Below, piece after piece: positions 1-64,000 of a DNA stretch of 64,000 nucleotides; position 1 is the stretch's first letter, and the number at the start of each line of letters is the position of its first letter. This stretch comes from Oscillospiraceae bacterium (GTDB lineage: Bacteria > Bacillota > Clostridia > Oscillospirales > Oscillospiraceae), in contig WQWL01000003.1 in the NCBI GenBank assembly GCA_009785345.1, forward strand, positions 17,331-81,330, written 5' to 3'. The position numbers and the translations under genes were made by a program. The notes under the pieces were generated by a model. The model had not been told where the DNA came from. It saw only the letters and a list, made by a program, of their open reading frames with translations, and did no database searches.

Positions 1-656
1 AGGTGGTAGATTGTTGCTCCAAGACTGAAAATATCGGATAATTTCCAATCAACATCATATACATTGTGACTACCTTGAGAGTTTGTTGTAGCACTTCTGC
101 ATGCCATAAAATATTCGTACTGTTCCGGTGATGCATACCCCATGCTGCGGCTTGCTATACCGGTATTGTTTCCAATTACAAAAGCGGAATTAAAGTCAAT
201 CAAGCAAATATCATCATTTGTTGTAAGAATTATATTTGCAGGCTTAATGTCGCGATGAGAAACATCATGCTTGTGGATGGTAGTCAGAGCCAGTGCTAAT
301 TGCATGTACCACTTTAATATCTGTACTTCTGTGAACTTATGTCCACACTTCAGCAGCTTGTCAAAGCTCAACCCTTCAATGTGTTCCATAATTGTGAAAC
401 TTTGATCATCGCTAATCAGAAAGTCAATTACTTGAGGCAAATACATGCTTTTTATATTTTTTAATGCCTCTACCTCGTTGCGATGCCACGCAATTGCATC
501 TGTTGAACAACTGTCTGCTATTTTTATTACTACATACTTTCGTAATCGATTGTGCCATGCTTTATAGACAGCACAACTGCCACCGGAACCCAGCATTTCC
601 GTAATGCGATAGGTTCGGTTAATATATGAATTAGATCTAACTTGCTTCCCATACAT
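1..656 (-). CDS. Hanks-type Ser/Thr protein kinase, N-terminal ~218 aa (3' end runs off the window)
   Basis: Absent from the ORF track because it is truncated. My minus-strand translation from the ATG at 654-656 gives MYGKQVRSNSYINRTYRITEMLGSGGSCAVYKAWH..YVVIKIAD..HKHDVSHRDIKPANIILTTNDDICLIDFNSA..MGYASPEQ. That covers the Gly loop, the VxK lysine, the HRDxKxxN catalytic loop and DFG-like and APE-like motifs. The start overlaps the stop of the upstream FHA gene by 20 nt. Confidence 0.85.
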   Translation of the reverse strand, partial: MYGKQVRSNSYINRTYRITEMLGSGGSCAVYKAWHNRLRKYVVIKIADSCSTDAIAWHRNEVEALKNIKSMYLPQVIDFLISDDQSFTIMEHIEGLSFDKLLKCGHKFTEVQILKWYMQLALALTTIHKHDVSHRDIKPANIILTTNDDICLIDFNSAFVIGNNTGIASRSMGYASPEQYEYFMACRSATTNSQGSHNVYDVDWKLSDIFSLGATIYH

Positions 657-1902
657 AGTCTGCACCTGAGTTGCCGAACGATACACGACAGCCTTTTTCT
701 AAACCATGTGGTGTATTCGGAGGCAATCTTTTGTTATCAATGAAAGTGCCTGCACTTGATGATAAATCAATAATCTTGTAACCCGCACTATCGCGTTCAA
801 TTACAGCATGACGTCTGCTTACTGCCTTTGTTTTCTTTTCGAACTCAAAGCTTGACTGCCGCTTTCCAATGGCTGCATCGAAGCGACCGATTGTAAATAT
901 TTCACCCTCATCAATCGTAATCTGAATCGTCGATGGCAAATTAGCGTAACCAATATATCTGAGTTGGGGATGTTTTGGTATAATTTCATTTTGTGTTATT
1001 TCAATGATGTTGTCTTGTTCCGACGCTACAGGCACAGGTAGCGTGAACAACGGTACAATCGAAGCCTCTGGCTCATCAAAAACTTCTTGCGAAGATGCCG
1101 ACTGCGTAATGTTTTTTCTTTTGCTTTTGCTTTTCCCGCTAAATATCTTGAGCCCAACAGACTCTCTGTCTTTTTTTCTTTGTTTTGCTTTAATCTCAGG
1201 TTGAATATGGATATCAAAATCTTCATTAATATCACTTAAAGGCAAAGGATTCGCAAAACCTTGCATCTCATCAGAATCTCTTCCGTCAAGGAGTTGCTGC
1301 ACGTGTTTTTCCTGTGGCATGTTTGTTATATACACAGGATTAACAATGGTCGCATCAACGGTCTTTGATGTATGATCATTGAGCATTTGCAAAAACGCTG
1401 AAGGATTAAAATCCTTAATGATAGCTCGAAGGACTTTGTTCTCTAACGCGGCATCAGAAACTGTTATCATTTTAGATACATCTACAGCCATTTTATAGAA
1501 ATCCTCAGAATTTTGGTTTATGCTAGTCGAGGGAATATAAATATAACTAATTGTATTTTTGGTTTTGTCATAGTAGAGGTAGTCGGAATTTAGCACAAAG
1601 GAGCAGGGGTTCATAAACCAATCCTTACAGTCAAGTAATGGCATGAGTAAACTTTGCCACAGTGCTGAATACTCGTTTGGGGCAACCTCTCCGGAAAAAT
1701 ACTGCAACTTGCATTGTGTTCCAATTTTGTGCACAATTTCGATAAATTTGCCATCAGCCTTATAGTGAAATGGCACGATGAAACTTGGGCAATCTGCTTG
1801 TATAGTGTGTAGTGCATTATAATCAATTTCTTTTTCGGGTACTCTTATGACCAGAGAAGACCCAGTTAAAAAATCATTAACACTTTGAATTTCATACATC
1901 AT
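637..1902 (-). CDS. FHA-domain protein with ~300-aa N-terminal domain of unknown function
   Basis: 421-aa ORF. The C-terminal ~90 aa (FTIGRFDAAIGKRQ..VSRRHAVIERDSAGYKIIDLSSSAGTFIDNKRL..RVSFG) carries the FHA G-R / S-x-x-H / N-x pattern. A Lys/Ser-rich linker precedes it. The frame overlaps both neighbours. Confidence 0.85.
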   Translation of the reverse strand: MMYEIQSVNDFLTGSSLVIRVPEKEIDYNALHTIQADCPSFIVPFHYKADGKFIEIVHKIGTQCKLQYFSGEVAPNEYSALWQSLLMPLLDCKDWFMNPCSFVLNSDYLYYDKTKNTISYIYIPSTSINQNSEDFYKMAVDVSKMITVSDAALENKVLRAIIKDFNPSAFLQMLNDHTSKTVDATIVNPVYITNMPQEKHVQQLLDGRDSDEMQGFANPLPLSDINEDFDIHIQPEIKAKQRKKDRESVGLKIFSGKSKSKRKNITQSASSQEVFDEPEASIVPLFTLPVPVASEQDNIIEITQNEIIPKHPQLRYIGYANLPSTIQITIDEGEIFTIGRFDAAIGKRQSSFEFEKKTKAVSRRHAVIERDSAGYKIIDLSSSAGTFIDNKRLPPNTPHGLEKGCRVSFGNSGADYVWEAS

Positions 1903-3212
1903 AAACTTAAACCTTTCTTATACTCAATCAATGTTATAAATTGCCAACCTCGATCGGTTCTTACTGGTGCATTTCCACCTGAAAAGCCCTTTGCCTCAAG
2001 AAACTCTGCATTAATAACAAGATGTCCATAGAGACTTATGTACCCCCAAAAACCATCAACCTTTACCGCTGCCAAATGTTGACCAAATGATAGCGCATCA
2101 TCATATACAAATGGTATCACCTCGACACCGCTGGTATCGATAAAGCCCCATTTGCCATTCATCTTTACTGCAGCATAACCCTCTGTACCGAATGGACACG
2201 CATCCTCATAAATATCACCTATGAAATCACCGTTAACAAGTAAGTACACGTTATTTCCATCGCGTACAAACACAGCCCCCTGTGCGTAGCAACGTCCCAA
2301 TTCATCTTGTATAATTTCATCGAACTCAGGCTCAATCAGCCACCCGTTGCGAAAGTCGATAACTCCCCATTTTCCACCAACCTTTGCGGCAAGATGCCTT
2401 TCTGAATACATTCCAATATCTTCAAAAACATTTATACCAAGTTCAAAATCTCCTGATGCGCGACGCCAACCATCACTAAAACGTAGTGCCAATCGATTAT
2501 CAGAAAAATTACTGATATCAAGTACATTCTCATGAGTGATTGCAATTTTGTCGTCGTACCTGTCCACTGCAAAAGCTGCGGCACCATTCATCACGATAGC
2601 TCGATCGTTGCTGAATGTGCTGATTTTGTCGTATTTACAAGGAATAACAACTGTACCATCGGCATTCGCAATGCCCCACTTGCCGTCATTTTGCACCTGT
2701 ATTTTTTTGTCGTATATTATAGTCACATTGTCATATGATACACGGCTAATCTCAAACGCATAGCGTGAATTTTCATATAAGGTAAGAATATCTGAACTAC
2801 CTGTTTTTTCTATCCCCGCTCTCATGACTTCTAGTGCTTCTGGAGTTTTGGAGACACTAAGATAGTGATTAGCCAACTCAACAAATGTATCAGGCGATGG
2901 ATCACGTCTGTTCATCTGCTTTTCGAGTAAATTGGTGTATCTGCGAGAAAAACCCTTGTTATGCATGAGAGCCAGATAAGCTCTTTTCAATTCGCTTTCA
3001 GCGGTTGGTGTATGCGCTGCATCATATCCTGCGGCCTCTTCCAGTAGAGGCACAGCCGGACTATATATGTCGTCAGCCATAAGCACTCTAGCTTCATTTA
3101 TTAAAATTAATTGCTTCTCAGCAGTAGACTTTGAATTGACTGCAATCATCCACGCCATACCGAGCAAAGCACATAAGCCTATTCCAATAAGTATACGAGT
3201 TTTCTTTTTCAT
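1899..3212 (-). CDS. Membrane-anchored WG-repeat (KWG) protein with TPR-like N-terminal region
   Basis: 437 aa. N-terminal TM segment (ILIGIGLCALLGMAWMIAV). At least five repeats of the type GKWG[FVI]I[DN]..G..VIP..YD.I (GKWGFIDTSGVEVIPFVYDDA, GKWGVIDFRNGWLIEPEFDEI, GKWGIANADGTVVIPCKYDKI). Confidence 0.75.
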   Translation of the reverse strand: MKKKTRILIGIGLCALLGMAWMIAVNSKSTAEKQLILINEARVLMADDIYSPAVPLLEEAAGYDAAHTPTAESELKRAYLALMHNKGFSRRYTNLLEKQMNRRDPSPDTFVELANHYLSVSKTPEALEVMRAGIEKTGSSDILTLYENSRYAFEISRVSYDNVTIIYDKKIQVQNDGKWGIANADGTVVIPCKYDKISTFSNDRAIVMNGAAAFAVDRYDDKIAITHENVLDISNFSDNRLALRFSDGWRRASGDFELGINVFEDIGMYSERHLAAKVGGKWGVIDFRNGWLIEPEFDEIIQDELGRCYAQGAVFVRDGNNVYLLVNGDFIGDIYEDACPFGTEGYAAVKMNGKWGFIDTSGVEVIPFVYDDALSFGQHLAAVKVDGFWGYISLYGHLVINAEFLEAKGFSGGNAPVRTDRGWQFITLIEYKKGLSL

Positions 3213-3251
3213 ATGATTAATTTCCCTACACCATTGATGATGTGTATATCC

Positions 3252-3797
3252 TTACGCCACAAGAAGCGTAATCATTATGCCGACGAATAAGAATGGAACG
3301 AGCGGCATTTTTCCTTTACGATCAATTTTTTTGAGCAATATAAGTATCAATCCTGTTATGGCTGCGAGAATGGTTCCATATAGAATTGTTGGGAGCACCT
3401 CGGCAAATCCTAAATATAAACCTACAGCGGCCATGAATTTCACATCACCTCCGCCTAAGCCTTTTCGACTGACGAAGTATACCAAGAGAAATAATCCTCC
3501 GGCGAGCAGCAATCCAAAAATTGAGTCTGCCAGCAATCTGATTCCATGCTCTGTATTTATAAAGAGTGTGGGTACAATTATCAGTAACCAGCCGAGCATC
3601 ATTATTAATACAAGCAAATTGGGGATTCGCTTGGTTTTGATATCAAAAACCATGGCAGCGTAGCTAAAGATTATAAGTATGGAAAAATTGAGAATGTGAA
3701 ATGTTGACAACTCGCTCACCCTTATTAGAAACCAAGTAGCCATGCATATAATTAACCCGGCACTGTATAGCGCTAATCTCTTTTTATCTATGTTCAT
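3252..3797 (-). CDS. A24-family prepilin peptidase (TadV/CpaA-like)
   Basis: 181 aa and polytopic. FDIKTKRIPN and GGGDVKFMAAVGLYLG match the two Asp-containing motifs of prepilin peptidases. The gene lies within the Tad operon. Confidence 0.8.
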   Translation of the reverse strand: MNIDKKRLALYSAGLIICMATWFLIRVSELSTFHILNFSILIIFSYAAMVFDIKTKRIPNLLVLIMMLGWLLIIVPTLFINTEHGIRLLADSIFGLLLAGGLFLLVYFVSRKGLGGGDVKFMAAVGLYLGFAEVLPTILYGTILAAITGLILILLKKIDRKGKMPLVPFLFVGIMITLLVA

Positions 3798-4474
3798 TTG
3801 CTATAACCCTCTCCGCTTCCACCCAGCCATGCTTTTGTTGTGGCTGTTTGTGTTATTCTCAATGTCGGTCCAAAAGAGAATTGAATTATCCCAAAGACAT
3901 ATTCAACCTCATAATGTACGGTCAATTTAACATTACCGTCCTTGTCAACAAAGTAGCAATCCGTATAATCATAATTAAAATCCACCACCATAACACTATT
4001 CAAATATTCATCGCCCGACATAGTACCGTTTGCTAAGTACCTTCCCATTATAGGGCGTACAAGCTGTTCAACTGCCAATCCTTGCAATTGACTGACCCCA
4101 TAATTTGCAAAGCTTTGTATCATTCCTTTTGGATCACTTACTGCTAACTCTGCAGATGAGAGAATTCTTTCCCCATCGTCGATGCTAATGGTGCCTTTTG
4201 AAAGGGATTCAATTCCACTAATAACAGCATCAATGCTTTCTGCTGCTGCCTCGCCTTTTTGATCTGCTGTTATTAGTCCATCTGCAACTCCTGTTGCATG
4301 CAATACATAACCATATGTAGATAAAGTCATTGCAGTTTGTGTCAAAGCATTATGAATGCGTGCTTGCAAGGTTACTATATTCACAAGGCTCAATATTGCT
4401 ATGATAAGTAATAGAAATGGAATAAATGTTCCAACAGTTTCAACAACAATATATCCACTATCATTTTTACGCAT
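3794..4474 (-). CDS. TadE-like pseudopilin / minor pilin
   Basis: 226 aa. The N-terminus SGYIVVETVGTFIPFLLLIIAILSLV resembles the TadE-type hydrophobic segment. Operon context supports the call. Confidence 0.55.
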   Translation of the reverse strand: MRKNDSGYIVVETVGTFIPFLLLIIAILSLVNIVTLQARIHNALTQTAMTLSTYGYVLHATGVADGLITADQKGEAAAESIDAVISGIESLSKGTISIDDGERILSSAELAVSDPKGMIQSFANYGVSQLQGLAVEQLVRPIMGRYLANGTMSGDEYLNSVMVVDFNYDYTDCYFVDKDGNVKLTVHYEVEYVFGIIQFSFGPTLRITQTATTKAWLGGSGEGYSK

Positions 4475-4494
4475 TGTTACATCGCTCCTTTATG

Positions 4495-7113
4495 CTAATA
4501 TCCTCTATGGTCTGTTGTAACTATTTGAACTGTTGAAGGCATGCCTATCCCTCTTGAGTCTGAAAAATTCTGTGCAAACACCATCGAGAGAAATAACATT
4601 CGCATATCTACAGTTGTGGTTAAACTAAAATCAGTTTTCATATCAATGAGCTTGAAGTGTCCCTCGTTAGATAATGCATCAGTCATTTTCTCCTCATCAC
4701 TGAAAACTCCATTCTTATAGTTGATGACATTCCACTCAATCAAATCTGCGGTGCGTTCAGCAATTTGATTTCCCATATCTGAACTAAACAACCCTTTTGC
4801 GATGAAGAAGAACATCATATAATTCGAATATGTGAGCCCTCTATCATTTGATTGATTATTATTGGCAGAATTTGATAACATGCTATCAAGTGCGTTAACA
4901 ATGCCACTTGGGCTACATATCCACTCGCCCGACTTTGCTTTCTTTATAAGAGGAACTTTCTTTCCATTCCTAAGATTAGATACATCGATTGCGGATTCTG
5001 CTGCAACAAAAGCAAGTCGAGCCGCCTCACTTAGAATAATCGCTAAAGGTGGACACCATGCAAATGCTGCTCGTATTCCATTTACAATACTGCTTATTTC
5101 ACTCACGCTAAAGACCGTTATGTAGTTACAAATCATTCGTACGAGAAAAATGAGTCTTGTTACAGAGCTAAGATTTTTTGATGCATTATTATCACCATTG
5201 TAAATATACTCCCACTCAGACTGGAAGAAATAGTTTACCTCAGGGCTGAGGGGTACACCTGTTATAGATTTTGGAAAATCTATATCTCCTACTTCATCGC
5301 GATTTTTACCGCTAGTATCCGGTCTAGCTGTTGTATAGTTTGAAAACATTGATGTACAATATGTTAGCAGGAGCAGATAGTCTGCTGCGGCAGCTATGCT
5401 GTTGGTGGGATCGGAGAGTACGCTTGAAATTGGACTGTTTGAGGCTTGCGCAAAAATCTCGCCAGCATTTCGCATATTCATTGATTCGGAATCAGCCAAT
5501 GTGTCTCCATATACGTACATTGCACCAAGCGGATCATTCGTTAATCCAACATATGCTTCATTCACGATGTCTAGAACTTGATTGATCAAATTCTTCTGTT
5601 TTGCTTCAGCATTTTTACCACTTGCATCTTCCTGGTCATCATGTAACTTAACAGGAGGAATATCAGGCTGATTCATCATCTGTTCTAATTCCTCAAAGAA
5701 GGCTTTGTGATCATTTCCACACTCTCCAAATCGCGAAAATCCCGGTGGTATACCATATTTAAGATTATCGTTTGTGTAGCCCGCGAAAATAGCTGCACGA
5801 CTATTTTCTGCTTTAGTAGATGATGAAAGGTCAAACGCAGAATTTGTTGTGATGTTTTCCAGTTGTTCACGGGTTAGACTTGCGCCTGAGGAATTATTTC
5901 TGTTTCTATACATAACCCCTTCAAGTAAAGGCTTCATTTCATCGTCAATATACTTGTATCCATTATCTTTGTATGTATTAGCAAGACCTTCAAGGCTATC
6001 CCACTTTAAGATATCTTTGTATCTTTCAAGTATTGACTTTGGAGGCGTGCCTGTTTTTTGCGTGAGGGCTGCTTTTAATTCTTCATTGCAACCGCTGTTC
6101 ATCAACCGCTCTTCAAAATCTTCAATTTTTTGACGCAACCCAACATTCATACTATCGATTTGTTGCGCAATGCTAACTACAGTATCAAAATTTTGTTTGA
6201 ATTGTTCGCTGCGCTCTATAGCTTTATCTATTGTGACATTGATGCCTTGAGAAGAACCTCTGAATTGCCACTTCCCGTTGCTCCAGGTGTTTCCGGGACG
6301 TCCGCCTATCGTACGCAATCTTATATTTTCGAGAATAGCGTCATACTTTGCGGCTTGGTCGCTTTTTGTGTTTTCATCCTCTGCATCTTCCCATGCTTTA
6401 TAGCATGCTTTGAGGCTGATGAATTCTTGACGTATATCAGTTAAACTTCCGGATACAGTTCCTACCGTACCGCCAGAGAGTGGACCGAATTGATTGCACT
6501 TATCTGCCTCTATAATTGCGTTGTATAGCTCTTTATATTTTTCATATAGTTCTGCAATGGCGTTTTCGATTTCAAGTTTCTCAGATATGATAGCGGAGTC
6601 TTCCTTATATGTGTTTGAGTTATCCGAACTAAGAGCTTCAATCAAGTCTTGTACTATAATTACAGGACCGCGAAATTTCATGTACTCTTCAATTTGTCTT
6701 CGCAATACATCTTCGTTGCGAAGATTCTTTTCTTCAGCAAAGAGCGGGTCATCGAGAGAGATATTACTTCCGTAAAACAACTGCAGAGTACCAAGTGATC
6801 TATCTTGTTTAGAGCCACCGAATATAGAGACTTCGATATAATCATTTAGCAAACGCCCCAAAACAGGGTCATCTTTAGCTACTCCAAACACACCATACAG
6901 GTCTTTAAGTAGAGCATTATATTGAGTTAAAACAGAATTTGCAGCCAGTTGATTTGCATCTTGCACAATACTGCGTGCTGTGTGCATCCGTGCCAGGTCA
7001 ACAGCTGTTCCACTTACTAGAATAGCCGGTATAAGAAGTAACGTAACGAATACTGTTACCGCACCTTTTGTATTTCTAATGAACCCTCGCATACTCATGA
7101 CCATGCCTTTCAA
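4495..7113 (-). CDS. Large TadG-like pilus-associated protein (872 aa)
   Basis: The N-terminus KGAVTVFVTLLLIPAILVSGTAVDLARMHTARS..QLAANS fits the TadG/TadE-G-like N-terminal motif. The rest has no recognisable domain: coiled-coil-like stretches and C-terminal hydrophobic segments. The exact start among several N-terminal Met codons is uncertain. Confidence 0.6.
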   Translation of the reverse strand: MKGMVMSMRGFIRNTKGAVTVFVTLLLIPAILVSGTAVDLARMHTARSIVQDANQLAANSVLTQYNALLKDLYGVFGVAKDDPVLGRLLNDYIEVSIFGGSKQDRSLGTLQLFYGSNISLDDPLFAEEKNLRNEDVLRRQIEEYMKFRGPVIIVQDLIEALSSDNSNTYKEDSAIISEKLEIENAIAELYEKYKELYNAIIEADKCNQFGPLSGGTVGTVSGSLTDIRQEFISLKACYKAWEDAEDENTKSDQAAKYDAILENIRLRTIGGRPGNTWSNGKWQFRGSSQGINVTIDKAIERSEQFKQNFDTVVSIAQQIDSMNVGLRQKIEDFEERLMNSGCNEELKAALTQKTGTPPKSILERYKDILKWDSLEGLANTYKDNGYKYIDDEMKPLLEGVMYRNRNNSSGASLTREQLENITTNSAFDLSSSTKAENSRAAIFAGYTNDNLKYGIPPGFSRFGECGNDHKAFFEELEQMMNQPDIPPVKLHDDQEDASGKNAEAKQKNLINQVLDIVNEAYVGLTNDPLGAMYVYGDTLADSESMNMRNAGEIFAQASNSPISSVLSDPTNSIAAAADYLLLLTYCTSMFSNYTTARPDTSGKNRDEVGDIDFPKSITGVPLSPEVNYFFQSEWEYIYNGDNNASKNLSSVTRLIFLVRMICNYITVFSVSEISSIVNGIRAAFAWCPPLAIILSEAARLAFVAAESAIDVSNLRNGKKVPLIKKAKSGEWICSPSGIVNALDSMLSNSANNNQSNDRGLTYSNYMMFFFIAKGLFSSDMGNQIAERTADLIEWNVINYKNGVFSDEEKMTDALSNEGHFKLIDMKTDFSLTTTVDMRMLFLSMVFAQNFSDSRGIGMPSTVQIVTTDHRGY

Positions 7114-7135
7114 TAATTGTTAATGTAAAACATTT

Positions 7136-7828
7136 TTACCAACCTAATAAATTTGAAACTTTTTTGCCAAATGAGCTGATGGTGTCAGTTATTTCGTGTA
7201 AGTCATATTTGTCGATGATAAAATCTAAAAAGTCGCTTGCCATGTCTACATTGCGAATAAACTCATCTCCATCCGGCACAATTGCAACCGATGTCGCAGT
7301 CAATGATATTTTTTCAGGAAACCCAATGAATGACAGGTTTACCGGCATTGTGATTTCCTTCGTTGCTGTCACAACAGCTTCTTTGTATAAGAGTCTATTT
7401 ATGATATAGCTTTCTGTAACTTTAAGATTCCCTGCTCTTGAACCGAGACCTTTTTTTTCAAATTCAATGACAATCGCCTCTCCTTTTTCGTGTAAACCTT
7501 CATTATTCGTAAAGAATGAAACATACACATTTGGGAGATTGCTTCTGTTATTTTCTCGATTATATGTAAAGCTGTCTTCATCGAAGAAAAGCCAAGTGTC
7601 GCTTTCTTCTGTAGCCAGTGCTGTAGCTGCATACTGTGTTGCTCGCTGCAAAACGGCTTGTGTAGGCAAGTACATTGCAATCAGCACTAGTGCTGCAAAA
7701 ATCATGATCATTATGGGAAAGAGTATTGTTGCTTCTACTACAGCATCTCCGGAGGTGTCCCTTGCAATATGAGATGCAACTCGTGATAAATGGCTATTCT
7801 TTTCGATATTTTCACATGATTTTTGCAT
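7136..7828 (-). CDS. TadE-like pseudopilin
   Basis: 230 aa. SGDAVVEATILFPIMIMIFAALVLIAMY matches the TadE N-terminal motif (xxVEfalxxPxxxxxxf). Confidence 0.65.
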   Translation of the reverse strand: MQKSCENIEKNSHLSRVASHIARDTSGDAVVEATILFPIMIMIFAALVLIAMYLPTQAVLQRATQYAATALATEESDTWLFFDEDSFTYNRENNRSNLPNVYVSFFTNNEGLHEKGEAIVIEFEKKGLGSRAGNLKVTESYIINRLLYKEAVVTATKEITMPVNLSFIGFPEKISLTATSVAIVPDGDEFIRNVDMASDFLDFIIDKYDLHEITDTISSFGKKVSNLLGW

Positions 7829-7857
7829 TTGTTTGTTACCTCACTTGATTTCCGGTG

Positions 7858-8079
7858 TTATCCTAAGTCGGCTGCACTTCCTACTATTCTTTCCCATAAT
7901 TCATTCAACCAGTCGCCGAGTAGGAGCCAAATCAATACTACTGCTAATACTGCAACCAATATAAGCAGTATTGCTACGACTACGCCGGATAATCCACGCT
8001 GGTCGTTCTTAAATGTACACCATACTTCAGTAATCTTTTGTTGTACATTGCGAGGAAATTCTTTTATTCTATTCCACAT
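7858..8079 (-). CDS. Candidate Tad-type major pilin (atypical Flp-like prepilin)
   Basis: 73 aa. A charged leader ends in ..KNDQRG and is followed by a 25-aa hydrophobic helix (LSGVVVAILLILVAVLAVVLIWLLLG). Strong SD (AAGGAG, 8 nt) before the ATG. It sits between tadC and tadE-like genes, where flp genes normally lie. It lacks the canonical G/xxxxEY motif. Confidence 0.5.
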   Translation of the reverse strand: MWNRIKEFPRNVQQKITEVWCTFKNDQRGLSGVVVAILLILVAVLAVVLIWLLLGDWLNELWERIVGSAADLG

Positions 8080-8145
8080 TTTTCTTTCTCCTTATTGAAC
8101 ATTAATATTTTATTTCGCTAATACAAAGCGTGATAAACGAAGTTG

Positions 8146-9213
8146 TTAGATTCCTGAGAAGTTCATTGCTATTGGTACCATGAGCATTACGAGGATGGCT
8201 AGAAAGAGTAGCATAGTAGGTATCATGAGTTTTGAGTTTGCTTTTTCTGCATCGCGTTTTGCTGTGTGCCTACGTTCTTGCCATGCTTCTCTTGCCATGT
8301 CTTTTAGTAGTTTTCCTATCTCTGCATTCCCTTTTGAAAGGTTTTGCATGATTGCTGATGCAAGCTTTGCACTTTCCTTTGTATTGCAACGATTAATAAA
8401 GTTACTGTATGCAGATTCAGGGCTAACTAAATTGTCGAGTTCTTCTGAAGTTTTTTGCATCTCCTTATATAGCTCTGTTTCTTGGCTATATGCTGTTTCT
8501 TTCCACGCTCTTTCCATAATCATGCCGGAGGTAACGAGGAGTGCCAGCTTAGATACTACATTGGGAAATTGTTTGCTTATTGCTTTTCGACGCTTTTTAA
8601 CTAAATCATTAAGCTCGTCATACATCGCATAAACAAGTGTTAGCATTAACATGAGACCAATTGCGATAACTGACATGCCTATTGTTGAGCCACTTACACC
8701 AAGTATTATCACGCCGAGTATTAAGATGCAGGCTATACCGATTAGAGGAAGCGATAATATTTGTGCAAGGAGTTTCTTCGCTTTGCACGTTGCATATTTT
8801 TTGCCGTGCATTTCATAACATCTCGTTAGTATCAGTTTGTGAATCTCGCCTTTTCCAATTGCAACGAATTCGCGTTGTAGTACATACCCGGGCATCAAGA
8901 ATATATTTATGCATTTGATATTGCCTATTTGTAAATCGGCTACATCTTTTTCTAGCCTTATGATATTTTTTGTTATGCTGTCATGTGTTGATTTTTCGAC
9001 AAGAGATTGTATTGCTCCAAAATATCCGGCTAGCCTTCTGCTTGATTTATTACTTTTTGCATGCAGTTTTTTTATTGCATAACGATTGTCATAAATCTTT
9101 GCATGCACCGCATGTACCCAGTCCTCTTTTGCCACTCTCCCAAGTAATAAAAGCCAGCCGATTAGTAGCAAAGAAGCGATAATCAATATGATAATAAGCA
9201 TAGATATGACCAT
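8146..9213 (-). CDS. tadC: TadC-like type II secretion system F-family membrane protein
   Basis: 355 aa with N-terminal, central and C-terminal TM segments and a soluble helical region in between. The position after tadB fits. The start may instead be the in-frame ATG at 9201 (M5), which has better spacing from the GAAAGGA SD. Confidence 0.65.
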   Translation of the reverse strand: MVISMLIIILIIASLLLIGWLLLLGRVAKEDWVHAVHAKIYDNRYAIKKLHAKSNKSSRRLAGYFGAIQSLVEKSTHDSITKNIIRLEKDVADLQIGNIKCINIFLMPGYVLQREFVAIGKGEIHKLILTRCYEMHGKKYATCKAKKLLAQILSLPLIGIACILILGVIILGVSGSTIGMSVIAIGLMLMLTLVYAMYDELNDLVKKRRKAISKQFPNVVSKLALLVTSGMIMERAWKETAYSQETELYKEMQKTSEELDNLVSPESAYSNFINRCNTKESAKLASAIMQNLSKGNAEIGKLLKDMAREAWQERRHTAKRDAEKANSKLMIPTMLLFLAILVMLMVPIAMNFSGI

Positions 9214-9275
9214 TCCTTTCGAAACGCTCTGTCACAAAATAACCATGAATAAGGGATGGTCATTTCGTGCATTAA
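9195..9275 (-). repeat. Leader repeat family B, copy 1 (SD-sequestering hairpin in front of tadC)
   Basis: About 80% identical over ~85 nt to 36985..37063 when read on the opposite strand. The 5' arm ATGACCATCCCTT (9263..9251) pairs 12/13 with AAGGAATGGTCAT (9218..9206), which contains the SD and the first ATG of tadC. It fills an otherwise unusual 139-nt tadB-tadC gap. Confidence 0.7.
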
Positions 9276-9352
9276 TTTGCGGTTTCCCGCAGGGAGAGCA
9301 AATTGGCACATTTAAAGTTTGAATTTTATTCAAACTTACGACCGTTCCTTTC

Positions 9353-10150
9353 TCATAACTTCACATTACTGAACTTTCTTGCCATGATGAGGCTTAGAGT
9401 GAATACGATAAGTCCAACCGTTGAAACAATTCGCCCTGCTCCTGTTGTGTAGATTGCGTCCATAAAGCCTGCACCGGCATACCCAATGACACCGAGAATC
9501 ACGAGAGGCATAAGAAGCATAATATTAACTTCAGACTTTGCAGCGGTCATGAGTGTGTCAATTTCCATCTCAATTTCCATTTTGTCGGCAATTATCTGTT
9601 GTGTTTCACGAACTATTTCATTTGCTCTACCGGACTTTCCCTCGATTGTTGCATATATTGATGCAAAGCTGGCAATATCATCAAGACCACTACGCTCTGC
9701 CAAATCTGAAAAAGCGTGAGATAGCGGTACTGCGTTATTGAATTTACCGATAATGATATCAAGCTCTATGATTATGTCGCTGTTTTCGGGGAATATGAGC
9801 ATCAGATCCTCTTTTGCACTTTGCAGAGCTTGCAGCATTGGATTCCCTGCTCTCATTGCAACAGACATAGCTTCAAGTAAATAGAAAAATTGAATACGCA
9901 ATTTGGTCATACGTTTTTTTATTGAAGAGTTCATGGAAATAAAAATGTTGGCAAATCCAATCAGCGCTCCGCCGATGACCGATAAGGCAAATAGTTTATA
10001 AAAAATGAAGAGTACTATAAAGCCTACTGCAAACCCAATGAAAAAAGCTGTTATGTAATCCATAATTGCAAAATTGCTCTGGCTGTAATTCGGTGTTTTC
10101 GCTTTCATTTCAAAATGACCATGCCTTTCTATAATCTTTATACTGAACAC
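9353..10150 (-). CDS. tadB: TadB-like type II secretion system F-family membrane protein
   Basis: 265 aa. TM segments at both ends flank a helical soluble domain. The GTG start overlaps the cpaF stop by 1 nt (TAGTG). An alternative ATG lies at 10108. Confidence 0.65.
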   Translation of the reverse strand: MFSIKIIERHGHFEMKAKTPNYSQSNFAIMDYITAFFIGFAVGFIVLFIFYKLFALSVIGGALIGFANIFISMNSSIKKRMTKLRIQFFYLLEAMSVAMRAGNPMLQALQSAKEDLMLIFPENSDIIIELDIIIGKFNNAVPLSHAFSDLAERSGLDDIASFASIYATIEGKSGRANEIVRETQQIIADKMEIEMEIDTLMTAAKSEVNIMLLMPLVILGVIGYAGAGFMDAIYTTGAGRIVSTVGLIVFTLSLIMARKFSNVKL

Positions 10151-11430
10151 TAAACGACCTTCTTTATTCCTGCTGTACTCAACTTAAATGCATTTCCCAT
10201 TGCATTTTCTGTGCGGACCAAGCTACCAATAACTTTATCCGATGTGCTCTCATCACTCTCTCGAAATTCGTATAGTGTGTTTGTCTTTATTACGCCTCTT
10301 TCAACGTCATAGCCCAGTATTTCAACAATCTCCATAGTTCTTCGACTTTTATCACGTAGGCGAGATAAATGGATAATTATATCCACGGCTGATGCTATCT
10401 GTTGACGAATTGCTTCAAGTGGCAATCCGTCTGCACCCTGTAAGACCATAGTTTCTAAACGGCTAAGAATATCATGTGTTGAATTTGCATGTCCTGTTGA
10501 TAGAGAACCGTCATGCCCTGTATTCATCGCTTGTAGCATGTCCAGAGCCTCTCCGCCACGCACCTCACCCACAACAATGCGTTCGGGTCTCATTCGTAGG
10601 GCGGACCTTATTAAATTACGAATAGTAATGGCACCCTTTCCGTCAGCTCCTGCATTCCGGGTCTCAAGTTGTACCAAGTTATCAATGTTTTTTATTTGAA
10701 GTTCAGCAGAGTCCTCAATTGTAATAATCCGTTCATCACGGGGAATGAAATTTGACAATGCATTTAGAAATGTTGTTTTGCCACTTCCTGTTCCACCACA
10801 TACGAAAATATTGTATTTTGCTTTTACGAGCATTTTTAAGACTTCCGCCACATCAGCGGTAATTGAGCCCAGTTCAATGAGCTTTTCTACGGTCATTGCT
10901 TCCTTGGGGAAGCGTCGCATTGTAACAATTGGTCCGTTTAAAGCGATAGGTTGCATAACAACATTAACACGAGAACCATCCTCAAGGCGAAAATCTACAA
11001 TAGGCTCACTTTCGTTTACAGCTCGTCCGGCTCTTGAGACAAATTTTGTAATGATAATCTCAAGTTCTCTGCGGCTTTCAAACTGACTGTCCGACTTATA
11101 CAGTTTCCCTGCTTTTTCGATAAAAATGTCTTTGTATCCGTTTATCATAATTTCTGTTACATCAGGATCAACTATTATTCCTCCCAGAACACCCAATCCA
11201 CGAATCGACTCAAAGACAGCTGATGAAATGAACATTCTATCTTTAAAGTTTAAGGATAATAGACCGCTAATCGAGTCTGTGTACTTTTGTCGCGCTTTTT
11301 CTACTTCGTCGTCCAACGCTGTATTAATAAGTGATTTGAGTTGATTATCGTTTAAGTTTGTTAAATCAACATGATTTTGTATCTCAAGCTTTAAACGTCC
11401 GATTATATCTGATTGAAATTGTTCAGTCAT
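10150..11430 (-). CDS. cpaF: CpaF/TadA-family pilus assembly ATPase
   Basis: 426 aa. Walker A is VCGGTGSGKTT, Walker B/Asp box is RIITIEDSAEL, and the His box is GHDGSLSTGHAN. This is typical VirB11/CpaF architecture. Confidence 0.93.
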   Translation of the reverse strand: MTEQFQSDIIGRLKLEIQNHVDLTNLNDNQLKSLINTALDDEVEKARQKYTDSISGLLSLNFKDRMFISSAVFESIRGLGVLGGIIVDPDVTEIMINGYKDIFIEKAGKLYKSDSQFESRRELEIIITKFVSRAGRAVNESEPIVDFRLEDGSRVNVVMQPIALNGPIVTMRRFPKEAMTVEKLIELGSITADVAEVLKMLVKAKYNIFVCGGTGSGKTTFLNALSNFIPRDERIITIEDSAELQIKNIDNLVQLETRNAGADGKGAITIRNLIRSALRMRPERIVVGEVRGGEALDMLQAMNTGHDGSLSTGHANSTHDILSRLETMVLQGADGLPLEAIRQQIASAVDIIIHLSRLRDKSRRTMEIVEILGYDVERGVIKTNTLYEFRESDESTSDKVIGSLVRTENAMGNAFKLSTAGIKKVV

Positions 11431-11465
11431 TTAATATCAGCACCTTTCGTTCTTTTGTGGGAAAA

Positions 11466-12470
11466 TCATTTCCAACAATCAAATTTTGAAAGTGTCTCGC
11501 ACACGACGTTCTCGTTGTGTGACTGTACAAATGGAAGTGAGATAATGGATTCAACGAATGGTTTGTCTATAACAGCATCTTTGTTTCCAACAAATGTGAT
11601 TTTGCTTCTAATATTCTCAAACGCATTGCTTTGTGATACGAATTGAGTTAGCTTTGCATCTGCTGTAGTAGAACCATCTGTAACAATTAGCACTTTGCTT
11701 GCAAGTTCAAAAGCCTTCTTTGTACGAACATCATATGTGCAGGGTAGGTCGATAATGAGTTCATCAGACAACTCTGCGCAAGCCACTATTAATTCGTTGA
11801 TATTTTCGCTCGAAAGAATACTTACATCTTCAAAATTATCCGGAGCACACAGGTATGCAATACCTTTGTCATGGCAACGTATGCCTTGTATAAGCATATT
11901 TATATTTCCGTCATGGTTTTCCAGCAGTTCAAAAACAGAGCTAATACTTTTTCCACTTTCACTTAAGTAAGTGGATGCGCTTGAAAAATCTTCCAGATTT
12001 AAGTAAAAAACATTTTTTCCATCAACAACTTGCGATAGTGCATATGCAATCGCTATTGAGGTTTTACCGACGCCACCTGCAGGTGACCATACGGTTGTGA
12101 TATTAGTCGTCCCGGAATTTATATTTCGTCCTTTTGATATTTTTGCATACTGCTCAAAGACCACTGCAACAATCGAGGAAATTCGCTGATGCTTGTTTAT
12201 GATTCCAACGCCTTCCGGAATATTGGTGAAACAATCATTTTCTGAACATAATAGTAATGGCATATTTACGGAATCTGTATTTATATCATTGATGAGCAGA
12301 GTATCTGCGAGTGCAACATCATAATTTCGCTTAGAAAGCATTTCTTGTACGCCTTTTGCTGAGTTACTGATACTAATTTCAATCGCATCCGCATGAAATT
12401 CAGAGATGTTATCCGAAATTTGTTTGGAGTAATTTATATCTTCTGTAGCTACAATCAATTTTATTCGCAT
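11466..12470 (-). CDS. TadZ/CpaE-like ParA/MinD-family protein with N-terminal receiver-like domain
   Basis: MRIKLIVATED..YDVALAD is receiver-like. WSPAGGVGKTSIAIAYA is a deviant Walker A lacking the signature Lys (AGG instead of KGG), as in TadZ. The ORF track starts at a TTG (12497); I prefer the ATG at 12470. Confidence 0.75.
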   Translation of the reverse strand: MRIKLIVATEDINYSKQISDNISEFHADAIEISISNSAKGVQEMLSKRNYDVALADTLLINDINTDSVNMPLLLCSENDCFTNIPEGVGIINKHQRISSIVAVVFEQYAKISKGRNINSGTTNITTVWSPAGGVGKTSIAIAYALSQVVDGKNVFYLNLEDFSSASTYLSESGKSISSVFELLENHDGNINMLIQGIRCHDKGIAYLCAPDNFEDVSILSSENINELIVACAELSDELIIDLPCTYDVRTKKAFELASKVLIVTDGSTTADAKLTQFVSQSNAFENIRSKITFVGNKDAVIDKPFVESIISLPFVQSHNENVVCETLSKFDCWK

Positions 12471-12528
12471 GTGGCTTCTCACTCTCTTTTGTTTCAAAAT
12501 TGCTCAGGTCAATCTTTTTTGGATTTTG

Positions 12529-12557
12529 ATTCTACACCCATGATTTCGATTAGTCAA
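12529..12557 (-). promoter_or_regulatory. Candidate sigma-A promoter of the Tad operon
   Basis: The minus strand reads TTGACT (12557..12552), a 17-nt spacer, then TAGAAT (12534..12529), about 60 nt upstream of the tadZ-like start. Confidence 0.35.
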
Positions 12558-12791
12558 CATTATTTTGCCTTTATTTTGAGAATATTTATCACATTATAGT
12601 GTGTAATTTTAGGCATATTGTGATGAAATTGGATATCGCTTTTCATGTTTTTAATACTCTCGTTTATCAAACTCTACATATTTTTACCCATAAAATATTT
12701 TTTCAAAAATGACAAAAGAACCGATGTGTTTATACATTTGATTACATCGGCTATTTTGTCATTGATGGGATATTGATATTTGTATTTATGC

Positions 12792-12819
12792 TAAAAAGAC
12801 CCATCTCGAAAGATGAGTC
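12792..12819 (-). terminator. Rho-independent terminator after the transglutaminase operon
   Basis: The minus strand reads GACTCATCT-TTCG-AGATGGGTC followed by TTTTT. It lies 95 nt downstream of the stop at 12914. A weaker second hairpin (12721..12750) with a T-rich tail follows. Confidence 0.55.
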
Positions 12820-12841
12820 GATTGATTGTTGATAAATTTAG

Positions 12842-12867
12842 CAATTTATACTGATCACTAACAGAAA
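12842..12867. repeat. Solo end of repeat family C
   Basis: caatttatactgatcactaacagaaa matches 50158..50183 at 25 of 26 positions. Confidence 0.6.
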
Positions 12868-12913
12868 GGCTCAAAGTGACATTATAGAATAATATCATGG
12901 CATTCTATACCAC

Positions 12914-15373
12914 CTAAGCTAACGCTCTTATATACCCTAACCACATGCGCCCAAATTGGTCTTTTCCACTGTATATTTCAAATGCCAGTCGTCTTGCATA
13001 CCTGACAACATGAGTCCGTTCTGTTTCTGTTATGCGGTGTTGACTGAAGCGAGCTTTTAATGCAAGCTCTTCGATATCAACTGGAACAATTGCTTCACGT
13101 CGTGACAGCTTATTTATATATCGCCATGCATAAAGAACAGATGCATTTGTATCCTTATCAGTAAAACGTATGGTTCTATATCTGCTCATGAAAGTCCTTC
13201 GAGATATTAAGAAAATTATAGATATAATTATTAAAAGTGCTACAATCATCATATCAATCAGCCACTGAGGCATGAAAGAGCCTTGATTATCAGAAGTTGC
13301 ACCAGCGTTGGTTGTAGTGTCATTTGTATAATGGGCACCATTGGGTGGCGGTTCATGCTCAACAGGCGGAGGCGTTGGCGTTGGAGTTGGTTGTGGCGTA
13401 GGCGTGACATTTTCTGGTGAATGAGGTCTTGGGGGTGGAATATATGTATTACCGGCTGACGGGGTTACCTCAAGATATAACCATCCGATATCATCATAAT
13501 ATACCTCAACCCATGCATGAGCATTTCTATCTGTAACAGTAACTACAGTACCGACTTCAGGCGGTGAGACTCTTACAGCATAACCACTCACAAATCTTGC
13601 AGGAACGTCCAATGCGCGAAGCATTAGTACCGCAGCAGTAGCAAAATGAATACAATATCCTTCTTGTAAAGACTGCAGGAAGTATAGTGTAAAATTCACA
13701 TCTTGCGGAATAGGTCCGGGTGTGAGGGTGTATCTGCCTGAAGACCTGATAAAGCGCGCGACATCGTCGGCGATATCAACATGTGCTGCATTTGGGTTTA
13801 TTCCTGCTTGTAGTGCCATTCGGCGCAGCTCTCGTGCGGTATCGCTATCTACGTGCAAATAGTTGTCATGCACAAAAATTTGCTCGATAATAGTTGCAGA
13901 AATTGCGTCATCCCTATCAAGTGGTTGCCCGTCACGAGTATATAAACCCATTCTGATAACTCGTTCACTATAGTGCCAGCTAACACCAAAATCTGTAGAA
14001 TTTGATTCTGCCTCAACAGCTCTAGCCATGGCGTGAACACTACCAGGTATGTAGAAAAAACGCTCAACGTTATGCAGTATATCACTATCTCTTAAAAAAT
14101 CTGCGGTGAAGTACGGCTGAAATGTTATTGATGGTGTGAGGTCTCCGGTTCTGTTAATTTCCATCTCCACTATTTGAGGAGCTCTGGAGGGATATAATAT
14201 TGCATAAAGCTCTGCAATATATGCTGGTCTGCTTCTTGCTCTTTCATCAAGTTCACTAAATAACGCAGAGTGGTTGTTTCCTGCTTCATCGACCATCGAT
14301 ACTGCTCCTCGTAGAGCACTGGAGTTGTTTATCCAAGAGCGCCCGTCAAAATACTGCATAGAGTAACCTCTTATGTAGAATGTTCCCGGTGCATCCACAG
14401 TTATTTCAAGCAAGCTCCGCCCTGTCATATGTCTACTACCTGCATCAGCTATACTTACATTATCTGTGTTGAATTGCCATATTCCACCAAATATACCAAA
14501 CCAACCAGTGTCAAATCCTGCTGGTGGTGAAAAATTGAAAAATTCTCCAATTCGATACATTTGCGAAGCAACAGCTCTAAATCTATTGCCAAGAGCAACA
14601 ATGTTTTCTTCTCTAGTGTGATTTCCGTGCGGTGTTATTGCATACGCAAGAGTCATAATTACTATTGCTATTATAAATGAAGGGATGGCTATCTGTGCTC
14701 TCTTTATGAAATTATCCGGACTTATTATACTGCCAATCAAAAGCGCTAGGTACACGGCAATCAATCCGAGTAAGTATATAATGTCTGATCGCAGTATTGT
14801 CACAACAAAAGTCAGAAACACAATGGGTGCAGTAATCATGACCGTGATAAACACACTGCGCCGTAAACAAATTGTAAAACCTAATATAAATGTGATTATA
14901 ACGCCGAGTGCCGAAATAAAGGCAGTTGCTTCATTTGCAAATGCTGCAAACTCTGTGAAAACTACAGAAACGGGAAGCCATTCACTATATTCCGTTGTAA
15001 TTGTGTATATAATCCACATTCCGCCATCGATAATCGCTCTTCTGTCAAGCAGAATTATTACAAGTACCGGAATAAACAGCAATAACAACCCTTTAACTCT
15101 GTATCGCACAGAGATAATAGAGACTGCAATGGCGCAAAACAGCCAGAAAAAAACTAGTGTAGTTGTATTAACTTCTATTGAAAAAGCAGATGTCAACGCT
15201 CCAAATGTGCAAAATACAGCGACAAAAATAAGAAGGATGTTTCCAACATGAATAAGCACTTGACTTTTTGTGCTTTGTTCCGTCTGATTGTTAAACATAT
15301 TGGCAACTTTTTTTTCGAACTGTGTTGTCAGACTATCATTATTTTGTTTATCCATCGGAGGCCGCTTATTCAT
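12914..15373 (-). CDS. Polytopic transglutaminase-like protein (TgpA-like) with Pro-rich linker and DUF4129-like C-terminus
   Basis: 819 aa. About 6 N-terminal TM segments. Transglutaminase core: GYCIHFATAAVLMLRALDVPARFVSGY..DRNAHAWVEVYYDDIGW. Linker PTPQPTPTPTPPP, followed by one more TM segment. Confidence 0.85.
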   Translation of the reverse strand: MNKRPPMDKQNNDSLTTQFEKKVANMFNNQTEQSTKSQVLIHVGNILLIFVAVFCTFGALTSAFSIEVNTTTLVFFWLFCAIAVSIISVRYRVKGLLLLFIPVLVIILLDRRAIIDGGMWIIYTITTEYSEWLPVSVVFTEFAAFANEATAFISALGVIITFILGFTICLRRSVFITVMITAPIVFLTFVVTILRSDIIYLLGLIAVYLALLIGSIISPDNFIKRAQIAIPSFIIAIVIMTLAYAITPHGNHTREENIVALGNRFRAVASQMYRIGEFFNFSPPAGFDTGWFGIFGGIWQFNTDNVSIADAGSRHMTGRSLLEITVDAPGTFYIRGYSMQYFDGRSWINNSSALRGAVSMVDEAGNNHSALFSELDERARSRPAYIAELYAILYPSRAPQIVEMEINRTGDLTPSITFQPYFTADFLRDSDILHNVERFFYIPGSVHAMARAVEAESNSTDFGVSWHYSERVIRMGLYTRDGQPLDRDDAISATIIEQIFVHDNYLHVDSDTARELRRMALQAGINPNAAHVDIADDVARFIRSSGRYTLTPGPIPQDVNFTLYFLQSLQEGYCIHFATAAVLMLRALDVPARFVSGYAVRVSPPEVGTVVTVTDRNAHAWVEVYYDDIGWLYLEVTPSAGNTYIPPPRPHSPENVTPTPQPTPTPTPPPVEHEPPPNGAHYTNDTTTNAGATSDNQGSFMPQWLIDMMIVALLIIISIIFLISRRTFMSRYRTIRFTDKDTNASVLYAWRYINKLSRREAIVPVDIEELALKARFSQHRITETERTHVVRYARRLAFEIYSGKDQFGRMWLGYIRALA

Positions 15374-15379
15374 TAGACT

Positions 15380-16324
15380 TTAACCTCTATTATCTGCAGC
15401 GTCAATACGAAATACCCACGAGAAACGTGAAGGCAATCTGTCTGACTTATTAATCTTGATTGTGTTATCACCAAAAGCAAAGCAAATAAAATTAGTTAAG
15501 TCTTCTTCTTGCATTACTTCAACAATTTCAGAACCATTACTTAACCTTAAATAGAATGGCATGTTTCGCTTTAGGAGATAACTTGAAACCCATCGCAGAC
15601 GTCCCAATATCAAATCACGTTGCGCTGTGTTTTTCCAGGGTACGACATGAACAAGTCTGCTATGAGGTGGTGGTACGAGAGGCTCTCTGATGATAGGTTT
15701 GTCATACTTGGCAGAAATCTTCCAATGTATGCTTTTAATTGGGTCGCCATGTCGATATTCACGCATGTCGTGCTCTTCGGAAAAGCCACCACCGGGCTTC
15801 GGGCGCAGTTGTGTTCCGTGTTGTAGCGCGACAGCATTCAAAGGTTTAATAGGTGGGGGCAAAATTAGCATTGATTGCTTTGCATTAATGCTGACAGGCA
15901 ACGAAAACAAACCTAATAAGCTTACAGCCCAAATACGTTTTAGCTCAAAAACAGCCACACCACTGTGTGATGTATCTATGGCTATTTCGCGTATTATATC
16001 TTTCTCAGGAGAGCATATAAGTTTATATTTAGCAGAAAAATCGTCTCCGCTCAGACGCACTTTTGCAATGATGCATCTAACCGGGTACGATTTTGTGTGT
16101 GTTGTAATTAATTTTAAAACAGCATTCTCGTCTTTTTCAAGAACAGTCGGCACATATAGCAACATACTTTTTGTCAGCATACCCGGCAAACTAACAATCA
16201 AATCAATCGGCGCTAATAATATTGTCAGTACAAACATAAACGACGATATCCACGGCGGATATAACACGAAAAATACAAATGAAGCTGCAAGAATGAGCAC
16301 ATAAATTATTTGATGTATTCTCAT
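15380..16324 (-). CDS. DUF58-family protein
   Basis: 314 aa. REYRHGDPIKSIHWKISAKYDKPIIRE is the DUF58 signature. Its ATG overlaps the moxR stop by 4 nt. Confidence 0.85.
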   Translation of the reverse strand: MRIHQIIYVLILAASFVFFVLYPPWISSFMFVLTILLAPIDLIVSLPGMLTKSMLLYVPTVLEKDENAVLKLITTHTKSYPVRCIIAKVRLSGDDFSAKYKLICSPEKDIIREIAIDTSHSGVAVFELKRIWAVSLLGLFSLPVSINAKQSMLILPPPIKPLNAVALQHGTQLRPKPGGGFSEEHDMREYRHGDPIKSIHWKISAKYDKPIIREPLVPPPHSRLVHVVPWKNTAQRDLILGRLRWVSSYLLKRNMPFYLRLSNGSEIVEVMQEEDLTNFICFAFGDNTIKINKSDRLPSRFSWVFRIDAADNRG

Positions 16325-17268
16325 ATTTTTAGTTGTTTAACAGAGTTCAATATGTTGTTTAATGTTTTTGCAGCAGTAATGTTTTCGTGATCAGCCCCGG
16401 GACGAAGCACTAAGCGATGTGCAAGTGTATCTACAAATAGAGGTATGATATCGTTTGGTATCACATAATCCCTGCCTTGTAGGTAGGCAGCTGCTCTTGA
16501 AATGTTTGCTAAAGCGATGGTCGCACGTGGGCTTGCTCCGAGTGCTAAATCAGGGTGATTTCGGGTTTTGTTAATAAGCGTAACAATATAGTTTAATATT
16601 TCAGGCTCAATATGAACATTATCGACCTCGTTACACATTTGCACGAGTTCATCATGTGTCACAACGGGCTCAACTAAGTCGAGAAGAGTTGTGCTCTGTT
16701 TGCGTTTGAGAAGAGATAGTTCATCAGCATGTCCGGGATATCCCAGAGAAAGGCGCACCATGAAACGATCCATCTGAGAGTCGGGCAGTAGTTGCGTTCC
16801 TGCGGCGCCAACAGGATTTTGTGTTGCGATTACAATAAATGGTTGAGGAATAATATGAGATGTACCATCCACAGTAACCTGTCCTTCTTCCATTGCTTCA
16901 AGCAGAGCAGATTGTGTCCGACTGGTCGCACGATTTAGTTCATCTGCCAAAAACAAGTTACACAAAACTGCACCTGGTGTGTAGTCCATAGCACCTGTAT
17001 CTTTGTTGTATACTGAGAAGCCGGTAACATCCGATGGCAAAACATCCGGTGTAAATTGTACACGATTATATTCTAAGTTAAGTGCTTTAGAGAAAGCAAT
17101 GGCGAGCGTAGTTTTCCCTACACCCGGTATGTCTTCAATAAGTATATGCCCTCTTGCTAATATCGCCAAAAATACGCGAAGGACAACTTGCTCTTTGCCG
17201 ACAATAGCATTCATAACACTTCTGAGTACACGTTTACCTGTTATATTTCCTCGCTGGGTTGCTTCCAT
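16321..17268 (-). CDS. MoxR-family AAA+ ATPase
   Basis: 315 aa. Motifs seen: GHILIEDIPGVGKTTLA, LFLADELNRA, VIATQNP and the ALGASPRA region typical of MoxR. Confidence 0.93.
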   Translation of the reverse strand: MEATQRGNITGKRVLRSVMNAIVGKEQVVLRVFLAILARGHILIEDIPGVGKTTLAIAFSKALNLEYNRVQFTPDVLPSDVTGFSVYNKDTGAMDYTPGAVLCNLFLADELNRATSRTQSALLEAMEEGQVTVDGTSHIIPQPFIVIATQNPVGAAGTQLLPDSQMDRFMVRLSLGYPGHADELSLLKRKQSTTLLDLVEPVVTHDELVQMCNEVDNVHIEPEILNYIVTLINKTRNHPDLALGASPRATIALANISRAAAYLQGRDYVIPNDIIPLFVDTLAHRLVLRPGADHENITAAKTLNNILNSVKQLKI

Positions 17269-17375
17269 TTAGTTAGCTCCCTATATAGTTTATTTGTTGA
17301 GCATAAATCATACCCTAAAAGCCGACTGAAAGCAATATAAAGACATGATATTGTGCATTTTAATTTATATTTATG

Positions 17376-17487
17376 TTAGCCGCAATCAAGTGGTATGTCG
17401 TGAATTTTTCGCGTATGTAGGGCGATGAGACCCGTTCTAGCGAAAAATTCGGGACATATTGCTTGATTGCGGCGGATGTTATGCGTA
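17376..17487 (+). repeat. Hairpin repeat family A, copy 1 (33-bp stem, 27-nt conserved loop)
   Basis: The arms 17380..17412 and 17440..17472 pair as 28 Watson-Crick + 4 G-U + 1 mismatch when read on the plus strand. The loop gtatgtagggcgatgagacccgttcta is 25/27 identical to the reverse complement of the loop at 26698..26724. Confidence 0.75.
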
Positions 17488-17502
17488 CCATATTTATAAT
17501 AG

Positions 17503-18108
17503 CTACACCATCTGCGATTGCTTGCTACGTTCATTGTACATCTTTAGTTCATCAAAGGTTACAGGCATGAAGTCGCAAATATCTACTCCGGCATTTAGCG
17601 CTCGCTCTTGATTTCTCATATAATCATACGCTGTATTTTTTGCATTGTGAATATGACCATAGATATGCCAACTACCACGAAAATACCCGCTCCACTCTGC
17701 CATAGGGTAATGGCAAAGAAAGATGCTGTCTTCCCCGTGTTTGAGATAACGTATCTGGTCAACATCTGCAAAAAGATAGTGATACTCCATATTCTTTAAG
17801 TATGGAAAATCATGGTTTCCTGCAACGAGATGCAAAATGCCGTTGAGTTCTTTGACAATTTTTATTGCTTCATCAACCCCCGCACCATCACGTCCACCGT
17901 AATATAAATCGCCAACTATATACACATGATCATCATTTCTAATACGTGAATTCCAGTTGTCAATCAAGACCTTATTCATTTTGGTAATATTTTCAAAAGG
18001 TCTATCACAAAACCCAATAATGGCTTCGTGTCCAAAATGTAAATCTGCAGTAAAAAAGTTAGCCACTAGACTATCCGTTCCCTTCGTTTTCGGCATCTGA
18101 TGAAGCAA
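17503..18108 (-). CDS. Metallophosphoesterase family protein
   Basis: FFTADLHFGHE, VYIVGDL, GNHD and GHIH are the classic calcineurin-like phosphoesterase motifs. The ATG at 18108 overlaps the ftsK 3' end by 38 nt. A GTG at 18066, 5 nt after the ftsK stop, would give the typical N-terminus (V)ANFFTADLHFGH. Confidence 0.8.
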   Translation of the reverse strand: MLHQMPKTKGTDSLVANFFTADLHFGHEAIIGFCDRPFENITKMNKVLIDNWNSRIRNDDHVYIVGDLYYGGRDGAGVDEAIKIVKELNGILHLVAGNHDFPYLKNMEYHYLFADVDQIRYLKHGEDSIFLCHYPMAEWSGYFRGSWHIYGHIHNAKNTAYDYMRNQERALNAGVDICDFMPVTFDELKMYNERSKQSQMV

Positions 18109-20725
18109 TGCCGTTGAGATGTTGCATTTGATTCCATTGGTCTCTTGTAATTAAAATGTTTCTTGGTTTTGAGCCTTCAAACGGTCCGACTACGCCCATT
18201 TCTTCCATCTGGTCGACAATGCGAGCAGCTCTTGAATAGCCAAGCTTTAGTCTTCGTTGAAGTAATGATACAGATGCCTGTCCGGTTTCCATTATCACAT
18301 CGACAGCTTGTGGCAAAAGATCATCATAGTCATTGGTGTTTGAACCTCCGGACGCTTGCCCGCCCGATGCTTTCATTGAGGCAGCTTTCTCGATTTCGTT
18401 CATTACCTCTTCGGAGTATTGAGTTTCTTCGCCCTTATCTTTAGCAAGGAATTCTATTACACCCTCACGCTCATCATCAGACACCCAAGCGCCCTGCAAT
18501 CTCATTGGTTTCGCTGCACCTGTTGGTGAATATAGCATGTCGCCATACCCAACAAGTTTATCCGCACTACTGCCGGAATCTAAGATTATTCTGGATTCAA
18601 GTGAGCTGGAAACTTTAAATGCTATTCGTGATGGGATATTTGCCTTTATTAGACCTGTGATAACGTCTGCACGTGGACTTTGTGTTGCGGTGATTAAGTG
18701 AATTCCAGCAGCACGTCCCATTTGAGCGATTCTGCAAATGGACTCTTCCACATCTTTCGCAGCCACCATCATCAAATCTGCGAGTTCGTCGATTATTACG
18801 ACAACCTTTGACATTGGTTCGCGCTCATCTTCTTCGTCTTTTGAGTTGCGAACGATTTGATTATAGCTCTCTATATCCCTAGCGTTCGTTTCAGCAAATA
18901 ATGTGTATCTCTTCATCATTTCAAACACAGCCCATTGCAACGCTCCTGCAGCTTTTTGTGCGTCGGTAACAACCGGAACGAGCAAGTGCGGAATGCTATT
19001 ATACGCTTTTAACTCAACCATCTTGGGGTCTATCATGATGAAACGCACATCTTCCGGACCTGATTTATATAGGATACTCAATATTATAGAGTTGAGACAG
19101 ACAGACTTCCCCGATCCGGTTGTTCCGGCAACAAGCATATGTGGGAGCTTAGTAATATCTCCAACGATGGGTTCGCCCGAAATATCCATTCCTATTGCAA
19201 AAGTCAGTTTAGATTTTGCCTGTGAAAAATTGCGTGATTCAATAACATCTCGCAAATGAACCTTACTGATATCTTTGTTTGGAACCTCGATACCGACTGT
19301 TGACCTGCGATTAGGCATTGCAGCAATACGAACGCCGTTTGCACCCAGTGATAGCGCAATATCATCTTCAAGGCTTGTAAGTTTGTTAAGCTTGACACCT
19401 GCTTCTAGCTCCGCCTCATATCTGGTAACGGTTGGACCTCGCGTTGCGTTGGAAATATGCACGTTTACACCAAAGCTTTGGAATGCTGTTTCAAGCCGTT
19501 CTGTGTTTTGCCTTACCTCACTATCGCCCGCACGCGATTGTGGTTTACCTTGTGATAATAAATCAAGTGGAGGAAATGTGTAACCATCACTTGAGACTGA
19601 TTGTGTAGGTACAATAAGTTCAGCATTCTTTTTCGCTTTTGCTACTTTTGGTGCCGGAGTTGACGGTTCAATGGGTTTAGGGGGGGGTGAGGGTGCAGGA
19701 GGTTCGACAAAGGCCGATGTTTTCTCCTCGACGATAAGTGGCATGAAAGATGTACGCTCACGACCTTTTCCTTCCATGAATGGAATATCTAATGGCATAT
19801 CATCTTTTCCATGTTGATTTTCATTTGTATCATCGACAGCATTATCAACAAACATTTTATCCGGAGTTTTTACACGCGGCTTATTGTTATACGTGCTGCT
19901 TTTACGCTCATTGGCATAATCCTCTGCAAAGTGGTCTATAGGTGGGCTTCCATTTTCATCAATAGGTATATCAATTTTTTTCTTTTTCCAAGAGGGGATA
20001 AGTGAACGTTTATAATTGCGACTTGAGCTGTTTTGATATGTTTGATGATTTCTGACAGGAAGATTTACAGCAGCAGCTTCATCCGTAAATTCGGATTCCG
20101 GCTCCGGAATGTATTCGCGCTTTTCGCGCTTATTGAACGCTTCGATTAATCCCGAAATCGTTGCGTTAAACGATACCATAAGTGACAGTGCCGCTAATAT
20201 TATGAAAGTTATTGATGCTCCGACTCCACCGAACAGCAATAGGAATAGTTCAGAAATTGTTCCACTTATTACACCACCCGATGAAAGCTCTGCACCACTT
20301 CTCCAAAGATCACCAATCATAAGGAATGAAAATTCGTATGAGTCAGCATTAACTAAAAATATATGTGCGAGTGATCCTGTTATAACAGTGAGCAAGAGTG
20401 TGCATGTTGTACGCAATCTGATCGGGCGACCCTTGTGAAATGCCAAAATCACCGCACACATGATGAGTGCCGGTGGCAATGCATAGAATCCATAGCCAAT
20501 AAGACGTCGAACAAATCCTGTGAAAAATGCTATAAATACAGGCTCAGTATCAAAGTAGCCGATAAAAGAAAGCACGCCAAGACCAAAGCAAACAATAGCC
20601 ATAGCCTCGCGTCTGCGAGGTTGTTTCGCTATACCTGTTTCGGTCTTGGTGCGTGAATTGGTACGTGTATTCTTTTTTGTTGAAGAGTTTGTTGAGGTTC
20701 TCTTTTTTCTGGTAGTTTGAGCCAT
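18071..20725 (-). CDS. ftsK: DNA translocase FtsK/SpoIIIE
   Basis: 884 aa. N-terminal TM segments, a Pro-rich linker, the motor domain (LVAGTTGSGKSV, VVIIDELADLMM) and a C-terminal gamma winged-helix (ASVSLLQRRLKLGYSRAARIVDQME). Confidence 0.95.
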   Translation of the reverse strand: MAQTTRKKRTSTNSSTKKNTRTNSRTKTETGIAKQPRRREAMAIVCFGLGVLSFIGYFDTEPVFIAFFTGFVRRLIGYGFYALPPALIMCAVILAFHKGRPIRLRTTCTLLLTVITGSLAHIFLVNADSYEFSFLMIGDLWRSGAELSSGGVISGTISELFLLLFGGVGASITFIILAALSLMVSFNATISGLIEAFNKREKREYIPEPESEFTDEAAAVNLPVRNHQTYQNSSSRNYKRSLIPSWKKKKIDIPIDENGSPPIDHFAEDYANERKSSTYNNKPRVKTPDKMFVDNAVDDTNENQHGKDDMPLDIPFMEGKGRERTSFMPLIVEEKTSAFVEPPAPSPPPKPIEPSTPAPKVAKAKKNAELIVPTQSVSSDGYTFPPLDLLSQGKPQSRAGDSEVRQNTERLETAFQSFGVNVHISNATRGPTVTRYEAELEAGVKLNKLTSLEDDIALSLGANGVRIAAMPNRRSTVGIEVPNKDISKVHLRDVIESRNFSQAKSKLTFAIGMDISGEPIVGDITKLPHMLVAGTTGSGKSVCLNSIILSILYKSGPEDVRFIMIDPKMVELKAYNSIPHLLVPVVTDAQKAAGALQWAVFEMMKRYTLFAETNARDIESYNQIVRNSKDEEDEREPMSKVVVIIDELADLMMVAAKDVEESICRIAQMGRAAGIHLITATQSPRADVITGLIKANIPSRIAFKVSSSLESRIILDSGSSADKLVGYGDMLYSPTGAAKPMRLQGAWVSDDEREGVIEFLAKDKGEETQYSEEVMNEIEKAASMKASGGQASGGSNTNDYDDLLPQAVDVIMETGQASVSLLQRRLKLGYSRAARIVDQMEEMGVVGPFEGSKPRNILITRDQWNQMQHLNGIASSDAENEGNG

Positions 20726-20753
20726 CCGTCACCTCTGTATAATTCGCATTACT

Positions 20754-21590
20754 TTATCGGAAGAAGGACCAGATAATCGTCATCAAACCAATGCCCCAGC
20801 AATAGTATGAGAAACTTCCGAGCTTTCGTTTTGCCATAACTCGTCTGAGTATTTGAATTGTAAAATAACCTACACCCGCGGCAACAACAAAGCCTGCCAA
20901 ATATGTGGGTAGTAGCGAGAAGTCAGCGCCTGCTCCAATTGCTCTGAAAATCGAGAGAATCGTTGCTCCAATTACTGCCGGTATAGAGAGTAACAATGAA
21001 AATCTAACTGCAAACGCTCCGGTTAAGCCACGAGCGAGTCCTACAGATATTGTGGTCCCGGAACGTGACAGTCCCGGCATGACTGCAACAGCCTGTGCCA
21101 GCCCAATAATAATTGCGTCAGTCAGAGTCATTGTCTTGTCAGTTTTCTTGCCTTCTTTAATATATCTACTTGCCACAAATAGAATAAAGCCGGTCGTTAT
21201 TAGCGCGAAACCAATAAAGAATGTGTTAAGGAAAAGTTGCGAAACAGGAATAAATAATATCAAAAATAATGGTAGTGAGCCGACAAGAACAAATAGCAAT
21301 GCTCTACCGGGAGGCTTGAGCACTACAGGCTCATCATTGTTTGAGTCCGACTTTAGCCGAAGATATTCGACACCATCGTTAATCATTAATTTTATATCTT
21401 TGTTGTAAACAGCACATATCGAGATTAGTGTGCCAAGATGTAGTAAAACGTCGAACAATAAGTGGTTTTCTTCATAGTATTCCATATTGAAAAGATTTTG
21501 AAGTATTGCGAGATGCCCTGAGCTGGAAATGGGGAGAAATTCTGCTATCCCTTGAACTAATCCCAAAAACAGCGCTATTAATACAGACAT
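20754..21590 (-). CDS. uppP: Undecaprenyl-diphosphate phosphatase
   Basis: 278 aa and polytopic. QGIAEFLPISSSGHL and PGLSRSGTTIS are the BacA/UppP signature motifs. Confidence 0.93.
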   Translation of the reverse strand: MSVLIALFLGLVQGIAEFLPISSSGHLAILQNLFNMEYYEENHLLFDVLLHLGTLISICAVYNKDIKLMINDGVEYLRLKSDSNNDEPVVLKPPGRALLFVLVGSLPLFLILFIPVSQLFLNTFFIGFALITTGFILFVASRYIKEGKKTDKTMTLTDAIIIGLAQAVAVMPGLSRSGTTISVGLARGLTGAFAVRFSLLLSIPAVIGATILSIFRAIGAGADFSLLPTYLAGFVVAAGVGYFTIQILRRVMAKRKLGSFSYYCWGIGLMTIIWSFFR

Positions 21591-21636
21591 AAGACGCCCC
21601 TTTCATAATGAGATGACAATACGGGTAAGTAAATCA

Positions 21637-23199
21637 CTATTCTGCGAGAGCTTCCAGTTCTTTTGCTATATCAAGACGCGGGAAGATTATTTCCCCTTTG
21701 CTGACGGTTACTGATTTCGATAGCTCGCCGTATGATGTGGCTGAGTTGTATGATGCTATAGAATCTGTTGCGCCGATTTGTGTGAAAATTTTATCGCATG
21801 ATTCCGGCATAAACGGAGTAAGCAGTACTGTGCAAATGCGTATGGTTTCCAATAGATTGTACAGCACGGCTGCGAGACGTGGGTTATTTGAGTCGTCTTT
21901 TGCCAGTACCCAAGGTGTTGTTTCGTCAATGTACTTATTTGCTCGAGATGTGACCTTGAATATTTCTGCAAGTGCATTTTGGAATGCGTACTTCTCCATA
22001 TGAGCTTCATATGATTCATGCAATGTTCCGGCGAGAGCTATTAACTCGTCATCTTCGGGAGCACTTTGATGTTCTGTCGGCAATGTGCCACCAAAGTACT
22101 TATCAACCATTGCGACAGTGCGAGAAACGAGATTTCCAAGATCATTCGCTAAGTCAGAATTTATTCTTGTAAGGAACAGCTCATCTGTGAAATTGCCGTC
22201 TGTACCAAATGTAAATTCACGCAATATGAAAAATCGCAAAGCATCAACGCCATAACGTTCTGCACGCAAATACGGATCTTTGACATTGCCTTTTGATTTA
22301 CTCATTTTATCACCGTCAAATAGCAACCATCCGTGACCATATACTTTCTTTGGAAGAGGCAATTCCAATGCCATGAGCATTGCTTGCCATAAAATCGAGT
22401 GAAGCCTTACTATCTCTTTTCCAACGAAATGCACATCGCAAGGCCAATATTTATCATAATCATTATATTTTTCATTGCCATAACCTAGTGCTGTAATGTA
22501 GTTGCTGAGTGCATCGACCCACACATACACAACATGGTCAATGTCAAAATCAACCGGAATACCCCATTTAAATGATGTGCGGGAGACACATATGTCTTCC
22601 AGCCCCGGCTTTAGGAAGTTATTTACCATCTCATTAACCCTTGTTGAGGGCTCAAGATAATCTGAAATCAACTCGGCAATCTTGTCGGCATATTTTGATT
22701 GGCGGAAGAAATATGCCTCCTCTTCTGCGTTTGCAACTTTACGCCCACAGTCAGGACAATTTCCATCAACAAGTTGACTTTCTGTCCAAAACGATTCACA
22801 TGGGGTACAATAGAGTCCTTTGTACACGCTCTTGTAGATATCACCTTTTTCATAGAGCGTACGGAATATCTTCTGAACTGCTTCTACATGATAATCATCC
22901 GTTGTTCGAATAAATCTATCATAGGAAATATTCATCAGCTTCCAAAGCTCAATTACACCGCCATCTCCACAGACAATTTCGTCAACAAACTCTTTTGGTG
23001 TGACTCCCGCAGCCTTAGCACTTTCTTCGATTTTCATCCCATGCTCGTCCGTACCCGTAAGAAACATGACATCATAACCACGCATTCGCTTATATCTAGC
23101 CATTGCATCTGCCGCCACAGTGCAATATGTGTGCCCTATGTGCAGCTTGTCAGACGGATAATATATTGGTGTCGTGATATAAAATGTTTCTCTTCCCAT
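21637..23199 (-). CDS. metG: Methionyl-tRNA synthetase (short form, no C-terminal tRNA-binding domain)
   Basis: 520 aa. HIGH motif (LHIGHTYC), KMSKS motif, and a Zn knuckle (CTPCESF..CPDCG). Confidence 0.95.
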   Translation of the reverse strand: MGRETFYITTPIYYPSDKLHIGHTYCTVAADAMARYKRMRGYDVMFLTGTDEHGMKIEESAKAAGVTPKEFVDEIVCGDGGVIELWKLMNISYDRFIRTTDDYHVEAVQKIFRTLYEKGDIYKSVYKGLYCTPCESFWTESQLVDGNCPDCGRKVANAEEEAYFFRQSKYADKIAELISDYLEPSTRVNEMVNNFLKPGLEDICVSRTSFKWGIPVDFDIDHVVYVWVDALSNYITALGYGNEKYNDYDKYWPCDVHFVGKEIVRLHSILWQAMLMALELPLPKKVYGHGWLLFDGDKMSKSKGNVKDPYLRAERYGVDALRFFILREFTFGTDGNFTDELFLTRINSDLANDLGNLVSRTVAMVDKYFGGTLPTEHQSAPEDDELIALAGTLHESYEAHMEKYAFQNALAEIFKVTSRANKYIDETTPWVLAKDDSNNPRLAAVLYNLLETIRICTVLLTPFMPESCDKIFTQIGATDSIASYNSATSYGELSKSVTVSKGEIIFPRLDIAKELEALAE

Positions 23200-23297
23200 G
23201 AAATATCTCCTTAATTACTACATATAATCAGCTAATTGTAACATATAATTACAAAAAAGAAAACACTTTACTTGGCATAGATATAAGTATGAAAACA

Positions 23298-23327
23298 TTG
23301 ACAACATATACCTTTCATATATATAAT
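23298..23327 (+). promoter_or_regulatory. Candidate sigma-A promoter of glyQS
   Basis: TTGACA (23298..23303), an 18-nt spacer, then TATAAT (23322..23327), about 40 nt upstream of the start codon. Confidence 0.5.
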
Positions 23328-23365
23328 ACCTTTCATTGCACAGATATTGTGCCATGGAGGGACAT

Positions 23366-24769
23366 ATGCTTAAAAACACTGAAAAAACTATGGACAAAAT
23401 TACTGCACTTTGTAAGGGTAGGGGATTTGTTTTTCCCGGAAGTGAGATTTATGGCGGACTTGCGAATTCATGGGACTATGGTCCTCTGGGTGTTGAGCTT
23501 AAAAACAACATTAAAGCTGCATGGTGGCAGAAATTTGTAAGAGAAAATCCGCATAATGTCGGTCTTGACTCGGCAATACTAATGAATCCCAAGATATGGG
23601 AAGCATCAGGTCATGTCACCACATTTAACGACCCGTTAATAGACTGTAAGGGATGCAAAATGCGTCATCGTGCAGACAATCTCGCTGAGGGTTGGAATGC
23701 TGAAAACAATGTGACTGACGTAAACATTGAAGCGATGGATGACGAAAGCTTGCTTGCATATATCAAAGAAAATAATATTGTATGTTCTCATTGTGGTAAA
23801 TCTGATTTTACTGATATCAGAAAATTCAACTTAATGTTTAAGACTTTTCAAGGTGTTACCGAAGAATCCGCCACACAGCTATATCTGCGTCCTGAAACGG
23901 CGCAGGGTATTTTTGTCAATTTCAAAAATGTTCAGCGTACGACACGTCGCAAGATACCTTTTGGTATCGGACAAGTCGGAAAATCATTTCGTAATGAAAT
24001 AACTCCAGGCAACTTTATCTTCCGTACTCGTGAGTTCGAACAATTGGAACTTCAGTTTTTTTGCAAAGAAGGAACTGATCATGAGTGGTTTGATTATTGG
24101 CGCACATTCTGTCATGAGTGGCTGCTTTCTCTTGGTTTGTGCGAAGAGAATATTCGCTTGCGAGATCACGATAAGCAAGAACTTTCTCATTATGCAAAAG
24201 CAACAACGGACTTTGAATTTTTGTTCCCGTTTGGTTGGGGTGAACTTTGGGGTGTGGCAAATCGTACTGATTTTGACCTTAGAGCACATCAAGAACATTC
24301 CGGAGAAAGCATGGAATATTTCGACCAAGAGTCGAATGAGAAGTTCATACCATATGTAATTGAGCCGTCACTGGGTGTTGATCGTTTGATGTTATCGGTT
24401 CTGGTTGATGCATATGATGAGGAACTAGTAGATGAAGAGAAAAATGATGTCCGCACAGTTCTGCGTTTGCACCCTGTTTTAGCTCCGATTAAATGTGCGA
24501 TTTTACCGTTGTCAAAGAAACTGTCAGAAAAAGCTGAAGAGATTGCTGCAAATTTACGTAAGAATTTCACTGTAGATTTTGACGAGACGGGCTCAATAGG
24601 AAAGAGATATAGAAGACAAGATGAAATCGGAACACCTTTCTGTGTCACATACGATTTTGAGTCAGAAGATGATGGCTGCGTAACCGTCCGTGAACGAGAT
24701 TCTATGGCGCAAGAGCGTATTGCTATCTCTGAATTGAATGAGTATATGTCGAATAAATTAACATTTTAA
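23366..24769 (+). CDS. glyQS: Glycyl-tRNA synthetase, homodimeric (GlyQS) type
   Basis: The N-terminus ..[43 protein letters not shown] is highly characteristic. Start placed at the ATG preceded by GGAGGG; the ORF track start at 23336 lacks an SD. Confidence 0.95.
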
Positions 24770-24805
24770 TATTGAAAATAAAAGGTCGAAAGGAATGATT
24801 ATTTT

Positions 24806-25666
24806 ATGAATATTGATAAGGACACGCGCGATTTAAGGGTCGTAGCAGAGGGGATTCGTCTCGTTACGCTGCAAACATTTGCACATATCGGTTTTGGTCA
24901 TGTTGGTGGTGCAATGTCAATTGTGGAAGCACTTGCAGCACTTTACGGTAGCGAGTTAAATTGTGATCCCAAAAACCCAAATTGGGAAGAGCGAGACAGA
25001 CTCGTTATGTCAAAGGGACATGCAGGACCTGCTTTGTATGCAACACTTTGCTTACGTGGCTTCTTCAACAAAGATGTACTACTACAGCTCAATCAAGGCG
25101 GCGGTTCCCTACCGAGTCATTGTGATATGCAAAAAACGATCGGTATTGACATGACAACAGGCTCTTTAGGACAAGGTATTTCTACTGCTATAGGGCTTGC
25201 TCTAGGCAGTCGTTTGAACAATATTGATAACCATACATATCTCATACTTGGAGATGGCGAGTGTAATGAAGGTCAGGTGTGGGAAGGTGCGATGTTTGCA
25301 GCACACCATAAGATGGACAATCTAATTGCTTTTGTCGACTGGAACAAGCAACAACTCGATGGATATACGAAAGATATCTTAGATATGGGCGATATCGGTG
25401 AGAAGTTCAAGGCTTTCGGATGGCATACGCAAACAGTTGACGGACATGACCCAGGTAAAATAAAAGAAGCAATTATTGATGCAAAGAAAAATCCTAATGT
25501 ACCAAGTGCAATTATCTTAGACACAGTTAAAGGATATGGGTGTTATTTTGCTGAAAATGTTACAAGTAATCACCACATGAACTTTACAAAAGATGAAATC
25601 GAAAAAGCCGTAGAAATCGCGTCAGAAAAACTCGAAGAAGTACGCGAATTAGCGAAGAAAGGTTAG
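24806..25666 (+). CDS. Transketolase, N-terminal subunit (TPP-binding)
   Basis: 286 aa. Motifs seen: GHVGGAMS, SKGHAGPALYA, ILGDGECNEGQVWE. Confidence 0.93.
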   Translation: MNIDKDTRDLRVVAEGIRLVTLQTFAHIGFGHVGGAMSIVEALAALYGSELNCDPKNPNWEERDRLVMSKGHAGPALYATLCLRGFFNKDVLLQLNQGGGSLPSHCDMQKTIGIDMTTGSLGQGISTAIGLALGSRLNNIDNHTYLILGDGECNEGQVWEGAMFAAHHKMDNLIAFVDWNKQQLDGYTKDILDMGDIGEKFKAFGWHTQTVDGHDPGKIKEAIIDAKKNPNVPSAIILDTVKGYGCYFAENVTSNHHMNFTKDEIEKAVEIASEKLEEVRELAKKG

Positions 25667-25679
25667 GGGGTAAGAAGCT

Positions 25680-26645
25680 ATGTTTACAACACATGATACA
25701 TTTGAAAAGAACCCCAAGATGATGCGAGAGGTCTACTGTGATACACTCATCGAACTAGCTCTTGACAATGAAGACATTATAGTGCTTGATGCCGACTTAA
25801 TGAGTTCAATAGGAACGAAGCCATTTTTTCAACGTTTTCCGGACAGAGCCTTTAACTGCGGTGTTGCAGAAGCCAATATGATTGGAATTTCTGCCGGTTT
25901 ATCTGCAATGGGCAAAATACCATTTGCACATTCGTTCGGATGTTTCGCTTCAAGACGTGTATGCGATCAAATAATGATATCAGCAGCTTATGCATTACAA
26001 AATGTCCGTATTGTCGGTTCAGATCCAGGCGTAACTGCCGCATACAATGGCGGAACACATATGCCATTTGAAGATATGGGTGTTTTGCGTTCAATACCTC
26101 ATATCACATTAATTGAGCCTACAGATAATACCATGCTTGGGGATATTATCAAACAACTGGCCGTTGAAAAAGGTGTATATTATATTCGTATGGCAAGAAA
26201 GAATGCAGTTTCTATTTATGAAGAAGGTTCTAAGTTCAACATTGGGCGCGGAAATATACTTGTTGATGGAACAGATTTGACAATATTCTCAAGCGGAATT
26301 ATGGTCCATGAAGCACTAAAGGCAGCTACAACTTTGGAAGCTGATGGTGTTTCTACAAGAGTTGTTGATATGTTTACATGGAAGCCAATTGATGCAGAGC
26401 TTGTTGAAAATTGCGCACGTACTACTGGCGCGTTTGTAACTGCAGAGAATCACAATATCGTGGGTGGTCTTGGTTCTGCAATTGCTGAGGCTGCTGCGCA
26501 ACGTTGTTGTGTCCCTATCGAGATGGTTGGAGTAAAAGATAGGTTTGGTCAAGTAGGTACAGAAGACTTCTTGCGCAACGAGTACCGGTTGACCGCTGCA
26601 GAAATAGTTGCTGCTGCAAAACGCTCGATTGCCCGCAAGGGTTGA
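25680..26645 (+). CDS. Transketolase, C-terminal subunit (pyrimidine-binding)
   Basis: 321 aa. FNCGVAEANMIGISAGL and the C-terminal transketolase fold. It starts 14 nt after the N-terminal subunit gene. Confidence 0.93.
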   Translation: MFTTHDTFEKNPKMMREVYCDTLIELALDNEDIIVLDADLMSSIGTKPFFQRFPDRAFNCGVAEANMIGISAGLSAMGKIPFAHSFGCFASRRVCDQIMISAAYALQNVRIVGSDPGVTAAYNGGTHMPFEDMGVLRSIPHITLIEPTDNTMLGDIIKQLAVEKGVYYIRMARKNAVSIYEEGSKFNIGRGNILVDGTDLTIFSSGIMVHEALKAATTLEADGVSTRVVDMFTWKPIDAELVENCARTTGAFVTAENHNIVGGLGSAIAEAAAQRCCVPIEMVGVKDRFGQVGTEDFLRNEYRLTAAEIVAAAKRSIARKG

Positions 26646-26664
26646 TGAGGTTATAATATTCACG

Positions 26665-26757
26665 CCCGCAGTGGGCAATTTCCTCCGATTTTTTCGCTAG
26701 TACGGGTCTTATCGCCCTACATACGCGAAAAAACCGGAGAAAACTGCCCACTACGGG
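26665..26757 (-). repeat. Hairpin repeat family A, copy 2 (opposite orientation)
   Basis: The arms 26665..26697 and 26725..26757 pair as 29 Watson-Crick + 4 positions that are C-A on the plus strand but G-U on the minus strand. The loop is conserved with copy 1. The outer stem sequence is unrelated to copy 1. Confidence 0.75.
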
Positions 26758-26764
26758 CTAATCT

Positions 26765-27382
26765 GTGAATAATGGTAAATTAATGAGGTCGAAATTGGAT
26801 TATCATCAGCTTTTTTCTAAAATAGATCAGCTTTTAAACTCAAAAGAGCAAGTAATAGTTACGATTGATGGAATGTCAGGTGCAGGAAAATCTTCTCTTG
26901 CGGCATTGTTAAATGAAGCATATGATTGCAATGTGATATCTTTGGATTCGTTTTTTTTGAGAAGTGAACAAAGAGTTCCAGAACGTTTCGCGGAAATAGG
27001 CGGGAATATTGACTACGAAAGATTCTTTGATGAAGTTCATTCACCACTAAGAGCTGGAACGTCCTTTGAGTATCGGCCTTTTGACTGCAGAACAATGGAG
27101 TTAAATAACCCGACAAAAGTTGAACCACGCCCTCTGACCATATTAGAGGGCGTGTACAGCATGCATCCATACTTTACCCGTGGCAGTAATGCGATTGCAT
27201 CAAATAATATAAGTGTGTTTTTGAAAATTGATGAAACTGAACAGCGTGACAGATTAATTAAGCGCAATCCATTTTTATATGATAGATTTATAAATGAATG
27301 GATACCAATGGAAAAAGCATATTTTGAACATTTCAAAATTGAAAAACAATGTGACTTTGTGTTCGCGACGGAAACAAAATAG
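26765..27382 (+). CDS. Uridine-kinase-like P-loop nucleoside/nucleotide kinase family protein
   Basis: 205 aa. P-loop IDGMSGAGKSSLA..SLDSFF and the overall length fit the uridine kinase/PRK family. The start is uncertain (GTG at 26765 or ATG at 26783). Confidence 0.65.
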   Translation: MNNGKLMRSKLDYHQLFSKIDQLLNSKEQVIVTIDGMSGAGKSSLAALLNEAYDCNVISLDSFFLRSEQRVPERFAEIGGNIDYERFFDEVHSPLRAGTSFEYRPFDCRTMELNNPTKVEPRPLTILEGVYSMHPYFTRGSNAIASNNISVFLKIDETEQRDRLIKRNPFLYDRFINEWIPMEKAYFEHFKIEKQCDFVFATETK

Positions 27383-27393
27383 GAACAAAACGC

Positions 27394-27422
27394 TTGCATA
27401 AAACTACAAGTTGTTGTAAAAT
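27394..27422 (+). promoter_or_regulatory. Candidate sigma-A promoter of murA
   Basis: TTGCAT (27394..27399), a 17-nt spacer, then TAAAAT (27417..27422). Confidence 0.45.
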
Positions 27423-27493
27423 GACTCGAATCGGTTACAAAAGACATTTCTATAAATCTAGTGTATGTCCAAATTTTATAAAGGGGTGAGCCT

Positions 27494-28789
27494 TTGACAA
27501 AGTATGTCATTAATGGCGGAAAACCACTGTATGGAGAAGTTGAAATCAGCGGTGCAAAGAATGCTGCGGTTGCGATAATTCCGGCAGCCCTCATGGTCGA
27601 TGGCGTCTGTAGGATCGAAAATATTCCAGACATTTCAGATGTTAAAATTCTTCTGCAGATTTTAAAAGAAATGGGCGCGAAGCTGCGTTCTGTTGATAAA
27701 AGAACTCTTGATATTGACTGTTCGCGAGTAGGCACATCACACGCAACATTTGACACGATGCGCCGCATCAGAGCGTCATATTATATTATCGGAGCTCTGC
27801 TCGGACGCTTTGGCAGGGCTGATGTTGCTATGCCTGGTGGATGTAATTTTGGTGGTGTTCGACCGATTGACCAACATATAAAGGGTTTCACCGCAATGGG
27901 TGCAAATGTAAGCGTGAGAAACGGTATTGTTACCGCTGTAACAGATGATGGTCTCCATGGTTCAACTGTATACTTGGATGTTGTGTCTGTTGGTGCAACT
28001 ATCAACGTAATGCTTGGTGCAGCGCTTGCAAAAGGTACAACAATTATTGAAAATGCTGCCAAAGAGCCGCATATAGTAGACTTGGCGAACTTCTTAAATT
28101 CAATGGGTGCAGACATCCGAGGTGCTGGTACTGACGAGATTAAGGTTCGTGGTGTTACGCGCATGACAGGTGGATTTTACTCAATAATTCCAGATCAAAT
28201 CGAAGCTGGAACATATATGGCTGCAGTCGCCGGTGCAGGCGGAAGAGTGGTAATAAAGGATGTAATTCCTAAGCATCTCGAATGTATATCAACCAAACTT
28301 CGTGAAATTGGTGTTACTGTAACAGATATGGAAGACTCTGTAATTGTTCAAAGAGATGGTCCGCTTAAGCGCACTCACATAAAGACCATGCCATATCCCG
28401 GATTCCCGACAGATATGCAACCTCAAATGTCAACGGTGCTTTGCCTTGCTGAGGGAACAAGTACTGTGACAGAAGGAGTATGGGATAATAGATTTAAGTA
28501 TGTTGATGAGCTTGCAAAAATGGGAAGTTCCATACGCGTCGATGGTAGAACAGCCATAATCGAAGGCGTTCCATATCTTACCGGCGCACCTATTAAAGCA
28601 AGTGATTTGCGTGCCGGAGCGGCGTTAGTTATCGCTGGGCTTGCAGCTCATGGTAAGACAGTTATTGAAGGTGTCGTATATATTGAGCGCGGCTATGAAA
28701 AAATGATACAAAAACTTACAGACCTCGGTGCCGATGTAAAGGTAATATTTGAGCGCAACGAGCCAAGATTCAAGAAGAAAATAGTCTAA
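27494..28789 (+). CDS. murA: UDP-N-acetylglucosamine 1-carboxyvinyltransferase
   Basis: 431 aa. GAKNAAV, the catalytic-loop Cys region PGGCNFGGVRPID, and the EPSP-synthase-like fold repeats. TTG start preceded by AAGGGG. Confidence 0.95.
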   Translation: MTKYVINGGKPLYGEVEISGAKNAAVAIIPAALMVDGVCRIENIPDISDVKILLQILKEMGAKLRSVDKRTLDIDCSRVGTSHATFDTMRRIRASYYIIGALLGRFGRADVAMPGGCNFGGVRPIDQHIKGFTAMGANVSVRNGIVTAVTDDGLHGSTVYLDVVSVGATINVMLGAALAKGTTIIENAAKEPHIVDLANFLNSMGADIRGAGTDEIKVRGVTRMTGGFYSIIPDQIEAGTYMAAVAGAGGRVVIKDVIPKHLECISTKLREIGVTVTDMEDSVIVQRDGPLKRTHIKTMPYPGFPTDMQPQMSTVLCLAEGTSTVTEGVWDNRFKYVDELAKMGSSIRVDGRTAIIEGVPYLTGAPIKASDLRAGAALVIAGLAAHGKTVIEGVVYIERGYEKMIQKLTDLGADVKVIFERNEPRFKKKIV

Positions 28790-28819
28790 TATTACTAACA
28801 CTTAACTTAATAAAACTTC

Positions 28820-28846
28820 AAAGAGGTCGTTCATTCGACCTCTTTT
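28820..28846 (+). terminator. Rho-independent terminator after murA
   Basis: AAAGAGGTCG - ttcatt - CGACCTCTTT (10-bp stem) running into a T tract. Confidence 0.75.
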
Positions 28847-28880
28847 ACATTTATATGAATATAATTGTGTAATATTATCG

Positions 28881-28909
28881 TTGCAATTTGTTATGATATG
28901 CGATAGAAT
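28881..28909 (+). promoter_or_regulatory. Candidate sigma-A promoter of the pnt operon
   Basis: TTGCAA (28881..28886), a 17-nt spacer, then TAGAAT (28904..28909). The -35 lies inside the first copy of the direct repeat CGTTGCAATT. Confidence 0.45.
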
Positions 28910-28970
28910 TCCGTTGCAATTATTATAGATAAAGTAGTGAATAATTTTGCTGCAATATTAGGAGGAAAAC

Positions 28971-30128
28971 ATGGTTATTGGAGTTCCAAAAGAGATACTT
29001 AATGGTGAGTTTCGAGTTTCGTCAACGCCAGAGACAGTTGCAATGATGATTAAGAACGGTGCAACTGTGTTGGTTGAGAAGGGAGCCGGTGCAGGCGCAT
29101 TTTATCCCGACGAGCAATATGTAGAGGTCGGAGCAAAAATTATTGATGACGTTGCTGATTTATATAGAGATGCAGAACTGATACTAAAAGTAAAAGAGCC
29201 GCAATTCAATGATGAAAAGAACAGCCATGAGCTAGATATGATGCATAGTGGGCAGTATTTAATAACATTTTTGCACCCTGCATCGCCGGCAAATCATGGG
29301 ATGATTCAAAAGATGGCTGATAACGGCATTATTGGATTGACACTAGACAGTATTCCACGTATTACGAGAGCACAATCTATGGATGCACTCACATCTATGA
29401 GTACTTGTGCCGGGTATAAAGGCATGCTTCTTGCAATTAATGATTTGATGAAGTTTGTACCAATGACTACTTGTGCTGTTGGTACTATTCAGCCCTGTCA
29501 AGTGCTTATTATTGGAGCGGGTATTGCCGGACTCCAGGCATTAATTACTGCAAAGCGCCTTGGTGCAGTCGTCTACGCAATGGATGTGCGTCCAGAGGCT
29601 GTTGAACATGCTGTCAGTCTTGGTGCGAAAATAATCGATACAGAAATTCCATCCGAACTTGCCATAGGTGAAGGTGGATATGCAAATAGTCTTCCGGAAG
29701 AATGGTTGGAGAAAGAGCGCGAAGTGCTCAAGAAACATCTGCCATCAATGGATATAGTTTACTGTAGTGCACTGGTTCCCGGTAAACAAGCCCCGATTTT
29801 GATTGATGAAGAGATGGTTAAGATGATGAAGCCCGGCTCTGTCATTACCGATGTATCAATCGATCAGGGCGGAAACTGTACACTTACTGTTGCCGCTGAA
29901 ACATACGTAAAACATGATGTAATAATCGGAGGAATCAAAAACATTCCAGGCATGATTCCAACCAGTTCAACATGGATGTTTGCAAACAATGTGTATAATC
30001 TAGTTGATTATCTCACGAAAGATGGCGAGTTAGTTATAGATACTAATGACGAAATCACAGAGTCAATTTTGACAACGATAAATGGTGAAATCGTTCATGC
30101 CGGGACAAGGGAGGCAATGGGTCTATGA
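28971..30128 (+). CDS. pntA: NAD(P) transhydrogenase subunit alpha part 1 (dI, NAD(H)-binding)
   Basis: 385 aa. Alanine-dehydrogenase/PNT fold with the Rossmann motif LIIGAGIAGLQA. It is followed by the small membrane alpha-2 subunit and then the beta subunit. Confidence 0.92.
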   Translation: MVIGVPKEILNGEFRVSSTPETVAMMIKNGATVLVEKGAGAGAFYPDEQYVEVGAKIIDDVADLYRDAELILKVKEPQFNDEKNSHELDMMHSGQYLITFLHPASPANHGMIQKMADNGIIGLTLDSIPRITRAQSMDALTSMSTCAGYKGMLLAINDLMKFVPMTTCAVGTIQPCQVLIIGAGIAGLQALITAKRLGAVVYAMDVRPEAVEHAVSLGAKIIDTEIPSELAIGEGGYANSLPEEWLEKEREVLKKHLPSMDIVYCSALVPGKQAPILIDEEMVKMMKPGSVITDVSIDQGGNCTLTVAAETYVKHDVIIGGIKNIPGMIPTSSTWMFANNVYNLVDYLTKDGELVIDTNDEITESILTTINGEIVHAGTREAMGL

Positions 30129-30445
30129 GTCCAATAATATCGATTGCTATATTTGTAGTTTCAGCAGTAGTTGGCTATTTCTTGATAAAGCACGTTCCAA
30201 GCTTACTGCACACACCACTCATGTCAGGAATGAATGCACTGTCCGGCATTACGCTTCTTGGTGCAATAATTGCGGTAACAAGTGCAGTACATACAGGCAG
30301 TGTGATTGTCGCATATATTGCGGTTTTCCTCGCAATGGTGAATATTGCTGCAGGCTTTTCTGTGACACATCGTATGCTTCGTATGTTTAATAGGAATAAA
30401 TCTTCGGGTGGAGCGCAGCATAAAGAAAGCCGAGGTGATAACTGA
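30125..30445 (+). CDS. NAD(P) transhydrogenase subunit alpha part 2 (membrane)
   Basis: 106 aa with three hydrophobic helices (LHTPLMSGMNALSGITLLGAI). Overlapping start/stop codons with both neighbours. Confidence 0.88.
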   Translation: MSPIISIAIFVVSAVVGYFLIKHVPSLLHTPLMSGMNALSGITLLGAIIAVTSAVHTGSVIVAYIAVFLAMVNIAAGFSVTHRMLRMFNRNKSSGGAQHKESRGDN

Positions 30446-32361
30446 TGAATGAAACGAGCATTATTTTCTACATTATTAGTGGTCTTGTGATTTTCGGCAC
30501 ACTTGTTGGCATTGCAATGATGAGCAAAGTCAAAACTGCGGTCATGGGCAATAAGATTGGTGCAATATCTATACTTGCCGCTATACTCCTTACGCTTTGG
30601 TATAACAACATACTTACAGTTATCCCACTTATGGTGGTTATGGTTGCAAGTCTTATTTTCAGTGTGTGGTGGTCATCGAGAGTAAAAATGATTGCCATGC
30701 CACAAATGGTTGCACTGCTCAATGGTATTGGTGGAGTAGCGTCTGCAATTGTCGGTGCTGTGTTTTTAGTTGGGATTGGCGAAGAGCCTACGGTATTTAC
30801 AGATATTACATCCGGACTTGCAATTACTATTGGTATGATTACATTTTTTGGAAGCATGATTGCAGTTGGTAAACTCAGTGGAAAACTCGGTCAAAAACCT
30901 GTGATTTTGCCTCTACACCAATTCCTTACAACGGCATTATTAGTGTTGTCATTTATCATGGTCGGAATCATTGCATGGGGTGGCTTGGAGCTATGGATTG
31001 CTCTACTGTTGATTTCTGCTCTTAGTGCAGCATTTGGCATTGTTTTTTCAATACGTATTGGTGGAGCGGACATGCCAATAACGATTTCTCTACTCAACTC
31101 AATGACAGGTGTGGCTTTGTCAGCTGCCGGTATGTCAGTCGGGGATCCAATGCTCATTGCTGTTGGTGGTATCGTCGGTGCTGCAGGTTTAATTCTCACA
31201 CAAATTATGTGCAAAGGCATGAATCGCAGCCTGCTCGAAATCATAATGGGCAAAACTACCGTTGCCGGTACAACCACTGAAGTGGCAGCGTCATCTGCAT
31301 CAAATGTTGATGAAGTGGGTCTGGCAAGTTGTGTCTCACAATTAAAAGATGCAAAAAGAGTTCTTATTGTACCCGGATATGGAGTAGCCCTTTCAGGTGC
31401 TCAAAATGCTTTAAAATCACTCTCTGATGCATTAGAAGAAAATGGCGCAAAAGTTGATTTTACAATCCACCCTGTGGCAGGGCGCACAGCAGGGCATATG
31501 AATGTTTTACTAGCCGATGCTGATATACCTTATGAAAAATTGCGTGAGACAAGAAGTTTGGACTCTGAAATCAATCAATATGACGTCGTTGTAGCTGTAG
31601 GCGCGAATGATATTATCAATCCTGCTGCTATTACCGCAAAGGATACAGCTATTTATGGTTTGCCGATATTGAACATTGAGAATGTAAAGCAAGTAATACT
31701 ATGTAATCTCGACACAAAACCAGGGCGTGCAGGTGTGAGTAGCCCTCTATATACGAAAGATAATGTCACACTCTTACTCGGCGATGCGTCTGAAACTGTA
31801 GGTAAATTAGCAGACAAGCTGAGTGCCAGACTAAAGACAAATGATATTTCGGTCGAAGTTGAAAAAGCAAGCAAGTTGCTCACAGAAGCAAAAAAAGTTA
31901 TTATTATCCCCGGATATGGAATGGCACTTGCAAACGCTCAAGGCTTAGTTCGTGAGCTATCAGATAAGCTAGAGAAAAAGGGAACATCTGTAGATTTTGC
32001 AATCCATCCTGTAGCCGGTCGTATGCCAGGACATATGAATGTTCTGCTTGCTGAAGTGGATATATCCTATGACAAATTGCGTGAAATGAACGATATTAAT
32101 CCGGAGTTCGCCAATTGTGACGTATGTGTTGTTGTAGGAGCAAATGATGTTATAAACCCTGCTGCTCGCGATGCTGTGGGCACTCCGATTTATGGAATGC
32201 CAATACTTTCTGCAGACGAAGCAAAACATGTCATAATATGTAATTATGACACAAAGCCCGGCTATGCAGGCGTCGATAATCCTCTATATACGAGTGATGC
32301 AGTCACCCTTTTACTCGGAGACGCCGCAAAAACATTGAAAGACCTAATTGGCAGACTGTAA
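30445..32361 (+). CDS. pntB: NAD(P) transhydrogenase subunit beta with a duplicated C-terminal dIII domain
   Basis: 638 aa. A membrane dII domain of about 270 aa is followed by two consecutive dIII-like units (aa ~292-462 and ~470-638), each with PGYG, HPVAGR..GHMNVLLA, GAND.INPAA and LLLGDA motifs. Confidence 0.9.
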   Translation: MNETSIIFYIISGLVIFGTLVGIAMMSKVKTAVMGNKIGAISILAAILLTLWYNNILTVIPLMVVMVASLIFSVWWSSRVKMIAMPQMVALLNGIGGVASAIVGAVFLVGIGEEPTVFTDITSGLAITIGMITFFGSMIAVGKLSGKLGQKPVILPLHQFLTTALLVLSFIMVGIIAWGGLELWIALLLISALSAAFGIVFSIRIGGADMPITISLLNSMTGVALSAAGMSVGDPMLIAVGGIVGAAGLILTQIMCKGMNRSLLEIIMGKTTVAGTTTEVAASSASNVDEVGLASCVSQLKDAKRVLIVPGYGVALSGAQNALKSLSDALEENGAKVDFTIHPVAGRTAGHMNVLLADADIPYEKLRETRSLDSEINQYDVVVAVGANDIINPAAITAKDTAIYGLPILNIENVKQVILCNLDTKPGRAGVSSPLYTKDNVTLLLGDASETVGKLADKLSARLKTNDISVEVEKASKLLTEAKKVIIIPGYGMALANAQGLVRELSDKLEKKGTSVDFAIHPVAGRMPGHMNVLLAEVDISYDKLREMNDINPEFANCDVCVVVGANDVINPAARDAVGTPIYGMPILSADEAKHVIICNYDTKPGYAGVDNPLYTSDAVTLLLGDAAKTLKDLIGRL

Positions 32362-32428
32362 AGCCGATTAGGTAGAATGGAAAGTCTCAGTTTTCATGAC
32401 AGTTTTGTGCCTAAGAAATCCGAAAGGA

Positions 32429-33337
32429 ATGATTATTAGTTTGAAAAATGAGAAAGCAAATGCTAAGAAGCAAATATTACTGTATGGTTCGGCGTTTCTT
32501 GCAGTGTTTCTCTGGGCTTCTGCGTTCCCCGGCACAAGATATGCCTTAAATTACTATAGTCCTGTTTCACTAATGGTAATGCGCTTTGTCATCGCATCCG
32601 TAACCTTGATAATTATTGGTCTTGTTAAAAAAATTAGACTTCCAAAACTTAAAGATATCCCAATGTTCTTTGCAAGTGGATTTTCCGGAATTTTCCTATA
32701 CTCGTATTTATTTACCACCGCATCCATAACTGTATCAGCTGGGGTCAGCAGTTTCATTATTGCTGCATCACCCATTTTTACCATGATATTCTGCCGAATT
32801 TTCCTGAAAGAAATCGTCAGACCAATAGGATGGATTGGTGCTATTATTAGTTTTTGCGGACTTGCAGCTATCACGCTTACTCAAGTCGCTGAGTTCTCTT
32901 TTGACATTGGGTTAATACTCATTATTTGTGCAGCCGTTTGCTCTGGTGTATATAGTTTCATAATAAGAATTATAACGAAGCAGTACACGGCTCTTGAGGC
33001 AACAACATATACAATGGTTGCCGGTTCAATTGGCACCTTGCTGTTTTTGCCGACAGCAATTCAAGAGATACCCGACTCTACGTTATTTGTAAACCTTGTT
33101 GTTGTATTTATGGGTGTGTTTCCTGCGGCCATAGCCTATCTAACATGGAGTTACGCTCTGGCAAAATCAAAAATGACCGCACATGTTACGGTATTCTCAT
33201 ACCTTATTCCATTCATGTCAGCTCTAATTGCTTTTGTATGGCTTCATGAAATGCTCTCGATATTTACACTTGTCGGTGGTGTTGTGATAATATTTGGGAT
33301 GTTGCTGACAAACTTATATAATACTAAACACAAATAA
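32429..33337 (+). CDS. EamA/DMT-family transporter
   Basis: About 10 TM helices in two EamA-like halves. Start set at the ATG after GAAAGGA; a TTG 12 nt further on is also possible. The ORF track start at 32396 was not used. Confidence 0.8.
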   Translation: MIISLKNEKANAKKQILLYGSAFLAVFLWASAFPGTRYALNYYSPVSLMVMRFVIASVTLIIIGLVKKIRLPKLKDIPMFFASGFSGIFLYSYLFTTASITVSAGVSSFIIAASPIFTMIFCRIFLKEIVRPIGWIGAIISFCGLAAITLTQVAEFSFDIGLILIICAAVCSGVYSFIIRIITKQYTALEATTYTMVAGSIGTLLFLPTAIQEIPDSTLFVNLVVVFMGVFPAAIAYLTWSYALAKSKMTAHVTVFSYLIPFMSALIAFVWLHEMLSIFTLVGGVVIIFGMLLTNLYNTKHK

Positions 33338-33421
33338 AATCGTATCTACCATTTTATTTGTGTTCAGTATGACAAAGAGAGATAAAACAACATTCGTATA
33401 AACTTGAAGGAAAGGATTCTC

Positions 33422-34168
33422 ATGAAAACATTCATCGATAAACTATTGCGTAACCCTGTAACATTTGAGATTACTTCGATTTTTGTCTATGCCTTTTATT
33501 GCTTAGTTTTTGCAATTGCTTCGATTCCATCTGTTTTTATTGTGTATAGTGGCTCAATATTGTTAGATAGTAGTTTTTTGATGTTCTTAGTTTTTGCCCT
33601 AATCTGCTTCTTAGCATTTTACATATTTTTGGTATGTTCTTCCATTTTTGTTGGATTGGTCGAACGCTTGTTGACTTTGGGTTTTAAACCCGGAGCATAT
33701 TCACCAGGATCTCCTGTGTTTATGCGTTGGCTAATATACTCGGGACTGCATCTTTGGCTTGTGAATCTCGTGCTTCCGTTTTTACGCGGAAATAATTGGA
33801 TAAAGATATATTTAAGGGTAGCCGGAGCAAAAGTTGGCAAAGAAGTTTTTGTAAATACAAAGGATATTTTTGACGCATACTTGCTCGAAATTGGTAATAC
33901 CGTAGTTATAGGTGGAGAAGCATTTTTAAATTGCCACCTGTTTGAACATGGACATTTAAGGTTGGGCAAAATCGAAATTGGTGATGGCTCAACCATTGGT
34001 GCATGTGCATACCTCACACCCGGAACACGAATCGGAAAAAATAGTGCTGTAGGTATGTATACATATTTACGACGTGGGACTGAAGTTGGTGATGGTGAAA
34101 CACTAATGACACCACCGGGCATGAGTATAAGGCAGATTGTTAAGCTAATGCGAGAAGAAAAAAAATAA
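33422..34168 (+). CDS. Membrane protein with C-terminal hexapeptide-repeat (left-handed beta-helix) domain
   Basis: Four hydrophobic helices are followed by ..YLRVAGAKVGKEVFV..LLEIGNTVVIGGEAFL..GKIEIGDGSTIGACAYL..GTRIGKNSAVG, which are hexapeptide [LIV]-G-x4 repeats. Confidence 0.55.
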   Translation: MKTFIDKLLRNPVTFEITSIFVYAFYCLVFAIASIPSVFIVYSGSILLDSSFLMFLVFALICFLAFYIFLVCSSIFVGLVERLLTLGFKPGAYSPGSPVFMRWLIYSGLHLWLVNLVLPFLRGNNWIKIYLRVAGAKVGKEVFVNTKDIFDAYLLEIGNTVVIGGEAFLNCHLFEHGHLRLGKIEIGDGSTIGACAYLTPGTRIGKNSAVGMYTYLRRGTEVGDGETLMTPPGMSIRQIVKLMREEKK

Positions 34169-34225
34169 AATGTCGAAAAAGCTAAAGTTATTATATACTT
34201 ACTCCGATAACGTATATGGGAGATT

Positions 34226-34699
34226 ATGAAATTAGCTCTTTTGAAGGAGGACAATATATTGAGCATTAATATTAATGATTTTGACAACAAAAGTGCTTAT
34301 CTCAGAGCATCACTTCTTTCCGGGCAAGGTCGCTTGCAGTCAAAAAATGAATCCTTTGCAAACACATTCATGACTCATGCATTGAAAGAAAAACCAACAT
34401 TTATCGCAGACGTGCCAAGCATTAGAAATGAGAAAAAGCTTATTATGAACAAGCTTTTAGAGAGTTTTATACTTGAAAGTGAAACAAGGCGAGCTGGTTT
34501 ACTTAATAAAACAGTGCGAAATGATGAAGAGGCTTTTGATTCACTTGGACAGTGTATAGGTATTGCAAGGCGAATCCTTCGTGGCGAGGAAGTTGCTAAT
34601 GAGGAGTTGAGACTTCTAAATGAGCAATTTCCCGAATTAATCTCGGACACAGATGCTAATGCTGAAGCACTTAGTAATATCGTCGATATAACAGTGTAG
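34226..34699 (+). CDS. Hypothetical protein (157 aa, helical, acidic C-terminus)
   Basis: ORF only. No recognisable motif. The SD is weak and closely spaced. Confidence 0.35.
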   Translation: MKLALLKEDNILSININDFDNKSAYLRASLLSGQGRLQSKNESFANTFMTHALKEKPTFIADVPSIRNEKKLIMNKLLESFILESETRRAGLLNKTVRNDEEAFDSLGQCIGIARRILRGEEVANEELRLLNEQFPELISDTDANAEALSNIVDITV

Positions 34700-34735
34700 T
34701 AGTATATTAATACTAATCCCCGTCTAAAAGAAACA

Positions 34736-34773
34736 GCGTATCTGAAATTATATTTTCAATAAATCAGATACGC
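34736..34773. terminator. Bidirectional terminator between convergent genes
   Basis: GCGTATCTGA - 18 nt AT-rich loop - TCAGATACGC, with T-rich tracts after the stem on both strands. Confidence 0.6.
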
Positions 34774-34807
34774 CGTTATTTTTATAATTTAAAAGGTTAC
34801 AATAATA

Positions 34808-35875
34808 CTAATCTCCTAATGAGATTCCAAGTAAACGAGCTTGCTTTAGGAGTTCGTTATCTAACGGAATGGTTCTAAGTTTTCCTGCAACCTCACTTAA
34901 TGGAACAGCACCAATGGTATTGCCTTGTAGGGCAACCATATTACCGAATTGTCTTTGCAATACCAGTTCACCTGCCATTGCGCCGAGTCGGGAGCAAAAC
35001 ACCCTATCGTGAGGAGTCGGCTCACCGCCACGTTGGAAATGACCAGGAATTGTTAATCTTACATCTTGATTCAACCTTTCCTCAAGGTCTCTAACCAGTT
35101 GCATACCAGGGGAAACATCACCAGCTTTTCGCTCGCCTCTGTTATGTCCGACTAGTTCCTTCTTAATCGCACCTTCAGCAATAGCAATAATTGAAAAATT
35201 CTTGCCGGAATGGTTGCGCTTTTCGATAACTTCTAATACACTATCTAATGAGTATGGAATCTCAGGCAATAAAATAACATCAGCTCCACCTGCCAAACCT
35301 GCGTGCAATGCAACCCAACCAGCCTTGCGTCCCATCAGCTCACAAACAAAAATACGTCCATGTGAAGCTGCAGTAGAGTGCAGAGTATCTAGCACATATG
35401 CTGCTTTTGAAACAGCACTGTCAAATCCGAAAGAATAATCTGTACCAAACAAATCATTATCAATAGTTTTAGGTAGTGTGACCAGATTGATACCACTCTG
35501 ACTGAGGGCGTGTGCGGTTTTGTGTGTTCCGTTACCACCAAGAATAACCAACGCATCAAAACACTCTCTATGATAATTTCTAACCATCGTTGTGAGTTTA
35601 TCGGGGCTTTTGCTATCTTTATTATCGTCAGAGTTACGAATTGTTTTGAAAGGCTGTCGGGATGTACCAAGAATTGTTCCGCCTTCACGGAGGATTCCAG
35701 AAAACTCATGCTGCTCCATTTTTCGCCAGTTACAATTTATAAGTCCGGCGTAACCGTCATGAATCCCATATATTTCCACATACGGAACAGCACCGAACAA
35801 GGTTTTGGCAACACCTCGAAGCGCAGCATTTAGTCCTTGACAATCTCCGCCACTTGTAAGAAACCCAATTTTCAT
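34808..35875 (-). CDS. pfkA: 6-phosphofructokinase (PfkA family)
   Basis: 355 aa. Motifs seen: MKIGFLTSGGDCQGLNAALRG, LVILGGNGT, PKTIDNDL, MGRKAGW. Confidence 0.92.
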   Translation of the reverse strand: MKIGFLTSGGDCQGLNAALRGVAKTLFGAVPYVEIYGIHDGYAGLINCNWRKMEQHEFSGILREGGTILGTSRQPFKTIRNSDDNKDSKSPDKLTTMVRNYHRECFDALVILGGNGTHKTAHALSQSGINLVTLPKTIDNDLFGTDYSFGFDSAVSKAAYVLDTLHSTAASHGRIFVCELMGRKAGWVALHAGLAGGADVILLPEIPYSLDSVLEVIEKRNHSGKNFSIIAIAEGAIKKELVGHNRGERKAGDVSPGMQLVRDLEERLNQDVRLTIPGHFQRGGEPTPHDRVFCSRLGAMAGELVLQRQFGNMVALQGNTIGAVPLSEVAGKLRTIPLDNELLKQARLLGISLGD

Positions 35876-36255
35876 ATAAATAATTATTCCTTTCGATAAT
35901 ATAACTCCGTTAATATTTTTTCATAAATTATTACGAATCACACCCAATGTTATTCTTAGTGTAGCGAAGGATCTTCTCTTGCAATCTACAGTGTTTTTAG
36001 ATTCTTCAGTCGAAACGCTCCCTCAGAATGACATAAGTATGAAATTTCAAGTCACGTGTAATTAGTAGCAATAAATTGCACAATCGCAATTTTGAATAAT
36101 TTAAAACTAGGACTATCTACAGCTACCTTTTCGTGTTATTATTAGGATAGCACAATCGGCGTAAAACGCAAGAAGTTTTATACATAAATTTTATTATGGA
36201 AGCAACTCAAATTCAAGTTGAGCACCAAAAAACCACAAACAAAGGAGATGAGCAA

Positions 36256-36948
36256 ATGGGAAAACATATACTTATCATAGAGGATGATGGTAATATTGCC
36301 GAGCTATTGCGCCTCTATTTGGAGAAAGATGGATTTAGTGTCACTATAGCTGAAGATGGAGAAGCGGGATTAATTGCATTTGAGCAAAGCAGACCTGATT
36401 TAATACTTCTTGATATAATGTTGCCACTTCTTGATGGTTGGGGTGTATGTAAGGAAATACGCAAAGCATCTAATGTTCCAATTATAATGCTGACTGCAAA
36501 AGGAGAAACCCTTGATAAAATTACCGGTCTGGAAATGGGCGCAGATGATTATATTGTTAAACCCTTTGAAGTCGGAGAATTAATGGCACGAATACACGCA
36601 GTAATGCGTAGATTTGATGTAACCGGTGGCTCAGAAGAAAAGAAGCTGGTTTTCGACAACTTAATAATAGATATGAACTCATTTGAACTACTTGTTCATG
36701 GAAAACGTATTGAAGCACCACCAAAGGAGATGGAACTATTGTACCATCTCGCATCCACTCCAAACAGAGTGTTTACGAGAAATCAATTGCTGGATGAGGT
36801 TTGGGGCTTTGACTACTTTGGAGACTCGCGTACAGTGGATGTCCATATAAAGCGACTACGCGAAAAACTCGAGAATGTAAGTGCAAAATGGTCGCTTAAA
36901 ACTGTTTGGGGAGTAGGTTATAAATTTGAAGTCTATGGCGAGAAATAG
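36256..36948 (+). CDS. OmpR-family response regulator
   Basis: Receiver domain (ILIIEDD..LILLDIMLP..MLTAK) plus a winged-helix output domain (..DVHIKRLREKL..VWGVGYKF). The ATG is preceded by AAAGGAG; the upstream 20 codons of the ORF track were not used. Confidence 0.92.
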   Translation: MGKHILIIEDDGNIAELLRLYLEKDGFSVTIAEDGEAGLIAFEQSRPDLILLDIMLPLLDGWGVCKEIRKASNVPIIMLTAKGETLDKITGLEMGADDYIVKPFEVGELMARIHAVMRRFDVTGGSEEKKLVFDNLIIDMNSFELLVHGKRIEAPPKEMELLYHLASTPNRVFTRNQLLDEVWGFDYFGDSRTVDVHIKRLREKLENVSAKWSLKTVWGVGYKFEVYGEK

Positions 36949-36984
36949 AAGAATTCCAATTGCGATTGATGGAATCCAATTGAT

Positions 36985-37063
36985 GCACGAAATGACCATT
37001 CCTTCTCATGGTCGTTTTGTGCCAGATAGATTACTGAAAGGAATGGTCATTATAATGCTATGA
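36985..37063 (+). repeat. Leader repeat family B, copy 2 (SD-sequestering hairpin and mini-ORF in front of the histidine kinase)
   Basis: ATGACCATTCCTT (36992..37004) is perfectly complementary (13/13) to AAGGAATGGVCAT-type arm AAGGAATGGTCAT (37038..37050), which holds the only SD-like motif upstream of the kinase. ATG codons at 37043 and 37055 read in frame into a TGA at 37061..37063, which overlaps the kinase ATG (37060). Confidence 0.7.
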
Positions 37064-38502
37064 AGAACAGTATCTATTTTCGAATTTTTATTGCAACAGC
37101 ATTGATTGTGCTTTTAAGCTTCTCGCTTCTTGGTGGACTGTCAACTTTTCTCAGCTATAGGCGCACGATGTCAGATAAGAGAGATATGATAGTTTCTACT
37201 GTAGAAGAGATGGCTAGGTATATTGTAGCACAACATCTTCACCATGGGGTTAACTTGGATGACTTGGAATTAAGCATGTGGCTGGCCACGGTATCCAATG
37301 TTACAGGGTTTGACTTACTTGTTACAGATGCAAATGGAGTTGTCAAATCATGTTCAAGTAGAACTATGCACAACATAGGCAAGATTGTACCCGAATGTAT
37401 TTTAGAGTCTGCGCGCGATGGAGAGACCTGTGTAGCAAGAACCACAATAGGTGAAATACATACAGGTAGACGTCAAGTGTCGGGCACACCCCTTTGTATG
37501 AATGTAAATGGAGAAATGCGTACCTTTGGGTACGTCTTTGTCACATGCAACTTGTACGTTTTCCAACAAGAATGGCGCAATTTCTATAGCATTTTCATCA
37601 TTGTCGCACTAAGTGTAATGATTGTGACATTTATAATCACCTTTTTGTTGACTAAGAAACAAGCAGAACCAATAAATGAAATGGCGAATGCCGCAAGACA
37701 TTTCGCACATGGAGATTTCAGCGTGCGTATTAACAATTACAACAGGGAAGATAAAATAGGACAGCTTACGAAAGCATTTAACGCTATGGCAGACTCTCTT
37801 CAAAGCTCTGAGCAGCTAAGACGTGATTTCGTTGCAAATTTGTCACATGAACTCAGAACTCCAATGACTGTAGTATCCGGCTTTGCCGACGGGCTTCTTG
37901 ATGGAACTATATCACAAGAAAATGAAAAAAAATATTTAGAAGTAATATCGTCTGAAACAAAGCGATTATCAAGACTTGTTCAAACTATGTTTGATATATC
38001 TACACTTCAAGCAAAAGGACAAGATTCGTTATCGGAAAGCAGCTTTGACATATCAGAAGTTGTTAGACTCGCCTTGCTCAGTGTTTATGGCAAAGTTGAA
38101 AACAAACAACTTGATGTTGAAGCAAAATTGCCTGATGAAAAAATCATGACACATGGAAATTCAGATTCAATAACACAGGTGGTTTTCAATTTACTTGACA
38201 ATGCAATTAAATTCTCAAATCCTGGTGGAGTTATTGGTGTAGAATTATGGGTACGAGGTCCAAAAGCGTATGTCTCTGTGACAAATCAGGGTGTGACCAT
38301 CGCTCCCGATGAATTGCCGCAAATTTTCGAGAGATTTCACAAAGCAGATAGGGCTCGGAGTGCCGATCGTGATGGTGTTGGTCTTGGCTTGTATATTGTA
38401 AAAATGATTTTAGACAATCATAATGAGGATATTTTTGTAACAAGCAAAGGCGGAATTACGAAATTCATTTTCTCGCTAACTGTGTGTAATGATAGAGGAT
38501 AA
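37060..38502 (+). CDS. Sensor histidine kinase (2 TM, HAMP, HisKA, HATPase_c)
   Basis: 480 aa. H-box FVANLSHELRTPMT, N-box NLLDNAIKFS, and G-boxes DRDGVGLGLYIV. Confidence 0.9.
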   Translation: MKNSIYFRIFIATALIVLLSFSLLGGLSTFLSYRRTMSDKRDMIVSTVEEMARYIVAQHLHHGVNLDDLELSMWLATVSNVTGFDLLVTDANGVVKSCSSRTMHNIGKIVPECILESARDGETCVARTTIGEIHTGRRQVSGTPLCMNVNGEMRTFGYVFVTCNLYVFQQEWRNFYSIFIIVALSVMIVTFIITFLLTKKQAEPINEMANAARHFAHGDFSVRINNYNREDKIGQLTKAFNAMADSLQSSEQLRRDFVANLSHELRTPMTVVSGFADGLLDGTISQENEKKYLEVISSETKRLSRLVQTMFDISTLQAKGQDSLSESSFDISEVVRLALLSVYGKVENKQLDVEAKLPDEKIMTHGNSDSITQVVFNLLDNAIKFSNPGGVIGVELWVRGPKAYVSVTNQGVTIAPDELPQIFERFHKADRARSADRDGVGLGLYIVKMILDNHNEDIFVTSKGGITKFIFSLTVCNDRG

Positions 38503-38588
38503 AGATATGTACTGGTCTTTGTCATCTAAAAATTGCATATTTCCGTGTATAACACAACTCTTAGATAACACAAACCAGTACACTTTCC

Positions 38589-38618
38589 CTTGACCTCATG
38601 TCGTTCATCGTGTTAAAA
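38589..38618 (+). promoter_or_regulatory. Candidate sigma-A promoter of the alcohol dehydrogenase gene
   Basis: TTGACC (38589..38594), an 18-nt spacer ending in TGT, then TAAAAT (38613..38618), giving an extended -10. Confidence 0.45.
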
Positions 38619-38708
38619 TTAAATGTAAACTACACATATGTTTGTGCATTTTAGCTACAGAATATGAATGCACAACTGGTGTGAAAAATAATAAGGAGGA
38701 TTTCATCA

Positions 38709-39911
38709 ATGTCTTGGGAATCAAAAATCGACATCAATAATGTAAGCACTATCATTTGCGGAAGCCACGTATTTCTTGGAGTAGGAGCAATCGAAAAAAT
38801 TGATTTTATAGCAGAGCAGCTAAAAGCTCGCGGCGTTGACAGCATCATTGCGATGACAGGAAAGGGCGCATACAAATCAACCGGTGCATGGGATTATGTC
38901 ACCAAAGCTCTCGATAAACACGGGATTCGTTATGTTCTATATGATAAAGTTCAGCCAAACCCTGAAACTCAGCAAGTTGACGAAGCCGTTGCAATTGCAA
39001 GAGATGCAGGAGCAAAAGCTGTTATCGCAATTGGTGGTGGAAGCCCAATCGATGCAGGAAAAAGCGCTGCTATTCTCTTAGAATATCCTGACAAAACATG
39101 TCAAGACCTTTATGAAGCTAAGTTTGCTGCTGAAAAGGCTGTACCAATAATTGCCATTAACCTAACTCACGGCACAGGTACTGAAGCAAACCGCTTTGCT
39201 GTTGTCACAATCCCGGAAAAAGAATACAAACCTGCGATTGCATATGATTGCATCTATCCTCTATATTCAATTGATGATCCGGCGTTGATGACAGGTCTGC
39301 CTGCAAATCAAACAAGATATGTTAGTATTGACGCAGTTAATCATGTAGTCGAAGCTGCAACAACAGTCCTAAATAATCCTTTTGCAATAACATTAGGCAA
39401 AGAAGTAATGAGACTTGTTGCAAAGTATCTTCCGGCAGCATTGAAAGATCCTAATTGTTTGGAAGCACGTTATTTTCTCACATACGCAGCAATGATCGCA
39501 GGCACAAGCTTTGATAACGGCCTACTCCACTTTACACATGCACTTGAACATCCATTAAGTGGGATTAAAACCGACCTAACGCATGGTCTTGGTCTGGCAA
39601 TATTGCTGCCGGCAGTTGTTGAAGAAATTTATCCTGCTTCAGGTGTTATTCTTGCGGATCTTTTCAGTGAAATTGTTCCGGGTCTGACAGGTTGCCCAAG
39701 CGAAGCTAAAAAAGCTGCAGATGGTGTCTATGAGTGGCTAAAGTCTGTTGGCGTACCTGAAAAATTAGGCGACGAAGGCTTCACAAAAGCAGATGTTCCA
39801 AAACTTGTAGACCTTGCTTTTGAAACACCGGGACTCGAAGGTCTCATTAACTGTGCACCTGTTGCACATGGCAGAGACGCAGTAGAAAGAATCTATACAA
39901 ATTCTTTCTAG
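38709..39911 (+). CDS. Iron-containing (group III) alcohol dehydrogenase
   Basis: 400 aa. AIGGGSPIDAGKS, and the metal-binding His cluster region ..FTHALEHPLS..THGLGLAILLP. Confidence 0.9.
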   Translation: MSWESKIDINNVSTIICGSHVFLGVGAIEKIDFIAEQLKARGVDSIIAMTGKGAYKSTGAWDYVTKALDKHGIRYVLYDKVQPNPETQQVDEAVAIARDAGAKAVIAIGGGSPIDAGKSAAILLEYPDKTCQDLYEAKFAAEKAVPIIAINLTHGTGTEANRFAVVTIPEKEYKPAIAYDCIYPLYSIDDPALMTGLPANQTRYVSIDAVNHVVEAATTVLNNPFAITLGKEVMRLVAKYLPAALKDPNCLEARYFLTYAAMIAGTSFDNGLLHFTHALEHPLSGIKTDLTHGLGLAILLPAVVEEIYPASGVILADLFSEIVPGLTGCPSEAKKAADGVYEWLKSVGVPEKLGDEGFTKADVPKLVDLAFETPGLEGLINCAPVAHGRDAVERIYTNSF

Positions 39912-39946
39912 TGGACTGGAAAGGTAATTACATTATATTAAAATAT

Positions 39947-39978
39947 GCGAGAGATGTGAGCGATTTCACATCTCTCGC
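39947..39978. terminator. Terminator hairpin between convergent adh and MFS genes
   Basis: GCGAGAGATGTGA - gcgatt - TCACATCTCTCGC (13-bp perfect stem). The flanking tracts are only modestly T-rich. Confidence 0.6.
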
Positions 39979-40014
39979 TATTTAAAGTACTGTTATAACA
40001 TTTCTGTAAAATTG

Positions 40015-41190
40015 TTATGCTTTAGTCGATTTCATAGCTCTTGCTAAAACTTCATTACACAAGAACACAAGAGTTACAAAACTAAATGCCAAAGGGAAGA
40101 GTGCTTCATATGAGATGAAGTGCATTATTTGGCTTGTGACGAAAAATAACACAGCAATACCTGCACCGAAAGCTGCAAGTTCATACCCAACAATTTTTGA
40201 CAATATTGCAGGTTTAAATCTATTTGAGGTATCGCTAACAAGCGTTGGAAGCATTGGACCTAACCCGAAACCTGTAAGAGCCATGCCCCAAACATTGCCT
40301 ATTAGATAGAGAACTGCAATTCCAGCTACAGCTACGACAACACCGATGCGCACAATCGGAACTTCTTTTAACCATTTTGCTATCCATCCAAAAAACATCC
40401 TGCCGAGGGTCATAGATAGATAATAGACAGCTGAAAATATTGCAACTGTTTCTATTGTTTCCTGCCCTCTTGAAATAAGCACCGCTCCGGTAAAGAAAAC
40501 AAGTGTGTAGTCTGTACCACCTAAGAAGAAAAACGTGAGAATTTCTACCACTTGATGCCATCTCTTTGATAGGTATCGCTTTTTTTCCGTGGTATTGACA
40601 GCTTCTTCTTGAGCATGCTCTTCGTCAATCCAGACTTTCTTATACATACTTATTATAAGTATGAACGCAACAACAGCAAGTATACCGGATATGACAAAGT
40701 AACCTGCACGCCAACTCATAACTGCCATTAAATGTCCCATAATTATCGGACTTAGCGTTGCACCAGCACCCCAAAAACAATGCATCCAGTTATTATGTCT
40801 AGCAGTAAAATGTTTTGCCATGTATGAGTTCATGCTTGATGCCATAAGCCCTGTTCCAAATCCGTACAGAGTAATAGTTGCAAGCACGAGAGTGAAGTTT
40901 GTCGAAAGTGCAAGTCCTATAAAACCTAGCGCCATAATGACGAGTCCTTTTAGGTAAACAGTTTGCAACTTCATATAGCGATTGAGCCATGATAGAATTA
41001 TGCCTGCTAGTGTGTATGTTACAGAGTATCCTACTAAAATATATCCAGTGTGTGCTGTGGTCATTCCTTGCAAATCATAAGCTATTCCTAGCCATGAAAC
41101 TGTAAAAGCTCCGTCTGGGAAGCCCACAACAAAATAGCTGACTAGAATGACACCTAGCAGCCACATAATATTTTTCTTTTTTTGTATCAC
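40015..41190 (-). CDS. MFS transporter
   Basis: 391 aa with about 12 TM helices. GTG start in the ORF track; the alternative is the ATG at M9. Confidence 0.8.
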   Translation of the reverse strand: MIQKKKNIMWLLGVILVSYFVVGFPDGAFTVSWLGIAYDLQGMTTAHTGYILVGYSVTYTLAGIILSWLNRYMKLQTVYLKGLVIMALGFIGLALSTNFTLVLATITLYGFGTGLMASSMNSYMAKHFTARHNNWMHCFWGAGATLSPIIMGHLMAVMSWRAGYFVISGILAVVAFILIISMYKKVWIDEEHAQEEAVNTTEKKRYLSKRWHQVVEILTFFFLGGTDYTLVFFTGAVLISRGQETIETVAIFSAVYYLSMTLGRMFFGWIAKWLKEVPIVRIGVVVAVAGIAVLYLIGNVWGMALTGFGLGPMLPTLVSDTSNRFKPAILSKIVGYELAAFGAGIAVLFFVTSQIMHFISYEALFPLAFSFVTLVFLCNEVLARAMKSTKA

Positions 41191-41232
41191 GATGATGACA
41201 ATTCCTTTCGGTAATTTTTAGACTTTCTGCCC

Positions 41233-41269
41233 AAAAGTAGCCTTACAGCGTTAAATACTGCAAGGCCAC
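41233..41269 (-). terminator. Rho-independent terminator after tRNA-Trp
   Basis: The minus strand reads GTGGCCTTGCAG - 9 nt - CTGTAAGGCTAC (12 bp including 2 G-U) followed by TTTT. Confidence 0.6.
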
Positions 41270-41275
41270 TAGTTC

Positions 41276-41351
<76 letters not shown>

Positions 41352-41437
41352 ATATACGCATATTTGGTTGTGTTCATCGTCGCTTGCCATGGTTTCAAAA
41401 TCGAACCATTTTATCGCAGAAAAACAGCAACATTCAC

Positions 41438-41467
41438 ATTATAGTCTTAATATACACTGTTTGTCAA
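41438..41467 (-). promoter_or_regulatory. Candidate sigma-A promoter of tRNA-Trp
   Basis: The minus strand reads TTGACA (41467..41462), an 18-nt spacer, then TATAAT (41443..41438), about 85 nt upstream of the mature 5' end. Confidence 0.55.
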
Positions 41468-41490
41468 CTCACATTGACATTTTTTTGTTA

Positions 41491-41519
41491 TTGTACATGT
41501 TTTTTTATTATGATAGAAT
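41491..41519 (+). promoter_or_regulatory. Candidate promoter of the sulfatase-like gene
   Basis: TTGTAC (41491..41496), a 17-nt spacer, then TGaTAGAAT (extended -10, TAGAAT at 41514..41519). Confidence 0.4.
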
Positions 41520-41560
41520 TGTTGTTAGCTTCTAGAAACTTAAGTGTTTTGAGGGATTTT

Positions 41561-43627
41561 ATGAAAATGAAACATATATGGCGTTATTATGGTAATTATA
41601 TATTTTTTTGCGTAGCATTTTCTTTTTTTGAGTTAGTAATGCGACTTTCAACCCCCAGGTCATTTGATTTTACCGGGTTTGCATTTTCTATTCTCTTTAA
41701 TTGCATCATTGCGCTAGTACTTTGTAGTATTACAAATTTTTTGTCAAAAAAAGCTCATACAGTGGTAAGTAATGTTATACTGTCGCTTGTCGCAGGACTA
41801 TATATTTCACAGATTATATATTTCAATGTATTTGGCACATACTATAATACTGAATCAATGTTTAATGCCGGTCAGATACTTGAGTTTTGGGAGACGGCTT
41901 TAAGGTCGTTTTGGGAGAGATTGGTGTTCATATTACTTTGTGCCGGTACGATTCCCATATACAACATTTTTGTGCGCAAAACTACTGAACCGATATCGAG
42001 AGGAAAGAAATTAATCGCTATCTTTATCTCTGCGACACTATATCTTGCCATGGTAGGCTCATTTGTGCCATTTGCGGTTGATCCATTTACTCAATACTCA
42101 ATGTTTTTTGGACAGCATAACTACGAAGAGGCAATAAAACGCACAGGTTGGCTATCCACCCTTCATGTCGATGCACTTAGAACATTTGTCCCAAAAGAGG
42201 CCACCGGTGCTTTTCAAACGCTGGATGAGCTGCGTGACACGCAACTTAATGCGAATATCACTCAACCCGAGGCATCGCCTGATTACTATGACTCCACCTA
42301 TGATGAGTATGAATACGAAGATTACGGCGATGAGACATACGAAGACATTGACGAAGAATACGAAGAAGAACCGGAACCTATCGTGTTTGGATATAATATA
42401 ATGGATATTGATTTTCAGTATCTTATAGATAATGCGCCTAATGATACTATTCGTGCCTTACATGAATACTTCGCGACCTCTCAACCATCTCAAAAGAATG
42501 AATTTACAGGCATGTTCGAGGGGTATAATCTTGTCATGTTTGTCGCTGAAGCATTTTCACCTTTTGCTGTCCGTGAGGATGTAACACCAACACTTTATCA
42601 CATGGTGCACAATGGATTTTATTTTCCAAACTTCTATACTCCTTGTTGGGGTGTTAGCACAAGTGACGGTGAGTACGTGGCATTAACCGGACTTTTACCA
42701 AGACCGGGTGTATGGAGTTTTTATAGGTCGCATAATAACTATCTGCCATTTGTTATGGGCAATCAACTCAAGAGTTTAGGCTACAAGACCGTTGCATATC
42801 ATAACCACACACATACATTTTATAGACGTCATTTATCGCACCCAAACATGGGGTATGTGTACAAAGGTGTCGGAGGCGGTCTTGAATTACCTAACATTGT
42901 GTGGCCTAACAGCGACTTAGAGATGATTCAGGTTACAATAGATGATTTTATACATCAACAGCCATTTCATGCATACTACATGACCGTTAGTGGACATCTT
43001 GAGTATAATTTTATGGGCAACGCTATGGCTGCTCGTAACAGGGAAGCCGTTGAGCATTTGCCCTATTCAAGTCCGTTGAGAGCATATCTTGCGACGCAAA
43101 TTGAGTTAGACAGAGCACTTGAATATTTGATGTATCGGTTAAACGAAGCAGGTATTGCTGAAAATACTGTAATAGTTTTGAGTTCAGACCATCGTCCGTA
43201 TGGCTTGGATGGAGTTGATGGCATCAGCGAATTCTTAGGTCGCCCGGTCGAGCAGAATTTTGAAATCTTCAGAAATTATCTCATAATTTATAATCAGGGA
43301 ATGAAGCCAATTATTATCGACAGACCTGCATCAAGTCTTGATATTATTCCAACAATCTCAAATCTTTTTGGCTTGGAGTTTGATTCTCGCTTGCTGATGG
43401 GACGAGACATATTGAGCAACAGCGACCCTCTTGTTATATTCCTAAATCGCAGTTTTATAACAGAAAATGGGCGAAGAATTCGGGGTGGAGAATTTATCCC
43501 CAACCCCGGTGTAACTGTTCCTGATGGTTATGCTGACTTTATAAGTGCTGTTGTTGAAGCAAAGTTTGCCGCTTCGACAAGTATCTTGAACTTGGATTAT
43601 TATCGCATAGTCTTTGGCAAAGATTAG
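41561..43627 (+). CDS. LTA-synthase / sulfatase (alkaline-phosphatase superfamily) membrane protein
   Basis: About 5 N-terminal TM helices, an acidic Tyr-rich linker, then an extracellular sulfatase-like domain (..NLVMFVAEAFS.., ..VLSSDHRPYG..). Start set at the ATG after GAGGGA. The ORF track start at 41294 runs through the tRNA gene and was rejected. Confidence 0.8.
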   Translation: MKMKHIWRYYGNYIFFCVAFSFFELVMRLSTPRSFDFTGFAFSILFNCIIALVLCSITNFLSKKAHTVVSNVILSLVAGLYISQIIYFNVFGTYYNTESMFNAGQILEFWETALRSFWERLVFILLCAGTIPIYNIFVRKTTEPISRGKKLIAIFISATLYLAMVGSFVPFAVDPFTQYSMFFGQHNYEEAIKRTGWLSTLHVDALRTFVPKEATGAFQTLDELRDTQLNANITQPEASPDYYDSTYDEYEYEDYGDETYEDIDEEYEEEPEPIVFGYNIMDIDFQYLIDNAPNDTIRALHEYFATSQPSQKNEFTGMFEGYNLVMFVAEAFSPFAVREDVTPTLYHMVHNGFYFPNFYTPCWGVSTSDGEYVALTGLLPRPGVWSFYRSHNNYLPFVMGNQLKSLGYKTVAYHNHTHTFYRRHLSHPNMGYVYKGVGGGLELPNIVWPNSDLEMIQVTIDDFIHQQPFHAYYMTVSGHLEYNFMGNAMAARNREAVEHLPYSSPLRAYLATQIELDRALEYLMYRLNEAGIAENTVIVLSSDHRPYGLDGVDGISEFLGRPVEQNFEIFRNYLIIYNQGMKPIIIDRPASSLDIIPTISNLFGLEFDSRLLMGRDILSNSDPLVIFLNRSFITENGRRIRGGEFIPNPGVTVPDGYADFISAVVEAKFAASTSILNLDYYRIVFGKD

Positions 43628-43642
43628 TTAGATGCCTAATTC

Positions 43643-44782
43643 CTAAAGCAGCTCGGCTGCGTCCGCCATGTTTTGGATAATAGGTACACTAAAGGGGCAA
43701 CGCTCTTCGCAATGTCCGCATTTAATGCACTCATCGCCTTTGTGCGCGAGATTTTGATAGTGTGACTTAATGGATGGTGGCACATTATCTCTATCTAGGT
43801 TGGCGATGTCTAGTAGCTTGGTTACAGCAGCAATGTCTATCTCTACCGGACAAGGTTGACAATGACTGCAGTATACGCAACTTCCTTTAAAATCATTTTT
43901 ACCTGAGAATACAACTTCTGTATAATTTCTTTCTTCAGCGGTTGTTTCAAAGTATCTCATGGTGTCATGCACTTCAGCAGCAGTCTGACATCCGGGAAGT
44001 ATACAAGAAACTCCCGGTCTGGATAATGCATAATTGATACATTGTGGCACAGTCATTGGCTTGTCGAACGGGGTATGATCTTTTGACAAGAGCTTTCCTG
44101 CTCCATATGTTTTCATCACAGTTATTCCAACTTGCTTTTGCTCACAAAGCTTATAAAGCTCTGCTCTTTTGGGGTCTATTCCTGTGAGTAACTCCGGGGT
44201 GAAACCGTTGTCGAAGTGATCGAAAACATATTCTGTTGAAGGCAACATATCAAAGGCAGGATTTACACTAAACATCAACATTTCCGGTATGCCTGTATTT
44301 ATTGCTTTAATTGCCATTTCAGGATTATGTGAGCTGAAACCAATATGGCTTATGTCTCCTTGTTTTTTCAAATGCTCTGCATATTTTACAAATTCAGTTT
44401 CAAAAATATCGTTATAATTCTTTTCAGTATCAATAAAGAATAGCATACCAAAATCAATATGACCGCCAAATATACGCAGTAAATTCTCAAAGTACTTTTT
44501 TACGGTTGGCATATCTCTGCTTATATCGTATTGCTGGTTAACATCAGATGCACCAATATGCCCTTGAATCATGACTTTGTCACGCCTATTTCCTAAAGCC
44601 TTTGCAATGTTCTCGCGAATTTCCATGCCAGGCATGAACACATCAAAAATATTAACACCATACTCTAGTACAGCATTAACGGTTTCTTCAACCTGAGCAT
44701 ATGGTTTTCTGTCTAGATGTTCACACCCAAGACCGATTACGCTAACTTCTTTCCCTGTTTTTCCAAGCTTTCTAAACTCCAT
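43643..44782 (-). CDS. Aldo/keto reductase fused to a C-terminal 4Fe-4S ferredoxin-type domain
   Basis: 379 aa. AKR N-terminus (MEFRKLGKTGKEVSVIGLGCEHL). The C-terminus has CVYCSHCQPCP and CIKCGHCEERCP. Confidence 0.85.
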   Translation of the reverse strand: MEFRKLGKTGKEVSVIGLGCEHLDRKPYAQVEETVNAVLEYGVNIFDVFMPGMEIRENIAKALGNRRDKVMIQGHIGASDVNQQYDISRDMPTVKKYFENLLRIFGGHIDFGMLFFIDTEKNYNDIFETEFVKYAEHLKKQGDISHIGFSSHNPEMAIKAINTGIPEMLMFSVNPAFDMLPSTEYVFDHFDNGFTPELLTGIDPKRAELYKLCEQKQVGITVMKTYGAGKLLSKDHTPFDKPMTVPQCINYALSRPGVSCILPGCQTAAEVHDTMRYFETTAEERNYTEVVFSGKNDFKGSCVYCSHCQPCPVEIDIAAVTKLLDIANLDRDNVPPSIKSHYQNLAHKGDECIKCGHCEERCPFSVPIIQNMADAAELL

Positions 44783-44832
44783 AGTGTATTACTTCCTTCT
44801 ACTTATTTTACATCATATGCTGAAAGTATATC

Positions 44833-44860
44833 AAAGGGCCGGCATATCTGTCGACCCTTT
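44833..44860 (-). terminator. Weak terminator-like hairpin after the SH3b gene
   Basis: AAAGGGTCG - 10 nt - CGGCCCTTT with one mismatch. The T tract is short. Confidence 0.35.
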
Positions 44861-44888
44861 TGTATAATGTTATTTTATTATCCTGTAG

Positions 44889-46451
44889 TTATCGTGGTCT
44901 TGCGTCGAATGCTTCCTGTACCGCATTTCTCAAATTTCTTTGATATGATTGGCTTCTGGTTACTGTGCCTGCAAAATGCAAGCATAGGTGACCGTTCATG
45001 CCATTTCCACTAATTGTGCTAACATCGTGAGGCATACCGTTGAGCGCTGCTGCAAATGTTCTATCACCTATGGTTACCCATACAGGTCTTGGTGCCCATG
45101 CCCAAACACCGTTACGTGATCTGAGTATTGCATCTGTGTCTGCTCGTGTTGGAGGCTCAACATCTGCGTGACCGCTCAATGAGAACGCTCTGAGATTAAA
45201 TGTTATACCTGTACGAACATCTACGACTCGCATATCTGTACGCATCGGAATTAGTGGTCTGGCTTGTGCCCATGTCAAAAGCTCTACATTTCCGACACTT
45301 CTGCTACCGCCGCCGGATTCACTCAATAAATCTGTACGTATAAATCCATCTGTGTTGTTGTGTCTAACTCTTGACCAACCATTTGATTGATTTTCGAGAA
45401 CTTCAACGCTTGTATTTACAGGAAGAAGTCTAAGTATACTATGTCCGGTCGATGCGCCTGATCTCATGTTAACTCCGGTTACAGTTCTAAGTGTTGCAAT
45501 TGAAGCTCCCCCGGATGATGACGTTGCTGGTGCGCCTGTTGCAGAGAGGAGGTCGGTTCTAATAAATCCATTTGTATTGTTGTGGCTAACTCTTGACCAT
45601 CCATTTGATTGGTTTTCTAAAACAGTCACACTTGTATTCGCGGCTAGTGTTCTAATTGCTCTATCGTTTGTTGACGGTCCACTTCTGAAATTAACTGTAG
45701 AAGTTGTTCTTAAAGTTGTAGATTGTTGAGACGAAGATGCGCCTGTTGCAGAGAGGAGGTCAGTTCTAATAAATCCATTTGTATTATTATGTCTGACCCT
45801 TGACCAACCATTTGATTGATTTTCAAGAACTTCAACACTGGTGTTTGAGGAAAGTGTTCTTATAATGCTTGTATTTGTAGACGAGCCGGATCTTATGTTA
45901 ACAGCACCTGTGGTTAAAAGCGTCGCAATTGCGGTATCTGAGGATCCTGCATTTGATGTTGATGCTGCAGCATTTCCACGTGTCAGAAAATCTGATCTGA
46001 TAAATCCGTTAGTATCGCCGACCCTAACACTTGACCAACCAGCCGGATCGTGATTTGTTACTTCTACATTTGTTCCTGCAGTGACTGTGCGTAATACATT
46101 TGCATTTATCGATCCGGAATCTCTTACATTGACTCCTTCAGTTGTACGAAATGTCGCAGCTGCATCACTTGTCGGGAATCGTAGAAAGTCTGATCTGATG
46201 AATCCTGTTGAACTTCCAACTTGAACTCTTGACCAACCAGCCGGATTATGCTCAAGGACATCCACTCTGGTTCCGGATTGTACTACACTGACAACTCTAG
46301 CGTTTGTAGATGGTTCAGCTCTCATATTTACACCAGTGGTTGCGACAAACGTGTTACTTGTTGCCAGCGCGGTCAGTGACATCCCTAGTACACTAATTGT
46401 CATGCTAATGGTCAGAACAAAGAAAATTATCTTTCTCAATTTGCGATTCAC
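44889..46451 (-). CDS. Secreted protein with five SH3b (bacterial SH3) repeats and a ~125-aa C-terminal domain of unknown function
   Basis: 520 aa. Signal peptide (FFVLTISMTISVLGMSLTALA). Five repeats of the type VN[MVIF]R.G.S......R.L..NT.V.VLE....GWSRV...N..GFIR.D.L. Repeats 3-5 are nearly identical. Confidence 0.8.
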   Translation of the reverse strand: MNRKLRKIIFFVLTISMTISVLGMSLTALATSNTFVATTGVNMRAEPSTNARVVSVVQSGTRVDVLEHNPAGWSRVQVGSSTGFIRSDFLRFPTSDAAATFRTTEGVNVRDSGSINANVLRTVTAGTNVEVTNHDPAGWSSVRVGDTNGFIRSDFLTRGNAAASTSNAGSSDTAIATLLTTGAVNIRSGSSTNTSIIRTLSSNTSVEVLENQSNGWSRVRHNNTNGFIRTDLLSATGASSSQQSTTLRTTSTVNFRSGPSTNDRAIRTLAANTSVTVLENQSNGWSRVSHNNTNGFIRTDLLSATGAPATSSSGGASIATLRTVTGVNMRSGASTGHSILRLLPVNTSVEVLENQSNGWSRVRHNNTDGFIRTDLLSESGGGSRSVGNVELLTWAQARPLIPMRTDMRVVDVRTGITFNLRAFSLSGHADVEPPTRADTDAILRSRNGVWAWAPRPVWVTIGDRTFAAALNGMPHDVSTISGNGMNGHLCLHFAGTVTRSQSYQRNLRNAVQEAFDARPR

Positions 46452-46608
46452 AGTCTTGTCTCCTTAAAAAGTTACAATTTATTCGCTTGCGGTGTGTAGA
46501 TATTAGCATAAAGAAAAACAAAAGTCAACCCATTTTGAAATAATTTTGTAACTTATTGTAATCGTTTGCTTCTAAGGTACACCGCTTCAACTAGTTATTA
46601 GTCACAGA

Positions 46609-46648
46609 TTAGCCGTAATCAAGCGGTATGTCGCGGATGTTATGCGTA
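46609..46648 (+). repeat. 40-nt repeat equal to the two outer flanks of hairpin A copy 1, joined without the hairpin core
   Basis: ttagccgtaatcaagcggtatgtcg matches 17376..17400 at 23/25. The immediately following cggatgttatgcgta matches 17473..17487 at 15/15. Confidence 0.7.
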
Positions 46649-46773
46649 GTGTAATCAGTAACTCCAACTATTCTCTGATGCAAGCAAGTCTGCGTAAACC
46701 TTTACTTTTCACGCTTTTTATGTTATCATCTCGCCTTGTGCGAAACAATAAACTATGTAAGGTAATATTTCTT

Positions 46774-48144
46774 ATGTCACAAAAAGAAAAGCGTATAAAA
46801 CATCCACTAATTAATACTTTTATTACAGTTAAAGGGAATCCTAGAATTGCTCTATACACAGAGCCACTGTGGACCATACCTTTTAACCTGTATACACCAT
46901 TTGTTGCCGTGTATATGGCAGCCTTATTGTTGACGGATATTCAAATCGGCATAGTTGCTTCGGTCTTTTTATTCGTACAAACGATTGCAGCACTCTTTAG
47001 CGGAGCTATTACAGACAAGTTGGGAAGAAGGAAGACAACATTTATTTTCGATGTACTATCATGGACTATACCTTGTTTGTTATGGGCATTTTCGCAGAAT
47101 TTTTGGTGGTTTGTTGTTGGCGCTTCATTTAATGGTTTGATGCAGGTAACAACTAATTCATGGACATGCTTGCTGGTAGAAGATGCCAAAAAAGATTCAT
47201 TAGTCAGAATTTTCTCTCTTTTGCACTTAATTTCCCAAACATCAGTAATATTTGCACCATTAGCTGCACTTTTAGTAAATCAGCTTTCTATTATACCGGC
47301 TCTCAGAATACTTTACTTCTTTTCATTTGTATCAATGACAATTAAGTTCATTATATTATATAAGTACGGAGGTGAAACAGAGGTTGGCAAAGTCCGTATG
47401 AAAGAAACAAAAGGCATGTCAATTTGGAAAATTATGGGTGGATATGGAAAAATATTTATAAAAATATTCACTTCTGGAGATATGATTCTTGCACTTGTTA
47501 TAACAACAGTGTTCAATATAACTGCAATGGTGCATGGGAATTTTTTCGGATTATATGTTACCGGAACTCTCAATCTACCACAACACTACCTTGCATATTT
47601 TCCAATTCTTCGCTCTGCCGTAATTTTTATTTTTATTTATCTGTTTCAACATAAGATGGATAAACTTGGTTTCCGAAACCCTATGCTTATAGGATTGTCC
47701 ATTTTTATTGTAACAAACGTTTTGCTGATTTTCGCTCGTGAGAGTTCATTTTTTATCGAAAGCACTATATTATCGTACTCTATATATGAATACTCAACTT
47801 TAAGTGCTATATTATCCTTTCTTTCATTTGATAACTACTCAACGTTTGTTCTGACGACCTACCTGTTCTTTTATGTTATTCTTGATGCAGTTGCTTTTAG
47901 TTTTGTTATGCCTCGAAGTGATTCCCTTAGACAAATGTTAATTGAACCTTCGGAGAGAGCTCGTATAAGCGGTCTCATGATGGTAATTGTACTTGGCTTG
48001 AGTATACCTTTTGGTTGGGTTGCAGGATGGCTGTCAAATATTGATCGTAGATTTCCATTTATATTAATTATCATATTTCTTATTATAATTTTCGCTGTTA
48101 TTTTAGCCAGTAAGGAAAGATTAATGCGGATAAAGACATCGTAA
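46774..48144 (+). CDS. MFS-type transporter
   Basis: About 12 TM helices. The DKLGRRK motif lies between TM2 and TM3. Start set at the ATG at 46774; the upstream 44 codons of the ORF track cross the repeat and look non-coding. Confidence 0.75.
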   Translation: MSQKEKRIKHPLINTFITVKGNPRIALYTEPLWTIPFNLYTPFVAVYMAALLLTDIQIGIVASVFLFVQTIAALFSGAITDKLGRRKTTFIFDVLSWTIPCLLWAFSQNFWWFVVGASFNGLMQVTTNSWTCLLVEDAKKDSLVRIFSLLHLISQTSVIFAPLAALLVNQLSIIPALRILYFFSFVSMTIKFIILYKYGGETEVGKVRMKETKGMSIWKIMGGYGKIFIKIFTSGDMILALVITTVFNITAMVHGNFFGLYVTGTLNLPQHYLAYFPILRSAVIFIFIYLFQHKMDKLGFRNPMLIGLSIFIVTNVLLIFARESSFFIESTILSYSIYEYSTLSAILSFLSFDNYSTFVLTTYLFFYVILDAVAFSFVMPRSDSLRQMLIEPSERARISGLMMVIVLGLSIPFGWVAGWLSNIDRRFPFILIIIFLIIIFAVILASKERLMRIKTS

Positions 48145-48163
48145 ACCATGACACAATAACAAG

Positions 48164-48197
48164 CAAAGAGGCTGTATCAAAGTGATATGCCTCTTTG
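48164..48197. terminator. Hairpin between convergent MFS and AKR genes
   Basis: CAAAGAGGC - 16 nt - GCCTCTTTG. Confidence 0.5.
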
Positions 48198-48210
48198 TCA
48201 AATGTAAACG

Positions 48211-49395
48211 CTATGCGCCCTTCTTATCCTCCAAAAGTTTGCAGAATTTAGTCAATACGTCCGGTATGTCTATATCTTGAGGACATAGCGGATTACATAC
48301 TCCGCAAGCTATACAGGCTTGTGGCTTTTTATCATCTGCAAGTGAGCTTAGTACATCTTCGACATACCACGTCAATCCGTGATCAGCTTCATTATACGTA
48401 GCTATAAGCATTGGAATGTCTAGTTGTTTAGGACATATTCCACAACAATAGCGACAAGATGTACACGGAATAAATGATGCCATACCATCAACCACTTGCT
48501 CTAAAATTTTCTTTTCAGATTCAGGCATTAAATCAGGATTATTATAGGTTTCAATATTTTCTGCCAGCTGTTCCATTGTTGTCATGCCGCTTATTGTCGT
48601 GCACGCATTAGGAAGTGACTGTACAAAGCGAAATGCCCAAGATGCAGGTGTGTCATTCGGTCTGGCTGCTTTGAGTAAAGCTTCAGCATCCTTGCCGGGC
48701 GCCGCAAGCAGCCCCCCACGAACAGGCTCCATTATAAATACGGGTACATTGTGTTTCGTAATCACTTCGTACTTTTTGCCTGCTTCTTGTAAAGTCCAAT
48801 CTAAGTAGTTGAGTTGTATCATTGTAAACTCAAAGCAACTGTAATGATCTAAGAATTTGTCAATGGTTTCATAGCGACCATGTGCAGAAAAGCCAAAATG
48901 CTTGATTCTTCCTGCTCTTTTTTCTTCTAATAGATAATCAACAATCGCAAACTCTTCATCTGTGTATAAATCATATGTTGTTTCAGCCACATTATGTAGC
49001 ATGTAGAAGTCAAAATATTCTACACCACAATTATCTAACTGACGTTCAAAAACCTCTTTTGCAGTATTGTATGTTCTCTTTTCCATACCCATGGCGGTGA
49101 CATCCATGTGCAGTTTTCCATCTTTATACTCGATGAAATTGCCTGGAAACTTATTTGCAAGAAACCATGTTTCTCGAGGGTATTTTGACAGAGCTTCGCC
49201 AAGTGCTCTTTCTGACTCACCGGCATGATAAAAAAATGCCGTGTCAAAATAATTTACGCCATTTGCCATCGCATAGTCTACTATTTCATTCACTTTTTCT
49301 TGGTCGATTTTCTCTGTCTTTTCATCTACGGGTAGTCGCATACCGCCATATCCAAGTGCGGGTAGCTTTAAATTTTGAAACTCATTATATATCAC
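48211..49395 (-). CDS. Aldo/keto reductase fused to a C-terminal 4Fe-4S ferredoxin-type domain (paralog of 43643..44782)
   Basis: 394 aa. AKR core (LGYGGMRLP..). The C-terminus has CTSCRYCCGICP and CIACGVCNPLCP. Confidence 0.85.
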   Translation of the reverse strand: MIYNEFQNLKLPALGYGGMRLPVDEKTEKIDQEKVNEIVDYAMANGVNYFDTAFFYHAGESERALGEALSKYPRETWFLANKFPGNFIEYKDGKLHMDVTAMGMEKRTYNTAKEVFERQLDNCGVEYFDFYMLHNVAETTYDLYTDEEFAIVDYLLEEKRAGRIKHFGFSAHGRYETIDKFLDHYSCFEFTMIQLNYLDWTLQEAGKKYEVITKHNVPVFIMEPVRGGLLAAPGKDAEALLKAARPNDTPASWAFRFVQSLPNACTTISGMTTMEQLAENIETYNNPDLMPESEKKILEQVVDGMASFIPCTSCRYCCGICPKQLDIPMLIATYNEADHGLTWYVEDVLSSLADDKKPQACIACGVCNPLCPQDIDIPDVLTKFCKLLEDKKGA

Positions 49396-49408
49396 GTATG
49401 TTTCCCCT

Positions 49409-50137
49409 TTAAAATTTATTTACGGCTTCAAATAACGCTTTTCCGATATTTTCGTTTATTATTATGTCCGCATACTTGTCATATGCAGTTTTAGACTTAT
49501 TTATGAGAATAAGATTTTCGCCACTAAAATAGTTGATCATACCTGCTGCCGGATAGACGTTAAGAGATGTTCCACCAACTATAAGCACCTCTGCTGTAGT
49601 TATTGCCCTTACTGCTTTTTTCATAACAGATTGGTCAAGACCTTCTTCGTATAATACCACATCCGGTTTTATAATACCACCGCATAAGCATTGCGGAATA
49701 CCAAGAGAAAGAATTATTTTATCAAGAGGGTATGCTTCATTGCATAGCATACAATAATTTCTTAATATCGAACCATGCAACTCTAGTACATTTACACTTC
49801 CGGCTGATGTGTGTAGACCGTCAACATTTTGTGTTATTACAGCTTTAAGCTTATTTTGTTTTTCTAGTTCTGCTAATGCCAGGTGTGCTTTGTTCGGTTT
49901 TGCGTTGGGATGGAGCATTTTATCTTTGTAGAATCGATAAAACTCCTCGGTATGCGTGTCAAAGAAACTACGCGAGAGCATGGTCTCAGGTGGGTATGAA
50001 TACGATGAATTATACAGTCCATCAGCACTTCGAAAATCTGGTATTCCACTTTCAGTAGAAACACCAGCCCCTCCGAAAAAAACAATATTGTTCGAGTTTT
50101 GTAGTATTTTCGCTAAATCGTTGATTTCTGTGTTCAT
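49409..50137 (-). CDS. cobB: NAD-dependent protein deacylase (Sir2/CobB family)
   Basis: 242 aa. Motifs seen: GAGVSTESGIPDFRS, TQNVDGLH, the catalytic His in LHGS, a Zn ribbon (CMLC..CLCGG), and VGGTSLNVYPAA. Confidence 0.9.
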   Translation of the reverse strand: MNTEINDLAKILQNSNNIVFFGGAGVSTESGIPDFRSADGLYNSSYSYPPETMLSRSFFDTHTEEFYRFYKDKMLHPNAKPNKAHLALAELEKQNKLKAVITQNVDGLHTSAGSVNVLELHGSILRNYCMLCNEAYPLDKIILSLGIPQCLCGGIIKPDVVLYEEGLDQSVMKKAVRAITTAEVLIVGGTSLNVYPAAGMINYFSGENLILINKSKTAYDKYADIIINENIGKALFEAVNKF

Positions 50138-50163
50138 TTACATCCGCTCCTATTCTACAATTT

Positions 50164-50324
50164 ATACTGATCACTAATAGAAAACGTTGATATATTTGTG
50201 AGATTATTTTTCGTCATTCAAGGCGAAAATTCGAAGTAATGCCAGTGGCCTTTCAAGGATTTTCAACGATGAATGACGGTAAATAGCTCGCAAAGATTCA
50301 ATGGTTTCTATTAGTGATTAGTAT
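50164..50324. repeat. Repeat family C: 161-nt foldback element (imperfect ~70-nt inverted repeats)
   Basis: The left arm begins atactgatcactaatagaaaacgttga.. and the right arm ends ..tcaatggtttctattagtgattagtat. The central loop is ~25 nt. The terminal 26 nt recur at 12842..12867. Confidence 0.7.
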
Positions 50325-50400
50325 TAGTCCGTGTTCAGTATCAGCATCAAATATAGTATATCACACTCTATACTAATCAGTAGGCATTTTTGCGGTATAT

Positions 50401-50452
50401 TTTGAGACCTCTAAACTTGCTCCCATATTGGGATAAGTTTGGAGGTCTCAAA
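50401..50452. other. Long perfect-ish stem-loop (about 23 bp) downstream of the methyltransferase gene
   Basis: tttgagacctctaaactt pairs with aagtttggaggtctcaaa (18 bp, one G-U). An inner stem tccca/tggga extends it. No clear U tract on either strand. Confidence 0.5.
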
Positions 50453-50537
50453 TTTGGAGGACAATAGCCTATAAGGCTTCTGCAATTAATCGTGCTAATA
50501 ACTTGCTGCGTCTCACAGCCAACTACACCGATTTATT

Positions 50538-51347
50538 TCACCTTTTACAAAGCAATATAATTTCATTTCCGCCGGGTGGAGATTTGTCATACCAAGAAAA
50601 CTCCTCAATCACAACTAGCCCCGACTTTTTCACTTCGGCACGAAGCTGAGGGCTGTAATAATATTTCATCTGTAAAGGCTCGACCAACCGCTCCACATGC
50701 CCATCGGGATAAGTCATATTATACGCAAGATAGGGATAGATTATTTGATTTACAGTGTCAATTTTTTCGCGGCACTCGTATCGCGCTATGCGGATGTCTG
50801 TTTGTTCATCGACTGTTTCACCTATAAATTCTTCTGCACGACACCAACTACTGTCAAGTGGATTTGCGTAAGGATTGAAAACATTAACGATAAAAATTCC
50901 GTCATCCGTTAAATGTTCACGCACACAAAAAAAAACATTTTCAATATCTTCTCGTGCCGTTACAGATTGAAATGCACGGAATGGAGCAATTATAAGAGCA
51001 AATTTTCGCCCAATTGAAAAGTTCGCCATATTGCCATGGATAATTTCGACACGTTCGGCAAGCCCCTGCTCCTTTGCCACTTCCACGTCTAACTTTTCGC
51101 TGAAAACATTTAACATCTGTTGAGATAAATCCAGTCCAGCAATATGGAAACCTTCTTTTGCTAAAGCCAAAGTCACACGTCCTGTACCACAGCCTAATTC
51201 AAGAATTTCTCCCTTTTCACCATTCTCGCCGCATTGCAATTTTGCGTAATCACGATAAAACGGAATATCGGGCATGGGCTGATTCTTTTCGTAAATGATA
51301 TCATATATTTTTGCCGCTTCACGGTAAACATTTTTTTCGATTGCCAT
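50538..51347 (-). CDS. Class I SAM-dependent methyltransferase
   Basis: 269 aa. Motif I is ILELGCGTGRVTLALA, followed by an acidic loop (GLDLS). Confidence 0.85.
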   Translation of the reverse strand: MAIEKNVYREAAKIYDIIYEKNQPMPDIPFYRDYAKLQCGENGEKGEILELGCGTGRVTLALAKEGFHIAGLDLSQQMLNVFSEKLDVEVAKEQGLAERVEIIHGNMANFSIGRKFALIIAPFRAFQSVTAREDIENVFFCVREHLTDDGIFIVNVFNPYANPLDSSWCRAEEFIGETVDEQTDIRIARYECREKIDTVNQIIYPYLAYNMTYPDGHVERLVEPLQMKYYYSPQLRAEVKKSGLVVIEEFSWYDKSPPGGNEIILLCKR

Positions 51348-51458
51348 TATCTTTCCTTCCTATACTGGCTTTCTCAAGAGACTGTCATTCGAAACGAGTT
51401 GAGGTTCTGTTAATGCCTCGGAAGTCATATTCAGAGCACAATAACCTGCGAACCTAAG

Positions 51459-54400
51459 CTAAAAAACTAACTCAAATGTCTTAATTTCAAAAGGCTTTAT
51501 CTCAAACGTAAACTCGCTTGTATTCTCTGCTATTTCCTTAATACGGTTTTCCAAACAGTCAGTCTCGAATACTTTTGCAACTTTGCTGCGGAGTGTTAAT
51601 ACAGCATTTGTTCTCGTGTTTTCAAACTCGTACATCCTGATAATTACGGAATCGCCTGATTCTGCTTTTTTTACAGTTTCGATGTTAACATTACTGCTGT
51701 TTGTACTCACATAACTGTAGGATGTGGGTGCTGCATCGCATGGCGACTCGATGGCAACAGCATAAGCCGGTGTATTGAGGCAGTGTGCACTTTCTACAGT
51801 ACCGCCCGTTTGCCATGTTCCCAAGTGTGGTAGCAAAGAATAAGTAAACCAATGCTCTTCTTGGTCTGTTGTTTCGTAAGGCTCTATGCCCGATTTTATT
51901 AGAGTCAGGGCTATAACACCGTCATGGATAGCATGACCATACTTACAATCATTTAAGATACTTACACCATAGCCGCCTTCAGAAATATCTGCCCACTTGT
52001 GAGCACAGGTTTCAAAACGCGCCTGATCCCAACTGGTGTTCACATGTGTAGGACGGGAAACATTGCCGAATTGTATATCATAAGTGGCTGCCGGAGACAT
52101 TATATCCGTGCCAAATCGAGCCTTTAGAAGAAGCTGACTCTGTTTCCAATCAACATAGGTTTCAAAATCTATACGGCGAATATTCGCATAAAAATGGATT
52201 TTCTGACTGATAACACTCTCTAAGAATGTACGTTCAACAAGAAGTGTTGCGCGAACCGGACCTGTTTCCAGCCATTTAACTGTTGTGGTTTCATCAACAA
52301 TCCAACTTTTTTCGGTATAATAAATGTCAATATCCCAGTTATCCCATCTCATAGGCTTGTCTTCGTAAACTCGCAGCTCATTGCCCAAGACATCCCCAGT
52401 GAGAACTTCGCGTCCGCTCTCCTTATGGAAAAGTCTGGCAATAAAGCCATTGGTATCGAATTCGGCTTCGTAGAAAGGTGTCTCTATCTTCAAGCCATCA
52501 ATGTTAATCGGGTTGTCGGCATTAGTTTTCTCGGAAACTTTAAGTCCCATAACTCCTTTTGCAGGCATTCCTGAAACATATGCAATCTTACCGCCATCAT
52601 TAGTTTCCTGGCATACTGAAATGCTTCCATCGCCACATACAAGGGCATCAGCATTTATACTACCCGGAATTTCTATGACATCGTCCCGATTGAAGTCCAG
52701 GGTGTTAATAACTGCCAAATCGCCGGAAACATCAGCTACTGCCGAAAGGCGCTCAGTCATAAGTGCATTTGCTTCTTTGCTAAGTTCAGCGTATTCTACC
52801 TTTGTCACATCATACACTTCTTTTATTGATGTTCCGGGAAGAATGTCATGGAACTGGTTTAAGAGTATAACTTCCCACATTGCATCAAGCTCTTTGCGGG
52901 GATAAGGTATATCTTTTGCCAGTACCGAAACAAATTCCAAATCTTGGAGTAGCAGTTCACTTTTGCGGTTTGATCGTTTGTTCCGTGCCATTGATGTATA
53001 TGTTCCGCGATGGTATTCTAAATAAAGCTCGCCCACCCATTTGGGTAGCTCTTTATTGCCAATAGTTCTTTCATAAAGACTGTCGAAATAATCTTTTGAG
53101 TTGCCAAAATGCACTTTTGGAGCTCCATTGACGCCCTTCGACATTCGTTTACCCATTTCGATCATTTCGCGGGTAGGACCACCGCCTCCGTCGCCGAAAC
53201 CATAGGAAATCAATACATCATTATTGATTTCTTTTTGCTGATATCGCTCCCATGCTCCAATTACGCTACAAGGTTGGAGGTATCCGTTGTATGTGGTGGA
53301 AAATGTGTCCGGTGGATTATCGGCACGAGTAGTCGTCACCATGTGTGTAAAAACCTCGCTGCCATCTATGCCGCGCCAGATAAATGTGTCGTAAGGCACA
53401 AGATTAAATTGATTCCAACTCATTTTTGTGGTCATGAAGTAGTCTACACCGCAAAGCTTCATTATCTGTGGCAAAGCTGCACTGTAACCAAAGACATCAG
53501 GGAGCCATAAAATTTTGGAATCGACACCGAATTCGTCCTTAAAAAACTTTTTGCCATACATGAACTGTCTGACGAGAGATTCTCCTGATGCAAGGTTACA
53601 ATCAGGCTCAAGCCACATACCACCCTCTGCTTCCCATCGCCCTTCCGCAGCACGTTCCTTTATCTTTGCGTATAGTGCGGGTGCATGCTCTTGTACGTAT
53701 TTATAGAGCTGGGGTTGGCTTGACATGAATATATACTCCGGATAGTCTTCCATATATTTGAGTACCGTTGCAAAGCTGCGGACAACCTTTTGACGTGTTT
53801 GAGCGACGGTCCACCACCAGGCTACGTCGATATGGGTATGTCCAACGCAAGTAGCGATAATATCCTCATGACCGGCAAGCTTTGTGTACACTTCTTCCTT
53901 TGCAATAACCAATGCATCTTCAATCGATCTGTAAAAACACTCTGAGTGAGGGGTGCGCAGGTCGATTGCATTAACTATTTTTTCAACAGCGACTTCCAAA
54001 TCAATGCGTCGCTTATCGCTTGCGTTCAAACGCGAAATGATTTCAATAGGTACTTTTAAATCATAATAAAGCTCCGTAACAAGGGGTGAAATCTGAGCTA
54101 ACTTCGCGGTTAACTCGAGCTCGCAGGTCTCCGTGCCAGTGTATCCCTGCAAATCGATTCTATATATTTCTCCGGCTTTAGCACATTTTGTTAAAAACAC
54201 ATCTTTATGATTTACATCAAGGGCACACTCAGCCTCCCCGTTTACAAACACCAGAAACTGTGGATTTTTTGCATCCCACCCTGTTGCCTGTGTTGAAAAC
54301 AACAGTGAAAGCGGTTTGCCGTCATAACTTTCCGGAACAGTAATGCTAACTTTAAACCAACTGTTACAGTCCAGTCCTTTCCATTTTTCTGTTTTTGTGT

Positions 54401-54557
54401 CAAACTTGCGCCAAGATACGGAATCGTTGTCTGCTTCTTCTGGTGACCAGAACAGACCGTCTTTAACGAACCAGTCTGTGATTTCGTTGCTTTGAACGAC
54501 AGACAGATTAAGGAGCTCGCGACATATCACCTCTGCCCTTTCTTTTCTGAAATACAT
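51459..54557 (-). CDS. GH38 alpha-mannosidase (no signal peptide)
   Basis: About 1030 aa. GHTHIDVAWWW, the GGMW.EPD.N region and YLEYHRGTYTS are typical GH38 motifs. Start set at MYFRKE.. preceded by AAGGAGGA; the 28 upstream codons of the ORF track were rejected. Confidence 0.9.
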   Translation of the reverse strand: MYFRKERAEVICRELLNLSVVQSNEITDWFVKDGLFWSPEEADNDSVSWRKFDTKTEKWKGLDCNSWFKVSITVPESYDGKPLSLLFSTQATGWDAKNPQFLVFVNGEAECALDVNHKDVFLTKCAKAGEIYRIDLQGYTGTETCELELTAKLAQISPLVTELYYDLKVPIEIISRLNASDKRRIDLEVAVEKIVNAIDLRTPHSECFYRSIEDALVIAKEEVYTKLAGHEDIIATCVGHTHIDVAWWWTVAQTRQKVVRSFATVLKYMEDYPEYIFMSSQPQLYKYVQEHAPALYAKIKERAAEGRWEAEGGMWLEPDCNLASGESLVRQFMYGKKFFKDEFGVDSKILWLPDVFGYSAALPQIMKLCGVDYFMTTKMSWNQFNLVPYDTFIWRGIDGSEVFTHMVTTTRADNPPDTFSTTYNGYLQPCSVIGAWERYQQKEINNDVLISYGFGDGGGGPTREMIEMGKRMSKGVNGAPKVHFGNSKDYFDSLYERTIGNKELPKWVGELYLEYHRGTYTSMARNKRSNRKSELLLQDLEFVSVLAKDIPYPRKELDAMWEVILLNQFHDILPGTSIKEVYDVTKVEYAELSKEANALMTERLSAVADVSGDLAVINTLDFNRDDVIEIPGSINADALVCGDGSISVCQETNDGGKIAYVSGMPAKGVMGLKVSEKTNADNPINIDGLKIETPFYEAEFDTNGFIARLFHKESGREVLTGDVLGNELRVYEDKPMRWDNWDIDIYYTEKSWIVDETTTVKWLETGPVRATLLVERTFLESVISQKIHFYANIRRIDFETYVDWKQSQLLLKARFGTDIMSPAATYDIQFGNVSRPTHVNTSWDQARFETCAHKWADISEGGYGVSILNDCKYGHAIHDGVIALTLIKSGIEPYETTDQEEHWFTYSLLPHLGTWQTGGTVESAHCLNTPAYAVAIESPCDAAPTSYSYVSTNSSNVNIETVKKAESGDSVIIRMYEFENTRTNAVLTLRSKVAKVFETDCLENRIKEIAENTSEFTFEIKPFEIKTFELVF

Positions 54558-54611
54558 ATTGTCATTCCTCCTTAATGTAATTGTGTTTAGTTGCAAAATC
54601 CTGGGAGTTCT

Positions 54612-54648
54612 CAGGAGCTTGGGACAAAAGTTCCGCCCCAAGCTCCTG
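54612..54648. other. 12-bp stem-loop between paralog 1 and the mannosidase gene
   Basis: CAGGAGCTTGGG - 13 nt - CCCAAGCTCCTG. No downstream U tract in the direction of transcription. Confidence 0.4.
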
Positions 54649-54659
54649 CAAAAAATTAG

Positions 54660-57600
54660 TTATGGCTCTAAGGGCAAAGCATGACCATCCGGATTAAAGT
54701 CTACGATAAACGAAACAGAAAGCACTTCGTTTACATTACCTGGTGCATGCCAAACCACTGCATAAATTGCATGAGGGTCATTGCCAGCTCTGACCAGATT
54801 TGCAGCTCTTATGTCTGCTTCATTAAGTCTGGTTCTGCTGTCTATTCTTGTCTGTGGATTTGCCGATCCACCGCGTGGTTGTGGGAAAATCCATACGGGT
54901 GCATCCATATTATCCGGCAACGTGTATGTAACAGGAGTTTCTACTGTCCCTCTCACTGATGCGCCAATCGTAAATACTCCGTCATTATAAGAGGTTACAC
55001 GACCAACTACAAGATTTTGGCGTCCCGCAATGAAGCTCGAAGATGTGCTGTTAAACAGCCAGTTTACAGCTGCATTTACTGTACCATTTGTCCAGGTAGC
55101 CTCTCTTCGTATGCCCTGCATGGCGCTAGACATAATCAGATTTTGAGTTCCTGTTACACCATTGGCAAGTGTGAACAATGGGAAAGTCGTTCCCATATGC
55201 TCAACTACTTCGTTGACACGTATGATCTGCCCAATATTGATGTGTTCACTCTCAAGTAGTCCACCATCGCTTATTGCTGCACCGGGAGGAATGGCAATAT
55301 TTACCATGCCTCTGCCCGTAACAAATGCGGTTCCAAGAGTGTGATTTACACCACCTATTGCGATATTACCTCCGGTAACACCGGTTACCATCGCGAAAGT
55401 TCCTGTAGGAAGGAAGCATAAGCATGGGTCAAAATCACAAACGTGGCAATCGCAAGTGAATATACAGTATGCGTCGCATATTGCACATGGTCTGCATCTG
55501 TCGTTACATTCGGCTTCACAATGTGCACAAGGTACACAGTTCGCGTCACATTCCATTCCGCAGACAGGGCAAATTACGCATTCACAATTACAGACTGCAT
55601 CGCAGATGTCACATGAGTCAATAAACAGCACACAGGTTTGGCATAACTCGCATACTTCACAATCCGGAAACAGCTGGCAGCACGAATATGCAAGTGCAAC
55701 TACAGACAACTGTCTTGTGCGTGTTTCCGGATCGCCACGCCAGTCGCAGAATCCCTGTGTATCGCAGTATAGTTTGTAATACTGATACGCAGTTGTGTTA
55801 CCTAGTAAGTCAAAGACAAAGAACATGCGGTTGTAGTTGGAATAGTCATTAGTCAAACCGGTATATATGACTGTCCATGTTTCTCCGCCATCATTTGAGC
55901 CAGAGAGTGTCCAGCCGTTACCTAAACGACGACCTGGACCCATTGTACCACTATCATTCGACGTTCCGAATATCAAACGGGTTGCTACAAACGGTTCGTC
56001 ATATCTCCATATTGCCCAGAAAGAACCATGCGTATCCATATTCTGGCAGTATTTTGTAAGTGTGCCGGCAACTCCGCCACCAACGCCAGTATAGTCGAAT
56101 AATCGTGTCGCTCCTTCTGCGCCACGGGGATTAGCTGCGGTTACAGCACCAAAACCAAATCCACCGTCAACAAATGTAGGATTCATGTTTACTCTTGCAT
56201 TGACAACCGCACCGGTCGTATTCGGTCTTCCTCCACGCGCGGGGGCATGAGCTGTTGGATTACCATCTCTGTCTACAGGTCTTCCATTATGCCATGCACG
56301 TGCATTGGCGGCCTCTTCAAGAGAAGCGTAACCGAGTCTCCAATAATTTTGCAAGTCTGCACCTAACTCGGCGCTCCAGTCCAAATATTGTGCCCAAAGC
56401 TCATCAATGCTGAAACCTGTCAGTTCTATAATTTGCGGTGTCCTGTTGGCTCCCGTTCCTGTACCCTGTATGAAAGATCCCCCGCGTCCTGTGGGACCAG
56501 CGGCTGTATTCGCTCTGACTGCATTATGCAAATCGCGGTTAAAGTTGGATACATAGTTTTCCGGGAATGTTGAGGCAATTCTTGAGTCCGGATTCGTCCA
56601 ATACTCAGAATGTCTTTCAACCCATCTGAAGAAAGCCGCACCTACCCTGTATGTTTGTGTAAAGCTTTGACCCGATATTCCGAAGTCCGGGATTGTAAAT
56701 CCGGCTTCTCTGTTAAATATACCCATGTAAGGTCTTAACAAATCGGTAAAGTTCTCGTGAATCCAAATAACAACACCACTGCCTCCACCGGGAACAAGAC
56801 TTGCACCTCCATAACGTTGTCCCGCATGAACCAACTCATGTGTTTGTGCGTCCATATCCCAGTGATGTGTCGAACGCCAGCCCGGATCCGTACTTGTGAT
56901 GTAGCGATCTCCATCAGCCGTGTATGACACAATTGCACTGTGCTGTGCGCCCCTGTTAAGCCAACTGAGAGCTACACCATTGGTGTAACTTGACCACCAA
57001 GCAATACTGTCTCTCATATCAAGCTCATACCATTGTGGGCTTAGAGGTGCGGTTTTCCATTCAAATATGGGTTCAAACACTATGTTGAACGCATAGATGA
57101 ATCGGTCTATCACTTCGTCCGGTACTAATGCCCAGTTACCTACATTATTTGGAGAGCTTCCGCCTACTGTTCCTACAGGCTGCCCTCTGTCTCTACCGGG
57201 TCCAGGCATTCTGAAGTTCAAAAACAGATCTGCCGGTGAAGCATCATCTATATGCTTTCCACAACCATCGCCGTCCATACAGTATTCATAGTTGAACGTG
57301 GTAACACCAAACCTCTCACGATTTTCCCATGTTGCATTTGGAGTTTCTGCTACTGTCGGTTGTGTCCATACTGCACCAAAATCGCAGTGATGTCTGAAAG
57401 TGAATCTGAAGGGATTATACGGAACGTTATCCACGCCTGTACCACCTCTCCAGTACGTATTATGACTGAATCCCCAGTCATAGGGAGAATACCCATACGT
57501 ATACATACCCCAACAGGTATCACAGTCGGTGCATTTCATGGTTGTGTATCCCCTAGTGCCACCACCAGTGAACACAGGAAATAAATCCGGGCAATTTGCG

Positions 57601-58454
57601 CCCAGTGGGCAAAATTGTGGACATGAGAGGTAATCTCCGCCACCGCCACCTATCCGTAGAGGGTTAAGAGGGTCGACTTCACCGGATTCTAATTCCGGAG
57701 CTGGACGTGCTATATTCGTAAGTGCCGGGAAATTTTCTAAAGCATTGTCACGTCCGGCAGGAGGGAGATTCGGGTTCCAGGAAGGGTTAGGATGAATTCC
57801 CGGAGTCCAATTGTTAACACCAGTGTTATGCGGACATCTTACCGGAGTAACTCTGGTAACATGTGTACCAGCCGTTGGCGGCACAATATGTTCTACCCAG
57901 TCATGATCTACACAGCATGTGATACGAATCGCATCACGATTGATGTTAAGATTTCCCACCAATGTACTTTCGTGGCATTCTGTGAATGTCACGCCTGCTC
58001 TGACTTCAAATCTTGCATTGTTAATAATTGTTCCGTTGTTGTTAAGCCTAGAATTTGTCACATTTTCCACATGACCATTGTTTGTAAGAATTCCGCCATC
58101 AGCGATGGTGATCGTACCGCCCGAGCTTCCTTGATTATTGATGCGACCGCCCGGGAGTACTACTATTCTACCTTCGATGATGAGCTCTGCGTTACCCTGA
58201 ATATTAAGAGTTGTTTCTACATACAGCGTGCTACCTGCAGGTACTACAAACGGGCTATGCTGTACAAAGATGCCCAAGTTACCTCGAGTTGAAAGGACTG
58301 CATCACCACTTTCTAGTAGTGTACGCAGGTTGTTCGGGTTTGTGCCGGTGAATGGAATCGCTTCGGACGTAGTTTCACTTGTGTTTGCTATGGCTGTAGC
58401 CGCGAGTGAAAGCGATAATATAATGATGAGTGCAATAATTAGTATTTTTTTCAA
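54660..58454 (-). CDS. Giant secreted multidomain protein, paralog 1: N-terminal shared module, BSP-like HExxH peptidase domain, discoidin-like domain, Cys-rich array, unknown C-terminal domain
   Basis: 1264 aa. TTG start 8 nt after AAAGGAG. Signal peptide MKKILIIALIIILSLSLAATAIA. HELVH at 56826..56840 is followed by WIHENFTDLLR. The discoidin-like domain reads FWAIWRYDEP..GNGWTLSGSNDGGETW..YYKLY. Confidence 0.8.
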   Translation of the reverse strand: MKKILIIALIIILSLSLAATAIANTSETTSEAIPFTGTNPNNLRTLLESGDAVLSTRGNLGIFVQHSPFVVPAGSTLYVETTLNIQGNAELIIEGRIVVLPGGRINNQGSSGGTITIADGGILTNNGHVENVTNSRLNNNGTIINNARFEVRAGVTFTECHESTLVGNLNINRDAIRITCCVDHDWVEHIVPPTAGTHVTRVTPVRCPHNTGVNNWTPGIHPNPSWNPNLPPAGRDNALENFPALTNIARPAPELESGEVDPLNPLRIGGGGGDYLSCPQFCPLGANCPDLFPVFTGGGTRGYTTMKCTDCDTCWGMYTYGYSPYDWGFSHNTYWRGGTGVDNVPYNPFRFTFRHHCDFGAVWTQPTVAETPNATWENRERFGVTTFNYEYCMDGDGCGKHIDDASPADLFLNFRMPGPGRDRGQPVGTVGGSSPNNVGNWALVPDEVIDRFIYAFNIVFEPIFEWKTAPLSPQWYELDMRDSIAWWSSYTNGVALSWLNRGAQHSAIVSYTADGDRYITSTDPGWRSTHHWDMDAQTHELVHAGQRYGGASLVPGGGSGVVIWIHENFTDLLRPYMGIFNREAGFTIPDFGISGQSFTQTYRVGAAFFRWVERHSEYWTNPDSRIASTFPENYVSNFNRDLHNAVRANTAAGPTGRGGSFIQGTGTGANRTPQIIELTGFSIDELWAQYLDWSAELGADLQNYWRLGYASLEEAANARAWHNGRPVDRDGNPTAHAPARGGRPNTTGAVVNARVNMNPTFVDGGFGFGAVTAANPRGAEGATRLFDYTGVGGGVAGTLTKYCQNMDTHGSFWAIWRYDEPFVATRLIFGTSNDSGTMGPGRRLGNGWTLSGSNDGGETWTVIYTGLTNDYSNYNRMFFVFDLLGNTTAYQYYKLYCDTQGFCDWRGDPETRTRQLSVVALAYSCCQLFPDCEVCELCQTCVLFIDSCDICDAVCNCECVICPVCGMECDANCVPCAHCEAECNDRCRPCAICDAYCIFTCDCHVCDFDPCLCFLPTGTFAMVTGVTGGNIAIGGVNHTLGTAFVTGRGMVNIAIPPGAAISDGGLLESEHINIGQIIRVNEVVEHMGTTFPLFTLANGVTGTQNLIMSSAMQGIRREATWTNGTVNAAVNWLFNSTSSSFIAGRQNLVVGRVTSYNDGVFTIGASVRGTVETPVTYTLPDNMDAPVWIFPQPRGGSANPQTRIDSRTRLNEADIRAANLVRAGNDPHAIYAVVWHAPGNVNEVLSVSFIVDFNPDGHALPLEP

Positions 58455-58490
58455 AATGCAAAACTCCTTTCATAGGCTTCAGGTTGTCGG

Positions 58491-58519
58491 CATGATTAAC
58501 CGACAACCTGCGAAGCCGT
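58491..58519 (-). other. Stem-loop after paralog 2 (homologous to 62331..62358)
   Basis: aggttgtcgg - 9 nt - ccgacaacct. It lacks a U tract. Confidence 0.4.
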
Positions 58520-58544
58520 TTTGATTATTGATTAGTGTTTAGTA

Positions 58545-61500
58545 TTAATCGCAGGCAACACGAATAGCTCCCCGATTAATGTTAAGATTTCCTGTAACAA
58601 CGCTGTCACAGCACTCCAGGAATGTCACGCCTGTTCTGACTTCAAATCTTGCGTTGTTAATTATTGTTCCGTGATTGTTGAGTCTAGAGTTTGTCACGTT
58701 CTCTACATGACCGTTGTTGACCAGCACCCCACCATCTGCGATGGTAATTGTACCGCCTCCATTGCCGCTACCCTGATTGTTGATTCTTCCACCAGGAAGT
58801 ACTACAACACGACCCTCAATGATGAGTTCGGCATCTCGTTGTATGTTTAATGCGGTTTCAATATACAGTGTTCTGCCTGCAGGCACTGTAAATGGACTGT
58901 GCTGTGTGAAGATGCCCAAGTTACTCCGAGTTGAAAGAACCACATTGTTGCTTGCTAGCTGTGTAAGCAGATGGTTCGGATTAGTGACAGTGGAAGGAAT
59001 CGGTGGATTCTCATTTTCAGTTAGATAAATAACTGAGAGTTGAATCGCTACACTATCCGGACCTCTTGGAGCTTCAAGTCTGTAGTGTGAGAATGCTCTC
59101 ATGTTATGCGAGAAATCCACTCTAAAGAACCTGTTGTTAAAGTTTGAGTAGTCGTCAGCTAAACCTGTGTACAGAACATGCCATGTTTCACCATCGGTAG
59201 AACCGGAAACGGTCCATCCGTCGCCCATACGGCGCGGCAATGATAGATTATCATGGGTTGCGAATATAAGGCTGTCGGCTATAAATGCCTCTTCGTATCT
59301 CCACTCTACCCAGAAATCATCTGTCGTAGTTACAACTTGGAAGGCTGTGCCGTTTCCGCCTGCGGGAAGTTGCGCTGCCGGCCATCCGCTAGCGGTGAAT
59401 CTGCCTCTCGGACCACCGTCCGGATTAAATCCGGTAGCAGCACCTTGTGGACCTAATCTCCTGTCAAACAGATTGTACGCCTGCCTGTTGTGCCATGAAC
59501 CAAAGCCTGCGTTAGCCGGGTTGCTGAAATCTGCATGACCGGCAGTAAACACACCTGGTACTGGTCCATGCTCAAATATTGGGTCAAGACGTAGTGTTCT
59601 GTCGCCAACGGCTTCCGTAAGTGTATAGTAACCTGTTGCCCAACCTTCGGTGAACTCCTCGTAGCGTGCATGTTCATATATCATGAATTGTGCCCATAGC
59701 TCATGTTTGGTATAACCGGTGAGCCAGTAATACTGCCTGTGGTCTGCGAAATACATTCCCTCTTCTTTAACAGTTGAGTTCATAGCTTGTGCGAAGTGGT
59801 AGAAGTCCGGATTGCCCGTTCTTTCCCTTACAACATCTATGTATTGACTGTCAACCCAGAACCAGAACGCAGCGCCAACTCTATAAGATAGTGTCCAACC
59901 AAAGAGGTAGTGCGGGCTACCTGGCTCAAAGTAAAGAATCGGCGGATTTCTCCAGTCGGCTTGATCATTGAAGAGACCAATCCATTCTCTCATCATATCC
60001 GTCATATTTTCATGGATATGCAAGGGTACAGTGCCGCCGTAAAGCTGTGCATTGTGAATCAGCTCGTGGGTCATTGCATCGGTATCCCAAGGTTGAGCAC
60101 GCAACCATCGTTGACCGACACCGGATTGAAGACCTGATGCCCAGGCAATTGAGTTTATACCTGCGTCAAGCACGTATGTTACCGGGTTGATTGTACCGGG
60201 CAGATGAGATGGATTTGTAATAGTTTCGTCAAACATAAAGTAGCTTATAGGTACCCATAAGACATTAAAGCTATGGACAAATCTATCCATCATCGCACTT
60301 GGACCTACACCATCCCTCTCATAAATATCCGTCCATGTCAGTACTGTTGACCAAGGAAGTCTATTGGCGGGCATTGGAACCGGGTCAAGGAAGGTGTGGT
60401 AAATTTCTGATACAGGTACATATTCACCACAGGTGGTACATTCTTCCCACCACCAATAGTCCGGATTGAAGCCCATTGCTTCAACACCCGGTCCCGGGTT
60501 TTGTCTGTGATCGGGATTCTCCGGATTAATCCAGTCCCATACACCCCATCCAGCGTCGAAGCCATCTCTGGGAGCTTGCTTGAAGTTTCCTTCAAAGAAG
60601 TTTCCGCTGCCTGTGTGTCTTGCATTTGGATCAAGAGGCGTAAAGTCCCTACGGGAAGCTACATTTTCATAGCCACATGTAGTACAAACATCTGATGTAA
60701 AGCCTTGATCTCCGCATGTAGCCGGTGTGACTACCGGTGCAAACACGTGGGTACAGGTCCAGGTTTCGGATGCAATTCTGACTGATGCAAGCTGTATTAC
60801 ATTGCCCATTGCAGGGGCAGGTGACCAAAGTCTGTAATATTGATATGCTGTGGTGTTATCAGGCAAGTCTGCAACGAAGAATCTAAAGTTGTATGGTCCG
60901 GTTTCATCTCTTTCGCCTAAATGTAACAATGTCCATTCTGCTATTGGTAAGTTCGGATCATTAGTGGCTCTGAGATACCATCCTGTATTCATTCGACGGT
61001 AATCTTGACCGGCGTTTCCATGGTTATCGTTAGCATTTTGCCAGATAAAGCGAGATGCAACGACAGGCTCGGGATATCTCCACTCTGCCCAGAATAGAGC
61101 ATTCTGTGCTTGTGTGGATACGAATTTCTGGTTTTGATTATCCGTAAATAGGAATTGTGGAGGCTCACCAGCGGGGAAGCCAGTAGCCGGACCGCGATGG
61201 AATGCATGACCGTGCACCAAAGTATGGCTGCCCACGGCTTCTGCAAGGGTCATATAACCTGTAGCGTGATCAGGCTCTCCGCCAGCGCCCCTTAATAGTC
61301 TCCAGGCATCTTCAAGTGAAGCACCGATTCTACTATAGAAGAAACCAGCTCTTAGATCATCACATACCCAGGTGGTCATGTTGGTGCCGCCGTGTCTTAA
61401 AGGATAAGTACCAAGGCGTGCATGTTGAGCCATATCCCGGATTGCATTTACACCATATTCGCCAAATTCTTGGGCAATGAATATGAGCAATTGTGCTCCA

Positions 61501-62186
61501 GATGCATCGGCTAGTGGGTTTGTAGTTGCTCCTGCGGGCACCCAGTTTCCTTGCTCTACATACTGACCAAAGTGCACTCTTCCGAATACGCGAAGACCAT
61601 TAGTAATCCATGACGGGAATGTTCCAACTCCGCCGGGGGTAGGATATGGAGCACCCTGCGCCAATTGAACAAGACCGGGAATAATAATGTCTGTGTTATA
61701 TGCATTTGCACCGGAGATTTGAGCAAGTGTAACGCCTACACGTCCGTAGCCCGGTGTTGGGTTACCGGCGGCACCTGGAAGCACAACGGTAGTGTTGCCT
61801 AATACTATTCTTACAGGGAATCTTACACCGTCGCCATAAAATGCGACAATTTCTGCCCAAACTGCTGCAAACGTCGATTCAATACGTTCTACAACATAGG
61901 TATCAACGGTATCCCATGCGCCTTCAAGTGTAAGGTATGGCAAGGGTCCATCAAAGGCATCCGGGTTCTCTGTGTCATCCGTGTCATCTGCATCATCAAG
62001 TGTTAACGGATATTCAGAGTCTTCTGGGGAAGGGTACTGTGAGTAATTTTCTGCCAGGTCTTCGTCTGAAGTTTCATCATAATATGCAAAAGCAGTCAAA
62101 AATGAAAACATCAATGAGAAAACCAGTAAAACTGATAATACATTTCTAAGTTTCTTGCGAGATTCGGCAAATATTTTTCCTGTCAT
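58545..62186 (-). CDS. Giant secreted multidomain protein, paralog 2: degenerate BSP-like domain, discoidin-like, Cys-pair linker, active-looking BSP-like HExxH domain, discoidin-like, C-terminal shared module
   Basis: 1213 aa counted from the ATG at 62186 (MTGKIF.., SD GAGAGG). The hydrophobic signal region is LSVLLVFSLMFSFLTAFA. HELIH at 60054..60068 is followed by HIHENMTDMMRE. Confidence 0.8.
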   Translation of the reverse strand: MTGKIFAESRKKLRNVLSVLLVFSLMFSFLTAFAYYDETSDEDLAENYSQYPSPEDSEYPLTLDDADDTDDTENPDAFDGPLPYLTLEGAWDTVDTYVVERIESTFAAVWAEIVAFYGDGVRFPVRIVLGNTTVVLPGAAGNPTPGYGRVGVTLAQISGANAYNTDIIIPGLVQLAQGAPYPTPGGVGTFPSWITNGLRVFGRVHFGQYVEQGNWVPAGATTNPLADASGAQLLIFIAQEFGEYGVNAIRDMAQHARLGTYPLRHGGTNMTTWVCDDLRAGFFYSRIGASLEDAWRLLRGAGGEPDHATGYMTLAEAVGSHTLVHGHAFHRGPATGFPAGEPPQFLFTDNQNQKFVSTQAQNALFWAEWRYPEPVVASRFIWQNANDNHGNAGQDYRRMNTGWYLRATNDPNLPIAEWTLLHLGERDETGPYNFRFFVADLPDNTTAYQYYRLWSPAPAMGNVIQLASVRIASETWTCTHVFAPVVTPATCGDQGFTSDVCTTCGYENVASRRDFTPLDPNARHTGSGNFFEGNFKQAPRDGFDAGWGVWDWINPENPDHRQNPGPGVEAMGFNPDYWWWEECTTCGEYVPVSEIYHTFLDPVPMPANRLPWSTVLTWTDIYERDGVGPSAMMDRFVHSFNVLWVPISYFMFDETITNPSHLPGTINPVTYVLDAGINSIAWASGLQSGVGQRWLRAQPWDTDAMTHELIHNAQLYGGTVPLHIHENMTDMMREWIGLFNDQADWRNPPILYFEPGSPHYLFGWTLSYRVGAAFWFWVDSQYIDVVRERTGNPDFYHFAQAMNSTVKEEGMYFADHRQYYWLTGYTKHELWAQFMIYEHARYEEFTEGWATGYYTLTEAVGDRTLRLDPIFEHGPVPGVFTAGHADFSNPANAGFGSWHNRQAYNLFDRRLGPQGAATGFNPDGGPRGRFTASGWPAAQLPAGGNGTAFQVVTTTDDFWVEWRYEEAFIADSLIFATHDNLSLPRRMGDGWTVSGSTDGETWHVLYTGLADDYSNFNNRFFRVDFSHNMRAFSHYRLEAPRGPDSVAIQLSVIYLTENENPPIPSTVTNPNHLLTQLASNNVVLSTRSNLGIFTQHSPFTVPAGRTLYIETALNIQRDAELIIEGRVVVLPGGRINNQGSGNGGGTITIADGGVLVNNGHVENVTNSRLNNHGTIINNARFEVRTGVTFLECCDSVVTGNLNINRGAIRVACD

Positions 62187-62330
62187 TTGTTGAAAACCTC
62201 TCAAAATTATATTCCTCGTAGTAAGGACTTTATTTCATGATAGTTCCTTAGGAGCGAGGTCTCCTCTTGTTGCTGCATTAATTATGTGCAACATGGGTAA
62301 ACGGTTCATCAAGTTCTTTGAAGATGCCTG

Positions 62331-62358
62331 GGTTGCCGGTATTATTTGACCGGCAACC
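62331..62358 (-). other. Stem-loop after paralog 3
   Basis: ggttgccgg - 10 nt - ccggcaacc. Confidence 0.4.
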
Positions 62359-62401
62359 TCGGCACAATCGTACGTTTGTGAAGCGTGCTCGCGGAGCATA
62401 T

Positions 62402-64000
62402 TTATTCGCAGGCAATGCGGATCGCTCCACGATTGATGTTAAGATTTCCTGTTACGACGCTATCGCAGCATTCCAGGAATGTCACACCTGTTCTGACTTC
62501 AAATCTTGCGCGGTTAGCGATGGTTCCGAAGTTATTGAGAGTAGAGTTAGTCACATTCTCTACATGACCATTATTGACAAGAGCGCCACCCTCAGCAATG
62601 GTAATTGTACCGCCTCCGGCACCGCTACCTTGGTTGTTGATTCTTCCGCCCGGAAGCACGACAACGGCACCTTTAATGATAAGTTCAGCATCGCGTTGTA
62701 TATTTAATGTGGTCTCAATATACAATATCCTGTCTGCCGGCACTATAAATGGACTGTGTTGCGTAAAGATACCCAAGTTGCCACGGGTTGAAAGGACAGC
62801 ATCACCACTTTCCAACAGTGTAAGCAGGTGGTTCGGATTGGTGGCGGCAAATGGGGTTGCGGGCTCTGCTGTGGTCAGGTGGATTGATGAAAGTTGGACA
62901 TTGTTACCCATTGGGTTAACCGGTACTGCCTGATTTGGTACGTCTCCACCCCTTGGGGATTCAAGTCTGAAGTGAGTAAAAGTTCCTCTGTTTTCCACTG
63001 GGATATCGACTCTGAAGAATCTAAAATTAGCATTCCGTGAATCGTATCTCGTGCCAACATACAGTTCTACCCAATCCTCGCCTTCACCGGCACTACCTAA
63101 GAGTCTCCAACCATCGCCCATTCTGCGAAATTGTGTGGCGTTATCATTGGCAGTCTGGAATATGAAGCTATCCGCTGTTACTGGTGCTTCATACATCCAC
63201 TCAACCCAGAAATTCTGCGGCGTCGCATTGAATTTTTGATTCTGGTTCGCGGTGAATAGTTGATGAGAGTCTTCGTTGCCGTTGGCTAGCATACCAGGTC
63301 CACCACGTAAGTGTACAGGAGCATTTTCAGGGGCTACCAGAATACTGTCACCCACTGCTTCTGAAAGTGTCGCATAGCCTTCTGGTCCTTGTAAGCGACC
63401 TACCATGTGAGCCGCACCGAATTCCATGTATTGTGCCCACAATTCATCATATGTATAACCTGTTAGATTGATAAACTGTCTGCCGTCCATATGGAATCTG
63501 CCGTCCAGCTTCATGATGTTGTTTAACGCAGATTGGAAGTGTTCCCATGGGGTGTGGTCATGCCTACGGTTATACACTAGAGAGCTTTCTGCGATAAGAT
63601 TTCTGCCTTCAGGGTTTCTGTTCAGTTGCGGGAATGCCTGACTGCCAACCGTTGGATCATTTGCAAATCCGCCATAGGTATTGTTAATCCAGTTGAAGAA
63701 TGCGGCAGTTGTACTGTATCCGGCGAGGAAGCCTCTTGTATGTTGAGCATGAGCCGGATTATTGGATTGCGGGTGGAACAACGGATTAGAGGTGTTGCTC
63801 CGTCTCTGGAACATGTCAAACTTTTCCCTATCGTTGTCGGCAAGACCTTCCAATATCCACATAGGCACATAAGTAAACAACTGGAAGTTATGACTGAGTT
63901 CGTGAGTCTGAACAGCAGTCCATGGGGATGTAAACAGATGCGCACGCGCTATGCCAGCGACATTACCGGAAGCCCAACCTGTAGGCCCACCCGGCCATCC
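62402..64000 (-). CDS. Giant secreted multidomain protein, paralog 3 (5' end outside the window): BSP-like HExxH domain, discoidin-like domain, C-terminal shared module
   Basis: The frame stays open from 63880 to the window edge; my translation of 63881..64000 is GWPGGPTGWASGNVAGIARAHLFTSPWTAVQTHELSHNFQ. HELSH at 63890..63904 is followed by WILEGLAD. The ORF track Met at 63880 is internal. Confidence 0.8.
   Translation of the reverse strand, partial: GWPGGPTGWASGNVAGIARAHLFTSPWTAVQTHELSHNFQLFTYVPMWILEGLADNDREKFDMFQRRSNTSNPLFHPQSNNPAHAQHTRGFLAGYSTTAAFFNWINNTYGGFANDPTVGSQAFPQLNRNPEGRNLIAESSLVYNRRHDHTPWEHFQSALNNIMKLDGRFHMDGRQFINLTGYTYDELWAQYMEFGAAHMVGRLQGPEGYATLSEAVGDSILVAPENAPVHLRGGPGMLANGNEDSHQLFTANQNQKFNATPQNFWVEWMYEAPVTADSFIFQTANDNATQFRRMGDGWRLLGSAGEGEDWVELYVGTRYDSRNANFRFFRVDIPVENRGTFTHFRLESPRGGDVPNQAVPVNPMGNNVQLSSIHLTTAEPATPFAATNPNHLLTLLESGDAVLSTRGNLGIFTQHSPFIVPADRILYIETTLNIQRDAELIIKGAVVVLPGGRINNQGSGAGGGTITIAEGGALVNNGHVENVTNSTLNNFGTIANRARFEVRTGVTFLECCDSVVTGNLNINRGAIRIACE

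What the first reader, a model, noticed from the sequence alone, without database searches (positions are those of the whole stretch)
54660..64000. Tandem array of three giant secreted paralogs: BSP-like HExxH peptidase + discoidin-like domains + a shared module
Three consecutive minus-strand genes occupy 62402 to the window edge, 58545..62186 and 54660..58454. The two complete genes encode about 1213 and 1264 aa; the third is cut by the window edge. Both complete genes have clear Sec-type signal peptides. Each protein has at least one domain with T-H-E-L-x-H-x-x-Q followed 10-20 aa later by W/H-I-x-E-[GN]-x-x-D (codons at 63890..63904, 60054..60068, 56826..56840). I associate that arrangement with the 'basic secretory protein / peptidase of plants and bacteria' family (Pfam PF04450). 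Each such domain is followed by a segment of the form FW[AV][EI]W.Y.EP......[FI]......D......RR[ML]..GW.[LV]..S.DG..W........Y.N.N..FF.[VF]D........Y[RK]L, which looks like an F5/8-type-C (discoidin, CBM32-like) sugar-binding fold. I saw no LPXTG, SLH, dockerin or choline-binding anchor. The array sits directly upstream of a signal-peptide-less GH38 alpha-mannosidase. As far as I know, bacterial BSP-family proteins are biochemically uncharacterised. I cannot match this triplicated, >1200-aa multidomain format to any described system.
Basis: partly seen in the sequence, partly recalled or inferred. Interest (0 to 1): 0.75.

Follow-up and report, generated by a model that had tools for sequence, protein, structure and literature searches.

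The report
Secreted PR-17-like zinc hydrolase gene trio
Three neighbouring genes of an uncultured gut-type bacterium encode giant secreted enzymes. Each combines a poorly understood plant-defence-type (PR-17/BSP) zinc-hydrolase domain, a sugar-binding domain and a previously undescribed beta-solenoid module, which dozens of other secreted enzymes in the same metagenomes also carry and which may be a surface-anchoring tag.

Summary
Three minus-strand paralogs lie at the stated coordinates. The HExxH codons are exact, and each protein has one N-terminal Sec-type signal peptide.

- **BSP domain.** Direct Pfam scanning fails: A and B give no hit and C scores 15 bits against a cut-off of 23.8. A profile of the HExxH domain recovers 439 proteins, and 93 of the 95 best are PF04450. 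hhalign against bona fide BSP proteins gives 99.9% probability.
- **Discoidin domain.** An AlphaFold model (pLDDT 82) matches discoidin/CBM32 folds.
- **Degenerate copies (new here).** B and C each carry an extra N-terminal BSP+discoidin unit that has lost HExxH but is under purifying selection.
- **Shared module (new here).** It is a confident ~150-aa beta-solenoid with no Pfam or PDB relative. In a few metagenomes it sits at the termini of at least 77 loci encoding subtilases, S15 and M28 peptidases, many glycoside hydrolases and PL11 lyases.
- **Locus (new here).** Beyond the window edge the order is GntR, Opp-type ABC importer, C, B, A, cytoplasmic GH38. Close relatives keep this set, but with B and A fused and GH38 inverted.

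Best reading: surface-displayed, glycan-guided BSP hydrolases that feed (glyco)peptide uptake. I rate it a new variant of a known but uncharacterised family. The module is the most novel part.

The parts
54660..58454 (-). Gene A (1264 aa). Domain order: signal peptide, beta-solenoid module, Cys/Trp-rich linker, BSP domain, discoidin-like domain, Cys-rich run, C-terminal domain of unknown family.
   Evidence: ORF; domain borders; RBS AAAGGAG lies 8 nt before the TTG start.
58386..58454 (-). A signal peptide (aa 1-23, MKKILIIALIIILSLSLAATAIA|N).
   Evidence: Single N-terminal hydrophobic window and an AxA site. Assigned by inspection; no SignalP was run.
57912..58355 (-). A beta-solenoid module (aa 34-181), placed here directly after the signal peptide.
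   Evidence: 75% identical to the B and C copies, with dN/dS 0.11-0.13 at dS>1. AlphaFold pLDDT 93.5, pTM 0.88, all short strands. No Pfam hit and no PDB hit better than E 0.06.
57150..57911 (-). A linker region (aa 182-435), rich in Cys, Trp and Pro. No family assigned.
   Evidence: No Pfam hit. Conserved in P0001 and P0008.
56334..57149 (-). A BSP/PR-17-type zincin domain (aa 436-707). HELVH at 56826..56840; third-ligand Glu in WIHENFTD.
55686..56333 (-). A discoidin/CBM32-like domain (aa 708-923).
   Evidence: Aligns with B discoidin-2, which was modelled and matched CBM32 folds.
55416..55685 (-). A Cys-rich run (aa 924-1013), made of many CxxC-like motifs. A has 43 Cys in total.
   Evidence: Sequence; Cys count; no Pfam or PDB hit.
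54663..55415 (-). A C-terminal domain (aa 1014-1264), family unknown.
   Evidence: No Pfam hit. Conserved at about 51% identity in P0008. Absent from the B-A fusion proteins of relatives.
58545..62186 (-). Gene B (1213 aa from the ATG at 62186). Domain order: signal peptide, acidic linker, degenerate BSP, discoidin-1, Cys linker, BSP, discoidin-2, beta-solenoid module.
61287..61946 (-). B degenerate BSP domain (ORF aa 87-306). HExxH is replaced by IPGLVQLAQ and the ligand Glu by Asn (WITNGLRV).
   Evidence: hhalign against verified PF04450 proteins: 99.55%, E 2e-23. dN/dS 0.09 against the ortholog.
60768..61286 (-). B discoidin-like domain 1 (aa 307-479).
60366..60767 (-). B Cys-containing linker (aa 480-613) with C-x-H...ATCG...C-x-x-CG and C-x-x-CG motifs.
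   Evidence: Sequence. Only a sub-threshold zinc-ribbon hit. dN/dS 0.07.
59634..60365 (-). B catalytic-type BSP domain (aa 614-857). HELIH at 60054..60068.
   Evidence: Model pLDDT is mostly above 90 here. dN/dS 0.04.
59016..59633 (-). B discoidin/CBM32-like domain 2 (aa 858-1063).
   Evidence: AlphaFold model plus Foldseek matches to CBM32, muskelin discoidin and the GH92 CBM32, probability 1.0, target-normalised TM 0.5-0.68. Viral F5/8 type C hits as well.
58548..59000 (-). B beta-solenoid module (aa 1069-1219), at the extreme C-terminus.
62402..64000 (-). Gene C, the 3' 1599 bases (last 532 of 1264 aa). The full protein has the same architecture as B.
63380..64000 (-). C catalytic-type BSP domain, with its N-terminal part cut by the window edge. 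HELSH at 63890..63904; WILEGLAD.
   Evidence: (PF04450 at 15 bits).
62870..63379 (-). C discoidin-like domain 2.
62405..62857 (-). C beta-solenoid module, at the extreme C-terminus.
51459..54557 (-). GH38 alpha-mannosidase (1032 aa), no signal peptide, directly downstream on the same strand.
   Evidence: Pfam GH38 N, middle, C and C2 domains at E 3e-93 to 4e-19. Adjacent in L005, L007 and L008 too, but inverted there.
58455..58544 (-). B-A intergenic hairpin, with no U-tract.
   Evidence: RNA fold -29.7 kcal/mol, z -6.0. No terminator call.
62290..62401 (-). C-B intergenic hairpin. Its stem is related in sequence to the B-A hairpin.
   Evidence: -38.5 kcal/mol, z -4.5.
54558..54659 (-). A-GH38 intergenic hairpin.
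   Evidence: -33.7 kcal/mol, z -4.9.

Best explanation
A, B and C are Sec-secreted, multi-domain zinc-dependent hydrolases of the BSP/PR-17 (PF04450) zincin family.

**Domains.**
- Each protein has one BSP domain that keeps every family-invariant residue: D-x-D-x-x-T-H-E-x-x-H-x-x-Q, a Glu 14-24 residues after the second His of the motif, and an Arg seven residues after that Glu.
- Each BSP domain is fused directly to a discoidin/CBM32-like beta-sandwich. I infer that this sandwich holds a glycan on or near the substrate.
- B and C also carry an N-terminal BSP+discoidin unit that has lost the metal site but is conserved. I infer a binding or scaffolding role for it.
- Each protein carries exactly one copy of a ~150-aa beta-solenoid. 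In the same metagenomes this solenoid is the terminal module of many unrelated secreted peptidases, glycosidases and lyases. I infer that it binds one common partner, either a cell-wall polymer or a scaffold protein, so it would act as the surface-anchoring or docking device.

**Locus and proposed pathway.** The genes sit between a GntR regulator plus Opp/Dpp-type ABC importer and a cytoplasmic GH38 alpha-mannosidase. The proposed pathway is:
1. The enzymes cut glycan-bearing proteins or peptides outside the cell.
2. The Opp-type system imports the (glyco)peptides.
3. GH38 trims mannose inside the cell.

**Shown versus inferred.** Shown: family membership by profile, the folds, purifying selection, the distribution of the module, and the gene order. 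Inferred: metal dependence, peptide-bond cleavage, glycan binding, anchoring, and the coupling to Opp and GH38.
For: **BSP homology.**
- The profile search gives 439 hits. The 95 proteins ranked just below the query's own close homologs were scanned, and 93 are PF04450.
- hhalign gives 99.94% probability and E 2e-37 against 23 verified PF04450 proteins.
- The invariant H, E, H, Q, E and R residues are retained in all three catalytic-type copies.

**Discoidin fold.**
- The model has pLDDT 82 and pTM 0.75.
- The top 50 PDB matches are mostly CBM32, F5/8 type C or galactose-binding-like domains, including the CBM32 of a GH92 mannosidase.
- My local HMM of the segment also hits regions that Pfam calls PF00754 above threshold in P0047 and P0064.

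**Degenerate units.** hhalign gives 99.55%, and dN/dS is 0.05-0.10.

**Module.**
- pLDDT 93.5, beta-solenoid.
- dS>1 with dN/dS about 0.12 between the three copies, so this is constraint and not gene conversion.
- 85 metagenome matches in 77 loci. Most lie 0-10 residues from the C-terminus, some directly after the signal peptide, and some are internal or in tandem.
- Partner domains in 36 complete ORFs: S8 six times; GH3 and PL11 three times each; S15 and M28 twice each; GH10, GH16, GH78, GH85, GH89 and GH95 once each.

**Context.**
- The order is GntR, SBP_bac_5, two permeases, two ATPases, C, B, A, GH38, all on one strand of the 93-kb source contig.
- The same gene set is seen in L005, L007/L025 and L008.
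- An Opp-type operon also lies directly upstream of the more distant homolog P0005.
- BSP domains elsewhere are fused to F5/8C, ricin, CBM6, GH16 and GH92 domains.
Against: - No BSP-family protein has a demonstrated substrate. Barley PR-17 did not cleave casein or gelatin (PMC9322406), so 'peptidase' is itself unproven.
- The Pfam gathering threshold is not reached.
- Foldseek returned only discoidin matches, so the catalytic domain has no structural neighbour on record and I could not inspect the active-site geometry.
- The near-invariant Gly after the ligand Glu is Asn in A and B.
- GH38 linkage is confined to the closest clade, and the gene is inverted there.
- Homologs P0003 and P0004 show no adjacent Opp or GH38 genes.
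- The Opp/Dpp/Nik family is not specific for peptides.
- No partner for the module was found, and a substrate-binding (CBM-like) role would explain its distribution on glycosidases about equally well.
Confidence: 0.5

Rival explanations
1. The proteins are not digestive peptidases. They are antagonistic or lytic factors that attack the glycan-decorated cell walls of other microbes (fungal mannoproteins, bacterial peptidoglycan stems), in parallel with the defence role of plant PR-17. The discoidin domains would target the enzyme to foreign cell-wall glycans, and Opp would merely recycle the released peptides.
For: - Plant BSP/PR-17 proteins act in immunity against fungi and bacteria without any known general protease activity (PMC9322406, PMC11327054).
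- BSP domains are fused to GH16, GH92 and lectin-type domains elsewhere.
- A GH38 mannosidase is adjacent.
- OppF-type ATPase models include murein-tripeptide importers.
Against: - No immunity gene, toxin-type secretion system or lysin-type domain lies in the locus.
- The module is shared with ordinary polysaccharide-degrading and peptidase enzymes, which fits nutrition better than warfare.
Confidence: 0.15
2. The BSP domains are not hydrolytic here. The proteins would be large surface adhesins or lectins in which zincin-like, discoidin and beta-solenoid domains all serve only to bind particles or host surfaces.
For: - No activity is known for the family (PMC9322406).
- Two of the five BSP-type domains have clearly lost the metal site yet are conserved.
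- The weak Foldseek neighbours of the module are adhesins, autotransporter passengers and tapirin.
Against: - All three remaining copies keep the complete HExxHxxQ...E...R set.
- Those copies are the most constrained parts of the proteins, with dN/dS 0.04-0.05.
- Plant PRp27 is labelled by active-site-directed hydroxamate probes (PMC9322406).
Confidence: 0.12
3. The shared beta-solenoid is a substrate-targeting carbohydrate-binding module, for example for plant fibre or soil particles. It would not be a cell-surface anchor or docking module.
For: - It is attached to many glycoside hydrolases and lyases.
- Weak structural neighbours include the cellulose-binding tapirin C-domain and pectate lyases.
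Against: - It is equally attached to S8, S15 and M28 peptidases and to the BSP proteins.
- Copies stay at 50-80% identity across unrelated proteins while synonymous sites are saturated. This is more typical of modules that recognise one conserved partner.
Confidence: 0.2
4. The array is an assembly artefact or a set of decaying duplicates with no current function.
For: - The source is a metagenome assembly.
- Repeats of 72-78% nucleotide identity could in principle mislead an assembler.
Against: - The three genes are only 26-46% identical outside the module.
- All are intact ORFs with dN/dS 0.04-0.16 against orthologs.
- The same order recurs on independent contigs from other samples.
Confidence: 0.02

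Closest known systems
Plant PR-17 / basic secretory proteins (Pfam PF04450; NtPRp27, barley HvPR-17a/b)
   Same: - Homologous zincin-type domain, with hhalign 99.9% against bacterial PF04450 proteins.
- Same HExxHxxQ...E(G)xxD...R signature.
- Secreted.
- Function unresolved.
   Different: - The plant proteins are single-domain, about 225 aa.
- These proteins are 1213-1264 aa with discoidin domains, a second degenerate copy, Cys-rich linkers and a beta-solenoid.
- They score below the Pfam threshold.
Bacterial PF04450 proteins fused to F5/8 type C or lectin domains (for example P0047 and P0064 from the profile search)
   Same: A BSP domain next to a discoidin domain. 5 of the 95 best hits carry PF00754.
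   Different: - They are much shorter (398-723 aa).
- Their discoidin domains are recognisable by Pfam.
- They have no degenerate duplicate and no beta-solenoid.
- None is characterised, as far as I could find.
M60-like/enhancin-type glycoprotein-targeting zinc peptidases with CBM32 (for example Bacteroides BT4244, Clostridium perfringens Zmp proteins). This comparison is from my own knowledge.
   Same: Same working logic: a secreted HExxH gluzincin fused to CBM32-type glycan-binding modules, so that proteolysis is directed at glycoproteins.
   Different: No sequence relationship was detected, with no Peptidase_M60 or related Pfam hit. This is an analogy, not membership.
Dockerin, SLH and similar terminal modules of Gram-positive secreted enzymes
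   Same: The beta-solenoid has the same distribution pattern: one conserved terminal module on dozens of different secreted hydrolases in one lineage.
   Different: - Different fold: beta-solenoid, not an EF-hand pair or SLH.
- No Pfam hit.
- No partner identified.
- Not found in 185,579 reference genomes by pattern scan.
eCIS_core/DUF4157 (PF13699) and M3B oligoendopeptidase F
   Same: They share the T-H-E-x-x-H-x-x-Q motif context. 24 of 95 BSP hits also touch PF13699. The canonical BSP profile weakly matches the PepF motif region (E 0.1).
   Different: The similarity is at motif level only and is not significant, and the overall domains differ.

Membership tests
Pfam PF04450 (BSP / PR-17, 'peptidase of plants and bacteria') | Score at or above the Pfam gathering threshold (23.8 bits) | tested here: not met
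   A and B give no hit at E<=0.1. C scores 15.0 bits, E 0.022.
Pfam PF04450 (BSP / PR-17, 'peptidase of plants and bacteria') | Whole-domain homology to verified members by profile methods | tested here: met
   93 of the 95 best profile hits are PF04450. hhalign of A1 against 23 verified members gives 99.94%, E 2e-37, over 176 columns.
Pfam PF04450 (BSP / PR-17, 'peptidase of plants and bacteria') | Family-invariant residues: D-x-D, T-H-E-x-x-H-x-x-Q, downstream Glu, Arg, Y...F/W | tested here: met
   Present in one domain each of A, B and C. Absent from the N-terminal copies of B and C.
Pfam PF04450 (BSP / PR-17, 'peptidase of plants and bacteria') | Zinc binding and hydrolytic activity | not testable with these tools
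   Unknown even for the plant proteins, apart from hydroxamate-probe labelling (PMC9322406).
F5/8 type C (discoidin) / CBM32 | Pfam PF00754 at or above threshold | tested here: not met
   No hit at E<=0.1 in A, B or C.
F5/8 type C (discoidin) / CBM32 | Discoidin-type beta-sandwich fold | tested here: met
   Model pLDDT is generally 70-96 in the strands (one block at 55). Foldseek probability is 1.0 to CBM32, muskelin discoidin and F5/8C structures, with target-normalised TM 0.5-0.68.
F5/8 type C (discoidin) / CBM32 | Sequence link to verified members | tested here: met
   A local HMM of the segment matches P0047 251-410 and P0064 50-169, which Pfam calls PF00754 at 66.7 and 33.7 bits. The local E-values refer to a small database.
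F5/8 type C (discoidin) / CBM32 | Carbohydrate binding | not testable with these tools
   Needs glycan arrays or ITC.
M60-like / enhancin glycoprotein peptidases | Sequence membership (Pfam Peptidase_M60 and relatives) | tested here: not met
   No such hit. This is a functional analogy only.
Known Gram-positive anchors (LPXTG, SLH, dockerin, choline-binding, CWB2) | Recognisable motif or Pfam domain | tested here: not met
   No Pfam hit. No LPXTG motif and no second hydrophobic segment.
Dockerin-like or anchor-like terminal module (functional class, for the beta-solenoid) | One conserved module at the termini of many different secreted enzymes of one lineage | tested here: met
   77 loci. Most copies lie 0-10 aa from the C-terminus. 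Partner domains are S8, S15, M28, GH3/10/16/78/85/89/95 and PL11.
Dockerin-like or anchor-like terminal module (functional class, for the beta-solenoid) | Binding to a cohesin-like scaffold or cell-wall polymer | not testable with these tools
   No partner identified.
Beta-helix adhesin / haemagglutinin-repeat families | Significant sequence or structure match | tested here: inconclusive
   Fil_haemagg scores E 0.044, below threshold. The best Foldseek match has E 0.06, and all weak hits are beta-helices.
GH38 alpha-mannosidase (neighbouring gene) | The four GH38 Pfam domains above threshold | tested here: met
   E values of 3e-93, 4e-28, 2e-63 and 4e-19.

The most novel reading that the evidence does not exclude
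The ~150-aa beta-solenoid is a previously undescribed surface-assembly module, a functional counterpart of dockerin or SLH. It would organise dozens of secreted peptidases, glycosidases and lyases on the cell surface of an uncultured Bacillota lineage. Within that system the BSP/PR-17 domains would be glycan-guided (glyco)peptidases whose products are taken up by the adjacent Opp-type importer and de-mannosylated by GH38. If so, this would give the first biochemical handle on the PR-17 family.
Probability: 0.3. Interest if true: 0.8.

Novelty: new variant of a known kind. Interest (0 to 1): 0.6.

Why it matters
**PR-17/BSP.** This is one of the last pathogenesis-related protein families without a known reaction. 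Here its domain sits in an operon-like bacterial context: fused to glycan-binding domains, next to an Opp-type importer and a cytoplasmic mannosidase. That context turns 'function unknown' into a concrete test, namely E-to-A-controlled cleavage of mannosylated glycoproteins or glycopeptides. If the test succeeds, it would also suggest what plant PR-17 does to pathogens.

**The beta-solenoid.** This is a candidate new anchoring or docking module shared by a whole secretome of an uncultured lineage. If it has a defined partner, it would be a new way for Gram-positive bacteria to assemble extracellular enzyme systems, and a useful tag for reading such secretomes from metagenomes.

Tried and rejected
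- **Direct family scans.** Pfam and NCBIfam scans of A, B and C gave nothing significant.
- **PDB by sequence.** Searches with the proteins, the BSP profiles and the module profile found nothing beyond motif-level noise.
- **Foldseek of the two-domain model.** Both the PDB and viral libraries returned only discoidin-type matches, so I obtained no structural neighbour for the catalytic domain. My structure and fold-search quotas were then spent.
- **GTDB reference genomes.** Pattern scans with the BSP profile and with the module both found no relative. These scans need near-exact short motifs, so distant relatives could be missed.
- **Promoter/terminator scan of 50-64 kb.** No convincing sites in the intergenic gaps.
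- **Gene conversion as the cause of the module's high identity.** Rejected, because synonymous sites are saturated (dS 1.1-1.6) with dN/dS about 0.12.
- **The module as a C-terminal sorting signal.** Rejected, because copies also occur directly after signal peptides, internally and in tandem.
- **GH38 linkage as a general feature.** Rejected. It holds only in the closest clade and is inverted there, while P0003, P0004 and P0005 lack it.
- **Horizontal transfer suggested by higher G+C.** Not pursued. G+C is 0.47-0.48 against 0.37-0.43 in the neighbours, but GC3 differs little.
- **Habitat.** Literature searches for the metagenome identifiers found nothing. My recollection that these JGI sets are termite hindgut samples is unverified.

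Full report
**1. What is in the sequence**

Three long ORFs lie head to tail on the minus strand: A at 54660..58454 (1264 aa), B at 58545..62204, and C from 62402 to the window edge.
- B is 1213 aa from the ATG at 62186, the start used by the public gene call.
- Each motif is followed by the stated Glu-containing motif and by the FW[AV][EI]W...RRM..GW segment.
- Each protein has a single N-terminal hydrophobic segment ending in AxA. None has a lipobox, a second hydrophobic stretch or an LPXTG motif. This is inspection, not SignalP.

The source is a 93-kb ENA metagenome contig (ERZ27257300, k141_1604884). It gives full-length C as P0006, 1264 aa, 100% identical over the part in the window.

**2. 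Family of the HExxH domain**

Direct scans fail.
- Pfam finds nothing in A or B. In C, PF04450 scores 15 bits against a cut-off of 23.8.
- NCBIfam and PDB sequence searches are empty.

I then aligned the HExxH domains of A, B, C and three close homologs into profile A1. I searched it against 1.84 billion representative proteins.
- The search gave 439 hits, 140 of them below 1e-10.
- Of the 95 proteins ranked just below the query's own close homologs, 93 are PF04450 when scanned one by one.
- hhalign of A1 against 23 of them, all verified as PF04450, gives 99.94% probability and E 2e-37 over 176 columns.
- All positions that are invariant across the family are kept in one domain of each of A, B and C. 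These are D-x-D, T-H-E-x-x-H-x-x-Q, the Glu of E-G-x-A-D, an Arg seven residues after that Glu, and the Y...F/W helix.
- In A and B the near-invariant Gly after the Glu is Asn.

A profile of canonical BSP proteins finds no solved structure. It gives only a motif-level match at E 0.1 to M3B oligoendopeptidase F.

**3. Discoidin-like domain**

I modelled B residues 596-1066 with a 70-row alignment. The model has mean pLDDT 82.3 and pTM 0.75, and both domain cores are mostly above 90.
- Foldseek against the PDB returns mostly discoidin, CBM32 or galactose-binding-like domains. Examples are muskelin discoidin, Clostridium perfringens CBM32s and the CBM32 of a GH92 alpha-mannosidase. Probability is 1.0 and target-normalised TM is 0.5-0.68.
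- The viral library gives F5/8 type C proteins.
- A local HMM of the segment also matches regions of P0047 and P0064 that Pfam calls PF00754 above threshold.

The fold assignment is therefore sound, although Pfam does not see it directly.

**4.

B and C each start with an additional BSP+discoidin unit after the signal peptide and an acidic linker.
- In this unit HExxH reads IPGLVQLAQ in B and TQGLFALAQ in C, and the ligand Glu is lost in both: WITNGLRV in B and WITRGLRY in C.
- hhalign of these units against verified BSP proteins gives 99.55% and E 2e-23.
- Against orthologs in L005 their dN/dS is 0.05-0.10, as low as for the other domains.

They are conserved non-catalytic derivatives. The three genes thus hold five BSP-type and five discoidin-type domains. 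Frequent active-site substitutions in BSPs have been noted before (PMC3650047).

**5. The shared module**

The ~150-aa module sits right after the signal peptide in A and at the extreme C-terminus of B and C.
- The three copies are 75-81% identical in protein, but their synonymous sites are saturated (dS 1.1-1.6, dN/dS 0.11-0.13). The similarity therefore reflects constraint, not recent gene conversion.
- AlphaFold gives a very confident model of about twenty strands of two to four residues each, that is a beta-solenoid (pLDDT 93.5, pTM 0.88).
- There is no PDB match better than E 0.06. The weak matches are all beta-helices: autotransporter passengers, ice-binding proteins, pectate lyases, tapirin and adhesins.
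- Pfam and a PDB profile search find nothing.
- A pattern scan of 185,579 reference genomes finds no relative.
- A scan of JGI metagenomes finds 85 matches in 77 loci, all in five datasets (Ga0209755, Ga0123355, Ga0131853, Ga0123352, JGI24694J35173).
- In these ORFs the module usually ends 0-10 residues before the stop codon of proteins of 900 to more than 2100 aa. It sometimes follows the signal peptide, is internal in the B-A fusion ORFs, and occurs in tandem in two ORFs (L067, L081).
- Scanning 36 complete ORFs shows the partner domains:
  - six subtilases;
  - three each of GH3 and PL11;
  - two each of S15, M28 and F5/8C;
  - single GH10, GH16, GH78, GH85, GH89 and GH95 enzymes.

This is the distribution expected of a lineage-specific anchoring or docking module. 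The N-terminal and internal copies argue against a C-terminal sorting signal. Its partner is unknown.

**6. Genomic context**

On the source contig the order on one strand is GntR, SBP_bac_5 (681 aa), two permeases, two oligo_HPY ATPases, C, B, A, GH38.
- NCBIfam places the transporter in the Opp/Dpp/Nik family without a specific assignment.
- The intergenic gaps hold strong hairpins without U-tracts (z -4.5 to -6.0) and no called terminators. This is compatible with one long transcript with internal stabilising or attenuating structures.
- Close relatives on three other contigs (L005, L007 with L025, L008; 79-87% protein identity) keep C and GH38. L025 shows GntR and the SBP, and L005 an Opp-type ATPase, upstream of them. 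In these relatives B and A form one ORF of 1945-1964 aa joined at a single module copy, the A part ends after its discoidin domain, and GH38 is inverted.
- This looks like recombination between the two module copies, or its reverse.
- A more distant homolog, P0005 (an NCBI record of a Firmicutes MAG), also has an Opp-type operon directly upstream but no GH38. P0003 and P0004 have neither.

Linkage to Opp is thus recurrent but not universal. Linkage to GH38 is specific to the closest clade.

**7. Mechanism**

The best-supported reading has three elements.
- The proteins are secreted, probably surface-held BSP-type zinc hydrolases whose catalytic domain is guided by an attached glycan-binding domain.
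- They sit in a locus that imports small peptides or glycopeptides.
- A cytoplasmic alpha-mannosidase completes the locus.

BSP domains elsewhere are fused to lectin-type modules and even to GH16 and GH92, which fits a glycoconjugate substrate. The chemistry is unproven. PR-17 is labelled by hydroxamate probes, but no cleavage of casein or gelatin was detected (PMC9322406), and reviews still call the family the least understood PR class (PMC11327054).

The rivals are:
- a lytic or antagonistic role against other microbes' walls;
- a purely adhesive role;
- a substrate-binding rather than anchoring role for the beta-solenoid.

I give the main reading 0.5 overall. Its components are rated as follows:

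| Component | Confidence |
|---|---|
| BSP homology | about 0.95 |
| Discoidin fold | about 0.95 |
| Secretion | about 0.9 |
| Module as anchor or dock | about 0.45 |
| Glycopeptide-harvest pathway | about 0.3 |

**8. Novelty and score**

The BSP family and BSP+discoidin fusions already exist in databases, so the catalytic part is a new, highly elaborated variant of a known but uncharacterised kind. I found no paper on bacterial members or on this architecture. The beta-solenoid module appears undescribed and is the most novel element.

From memory only, the JGI datasets are termite hindgut metagenomes. I could not verify this.

Interest is 0.6. The locus makes the long-open PR-17 function directly testable and points to a possible new secretome-organising module, but every functional step still needs experiment.

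Noticed in passing
window 58455-58544, 62290-62401, 54558-54659 (minus strand): Each intergenic gap after C, B and A holds a strong hairpin with no U-tract (-29.7, -38.5 and -33.7 kcal/mol; z -6.0, -4.5 and -4.9). The two hairpins after C and B share the stem GGTTGyCGG...CCGrCAACC. They may be mRNA-stabilising or processing elements, or weak attenuators.
   Followed up: partly
L005:5981-11857, L007, L008 (relatives of window 54660-62186): In three related contigs B and A form a single ORF of 1945-1964 aa, joined through one copy of the beta-solenoid. The A part stops after its discoidin domain and GH38 is on the opposite strand. This suggests recombination between the two module copies that flank the B-A junction in the window.
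   Followed up: partly
L007-L083 (JGI metagenome loci): The beta-solenoid module is the terminal domain of at least 77 loci encoding S8, S15 and M28 peptidases, GH3/10/16/78/85/89/95 and PL11 enzymes. Several contigs carry 2-3 such genes. Two ORFs have tandem copies (L067, L081). Small proteins consisting of signal peptide, module and a short tail also exist (L011, L043, L052).
   Followed up: partly
window 55416-55685 (A aa 924-1013): An extremely Cys-rich run of CxxC-like motifs in a secreted protein; A has 43 Cys in total. Similar CxxC-rich tails occur in P0005, P0008, L061 and L067. No family match.
   Followed up: no
window 60366-60767 (B aa 480-613) and the equivalent part of C: The linker has C-x-H...(P)ATCG...C-x-x-CG and W-W-x-E-x-C-x-x-CG motifs, and it is conserved (dN/dS 0.07). 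It is possibly a small zinc-ribbon-like knuckle. Only a sub-threshold Zn_Ribbon_1 hit was found.
   Followed up: no
L003:1579-9481 (beyond the window's right edge): A GntR/FCD regulator and a five-gene Opp/Dpp-type ABC importer, with an unusually long 681-aa binding protein, lie directly upstream of C on the same strand.
   Followed up: partly
window 61947-62084 (B aa 41-86) and C aa 24-70: Acidic linkers rich in Tyr, Asp, Glu and Pro follow the signal peptides. They evolve fast (dN/dS 0.4-0.6). L011 ends in a similar YEYE-rich tail.
   Followed up: no
window 41276-41351 (-): A tRNA-Trp (CCA) gene overlaps the 5' end of the mechanical ORF 41294..43627 (sulfatase-family protein), so that ORF's true start must lie further downstream.
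   Followed up: no
window 44889-46451 (-): A 520-aa protein with five bacterial SH3 (SH3_3) repeats. It is probably a cell-wall-binding protein and is unrelated to the array.
   Followed up: no
window 54000-64000: G+C of the array is 0.47-0.48, against 0.37-0.43 for downstream genes. GC3 differs less (0.38-0.45 against 0.30-0.40), so amino-acid composition explains much of the difference.
   Followed up: partly
window 57792-58292 (+): A 166-aa antisense ORF lies inside gene A. It has no support and is most likely spurious.
   Followed up: no
P0009, P0012, P0014, P0016-P0022, P0024, P0028 (profile hits): Many bacterial BSP-family proteins carry two tandem BSP domains, so duplication of this domain is common in the family.
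   Followed up: no

What the first reader, a model, noticed from the sequence alone, without database searches (positions are those of the whole stretch)
55416..55682. 89-aa segment with 27 cysteines (30%) and a 14-residue CxxCxxCxxxC period inside a secreted protein
Paralog 1 contains CCQLFPDCEVCELCQTCVLFIDSCDICDAVCNCECVICPVCGMECDANCVPCAHCEAECNDRCRPCAICDAYCIFTCDCHVCDFDPCLC. I counted 27 Cys in 89 residues. There are about 16 Asp/Glu and only two Arg and two His. Three consecutive 14-aa units (CVICPVCGMECDAN, CVPCAHCEAECNDR, CRPCAICDAYCIFT) each have C-x2-C-x2-C-x3-C. That is the spacing of classical 4Fe-4S ferredoxin motifs and is also typical of dense Zn or other thiolate-metal sites. The segment is absent from paralogs 2 and 3 at the equivalent position (after the discoidin-like domain). 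The host protein has a standard Sec signal peptide, so an exported Fe-S domain would be unexpected. A metallothionein-like metal-binding, redox or disulfide-knotted spacer is more plausible. I do not recognise this array.
Basis: seen in the sequence. Interest (0 to 1): 0.7.

Follow-up and report, generated by a model that had tools for sequence, protein, structure and literature searches.

The report
Conserved cysteine array in secreted peptidase
A secreted enzyme of an anaerobic gut bacterium carries an 89-residue stretch that is 30% cysteine, built from 14-residue repeats and strictly conserved in its few relatives; it matches no described family and is most likely a metal-cross-linked connector between two domains, though this is untested.

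Summary
It lies on the minus strand: window 55416-55682(-) encodes residues 925-1013 of a 1264-aa Sec-type secreted protein (54660-58454, NCBI MCL2424955.1, Oscillospiraceae MAG), with 27 Cys in 89 residues.

The gene is identical in three assemblies. Two orthologs at about 50% identity keep every aligned Cys, although 11 of 27 Cys codons differ synonymously. Non-Cys positions are only 25-39% identical, against 55-68% in the flanking domains.

The anatomy is a 6-Cys cap, a short hydrophobic spacer, four 14-residue units (C-x-[IV]-C-[DGN]-A-x-C-[ND]-x-x-C-V-x) and a terminal 4-Cys knuckle, CxxCxxxPCxC. That knuckle recurs alone at domain borders in other secreted proteins of this clade, often just before the same undescribed about 250-aa C-terminal domain. 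A syntenic 83%-identical ortholog lacks array and C-terminal domain together.

Pfam, NCBIfam, PHROGs and PDB gave no match, but HMMER-based searches are nearly blind to this composition. AlphaFold failed (pLDDT 37).

Best reading (inferred): an expanded chain of tetrathiolate metal sites forming a rigid, protease-resistant connector. Ferredoxin membership fails. A disulfide knot and a metal-storage role remain rivals.

It is a new variant of a known kind, of moderate interest.

The parts
54660..58454 (-). Host gene: a 1264-aa secreted multidomain protein (NCBI MCL2424955.1, FWD05_01310, 'hypothetical protein', Oscillospiraceae MAG).
   Evidence: ORF list. TTG start with AAAGGAG 9 nt upstream. 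Identical in three assemblies.
58383..58454 (-). Signal peptide, approximately residues 1-24 (MKKILIIALIIILSLSLAATAIA). Sec-type, with no twin arginine.
   Evidence: Read directly from the sequence. No signal-peptide predictor was available, so the cleavage site is an estimate.
57912..58349 (-). Module of about 150 aa (NPNNLRTLLESGDAVL...NINRDAIRITCC). It is shared with more than 60 other secreted glycoside hydrolases and peptidases of related MAGs. It is N-terminal here and C-terminal in the two paralogs.
   Evidence: hits covering 10-14% of the query at 55-75% identity. (70-76% identity to the C-termini of the paralogs). No Pfam match.
56295..57167 (-). BSP-like putative zinc metallopeptidase region. 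The HELVH motif is at residues 539-543 (56826-56840).
   Evidence: PF04450 (BSP) matches weakly in orthologs P0003 and P0004 (E about 5e-4, below the curated cut-off) and clearly in P0068 (2e-16). There is no hit for this protein itself. The assignment is by homology to those orthologs.
55689..56156 (-). Domain preceding the array (FWxxWRY...RRxGxGW...QLSVVALAY). It is also present in the paralogs.
   Evidence: Alignments. No Pfam or PDB match. The fold is unverified.
55632..55682 (-). Array part 1: the 6-Cys cap CCQLFPDCEVCELCQTC (residues 925-941; CC-x5-C-x2-C-x2-C-x2-C).
   Evidence: All six Cys are invariant in three orthologs.
55614..55631 (-). Array part 2: the hydrophobic Cys-free spacer VLFIDS (residues 942-947). 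Ile at its fourth position is invariant.
55449..55613 (-). Array part 3: four 14-residue units (residues 948-1002): CDICDAVCNCECVI, CPVCGMECDANCVP, CAHCEAECNDRCRP and CAICDAYCIFTCD. The consensus is C-x-[IV]-C-[DGNE]-A-x-C-[ND]-x-x-C-V-x.
   Evidence: The Pro in CVPC/CTPC is invariant.
55416..55448 (-). Array part 4: the terminal 4-Cys knuckle CHVCDFDPCLC (residues 1003-1013; CxxCxxxPCxC). The same motif stands alone at domain borders in other proteins of the clade.
   Evidence: 10 of 71 proteins. P0066 CDYCSSNPCEC, P0068 CTLGCNARPCAC and P0069 2x CDDCGEYPCVC, each directly before the C-terminal domain.
54663..55415 (-). C-terminal domain of about 250 aa (residues 1014-1264), an undescribed family. 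It is gained or lost together with the array.
   Evidence: Only 7 clusters among 1.84 billion representative proteins. No Pfam or PDB match. Absent together with the array in the syntenic ortholog P0002 / L121.

Best explanation
The array is a metal-thiolate connector. After Sec export the 27 cysteines, which cannot rely on enzymatic disulfide formation in this anaerobe, fold around metal ions from the gut fluid, most likely Zn(II) or Fe(II).

Each 14-residue unit offers four thiolates within 12 residues (C-x2-C-x3-C-x3-C). That is a span comparable to a retroviral CCHC zinc knuckle. The 6-Cys cap, four units and the terminal knuckle would therefore give about six or seven tetrathiolate sites, or fewer and larger bridged clusters as in metallothionein.

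The result would be a compact, rigid, protease-resistant rod. It would hold the catalytic part (BSP-like peptidase plus the preceding domain) away from the C-terminal domain, which probably mediates binding.

The array is an expansion of a 4-Cys knuckle (CxxCxxxPCxC) that this clade uses as a minimal inter-domain connector.

Shown: the anatomy, the conservation, the link to the knuckle and to the C-terminal domain, and the absence of any known family. Inferred: metal binding, which metal, the stoichiometry and the structural role.
For: 1. Selection acts on the thiols only. 27 of 27 and 23 of 23 aligned Cys are conserved at about 50% overall identity. Non-Cys positions are 25-39% identical, against 55-68% in the flanking domains. 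11 of 27 Cys codons differ synonymously.

2. The positions after the CxxC pair and after the third Cys are G/N/D-rich, in 7 of 11 units (9 of 11 counting Glu) and in 9 of 11 units respectively. Position 6 is Ala in 9 of 11. From my own knowledge, G/N/D after CxxC is the pattern of rubredoxin or zinc 'knuckles'.

3. The stand-alone knuckle is the only Cys-containing element in P0066, which has 4 Cys in 1351 aa, all inside CDYCSSNPCEC. The four Cys therefore act as one unit.

4. Related secreted proteins are Cys-poor (median 0.36%, against 1.36% for the window ORFs). They show no even-number bias (41 even, 30 odd, p = 0.24). This matches the published finding that anaerobic Gram-positives lack the even-Cys signature of disulfide formation (PMC2823432). 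The Cys count of the array is odd in all three orthologs (27, 27, 23).

5. The array and the C-terminal domain are added or removed as one block exactly at a domain boundary. This is behaviour expected of a connector plus domain.

6. There is a precedent. CXXC-rich extracellular domains of the gut anaerobe Giardia bind Zn/Fe, lose protease resistance with chelators or reductants, and regain it when metal is added back (PMC6341118). Metallothionein 12-Cys domains contain Cx3Cx2Cx2Cx3C and bind four divalent ions (PMC8476144).

7. No radical-SAM or other maturase gene lies at 36-64 kb of the window or next to the orthologs.
Against: - There is no direct evidence of metal binding.
- Both AlphaFold runs gave pLDDT about 37, so there is no structural support.
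- The segment is strongly acidic (16 D/E, 2 R, 0 K). Adding six or seven M(Cys)4 sites, each with charge 2-, would give a very high negative charge. Metallothioneins and zinc fingers normally offset this with Lys or Arg.
- Some copies of the C-terminal domain have no knuckle (P0066 first copy, P0069 first copy, P0070). The connector is therefore dispensable for that domain.
- The ortholog P0002 works, or at least persists, without the array.
- Only three distinct array sequences exist, so the conservation rests on a shallow tree.
- Whether this genome has a disulfide oxidoreductase could not be checked from 64 kb.
Confidence: 0.42

Rival explanations
1. Disulfide-knotted spacer or inter-chain cross-linker. 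The Cys oxidise outside the cell, spontaneously or in the micro-oxic periphery of the gut, into a cystine ladder. This stiffens the linker, or it links several enzyme molecules or a partner protein covalently, as in an antibody hinge.
For: - The conservation pattern of fixed Cys with free other residues is also the signature of cystine-rich domains.
- A neutral disulfide ladder avoids the charge problem of many thiolate sites in an already acidic segment.
- The odd Cys count (27, 27, 23) leaves one thiol free for an intermolecular bond.
Against: - The host is an Oscillospiraceae MAG. I take it to be an obligate anaerobe from my own knowledge of the family, not from a check made here.
- Its relatives' secreted proteins are Cys-poor and show no even bias. 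This is the published signature of organisms without exported-protein disulfide formation (PMC2823432).
- Correct pairing of 26 Cys spaced 2-3 residues apart without an isomerase is implausible. CxxC disulfides are strained and redox-active rather than structural (my own knowledge).
- The G/N/D preference after CxxC is not explained.
Confidence: 0.22
2. Metallothionein-like metal store or trap. The function is the metal itself. One possibility is capturing scarce Zn for the adjacent HExxH peptidase in a sulfide-rich gut. The other is sequestering toxic soft metals (Cu, Cd) at the cell surface.
For: - A 30% Cys density and Cx3Cx2Cx2Cx3C spacing, as in metallothionein domains.
- The modular repeat expansion resembles multimodular metallothioneins (PMC8476144).
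- The host carries a putative Zn-dependent HExxH domain.
Against: - The two paralogs and P0002 have the same HExxH region without any array.
- The array is tied to the C-terminal domain, not to the peptidase.
- Metallothioneins are small, free, Lys-rich and largely free of aromatic residues. This segment is embedded in a large protein, has no Lys, and has 4 Phe, 1 Tyr and 2 His.
- No metal transporter or regulator gene is nearby.
Confidence: 0.13
3. Chain of iron-sulfur clusters. Each unit contains both CxxCxxCxxxC (ferredoxin-like) and CxxxCxxC spacing. In an anoxic gut rich in Fe(II) and sulfide, [4Fe-4S] clusters could self-assemble every 14 residues, giving a short extracellular electron conduit.
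For: - The spacing matches the classical CX2CX2CX3C motif.
- The segment is acidic, like clostridial ferredoxins.
- The habitat is probably anoxic.
Against: - No Pfam Fer4 match even at E <= 10, although HMMER is weak on this composition.
- The residue after the fourth Cys is N/D/I, never Pro.
- Three residues between motifs leave no room for the ferredoxin fold.
- The signal peptide is Sec-type, not Tat, and the cluster assembly machinery is cytoplasmic.
- The host is a hydrolase with no redox domain, and the neighbours are mannan-degrading enzymes.
Confidence: 0.04
4. Substrate region for post-translational thioether or other Cys cross-links, in the manner of ranthipeptide/SCIFF or QhpC. Alternatively, neutral low-complexity filler.
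For: Cys together with Asp/Glu richness recalls the Cys-to-Asp/Glu thioethers of QhpC (my own knowledge).
Against: - No radical-SAM or SPASM gene at 36-64 kb of the window or beside the orthologs.
- A cross-linked segment is unlikely to pass SecYEG.
- 'Filler' is excluded by the complete Cys conservation at near-saturated synonymous divergence.
Confidence: 0.04

Closest known systems
[quoted passage not shown]
   Same: About 30% Cys. Spacings are dominated by CxxC and CxxxC, with a few CxC and CC. Cys are fixed while other residues drift. The element grew by adding modules.
   Different: No sequence homology. Embedded in a 1264-aa Sec-secreted enzyme rather than a small cytosolic protein. No Lys, strongly acidic, and contains aromatic residues. 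A strict 14-residue period.
CXXC-rich extracellular domains of Giardia variant-specific surface proteins (Pfam PF03302; PMC6341118)
   Same: An extracellular Cys-rich module of an anaerobic gut organism. In VSPs the Cys bind Zn/Fe, and metal or disulfide cross-links give protease and pH resistance. This is the role proposed here.
   Different: No PF03302 match. VSPs are eukaryotic, membrane-anchored, hundreds of residues long and much less Cys-dense. They show no 14-residue period.
Clostridial 2[4Fe-4S] ferredoxin motif CX2CX2CX3CP (Pfam Fer4 families)
   Same: Identical Cys spacing within a unit. Acidic composition. Clostridial lineage.
   Different: No Pro after the fourth Cys. A 3-residue rather than an about 18-residue spacer. 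No Fer4 hit. Sec export. Membership fails on the features that were tested.
Tandem zinc knuckles (retroviral-type CCHC Cx2Cx4Hx4C; rubredoxin-type CxxCG knuckles; the DnaJ CxxCxGxG array). Cited from my own knowledge.
   Same: Four ligands within 12-14 residues. G/N/D after the CxxC pair. Tandem arrangement.
   Different: All-Cys ligand sets. Units abut without linkers. Extracellular. No homology.
Unnamed phage protein family found here (L125 ORF; P0076-P0103)
   Same: Dense arrays of CxxC[NDQE]xxC with acidic or amide residues and almost no Lys/Arg within the arrays. Conserved over 28 clusters.
   Different: Period of about 6-7 residues, at both termini of a protein of about 220 aa. Unrelated non-Cys regions. 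Function also unknown, so it gives no functional lead.

Membership tests
4Fe-4S ferredoxin-type domain (Pfam Fer4 clan) | A match to a Fer4 profile | tested here: not met
   hmmscan of the whole protein (E <= 0.1) and of the three array segments alone (E <= 10) gave no family. Caveat: HMMER's composition correction removes most of the score of Cys columns.
4Fe-4S ferredoxin-type domain (Pfam Fer4 clan) | CX2CX2CX3C followed by Pro, with two motifs separated by roughly 18 or more residues so that each cluster takes its fourth ligand from the other motif | tested here: not met
   The residue after the fourth Cys is N, D or I in 11 of 11 units. Motifs are 3 residues apart.
4Fe-4S ferredoxin-type domain (Pfam Fer4 clan) | Cytoplasmic location, or export in the folded state by Tat (twin-arginine signal) | tested here: not met
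   The N-terminus MKKILIIALIIILSLSLAATAIA has no RR motif. Judged by inspection only.
4Fe-4S ferredoxin-type domain (Pfam Fer4 clan) | Binds an iron-sulfur cluster | not testable with these tools
   Needs UV-vis, EPR and iron/sulfide analysis of anaerobically prepared protein.
Metallothionein | Very high Cys content (about 15-33%) in CxC, CxxC and CC motifs | tested here: met
   27 of 89 residues = 30%. Gaps between successive Cys, counted as intervening residues: 10 of two, 7 of three, 4 of one, 1 of none, and single gaps of four, five and six.
Metallothionein | A small (under 10 kDa) free-standing protein, few or no aromatic residues, Lys-rich | tested here: not met
   Embedded at residues 925-1013 of a 1264-aa secreted protein. 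It has 4 Phe, 1 Tyr, 2 His and 0 Lys.
Metallothionein | Sequence match to a metallothionein family | tested here: not met
   No Pfam or NCBIfam family. No PDB chain.
Metallothionein | Binds several d10 metal ions in thiolate clusters | not testable with these tools
   Needs ICP-MS and native MS.
Giardia-type VSP / CXXC-rich surface protein (PF03302) | Match to PF03302; multiple CXXC motifs in an extracellular region | tested here: not met
   No PF03302 hit. The second half of the feature, many CXXC in an exported region, is met.
Radical-SAM-matured Cys-rich peptides (SCIFF/ranthipeptides, QhpC type) | An adjacent radical-SAM/SPASM maturase gene and a short precursor peptide | tested here: not met
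   Pfam scan of the ten ORFs at 36-51 kb and of the GH38 neighbour, plus precomputed Pfam for the neighbours of the orthologs, shows none. The host is a 1264-aa Sec protein.
Clade-specific 4-Cys knuckle connector (defined here: CxxCxxxPCxC at domain borders) | C-x2-C-x3/4-C-x-C, usually with Pro or Tyr-Pro before the third Cys, located between domains of secreted proteins | tested here: met
   The last 11 residues of the array are CHVCDFDPCLC, followed directly by the C-terminal domain. The same motif is in the same place in P0004, P0066, P0068 and P0069.

The most novel reading that the evidence does not exclude
The array is a self-assembling extracellular metal-thiolate or iron-sulfur 'wire' or reservoir. 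In the anoxic gut fluid, rich in Fe(II) and sulfide or poor in Zn, the back-to-back CxxCxxCxxxC units would nucleate a row of clusters without cytoplasmic assembly machinery. That would give a Sec-exported protein a redox-active or metal-donating rod. It would be a bacterial extracellular counterpart of ferredoxin or metallothionein chemistry that has not been described.
Probability: 0.05. Interest if true: 0.85.

Novelty: new variant of a known kind. Interest (0 to 1): 0.5.

Why it matters
Gram-positive anaerobes are thought to keep cysteine out of their exported proteins. This clade does so too, with a median of 0.36% Cys. Yet it has built a 30%-Cys module and a family of 4-Cys 'knuckles' into its secreted enzymes.

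If the module is a metal-cross-linked connector, it would be a new solution to the linker problem in a protease-rich gut, in place of the usual Pro/Thr-rich glycosylated linkers. It could also serve as a compact, genetically encodable, metal-dependent rigid spacer for protein engineering.

If it instead stores or transfers metal or electrons outside the cell, it would extend metallothionein or ferredoxin chemistry to the bacterial surface.

The case also shows a blind spot. HMMER-based family searches cannot see such arrays, so similar modules may be under-reported.

Tried and rejected
1. Profile search of 5.8 billion proteins with the three aligned arrays. There were 14 word candidates and none scored, not even the query proteins. 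The search is uninformative because composition correction cancels the Cys columns.

2. DNA pattern of nine TGY codons at the array spacing against GTDB genomes.

3. Related-locus search of metagenome contigs. It found only a contig identical to the P0003 locus (100% over 7078 nt).

4. AlphaFold2 on array plus C-terminal domain and on the array alone. Mean pLDDT was 37 and 36.5, so I did not run a fold search on these models.

5. Pfam, NCBIfam, PHROGs and PDB sequence searches of the protein, the array, the C-terminal domain and the preceding domain. No significant match.

6. Alpha-helical 'Cys stripe' or coiled-coil idea. The core has a 3.5-residue Cys periodicity. However, Pro and Gly recur, the composition is turn- and beta-prone, and AlphaFold predicted no helix there. 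I kept this only as a minor possibility.

7. Refined pattern scan of viral contigs. It produced an unrelated, unnamed phage family with CxxC arrays.

8. Literature searches for the motif strings. Nothing describes this array or the knuckle.
Full report
**1. The observation**

The + strand of 55416-55682 contains stop codons. The reverse complement translates to exactly the quoted peptide. It forms residues 925-1013 of the 1264-aa ORF at 54660-58454 on the minus strand.

- Composition: 27 Cys, 10 Asp, 6 Glu, 2 Arg, 2 His and no Lys.
- Cys frequency elsewhere in this protein and in the 36 long ORFs of the window is 1.36%. P(>=27 of 89) is therefore about 9e-29.
- Cys autocorrelation peaks at lag 14. 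P is 2e-4 to 1e-3 for that lag, and 0.008-0.03 after correcting for all lags 5-25.
- It is not a DNA tandem repeat. The units share only 20-43% identity at non-Cys codons.
- The gene has a TTG start with AAAGGAG 9 nt upstream.
- By inspection the N-terminus is Sec-type and lacks a twin arginine.
- The 3795-nt gene is identical in the window, in ENA ERZ27257300 (the NCBI MAG protein MCL2424955.1, 'hypothetical protein', Oscillospiraceae bacterium) and in a Logan assembly of SRR10512955. The frame runs on into conserved domains. An assembly error or frameshift is excluded.
- The two paralogs in the window align up to QLSV..L and then diverge.

**2. Relatives**

A search of 5.8 billion protein clusters with the full protein found only three proteins with high coverage.

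- P0003 (51% identity) has 27 Cys with identical spacing.
- P0004 (49% identity) has 23 Cys. It lacks the last unit, so the third unit runs straight into the terminal motif.
- In the alignment every shared Cys column is invariant.
- Non-Cys positions of the array are 25-39% identical, against 55-68% in the flanking domains.
- 11 of 27 Cys codons differ synonymously between P0001 and P0003, and none differs non-synonymously.

Selection therefore acts on each thiol and only loosely on the rest.

The third relative, P0002 (83% identity), lies in a syntenic locus next to the same GH38 gene.

- Its homology stops exactly at ...ALAY. It then reads AVDPE-stop, followed by a hairpin.
- The array and the C-terminal domain are thus present or absent together, as one block cut at a domain boundary.

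**3. Anatomy**

Read in the phase that gives the best internal consistency, the array has four parts:

- a 6-Cys cap, CC-x5-C-x2-C-x2-C-x2-C;
- a hydrophobic Cys-free spacer, VLFIDS;
- four 14-residue units with consensus C-x-[IV]-C-[DGNE]-A-x-C-[ND]-x-x-C-V-x;
- a terminal CHVCDFDPCLC.

The positions after the CxxC pair and after the third Cys are G/N/D in 7 (9 with Glu) and 9 of 11 units across the three orthologs. Position 6 is Ala in 9 of 11 units.

**4. The terminal motif is a recurrent element**

An exhaustive HMMER search of 1.84 billion representatives with array plus C-terminal domain found only seven clusters. In these the C-terminal domain of about 250 aa is often preceded by a lone 4-Cys motif in the same position:

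- P0066: CDYCSSNPCEC, which holds the only four Cys in 1351 residues;
- P0068: CTLGCNARPCAC, in the architecture BSP peptidase - knuckle - C-terminal domain;
- P0069: two copies of CDDCGEYPCVC.

The same motif occurs at other domain borders or C-termini in GH85, GH16 and other secreted enzymes of related MAGs. In all, 10 of 71 fetched proteins have it.

Some copies of the C-terminal domain lack it. It is therefore a connector and not part of that fold. The 89-residue array is best seen as a large expansion upstream of this knuckle.

**5. The host protein and its context**

- The protein starts with a module of about 150 aa that is shared by more than 60 secreted glycoside hydrolases and peptidases of related Oscillospiraceae MAGs.
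- Next comes a Cys-containing region.
- An HExxH region follows that is BSP-like (PF04450). The match is weak in P0003 and P0004 and clear in P0068.
It has no Pfam or PDB support.
- The array and the C-terminal domain complete the protein. The C-terminal domain has no Pfam or PDB match.
- Neighbouring genes are GH38 alpha-mannosidase here and GH76 next to both orthologs. This suggests alpha-mannan or mannoprotein degradation.
- No radical-SAM, thiol-oxidoreductase or metal-handling gene was seen at 36-64 kb or beside the orthologs.

**6. What it is not**

- Ferredoxin-type. There is no Fer4 match, no Pro after the fourth Cys, a 3-residue spacer and a Sec signal.
- A metallothionein family member. 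There is no family match. The segment is embedded, Lys-free and contains aromatic residues.
- VSP. There is no PF03302 match.
- A maturase substrate. There is no maturase gene.
- Filler. This is excluded by the conservation.

HMMER-type searches are nearly blind here, because composition correction cancels the Cys columns. Even the query proteins were not recovered. 'No family' therefore means no described family matches, not that none could exist.

**7. Most likely mechanism (inferred)**

Exported proteins of this clade are Cys-poor (median 0.36%) and show no even-number bias (41 even, 30 odd). Daniels et al. report the same lack of even bias for anaerobic Gram-positives and interpret an even bias as the mark of disulfide formation (PMC2823432). 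The array has an odd number of Cys in all three orthologs.

These points, the knuckle-like G/N/D pattern and the four-Cys-only protein P0066 together favour metal thiolate sites over disulfides. I propose the following:

- about six or seven M(Cys)4 sites, or fewer bridged clusters as in metallothionein 12-Cys/4-metal domains (PMC8476144);
- these make a compact, rigid, protease-resistant connector between the catalytic part and the C-terminal domain.

The best functional precedent is the CXXC-rich extracellular domain of Giardia VSPs. Its protease resistance is lost with chelators or reductants and is restored by metal (PMC6341118).

Weaknesses:

- there is no direct evidence of metal binding;
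- the segment is very acidic and has no compensating Lys or Arg;
- AlphaFold gave no usable model;
- only three sequences carry the array.

Confidence is about 0.4. The rivals are a disulfide knot or cross-linker (about 0.2), a metal store or donor (about 0.13), an Fe-S chain (about 0.04), and a post-translationally modified or filler segment (about 0.04).

**8. Novelty and score**

The kind of element is known: an extracellular Cys-rich module stabilised by metal or disulfide. This sequence family is not described, and neither are its 14-residue architecture, its 30% Cys density in a Sec-exported protein of an anaerobic Firmicute, and its derivation from a clade-specific 4-Cys connector.

It is confined to a handful of uncultured gut bacteria and has no functional data. 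I rate it a new variant of a known kind, interest 0.5.

Noticed in passing
window 57912-58349(-); also the C-termini of the ORFs 58545-62204(-) and 62402-63880(-): A module of about 150 aa (NPNxLxxLLExxDxVL...GGRINNQG...GGTITI...VENVTNS...NNARFEVR...NINRxAIRIxC) is shared at 55-75% identity by more than 60 otherwise unrelated secreted enzymes of Oscillospiraceae MAGs, including GH16, GH53, GH85, GH10, GH3 and S8 peptidases. It has no Pfam match. It may be a clade-specific anchoring or assembly module, comparable in role to a dockerin or an SLH domain.
   Followed up: partly
window 54663-55415(-); P0066-P0070: The C-terminal domain of about 250 aa is an undescribed family. Only 7 clusters were found among 1.84 billion representative proteins. 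It has no Pfam or PDB match, and it is sometimes duplicated within one protein.
   Followed up: partly
L121 5981-11857 (syntenic locus, ENA ERZ27257339): In a related genome, paralog 2 and paralog 1 are fused into one 1958-aa ORF. The fusion looks like recombination between their copies of the shared 150-aa module, which removed the intergenic region and the signal peptide of paralog 1. The same gene also lacks the array and the C-terminal domain.
   Followed up: partly
L125 3212-3868(-), L145 5625-5804(+); P0076-P0103: A phage-encoded family of proteins of about 170-255 aa has dense CxxC[NDQE]xxC arrays at both termini (18-39 Cys in all but one member) around a conserved Cys-poor core. There are 28 clusters. 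None carries a name, and the L125 ORF has no Pfam or PHROG match.
   Followed up: partly
P0020, P0052, P0058 (GH85 proteins), C-terminal 60 residues: After the shared module these enzymes end in a second type of Cys-rich tail: a knuckle followed by CGxCxxCxxxxCxxxxxCxCxxC and EYHGF. This clade uses several distinct Cys-rich mini-modules in its secreted proteins.
   Followed up: no
window 57250-57910(-), residues about 180-400 of the host protein; equivalent regions of the paralogs: Conserved Cys/His patterns lie outside the array, for example CxH...C...CxxC in paralog 2, and CPQFCPLGxxCPD and KCTDCDTC here. They look like small zinc-ribbon-type sites in an exported protein. The 11 Cys outside the array that align between P0001 and P0003 are all conserved.
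   Followed up: no
window 51459-54641(-); L122 336-3752; L123 5275-7704: The array-bearing genes sit next to GH38 (here) or GH76 (both orthologs). This suggests a locus for alpha-mannan or fungal mannoprotein degradation.
   Followed up: no
window 55456-55779(+): A 107-aa ORF lies antisense to the array. It is probably a by-product of the Cys-codon-rich sequence, since the reverse complement of TGY is RCA. There is no evidence that it is a gene.
   Followed up: no

Follow-up and report, generated by a model that had tools for sequence, protein, structure and literature searches.

Fibre-degrading Clostridia of the gut and rumen are known to organise their enzymes by two routes, either through dockerin-cohesin pairs or, in one species, through CBM37. 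Type I dockerins are ~60-70 AA long and are built on a duplicated calcium-binding loop-helix motif. The CBM37 of R. albus is species-restricted, occurs in 51-102 copies, is rarely accompanied by dockerins and anchors enzymes at the cell surface (PMC4081043), its binding having been shown by experiment (Xu et al. 2004 and Ezer et al. 2008, per PMC4081043). A further non-catalytic domain, CBM89, is a 14-turn β-helix of ~400 AA which binds xylan and is found in one xylanase family in Bacteroidaceae (PMC8810776).

The module described here, found in an uncultured gut-type Clostridia bacterium of the Oscillospiraceae lineage (genome size 3.5 Mb), is best read as a non-homologous analogue of R. albus CBM37 or of the dockerins. 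As with CBM37, it is lineage-restricted, occurs some tens of times in a genome, mostly at the C-terminus and at times in tandem, and is borne by many unrelated GH, PL and CE enzymes as well as by non-catalytic proteins. Co-occurrence with a dockerin is seen once per strain in R. albus and once in this genome, and both hosts are Oscillospiraceae-type Clostridia. The two differ in that CBM37 is ~100 AA long with a weak fibronectin-type-III match, whereas the module is ~148 AA long and a predicted β-helix. Homology was rejected, the hhalign probability being 0.1% between a profile of 43 module copies and the last 157 AA of a GH11-CBM_4_9-GH10 protein of R. albus 7 pRUMAL02, in which we placed the CBM37 boundary according to the published architecture GH11-CBM22-GH10-CBM37 (PMC4081043) rather than a CAZy model. 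A tblastn search of the module against a plasmid collection including pRUMAL01 and pRUMAL02 of R. albus 7 gave no match, and no module was found in a profile search of pRUMAL01.

Type I dockerins (PF00404) resemble the module in being conserved terminal tags on varied secreted enzymes, occasionally N-terminal or internal, that are added on top of substrate-specific CBMs. Membership was rejected, since none of the 43 copies matched PF00404 at E values up to 1 and the model is an all-β helix; genuine dockerins elsewhere in the genome were found with the same library that missed the module copies. The non-covalent wall anchors of Gram-positive bacteria (SLH, CWB2 and choline-binding repeats) likewise number in the tens in a genome, sit at either end of secreted proteins of varied function and stand in for sortase anchoring, but have no sequence or fold relation to the module. 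Identity with an SLH (PF00395) or LPXTG anchor was also rejected, as SLH gave no match in the module copies or anywhere in the genome and no module protein has an LPXTG-type end.

Three tandem genes and their shared module

The window, the whole 64,000-nucleotide stretch of DNA analysed here, contains three tandem genes (P1, P2 and P3), all on the minus strand, with the following features:

54660..58454, minus strand: P1, 1264 AA, secreted (from ORF and translation); signal peptide, module, HExxH region (AA 539), cysteine array, C-terminal domain
57915..58352, minus strand: P1 module copy, N-terminal (AA ~35-180); profile match 1.6e-86, with alignments
58489..58519, minus strand: hairpin between the P2 stop and the P1 start; -20.6 kcal/mol, z -6.0
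58545..62204, minus strand: P2, 1219 AA, secreted, with an alternative ATG start at 62186; HExxH at AA 713, discoidin-like regions, C-terminal module
58548..58991, minus strand: P2 module copy, C-terminal; profile match 2e-91, query for the structure model
62329..62358, minus strand: hairpin downstream of P3; -28.6 kcal/mol, z -7.1
62402..64000, minus strand: P3, 1264 AA, 5' part beyond the window edge (full extent 79732..83526 on contig C3, window-equivalent end 66196); HExxH at AA 765, C-terminal module
62405..62851, minus strand: P3 module copy, C-terminal; profile match 8.3e-92, with alignments

Each of the three proteins contains exactly one HExxH, and inspection of the sequence showed that the signal peptide of P1 has its own ribosome-binding site and a TTG start. 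Searches of the whole proteins against Pfam and NCBIfam gave no match above cut-off; the BSP peptidase family (PF04450) matched the P3 fragment alone and weakly (E 0.022, 15 bits against a cut-off of 23.8 bits). Modelled from an 8-row alignment, the P2 HExxH region gave a structure of low confidence (pLDDT 41.6); this region showed no significant similarity to the rest of P2's N-terminal half (E 0.12), and P2 stripped of its module had no counterpart in the 40 relatives searched.

As the initial annotation had described, the module ends P2 and P3, where the gene calls place it next to the stop codon, and follows the signal peptide in P1; our profile boundaries lie within a few codons of those first proposed, and the identical DNA runs cited at that time are present in all three copies. 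Identity at the DNA level, then estimated by eye as roughly 75-85%, is 80% between P2 and P3 and 73% between P1 and either of the others in codon alignments. At the protein level the modules are 84% identical between P2 and P3 and 78% between P1 and the other two, far above the 26-35% of the remaining homologous parts in pairwise alignments, again as had been proposed. The hairpins downstream of P2 and P3 proved to be real, stable and homologous, so that a non-coding flank is common to both. They differ by a single compensatory change (T:A to C:G), their stem sequence has these two copies only in the whole genome, and the one at 58489..58519 is not followed by a U-tract.

The high identity of the module had been attributed to recent duplication or gene conversion, and this part of the proposal was not supported. 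The synonymous difference (pS) within the module was 0.54 for P2 and P3 and 0.64-0.66 for P1 against the others, in relation to saturation at ~0.75 and a 5th percentile of 0.63 for the genome-wide background of module pairs, so that P2-P3 alone is clearly below the background and the P1 copy is near it. Estimates of dS among the three copies were ~0.95-1.6 and dN/dS was ~0.1, with the rest of the three genes saturated. Because synonymous sites are this divergent and dN/dS is this low, the excess identity of the module is due mainly to purifying selection rather than to recent conversion. A role as a shared tag would explain how a near-constant segment persists within three fast-diverging paralogs.

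In the module tree, the copies of P1, P2 and P3 form one clade with support of 99/98, a topology which shows that the N-terminal copy of P1 arose locally, as an offshoot of the P2/P3 lineage. Copies in positions other than the C-terminus are scattered over the tree, and that of P1 is among several cases in which the module was relocated independently.

Module carriers in the genome and elsewhere

The wider genome search that had been suggested found copies well beyond the three genes, with 53 strong copies in a profile search of six-frame ORFs and 54 in an independent search. These counts are lower bounds because the genome is a fragmented and incomplete draft (86% complete, 237 contigs). At least 50 proteins besides P1-P3 bear the module, at 45-71% identity, and every complete module protein has a Sec signal peptide. 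A binning artefact was rejected, because the module-bearing contigs, with module genes masked, have the same GC content (0.400 vs 0.399) and the same tetranucleotide profile as the other contigs; the window also encodes MetRS, ProRS and FtsK.

The module is the last domain in ~46 copies and is N-terminal or internal in a few. The tail beyond it is 0-13 AA long, is acidic in many cases and contains neither a transmembrane segment nor LPXTG. Its GH partners are GH3, 8, 10, 16, 26, 30, 43, 53 and 85, and it is also fused to rhamnogalacturonan and PL8 lyases, S8, S15 and M28 peptidases, GDPD, metallophosphatase and esterases; CBM_4_9, CBM6 or F5/8-type modules are found on the same chains. It is present in 37 of the 80 ORFs of at least 1200 AA, that is, on nearly half of the largest proteins of the genome, and on none of the ~20 proteins with a sortase signal. 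A separate, small dockerin-cohesin set (4 dockerins, 7 cohesins) is encoded as well, and one protein combines a dockerin, a cohesin and the module.

Among 1.84 billion proteins only ~112 clusters bear the module, the placement being N-terminal in ~10 of the ~112 strong matches. One relative, P0127, has an N-terminal module and three SLH domains, and in the natural protein P0063 two modules stand in tandem. A search of ~840 other Clostridia genomes (samples of relatives, class and family) revealed no full module and gave weak partial β-helix matches only, and a single peptide pattern from the module, a narrow query of one motif, had no relative in 185,579 species genomes. The ESM Atlas returned unnamed clusters only, with scores up to 0.90 and low recognition. 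Taken over these collections, the module appears to be confined to one uncultured lineage. For annotation, it provides a label for ~110 protein tails that would otherwise lack an explanation; censuses of the lineage that are limited to dockerins, SLH and LPXTG overlook the main tag of its secretome.

Predicted fold and conserved residues

The AlphaFold2 model of the P2 copy (pLDDT 96.5, pTM 0.91) is a capped right-handed β-helix of six rungs and ~148 AA, a very confident prediction of a discrete folded unit which bears out the β-solenoid that had been guessed from the sequence periodicity. Such a compact and confidently folded module is a candidate for enzyme immobilisation or display. The best structural matches were TibA (Z 13.4), Pet (Z 12.1), the C-terminal domain of a Caldicellulosiruptor adhesin (Z 11.5) and Hbp (Z 11.0), and tapirin C-terminal domains were among the better fold matches (Z 8.8 and 8.6). 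Foldseek against the PDB gave nothing significant, its list including the autochaperone region of IcsA, and for this reason we regard the β-helix matches as generic. The autotransporter passengers TibA, Pet and Hbp are long and have a translocator barrel, whereas the module is a short, capped helix of six rungs and has no barrel. CBM89 (PDB 7jvi) and the tapirin C-terminal domains (PDB 4wa0, 6n2b and 6n2c) share with it a non-catalytic right-handed parallel β-helix (Z 8.5-11.5), placed on or next to carbohydrate-active enzymes, but tapirins are stand-alone adhesins, neither they nor CBM89 are multi-copy tags, and there is no sequence similarity to the module. Membership in CBM89 was rejected, as no PDB sequence matched at E values up to 1 and 7jvi is a generic fold match (Z 8.5, rmsd 3.5) with 14 rungs rather than 6. 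Bactofilins are cytoplasmic polymer-forming β-helices. The bactofilin core (PF04519) superposes well (Z 10.7, rmsd 1.8 over 89 residues), but this candidate too was rejected, there being no Pfam match and all carriers having signal peptides.

At the sequence level the module copies are absent from all curated libraries, with no match in Pfam, NCBIfam or PDB sequences, the last searched by profile at E values up to 1. Fil_haemagg (PF05594) matched 26 of 43 copies, with the scores shown under the 21.5-bit cut-off (best E 1.8e-4), and PATR (PF12951) matched 2 of 43; these matches are consistent with distant β-helix kinship rather than with membership.

When the alignment was compared with the strands of the model, and inward and outward positions were assigned from strand periodicity, the invariant polar residues fell at outward positions of stacked strands, where they would form an exposed polar stripe on one sheet (N56, R76, N78, E104, R122 and R126 in model numbering). 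The terminal cysteines, which had been thought conserved, occur in only 17 of 51 copies and are a subfamily trait. A covarying cysteine pair is present in about a third of the copies and seems to lock the last rung of the β-helix, as a predicted disulfide.

Possible roles of the module

A docking-type role for the module is plausible, and we incline, at slightly better than even confidence, to the reading that it is a shared address tag which binds one common ligand and thereby retains or assembles secreted enzymes. All copies would bind this ligand through the conserved polar stripe, and once Sec has exported the enzymes, binding would keep them at the cell envelope or within a shared assembly. 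In support of this, strong purifying selection acts on the module, whereas the remainder of each protein is free to diverge. Since the module functions at either terminus, it would be a binding domain rather than a processed C-terminal sorting signal. As to the ligand, we would give about half of the weight within this reading to a glycopolymer of the cell wall or capsule, a quarter to a protein receptor, of which the surplus sortase-anchored cohesins of the genome may be an example, and a quarter to self-association.

A more specific proposal, for which we would put the chances somewhat short of even, is an enzyme-display system in which the β-helix tag replaces dockerins on ~50 secreted enzymes (6% of the genome) and its polar face docks to a receptor; candidates for the receptor include a glycopolymer of the wall, the surplus sortase-anchored cohesins and module-bearing anchor proteins. 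If true, this family would have a third way, independent of cellulosomes and CBM37, of holding degradative enzymes at the cell surface, which would illustrate how easily address systems of this kind are invented anew.

The strongest of the alternatives, though in our judgement an unlikely one, is a broad-specificity carbohydrate-binding or adhesin module which makes enzymes adhere to plant fibre, mucus or other particles instead of to the cell that produces them. β-helix domains can bind polysaccharides, as CBM89 binds xylan (PMC8810776), and the fold matches include 7jvi together with the Caldicellulosiruptor adhesin and the tapirins; the module is displayed at the distal N-terminus of the SLH-anchored P0127, and CBM37 itself binds polysaccharides and cells alike (PMC4081043). 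However, peptidases, a phosphodiesterase, a phosphatase and an N-glycan endoglycosidase are among the carriers and act on substrates that have no common polymer, many carriers already have dedicated CBMs, and a substrate-targeting module would be expected at least sometimes on sortase-anchored proteins, of which none has it. No sequence relation to CBM89 or to any PDB entry was found.

It is improbable, in our view, that the module has no binding role and serves very long secreted chains as a stable nucleus for folding or as a terminal cap resistant to proteases, in the manner of the autochaperone segment of autotransporters. This would fit the autotransporter passengers at the top of the fold matches, the IcsA region listed by Foldseek, the position of the module as usually the last part to exit the Sec channel, and the cysteine pair at the last rung. 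Against it, N-terminal and internal copies also work, a mere cap needs no invariant stripe of exposed polar and charged residues, and the matches that suggest it are generic. Moreover, the Oscillospiraceae lineage is expected to be monoderm and to lack an outer membrane.

The weakest alternative is that of the initial annotation, a docking or oligomerisation unit private to the three paralogs, the similarity of its copies being due to recent duplication or conversion, which we consider highly improbable: the supported clade of mutually closest copies, the low synonymous difference of P2-P3, a hairpin flank that suggests a larger duplicated unit and the natural tandem in P0063 speak for it, but the many other carriers, the old dS and the near-background divergence of the P1 copy speak against it.

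As the genome encodes at least 53 unrelated secreted proteins with the module, any partner must be common to all carriers. A point against the favoured reading is that two of the module-bearing proteins, P0127 and the dockerin-cohesin-module protein, are chains that already have an anchoring device, a placement which is a better fit to a binding head or adaptor than to a simple wall anchor.

Three tandem paralogs and the age of their common module

Three large paralogous genes were arranged head to tail at the end of the window:

54660..58454, minus strand, P1, 1264 aa
58545..62204, minus strand, P2, 1219 aa
from 62402 and leaving the window, minus strand, P3, 1264 aa on the contig

All three proteins carried a Sec-type signal peptide, and each had a single HExxH motif. 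The module, some 150 residues long, was 74-75% identical by BLASTP when P1 (residues 26-180) was compared with the C-terminal ends of P2 and P3, as against 23-35% for the other alignable portions, in agreement with the initial annotation that the module is more alike than the remaining gene parts. The long identical DNA runs that it quoted were present in the DNA alignment of the three blocks. P1 translation starts at a TTG with its own ribosome-binding site, 90 nt past the P2 stop, so that two module copies do flank one gene junction, one closing P2 and the other opening mature P1.

The initial annotation had suggested recent duplication or gene conversion as the source of this identity, for which pairwise codon alignments gave less support than for selection. 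The P2-P3 module pair had a pS of 0.54 and a dN of 0.10, and the P1-P2 and P1-P3 pairs a pS of 0.64-0.66 and a dN of 0.16, whereas the rest of P2 versus P3 was saturated at synonymous sites (pS 0.63-0.89 in 75-codon windows) with a dN of 0.3-1.0. Calibrated against the full set of 1275 pairings of 51 genomic module copies (median pS 0.75, 5th percentile 0.63), these values show that the excess identity is mainly due to purifying selection (dN/dS ~0.1). P2-P3 is the only window pair that coalesces clearly later than background, and it is still old (dS ~0.95). When the 51 copies were placed in a maximum-likelihood tree, the three window modules grouped in a single clade (support 99/98), within which P2 and P3 were sisters (100/94), so the N-terminal copy of P1 arose within the local lineage rather than being brought in from another part of the genome. 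Tandem arrays outside the window, on contigs C16, C6, and C31, held module pairs at pS 0.11-0.35, far younger than the window trio, indicating that duplication or conversion of the module is ongoing elsewhere in the genome.

Two stable, homologous hairpins lie between the genes:

58489..58519, downstream of P2, no U-run after the stem
62329..62358, downstream of P3, no U-run after the stem

No other hairpin of this kind occurs in the genome, and a compensatory pair change separates the two. These features are consistent with a tandemly duplicated unit that extended into the 3' flank. Since no U-run follows either stem, they are not classical intrinsic terminators and may be RNA-stability or processing elements. 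Separately, the N-terminal half of P2, and that of P3, may contain a degenerate copy of the HExxH domain with the motif lost (window 61185..61937 versus 59625..60407); a TDIIIPGLVQLAQG stretch pairs with TDAMTHELIHNAQL, in an alignment that is not significant (E 0.12).

Distribution within and beyond the genome

A device of these three paralogs only, as first proposed, was too narrow a reading. The suggested genome-wide tblastn returned dozens of matches in the organism's own 3.5 Mb genome, and a profile search of all six-frame ORFs defined 53 strong copies (54 in an independent search), making the module a genome-wide tag. All complete carriers begin with a signal peptide. The module forms the final domain of approximately 46 of these proteins and is followed by 0-13 residues, often acidic, with no hydrophobic segment or sortase motif behind it. 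Besides P1, the exceptions in the profile search were a 351-aa protein (module at residues 33-173), a protein with the module at 115-251, and an internal copy at 1179-1325 of 2525 aa; the module is thus indeed found at either terminus. These copies were scattered over the 51-copy tree, implying that the module has been relocated several times. At C9:16616-21274, outside the window, the 59-aa tail behind the module contains about 15 cysteines with CxxC-type spacing and resembles a cysteine array within P1 (window 55416..55682).

The module genes occupy 6.2% of the genome and account for 37 of its 80 ORFs of at least 1200 aa. Their GC content was 0.46 versus 0.40 for the genome, and their tetranucleotide correlation with the rest of the genome was only 0.72, a step that could come from amino-acid composition or from foreign origin. 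The same step is visible in the window at ~52 kb (52000..64000 versus 1..52000). A mixed bin was ruled out as the source of the module contigs because, with module genes masked, these matched the other contigs in GC and tetranucleotides, and because the window carries housekeeping genes.

The methionyl-tRNA synthetase (MetRS) in the window was at most 73% identical to that of any species representative, with the best matches in gut and rumen bins of uncultured Oscillospiraceae and Clostridiales. No full module was found in 40 relatives, 18 of them of the same genus, and samples of 400 family and 400 class genomes gave weak partial matches only. Among 1.84 billion representative proteins, an exhaustive profile search returned 371 matches at E <=0.001 and 112 at <=1e-30, many of them the genome's own proteins. 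The others included small proteins carrying the module N-terminally, a protein with a tandem pair of modules, and another in which an N-terminal module is combined with Flg_new, DUF11, and three SLH repeats. Weaker matches in multiple stretches came from giant surface proteins that contain many beta-helix units; one of these proteins has a dockerin at its end.

Predicted fold and conserved face

Searches for a known domain gave no family at threshold in Pfam or NCBIfam, no match of the module profile among PDB sequences, and nothing significant with Foldseek against the PDB. The commonest Pfam match, Fil_haemagg, was sub-threshold (26 of 43 copies scanned singly, best E 1.8e-4). An AlphaFold2 model from a 43-copy alignment (pLDDT 96.5, pTM 0.91) comprised a short N-terminal helix and then six three-stranded rungs, bearing out the earlier guess of a beta-solenoid rather than a disordered region. 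An exhaustive structural aligner matched it to generic right-handed beta-helices: the TibA passenger (Z 13.4), Pet (Z 12.1), the C-terminal domain of a Caldicellulosiruptor adhesin (Z 11.5), bactofilin (Z 10.7, rmsd 1.8 over 89 residues), and the CBM89 structure 7jvi (Z 8.5).

Invariant alignment columns were read against the model strands by periodicity and not from coordinates. On this basis the stacked second strands place hydrophobic residues inward and invariant N56, R76, N78, and E104, with the nearly invariant R122, outward; invariant R126 directly follows the last of these strands. This periodicity suggests one conserved polar face. A cysteine just past the fifth rung and a C-terminal cysteine co-occurred perfectly, both in 17 copies (including one with the terminal cysteine just past the alignment) and neither in 34, which points to a predicted disulfide that would lock the final rung in one subfamily, with the window trio among its members.

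Fusion partners and the proposed role

The best-supported reading is that the module is a position-independent binding tag common to the secretome. Through a single shared ligand it would retain the enzymes or assemble them. A docking-type role, the beta-helix fold, and the freedom of terminus carry over from the initial annotation, and privacy to three paralogs and conversion over selection do not. Among the other domains of the 62 proteins returned by a search with the module region were glycoside hydrolases (GH3, GH8, GH10, GH16, GH26, GH30, GH43, GH53, GH85), rhamnogalacturonan and PL8 lyases, peptidases (S8, S15, M28), a glycerophosphodiester phosphodiesterase, and a metallophosphatase, and many module-bearing chains also carried CBM_4_9, CBM6, or F5/8-type modules. 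Such a distribution is what one expects of an address tag and not of a substrate-specific binding module. Substrate adhesion through carbohydrate binding is kept alive as an alternative by CBM89, a beta-helix able to serve as a carbohydrate-binding module (PMC8810776).

For a binding tag of the secretome, the nearest precedent is Ruminococcus albus CBM37, which occurs in one species only in 51-102 copies, on many enzyme families and rarely with dockerins, and for which attachment of enzymes to the cell surface has been demonstrated (PMC4081043); restriction, copy number, partner variety, and dockerin rarity are alike. Homology was ruled out by direct profile comparison with the C-terminal region of an R. 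albus 7 plasmid protein of published GH11-CBM22-GH10-CBM37 architecture, which showed no relation (probability 0.1%); the only fold hint for that region was a weak fibronectin-type-III match. The module thus resembles CBM37 or a dockerin in architecture and belongs to neither family.

The genome has a separate, small set of dockerins (4 detected) and cohesins (7 detected), and the cohesin proteins whose C-termini lie on the contigs (C51, C129) end in LPXTG-type sortase signals. The excess of cohesins over dockerins is unusual, leaving sockets without known plugs. Six sortases were present, no SLH domain was detectable in the genome, and none of its approximately 20 LPXTG-type proteins carried the module. 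Module and dockerin co-occurred in only one protein of the genome (C28:1-2571, outside the window, 5' end cut by the contig edge), which has a type I dockerin, a cohesin, and a C-terminal module and might link the two systems as an adaptor. Together with the SLH fusion, this protein slightly favours a binding head or adaptor over a plain wall anchor. As a candidate hub or anchor, the module system has a small protein of 350-351 aa (C10:12013-13065, and P0082 of a second organism, roughly 60% identical by eye), in which a signal peptide is followed by the module, a domain of ~100 aa without a family match, and a long Glu/Asp/Tyr-rich tail.
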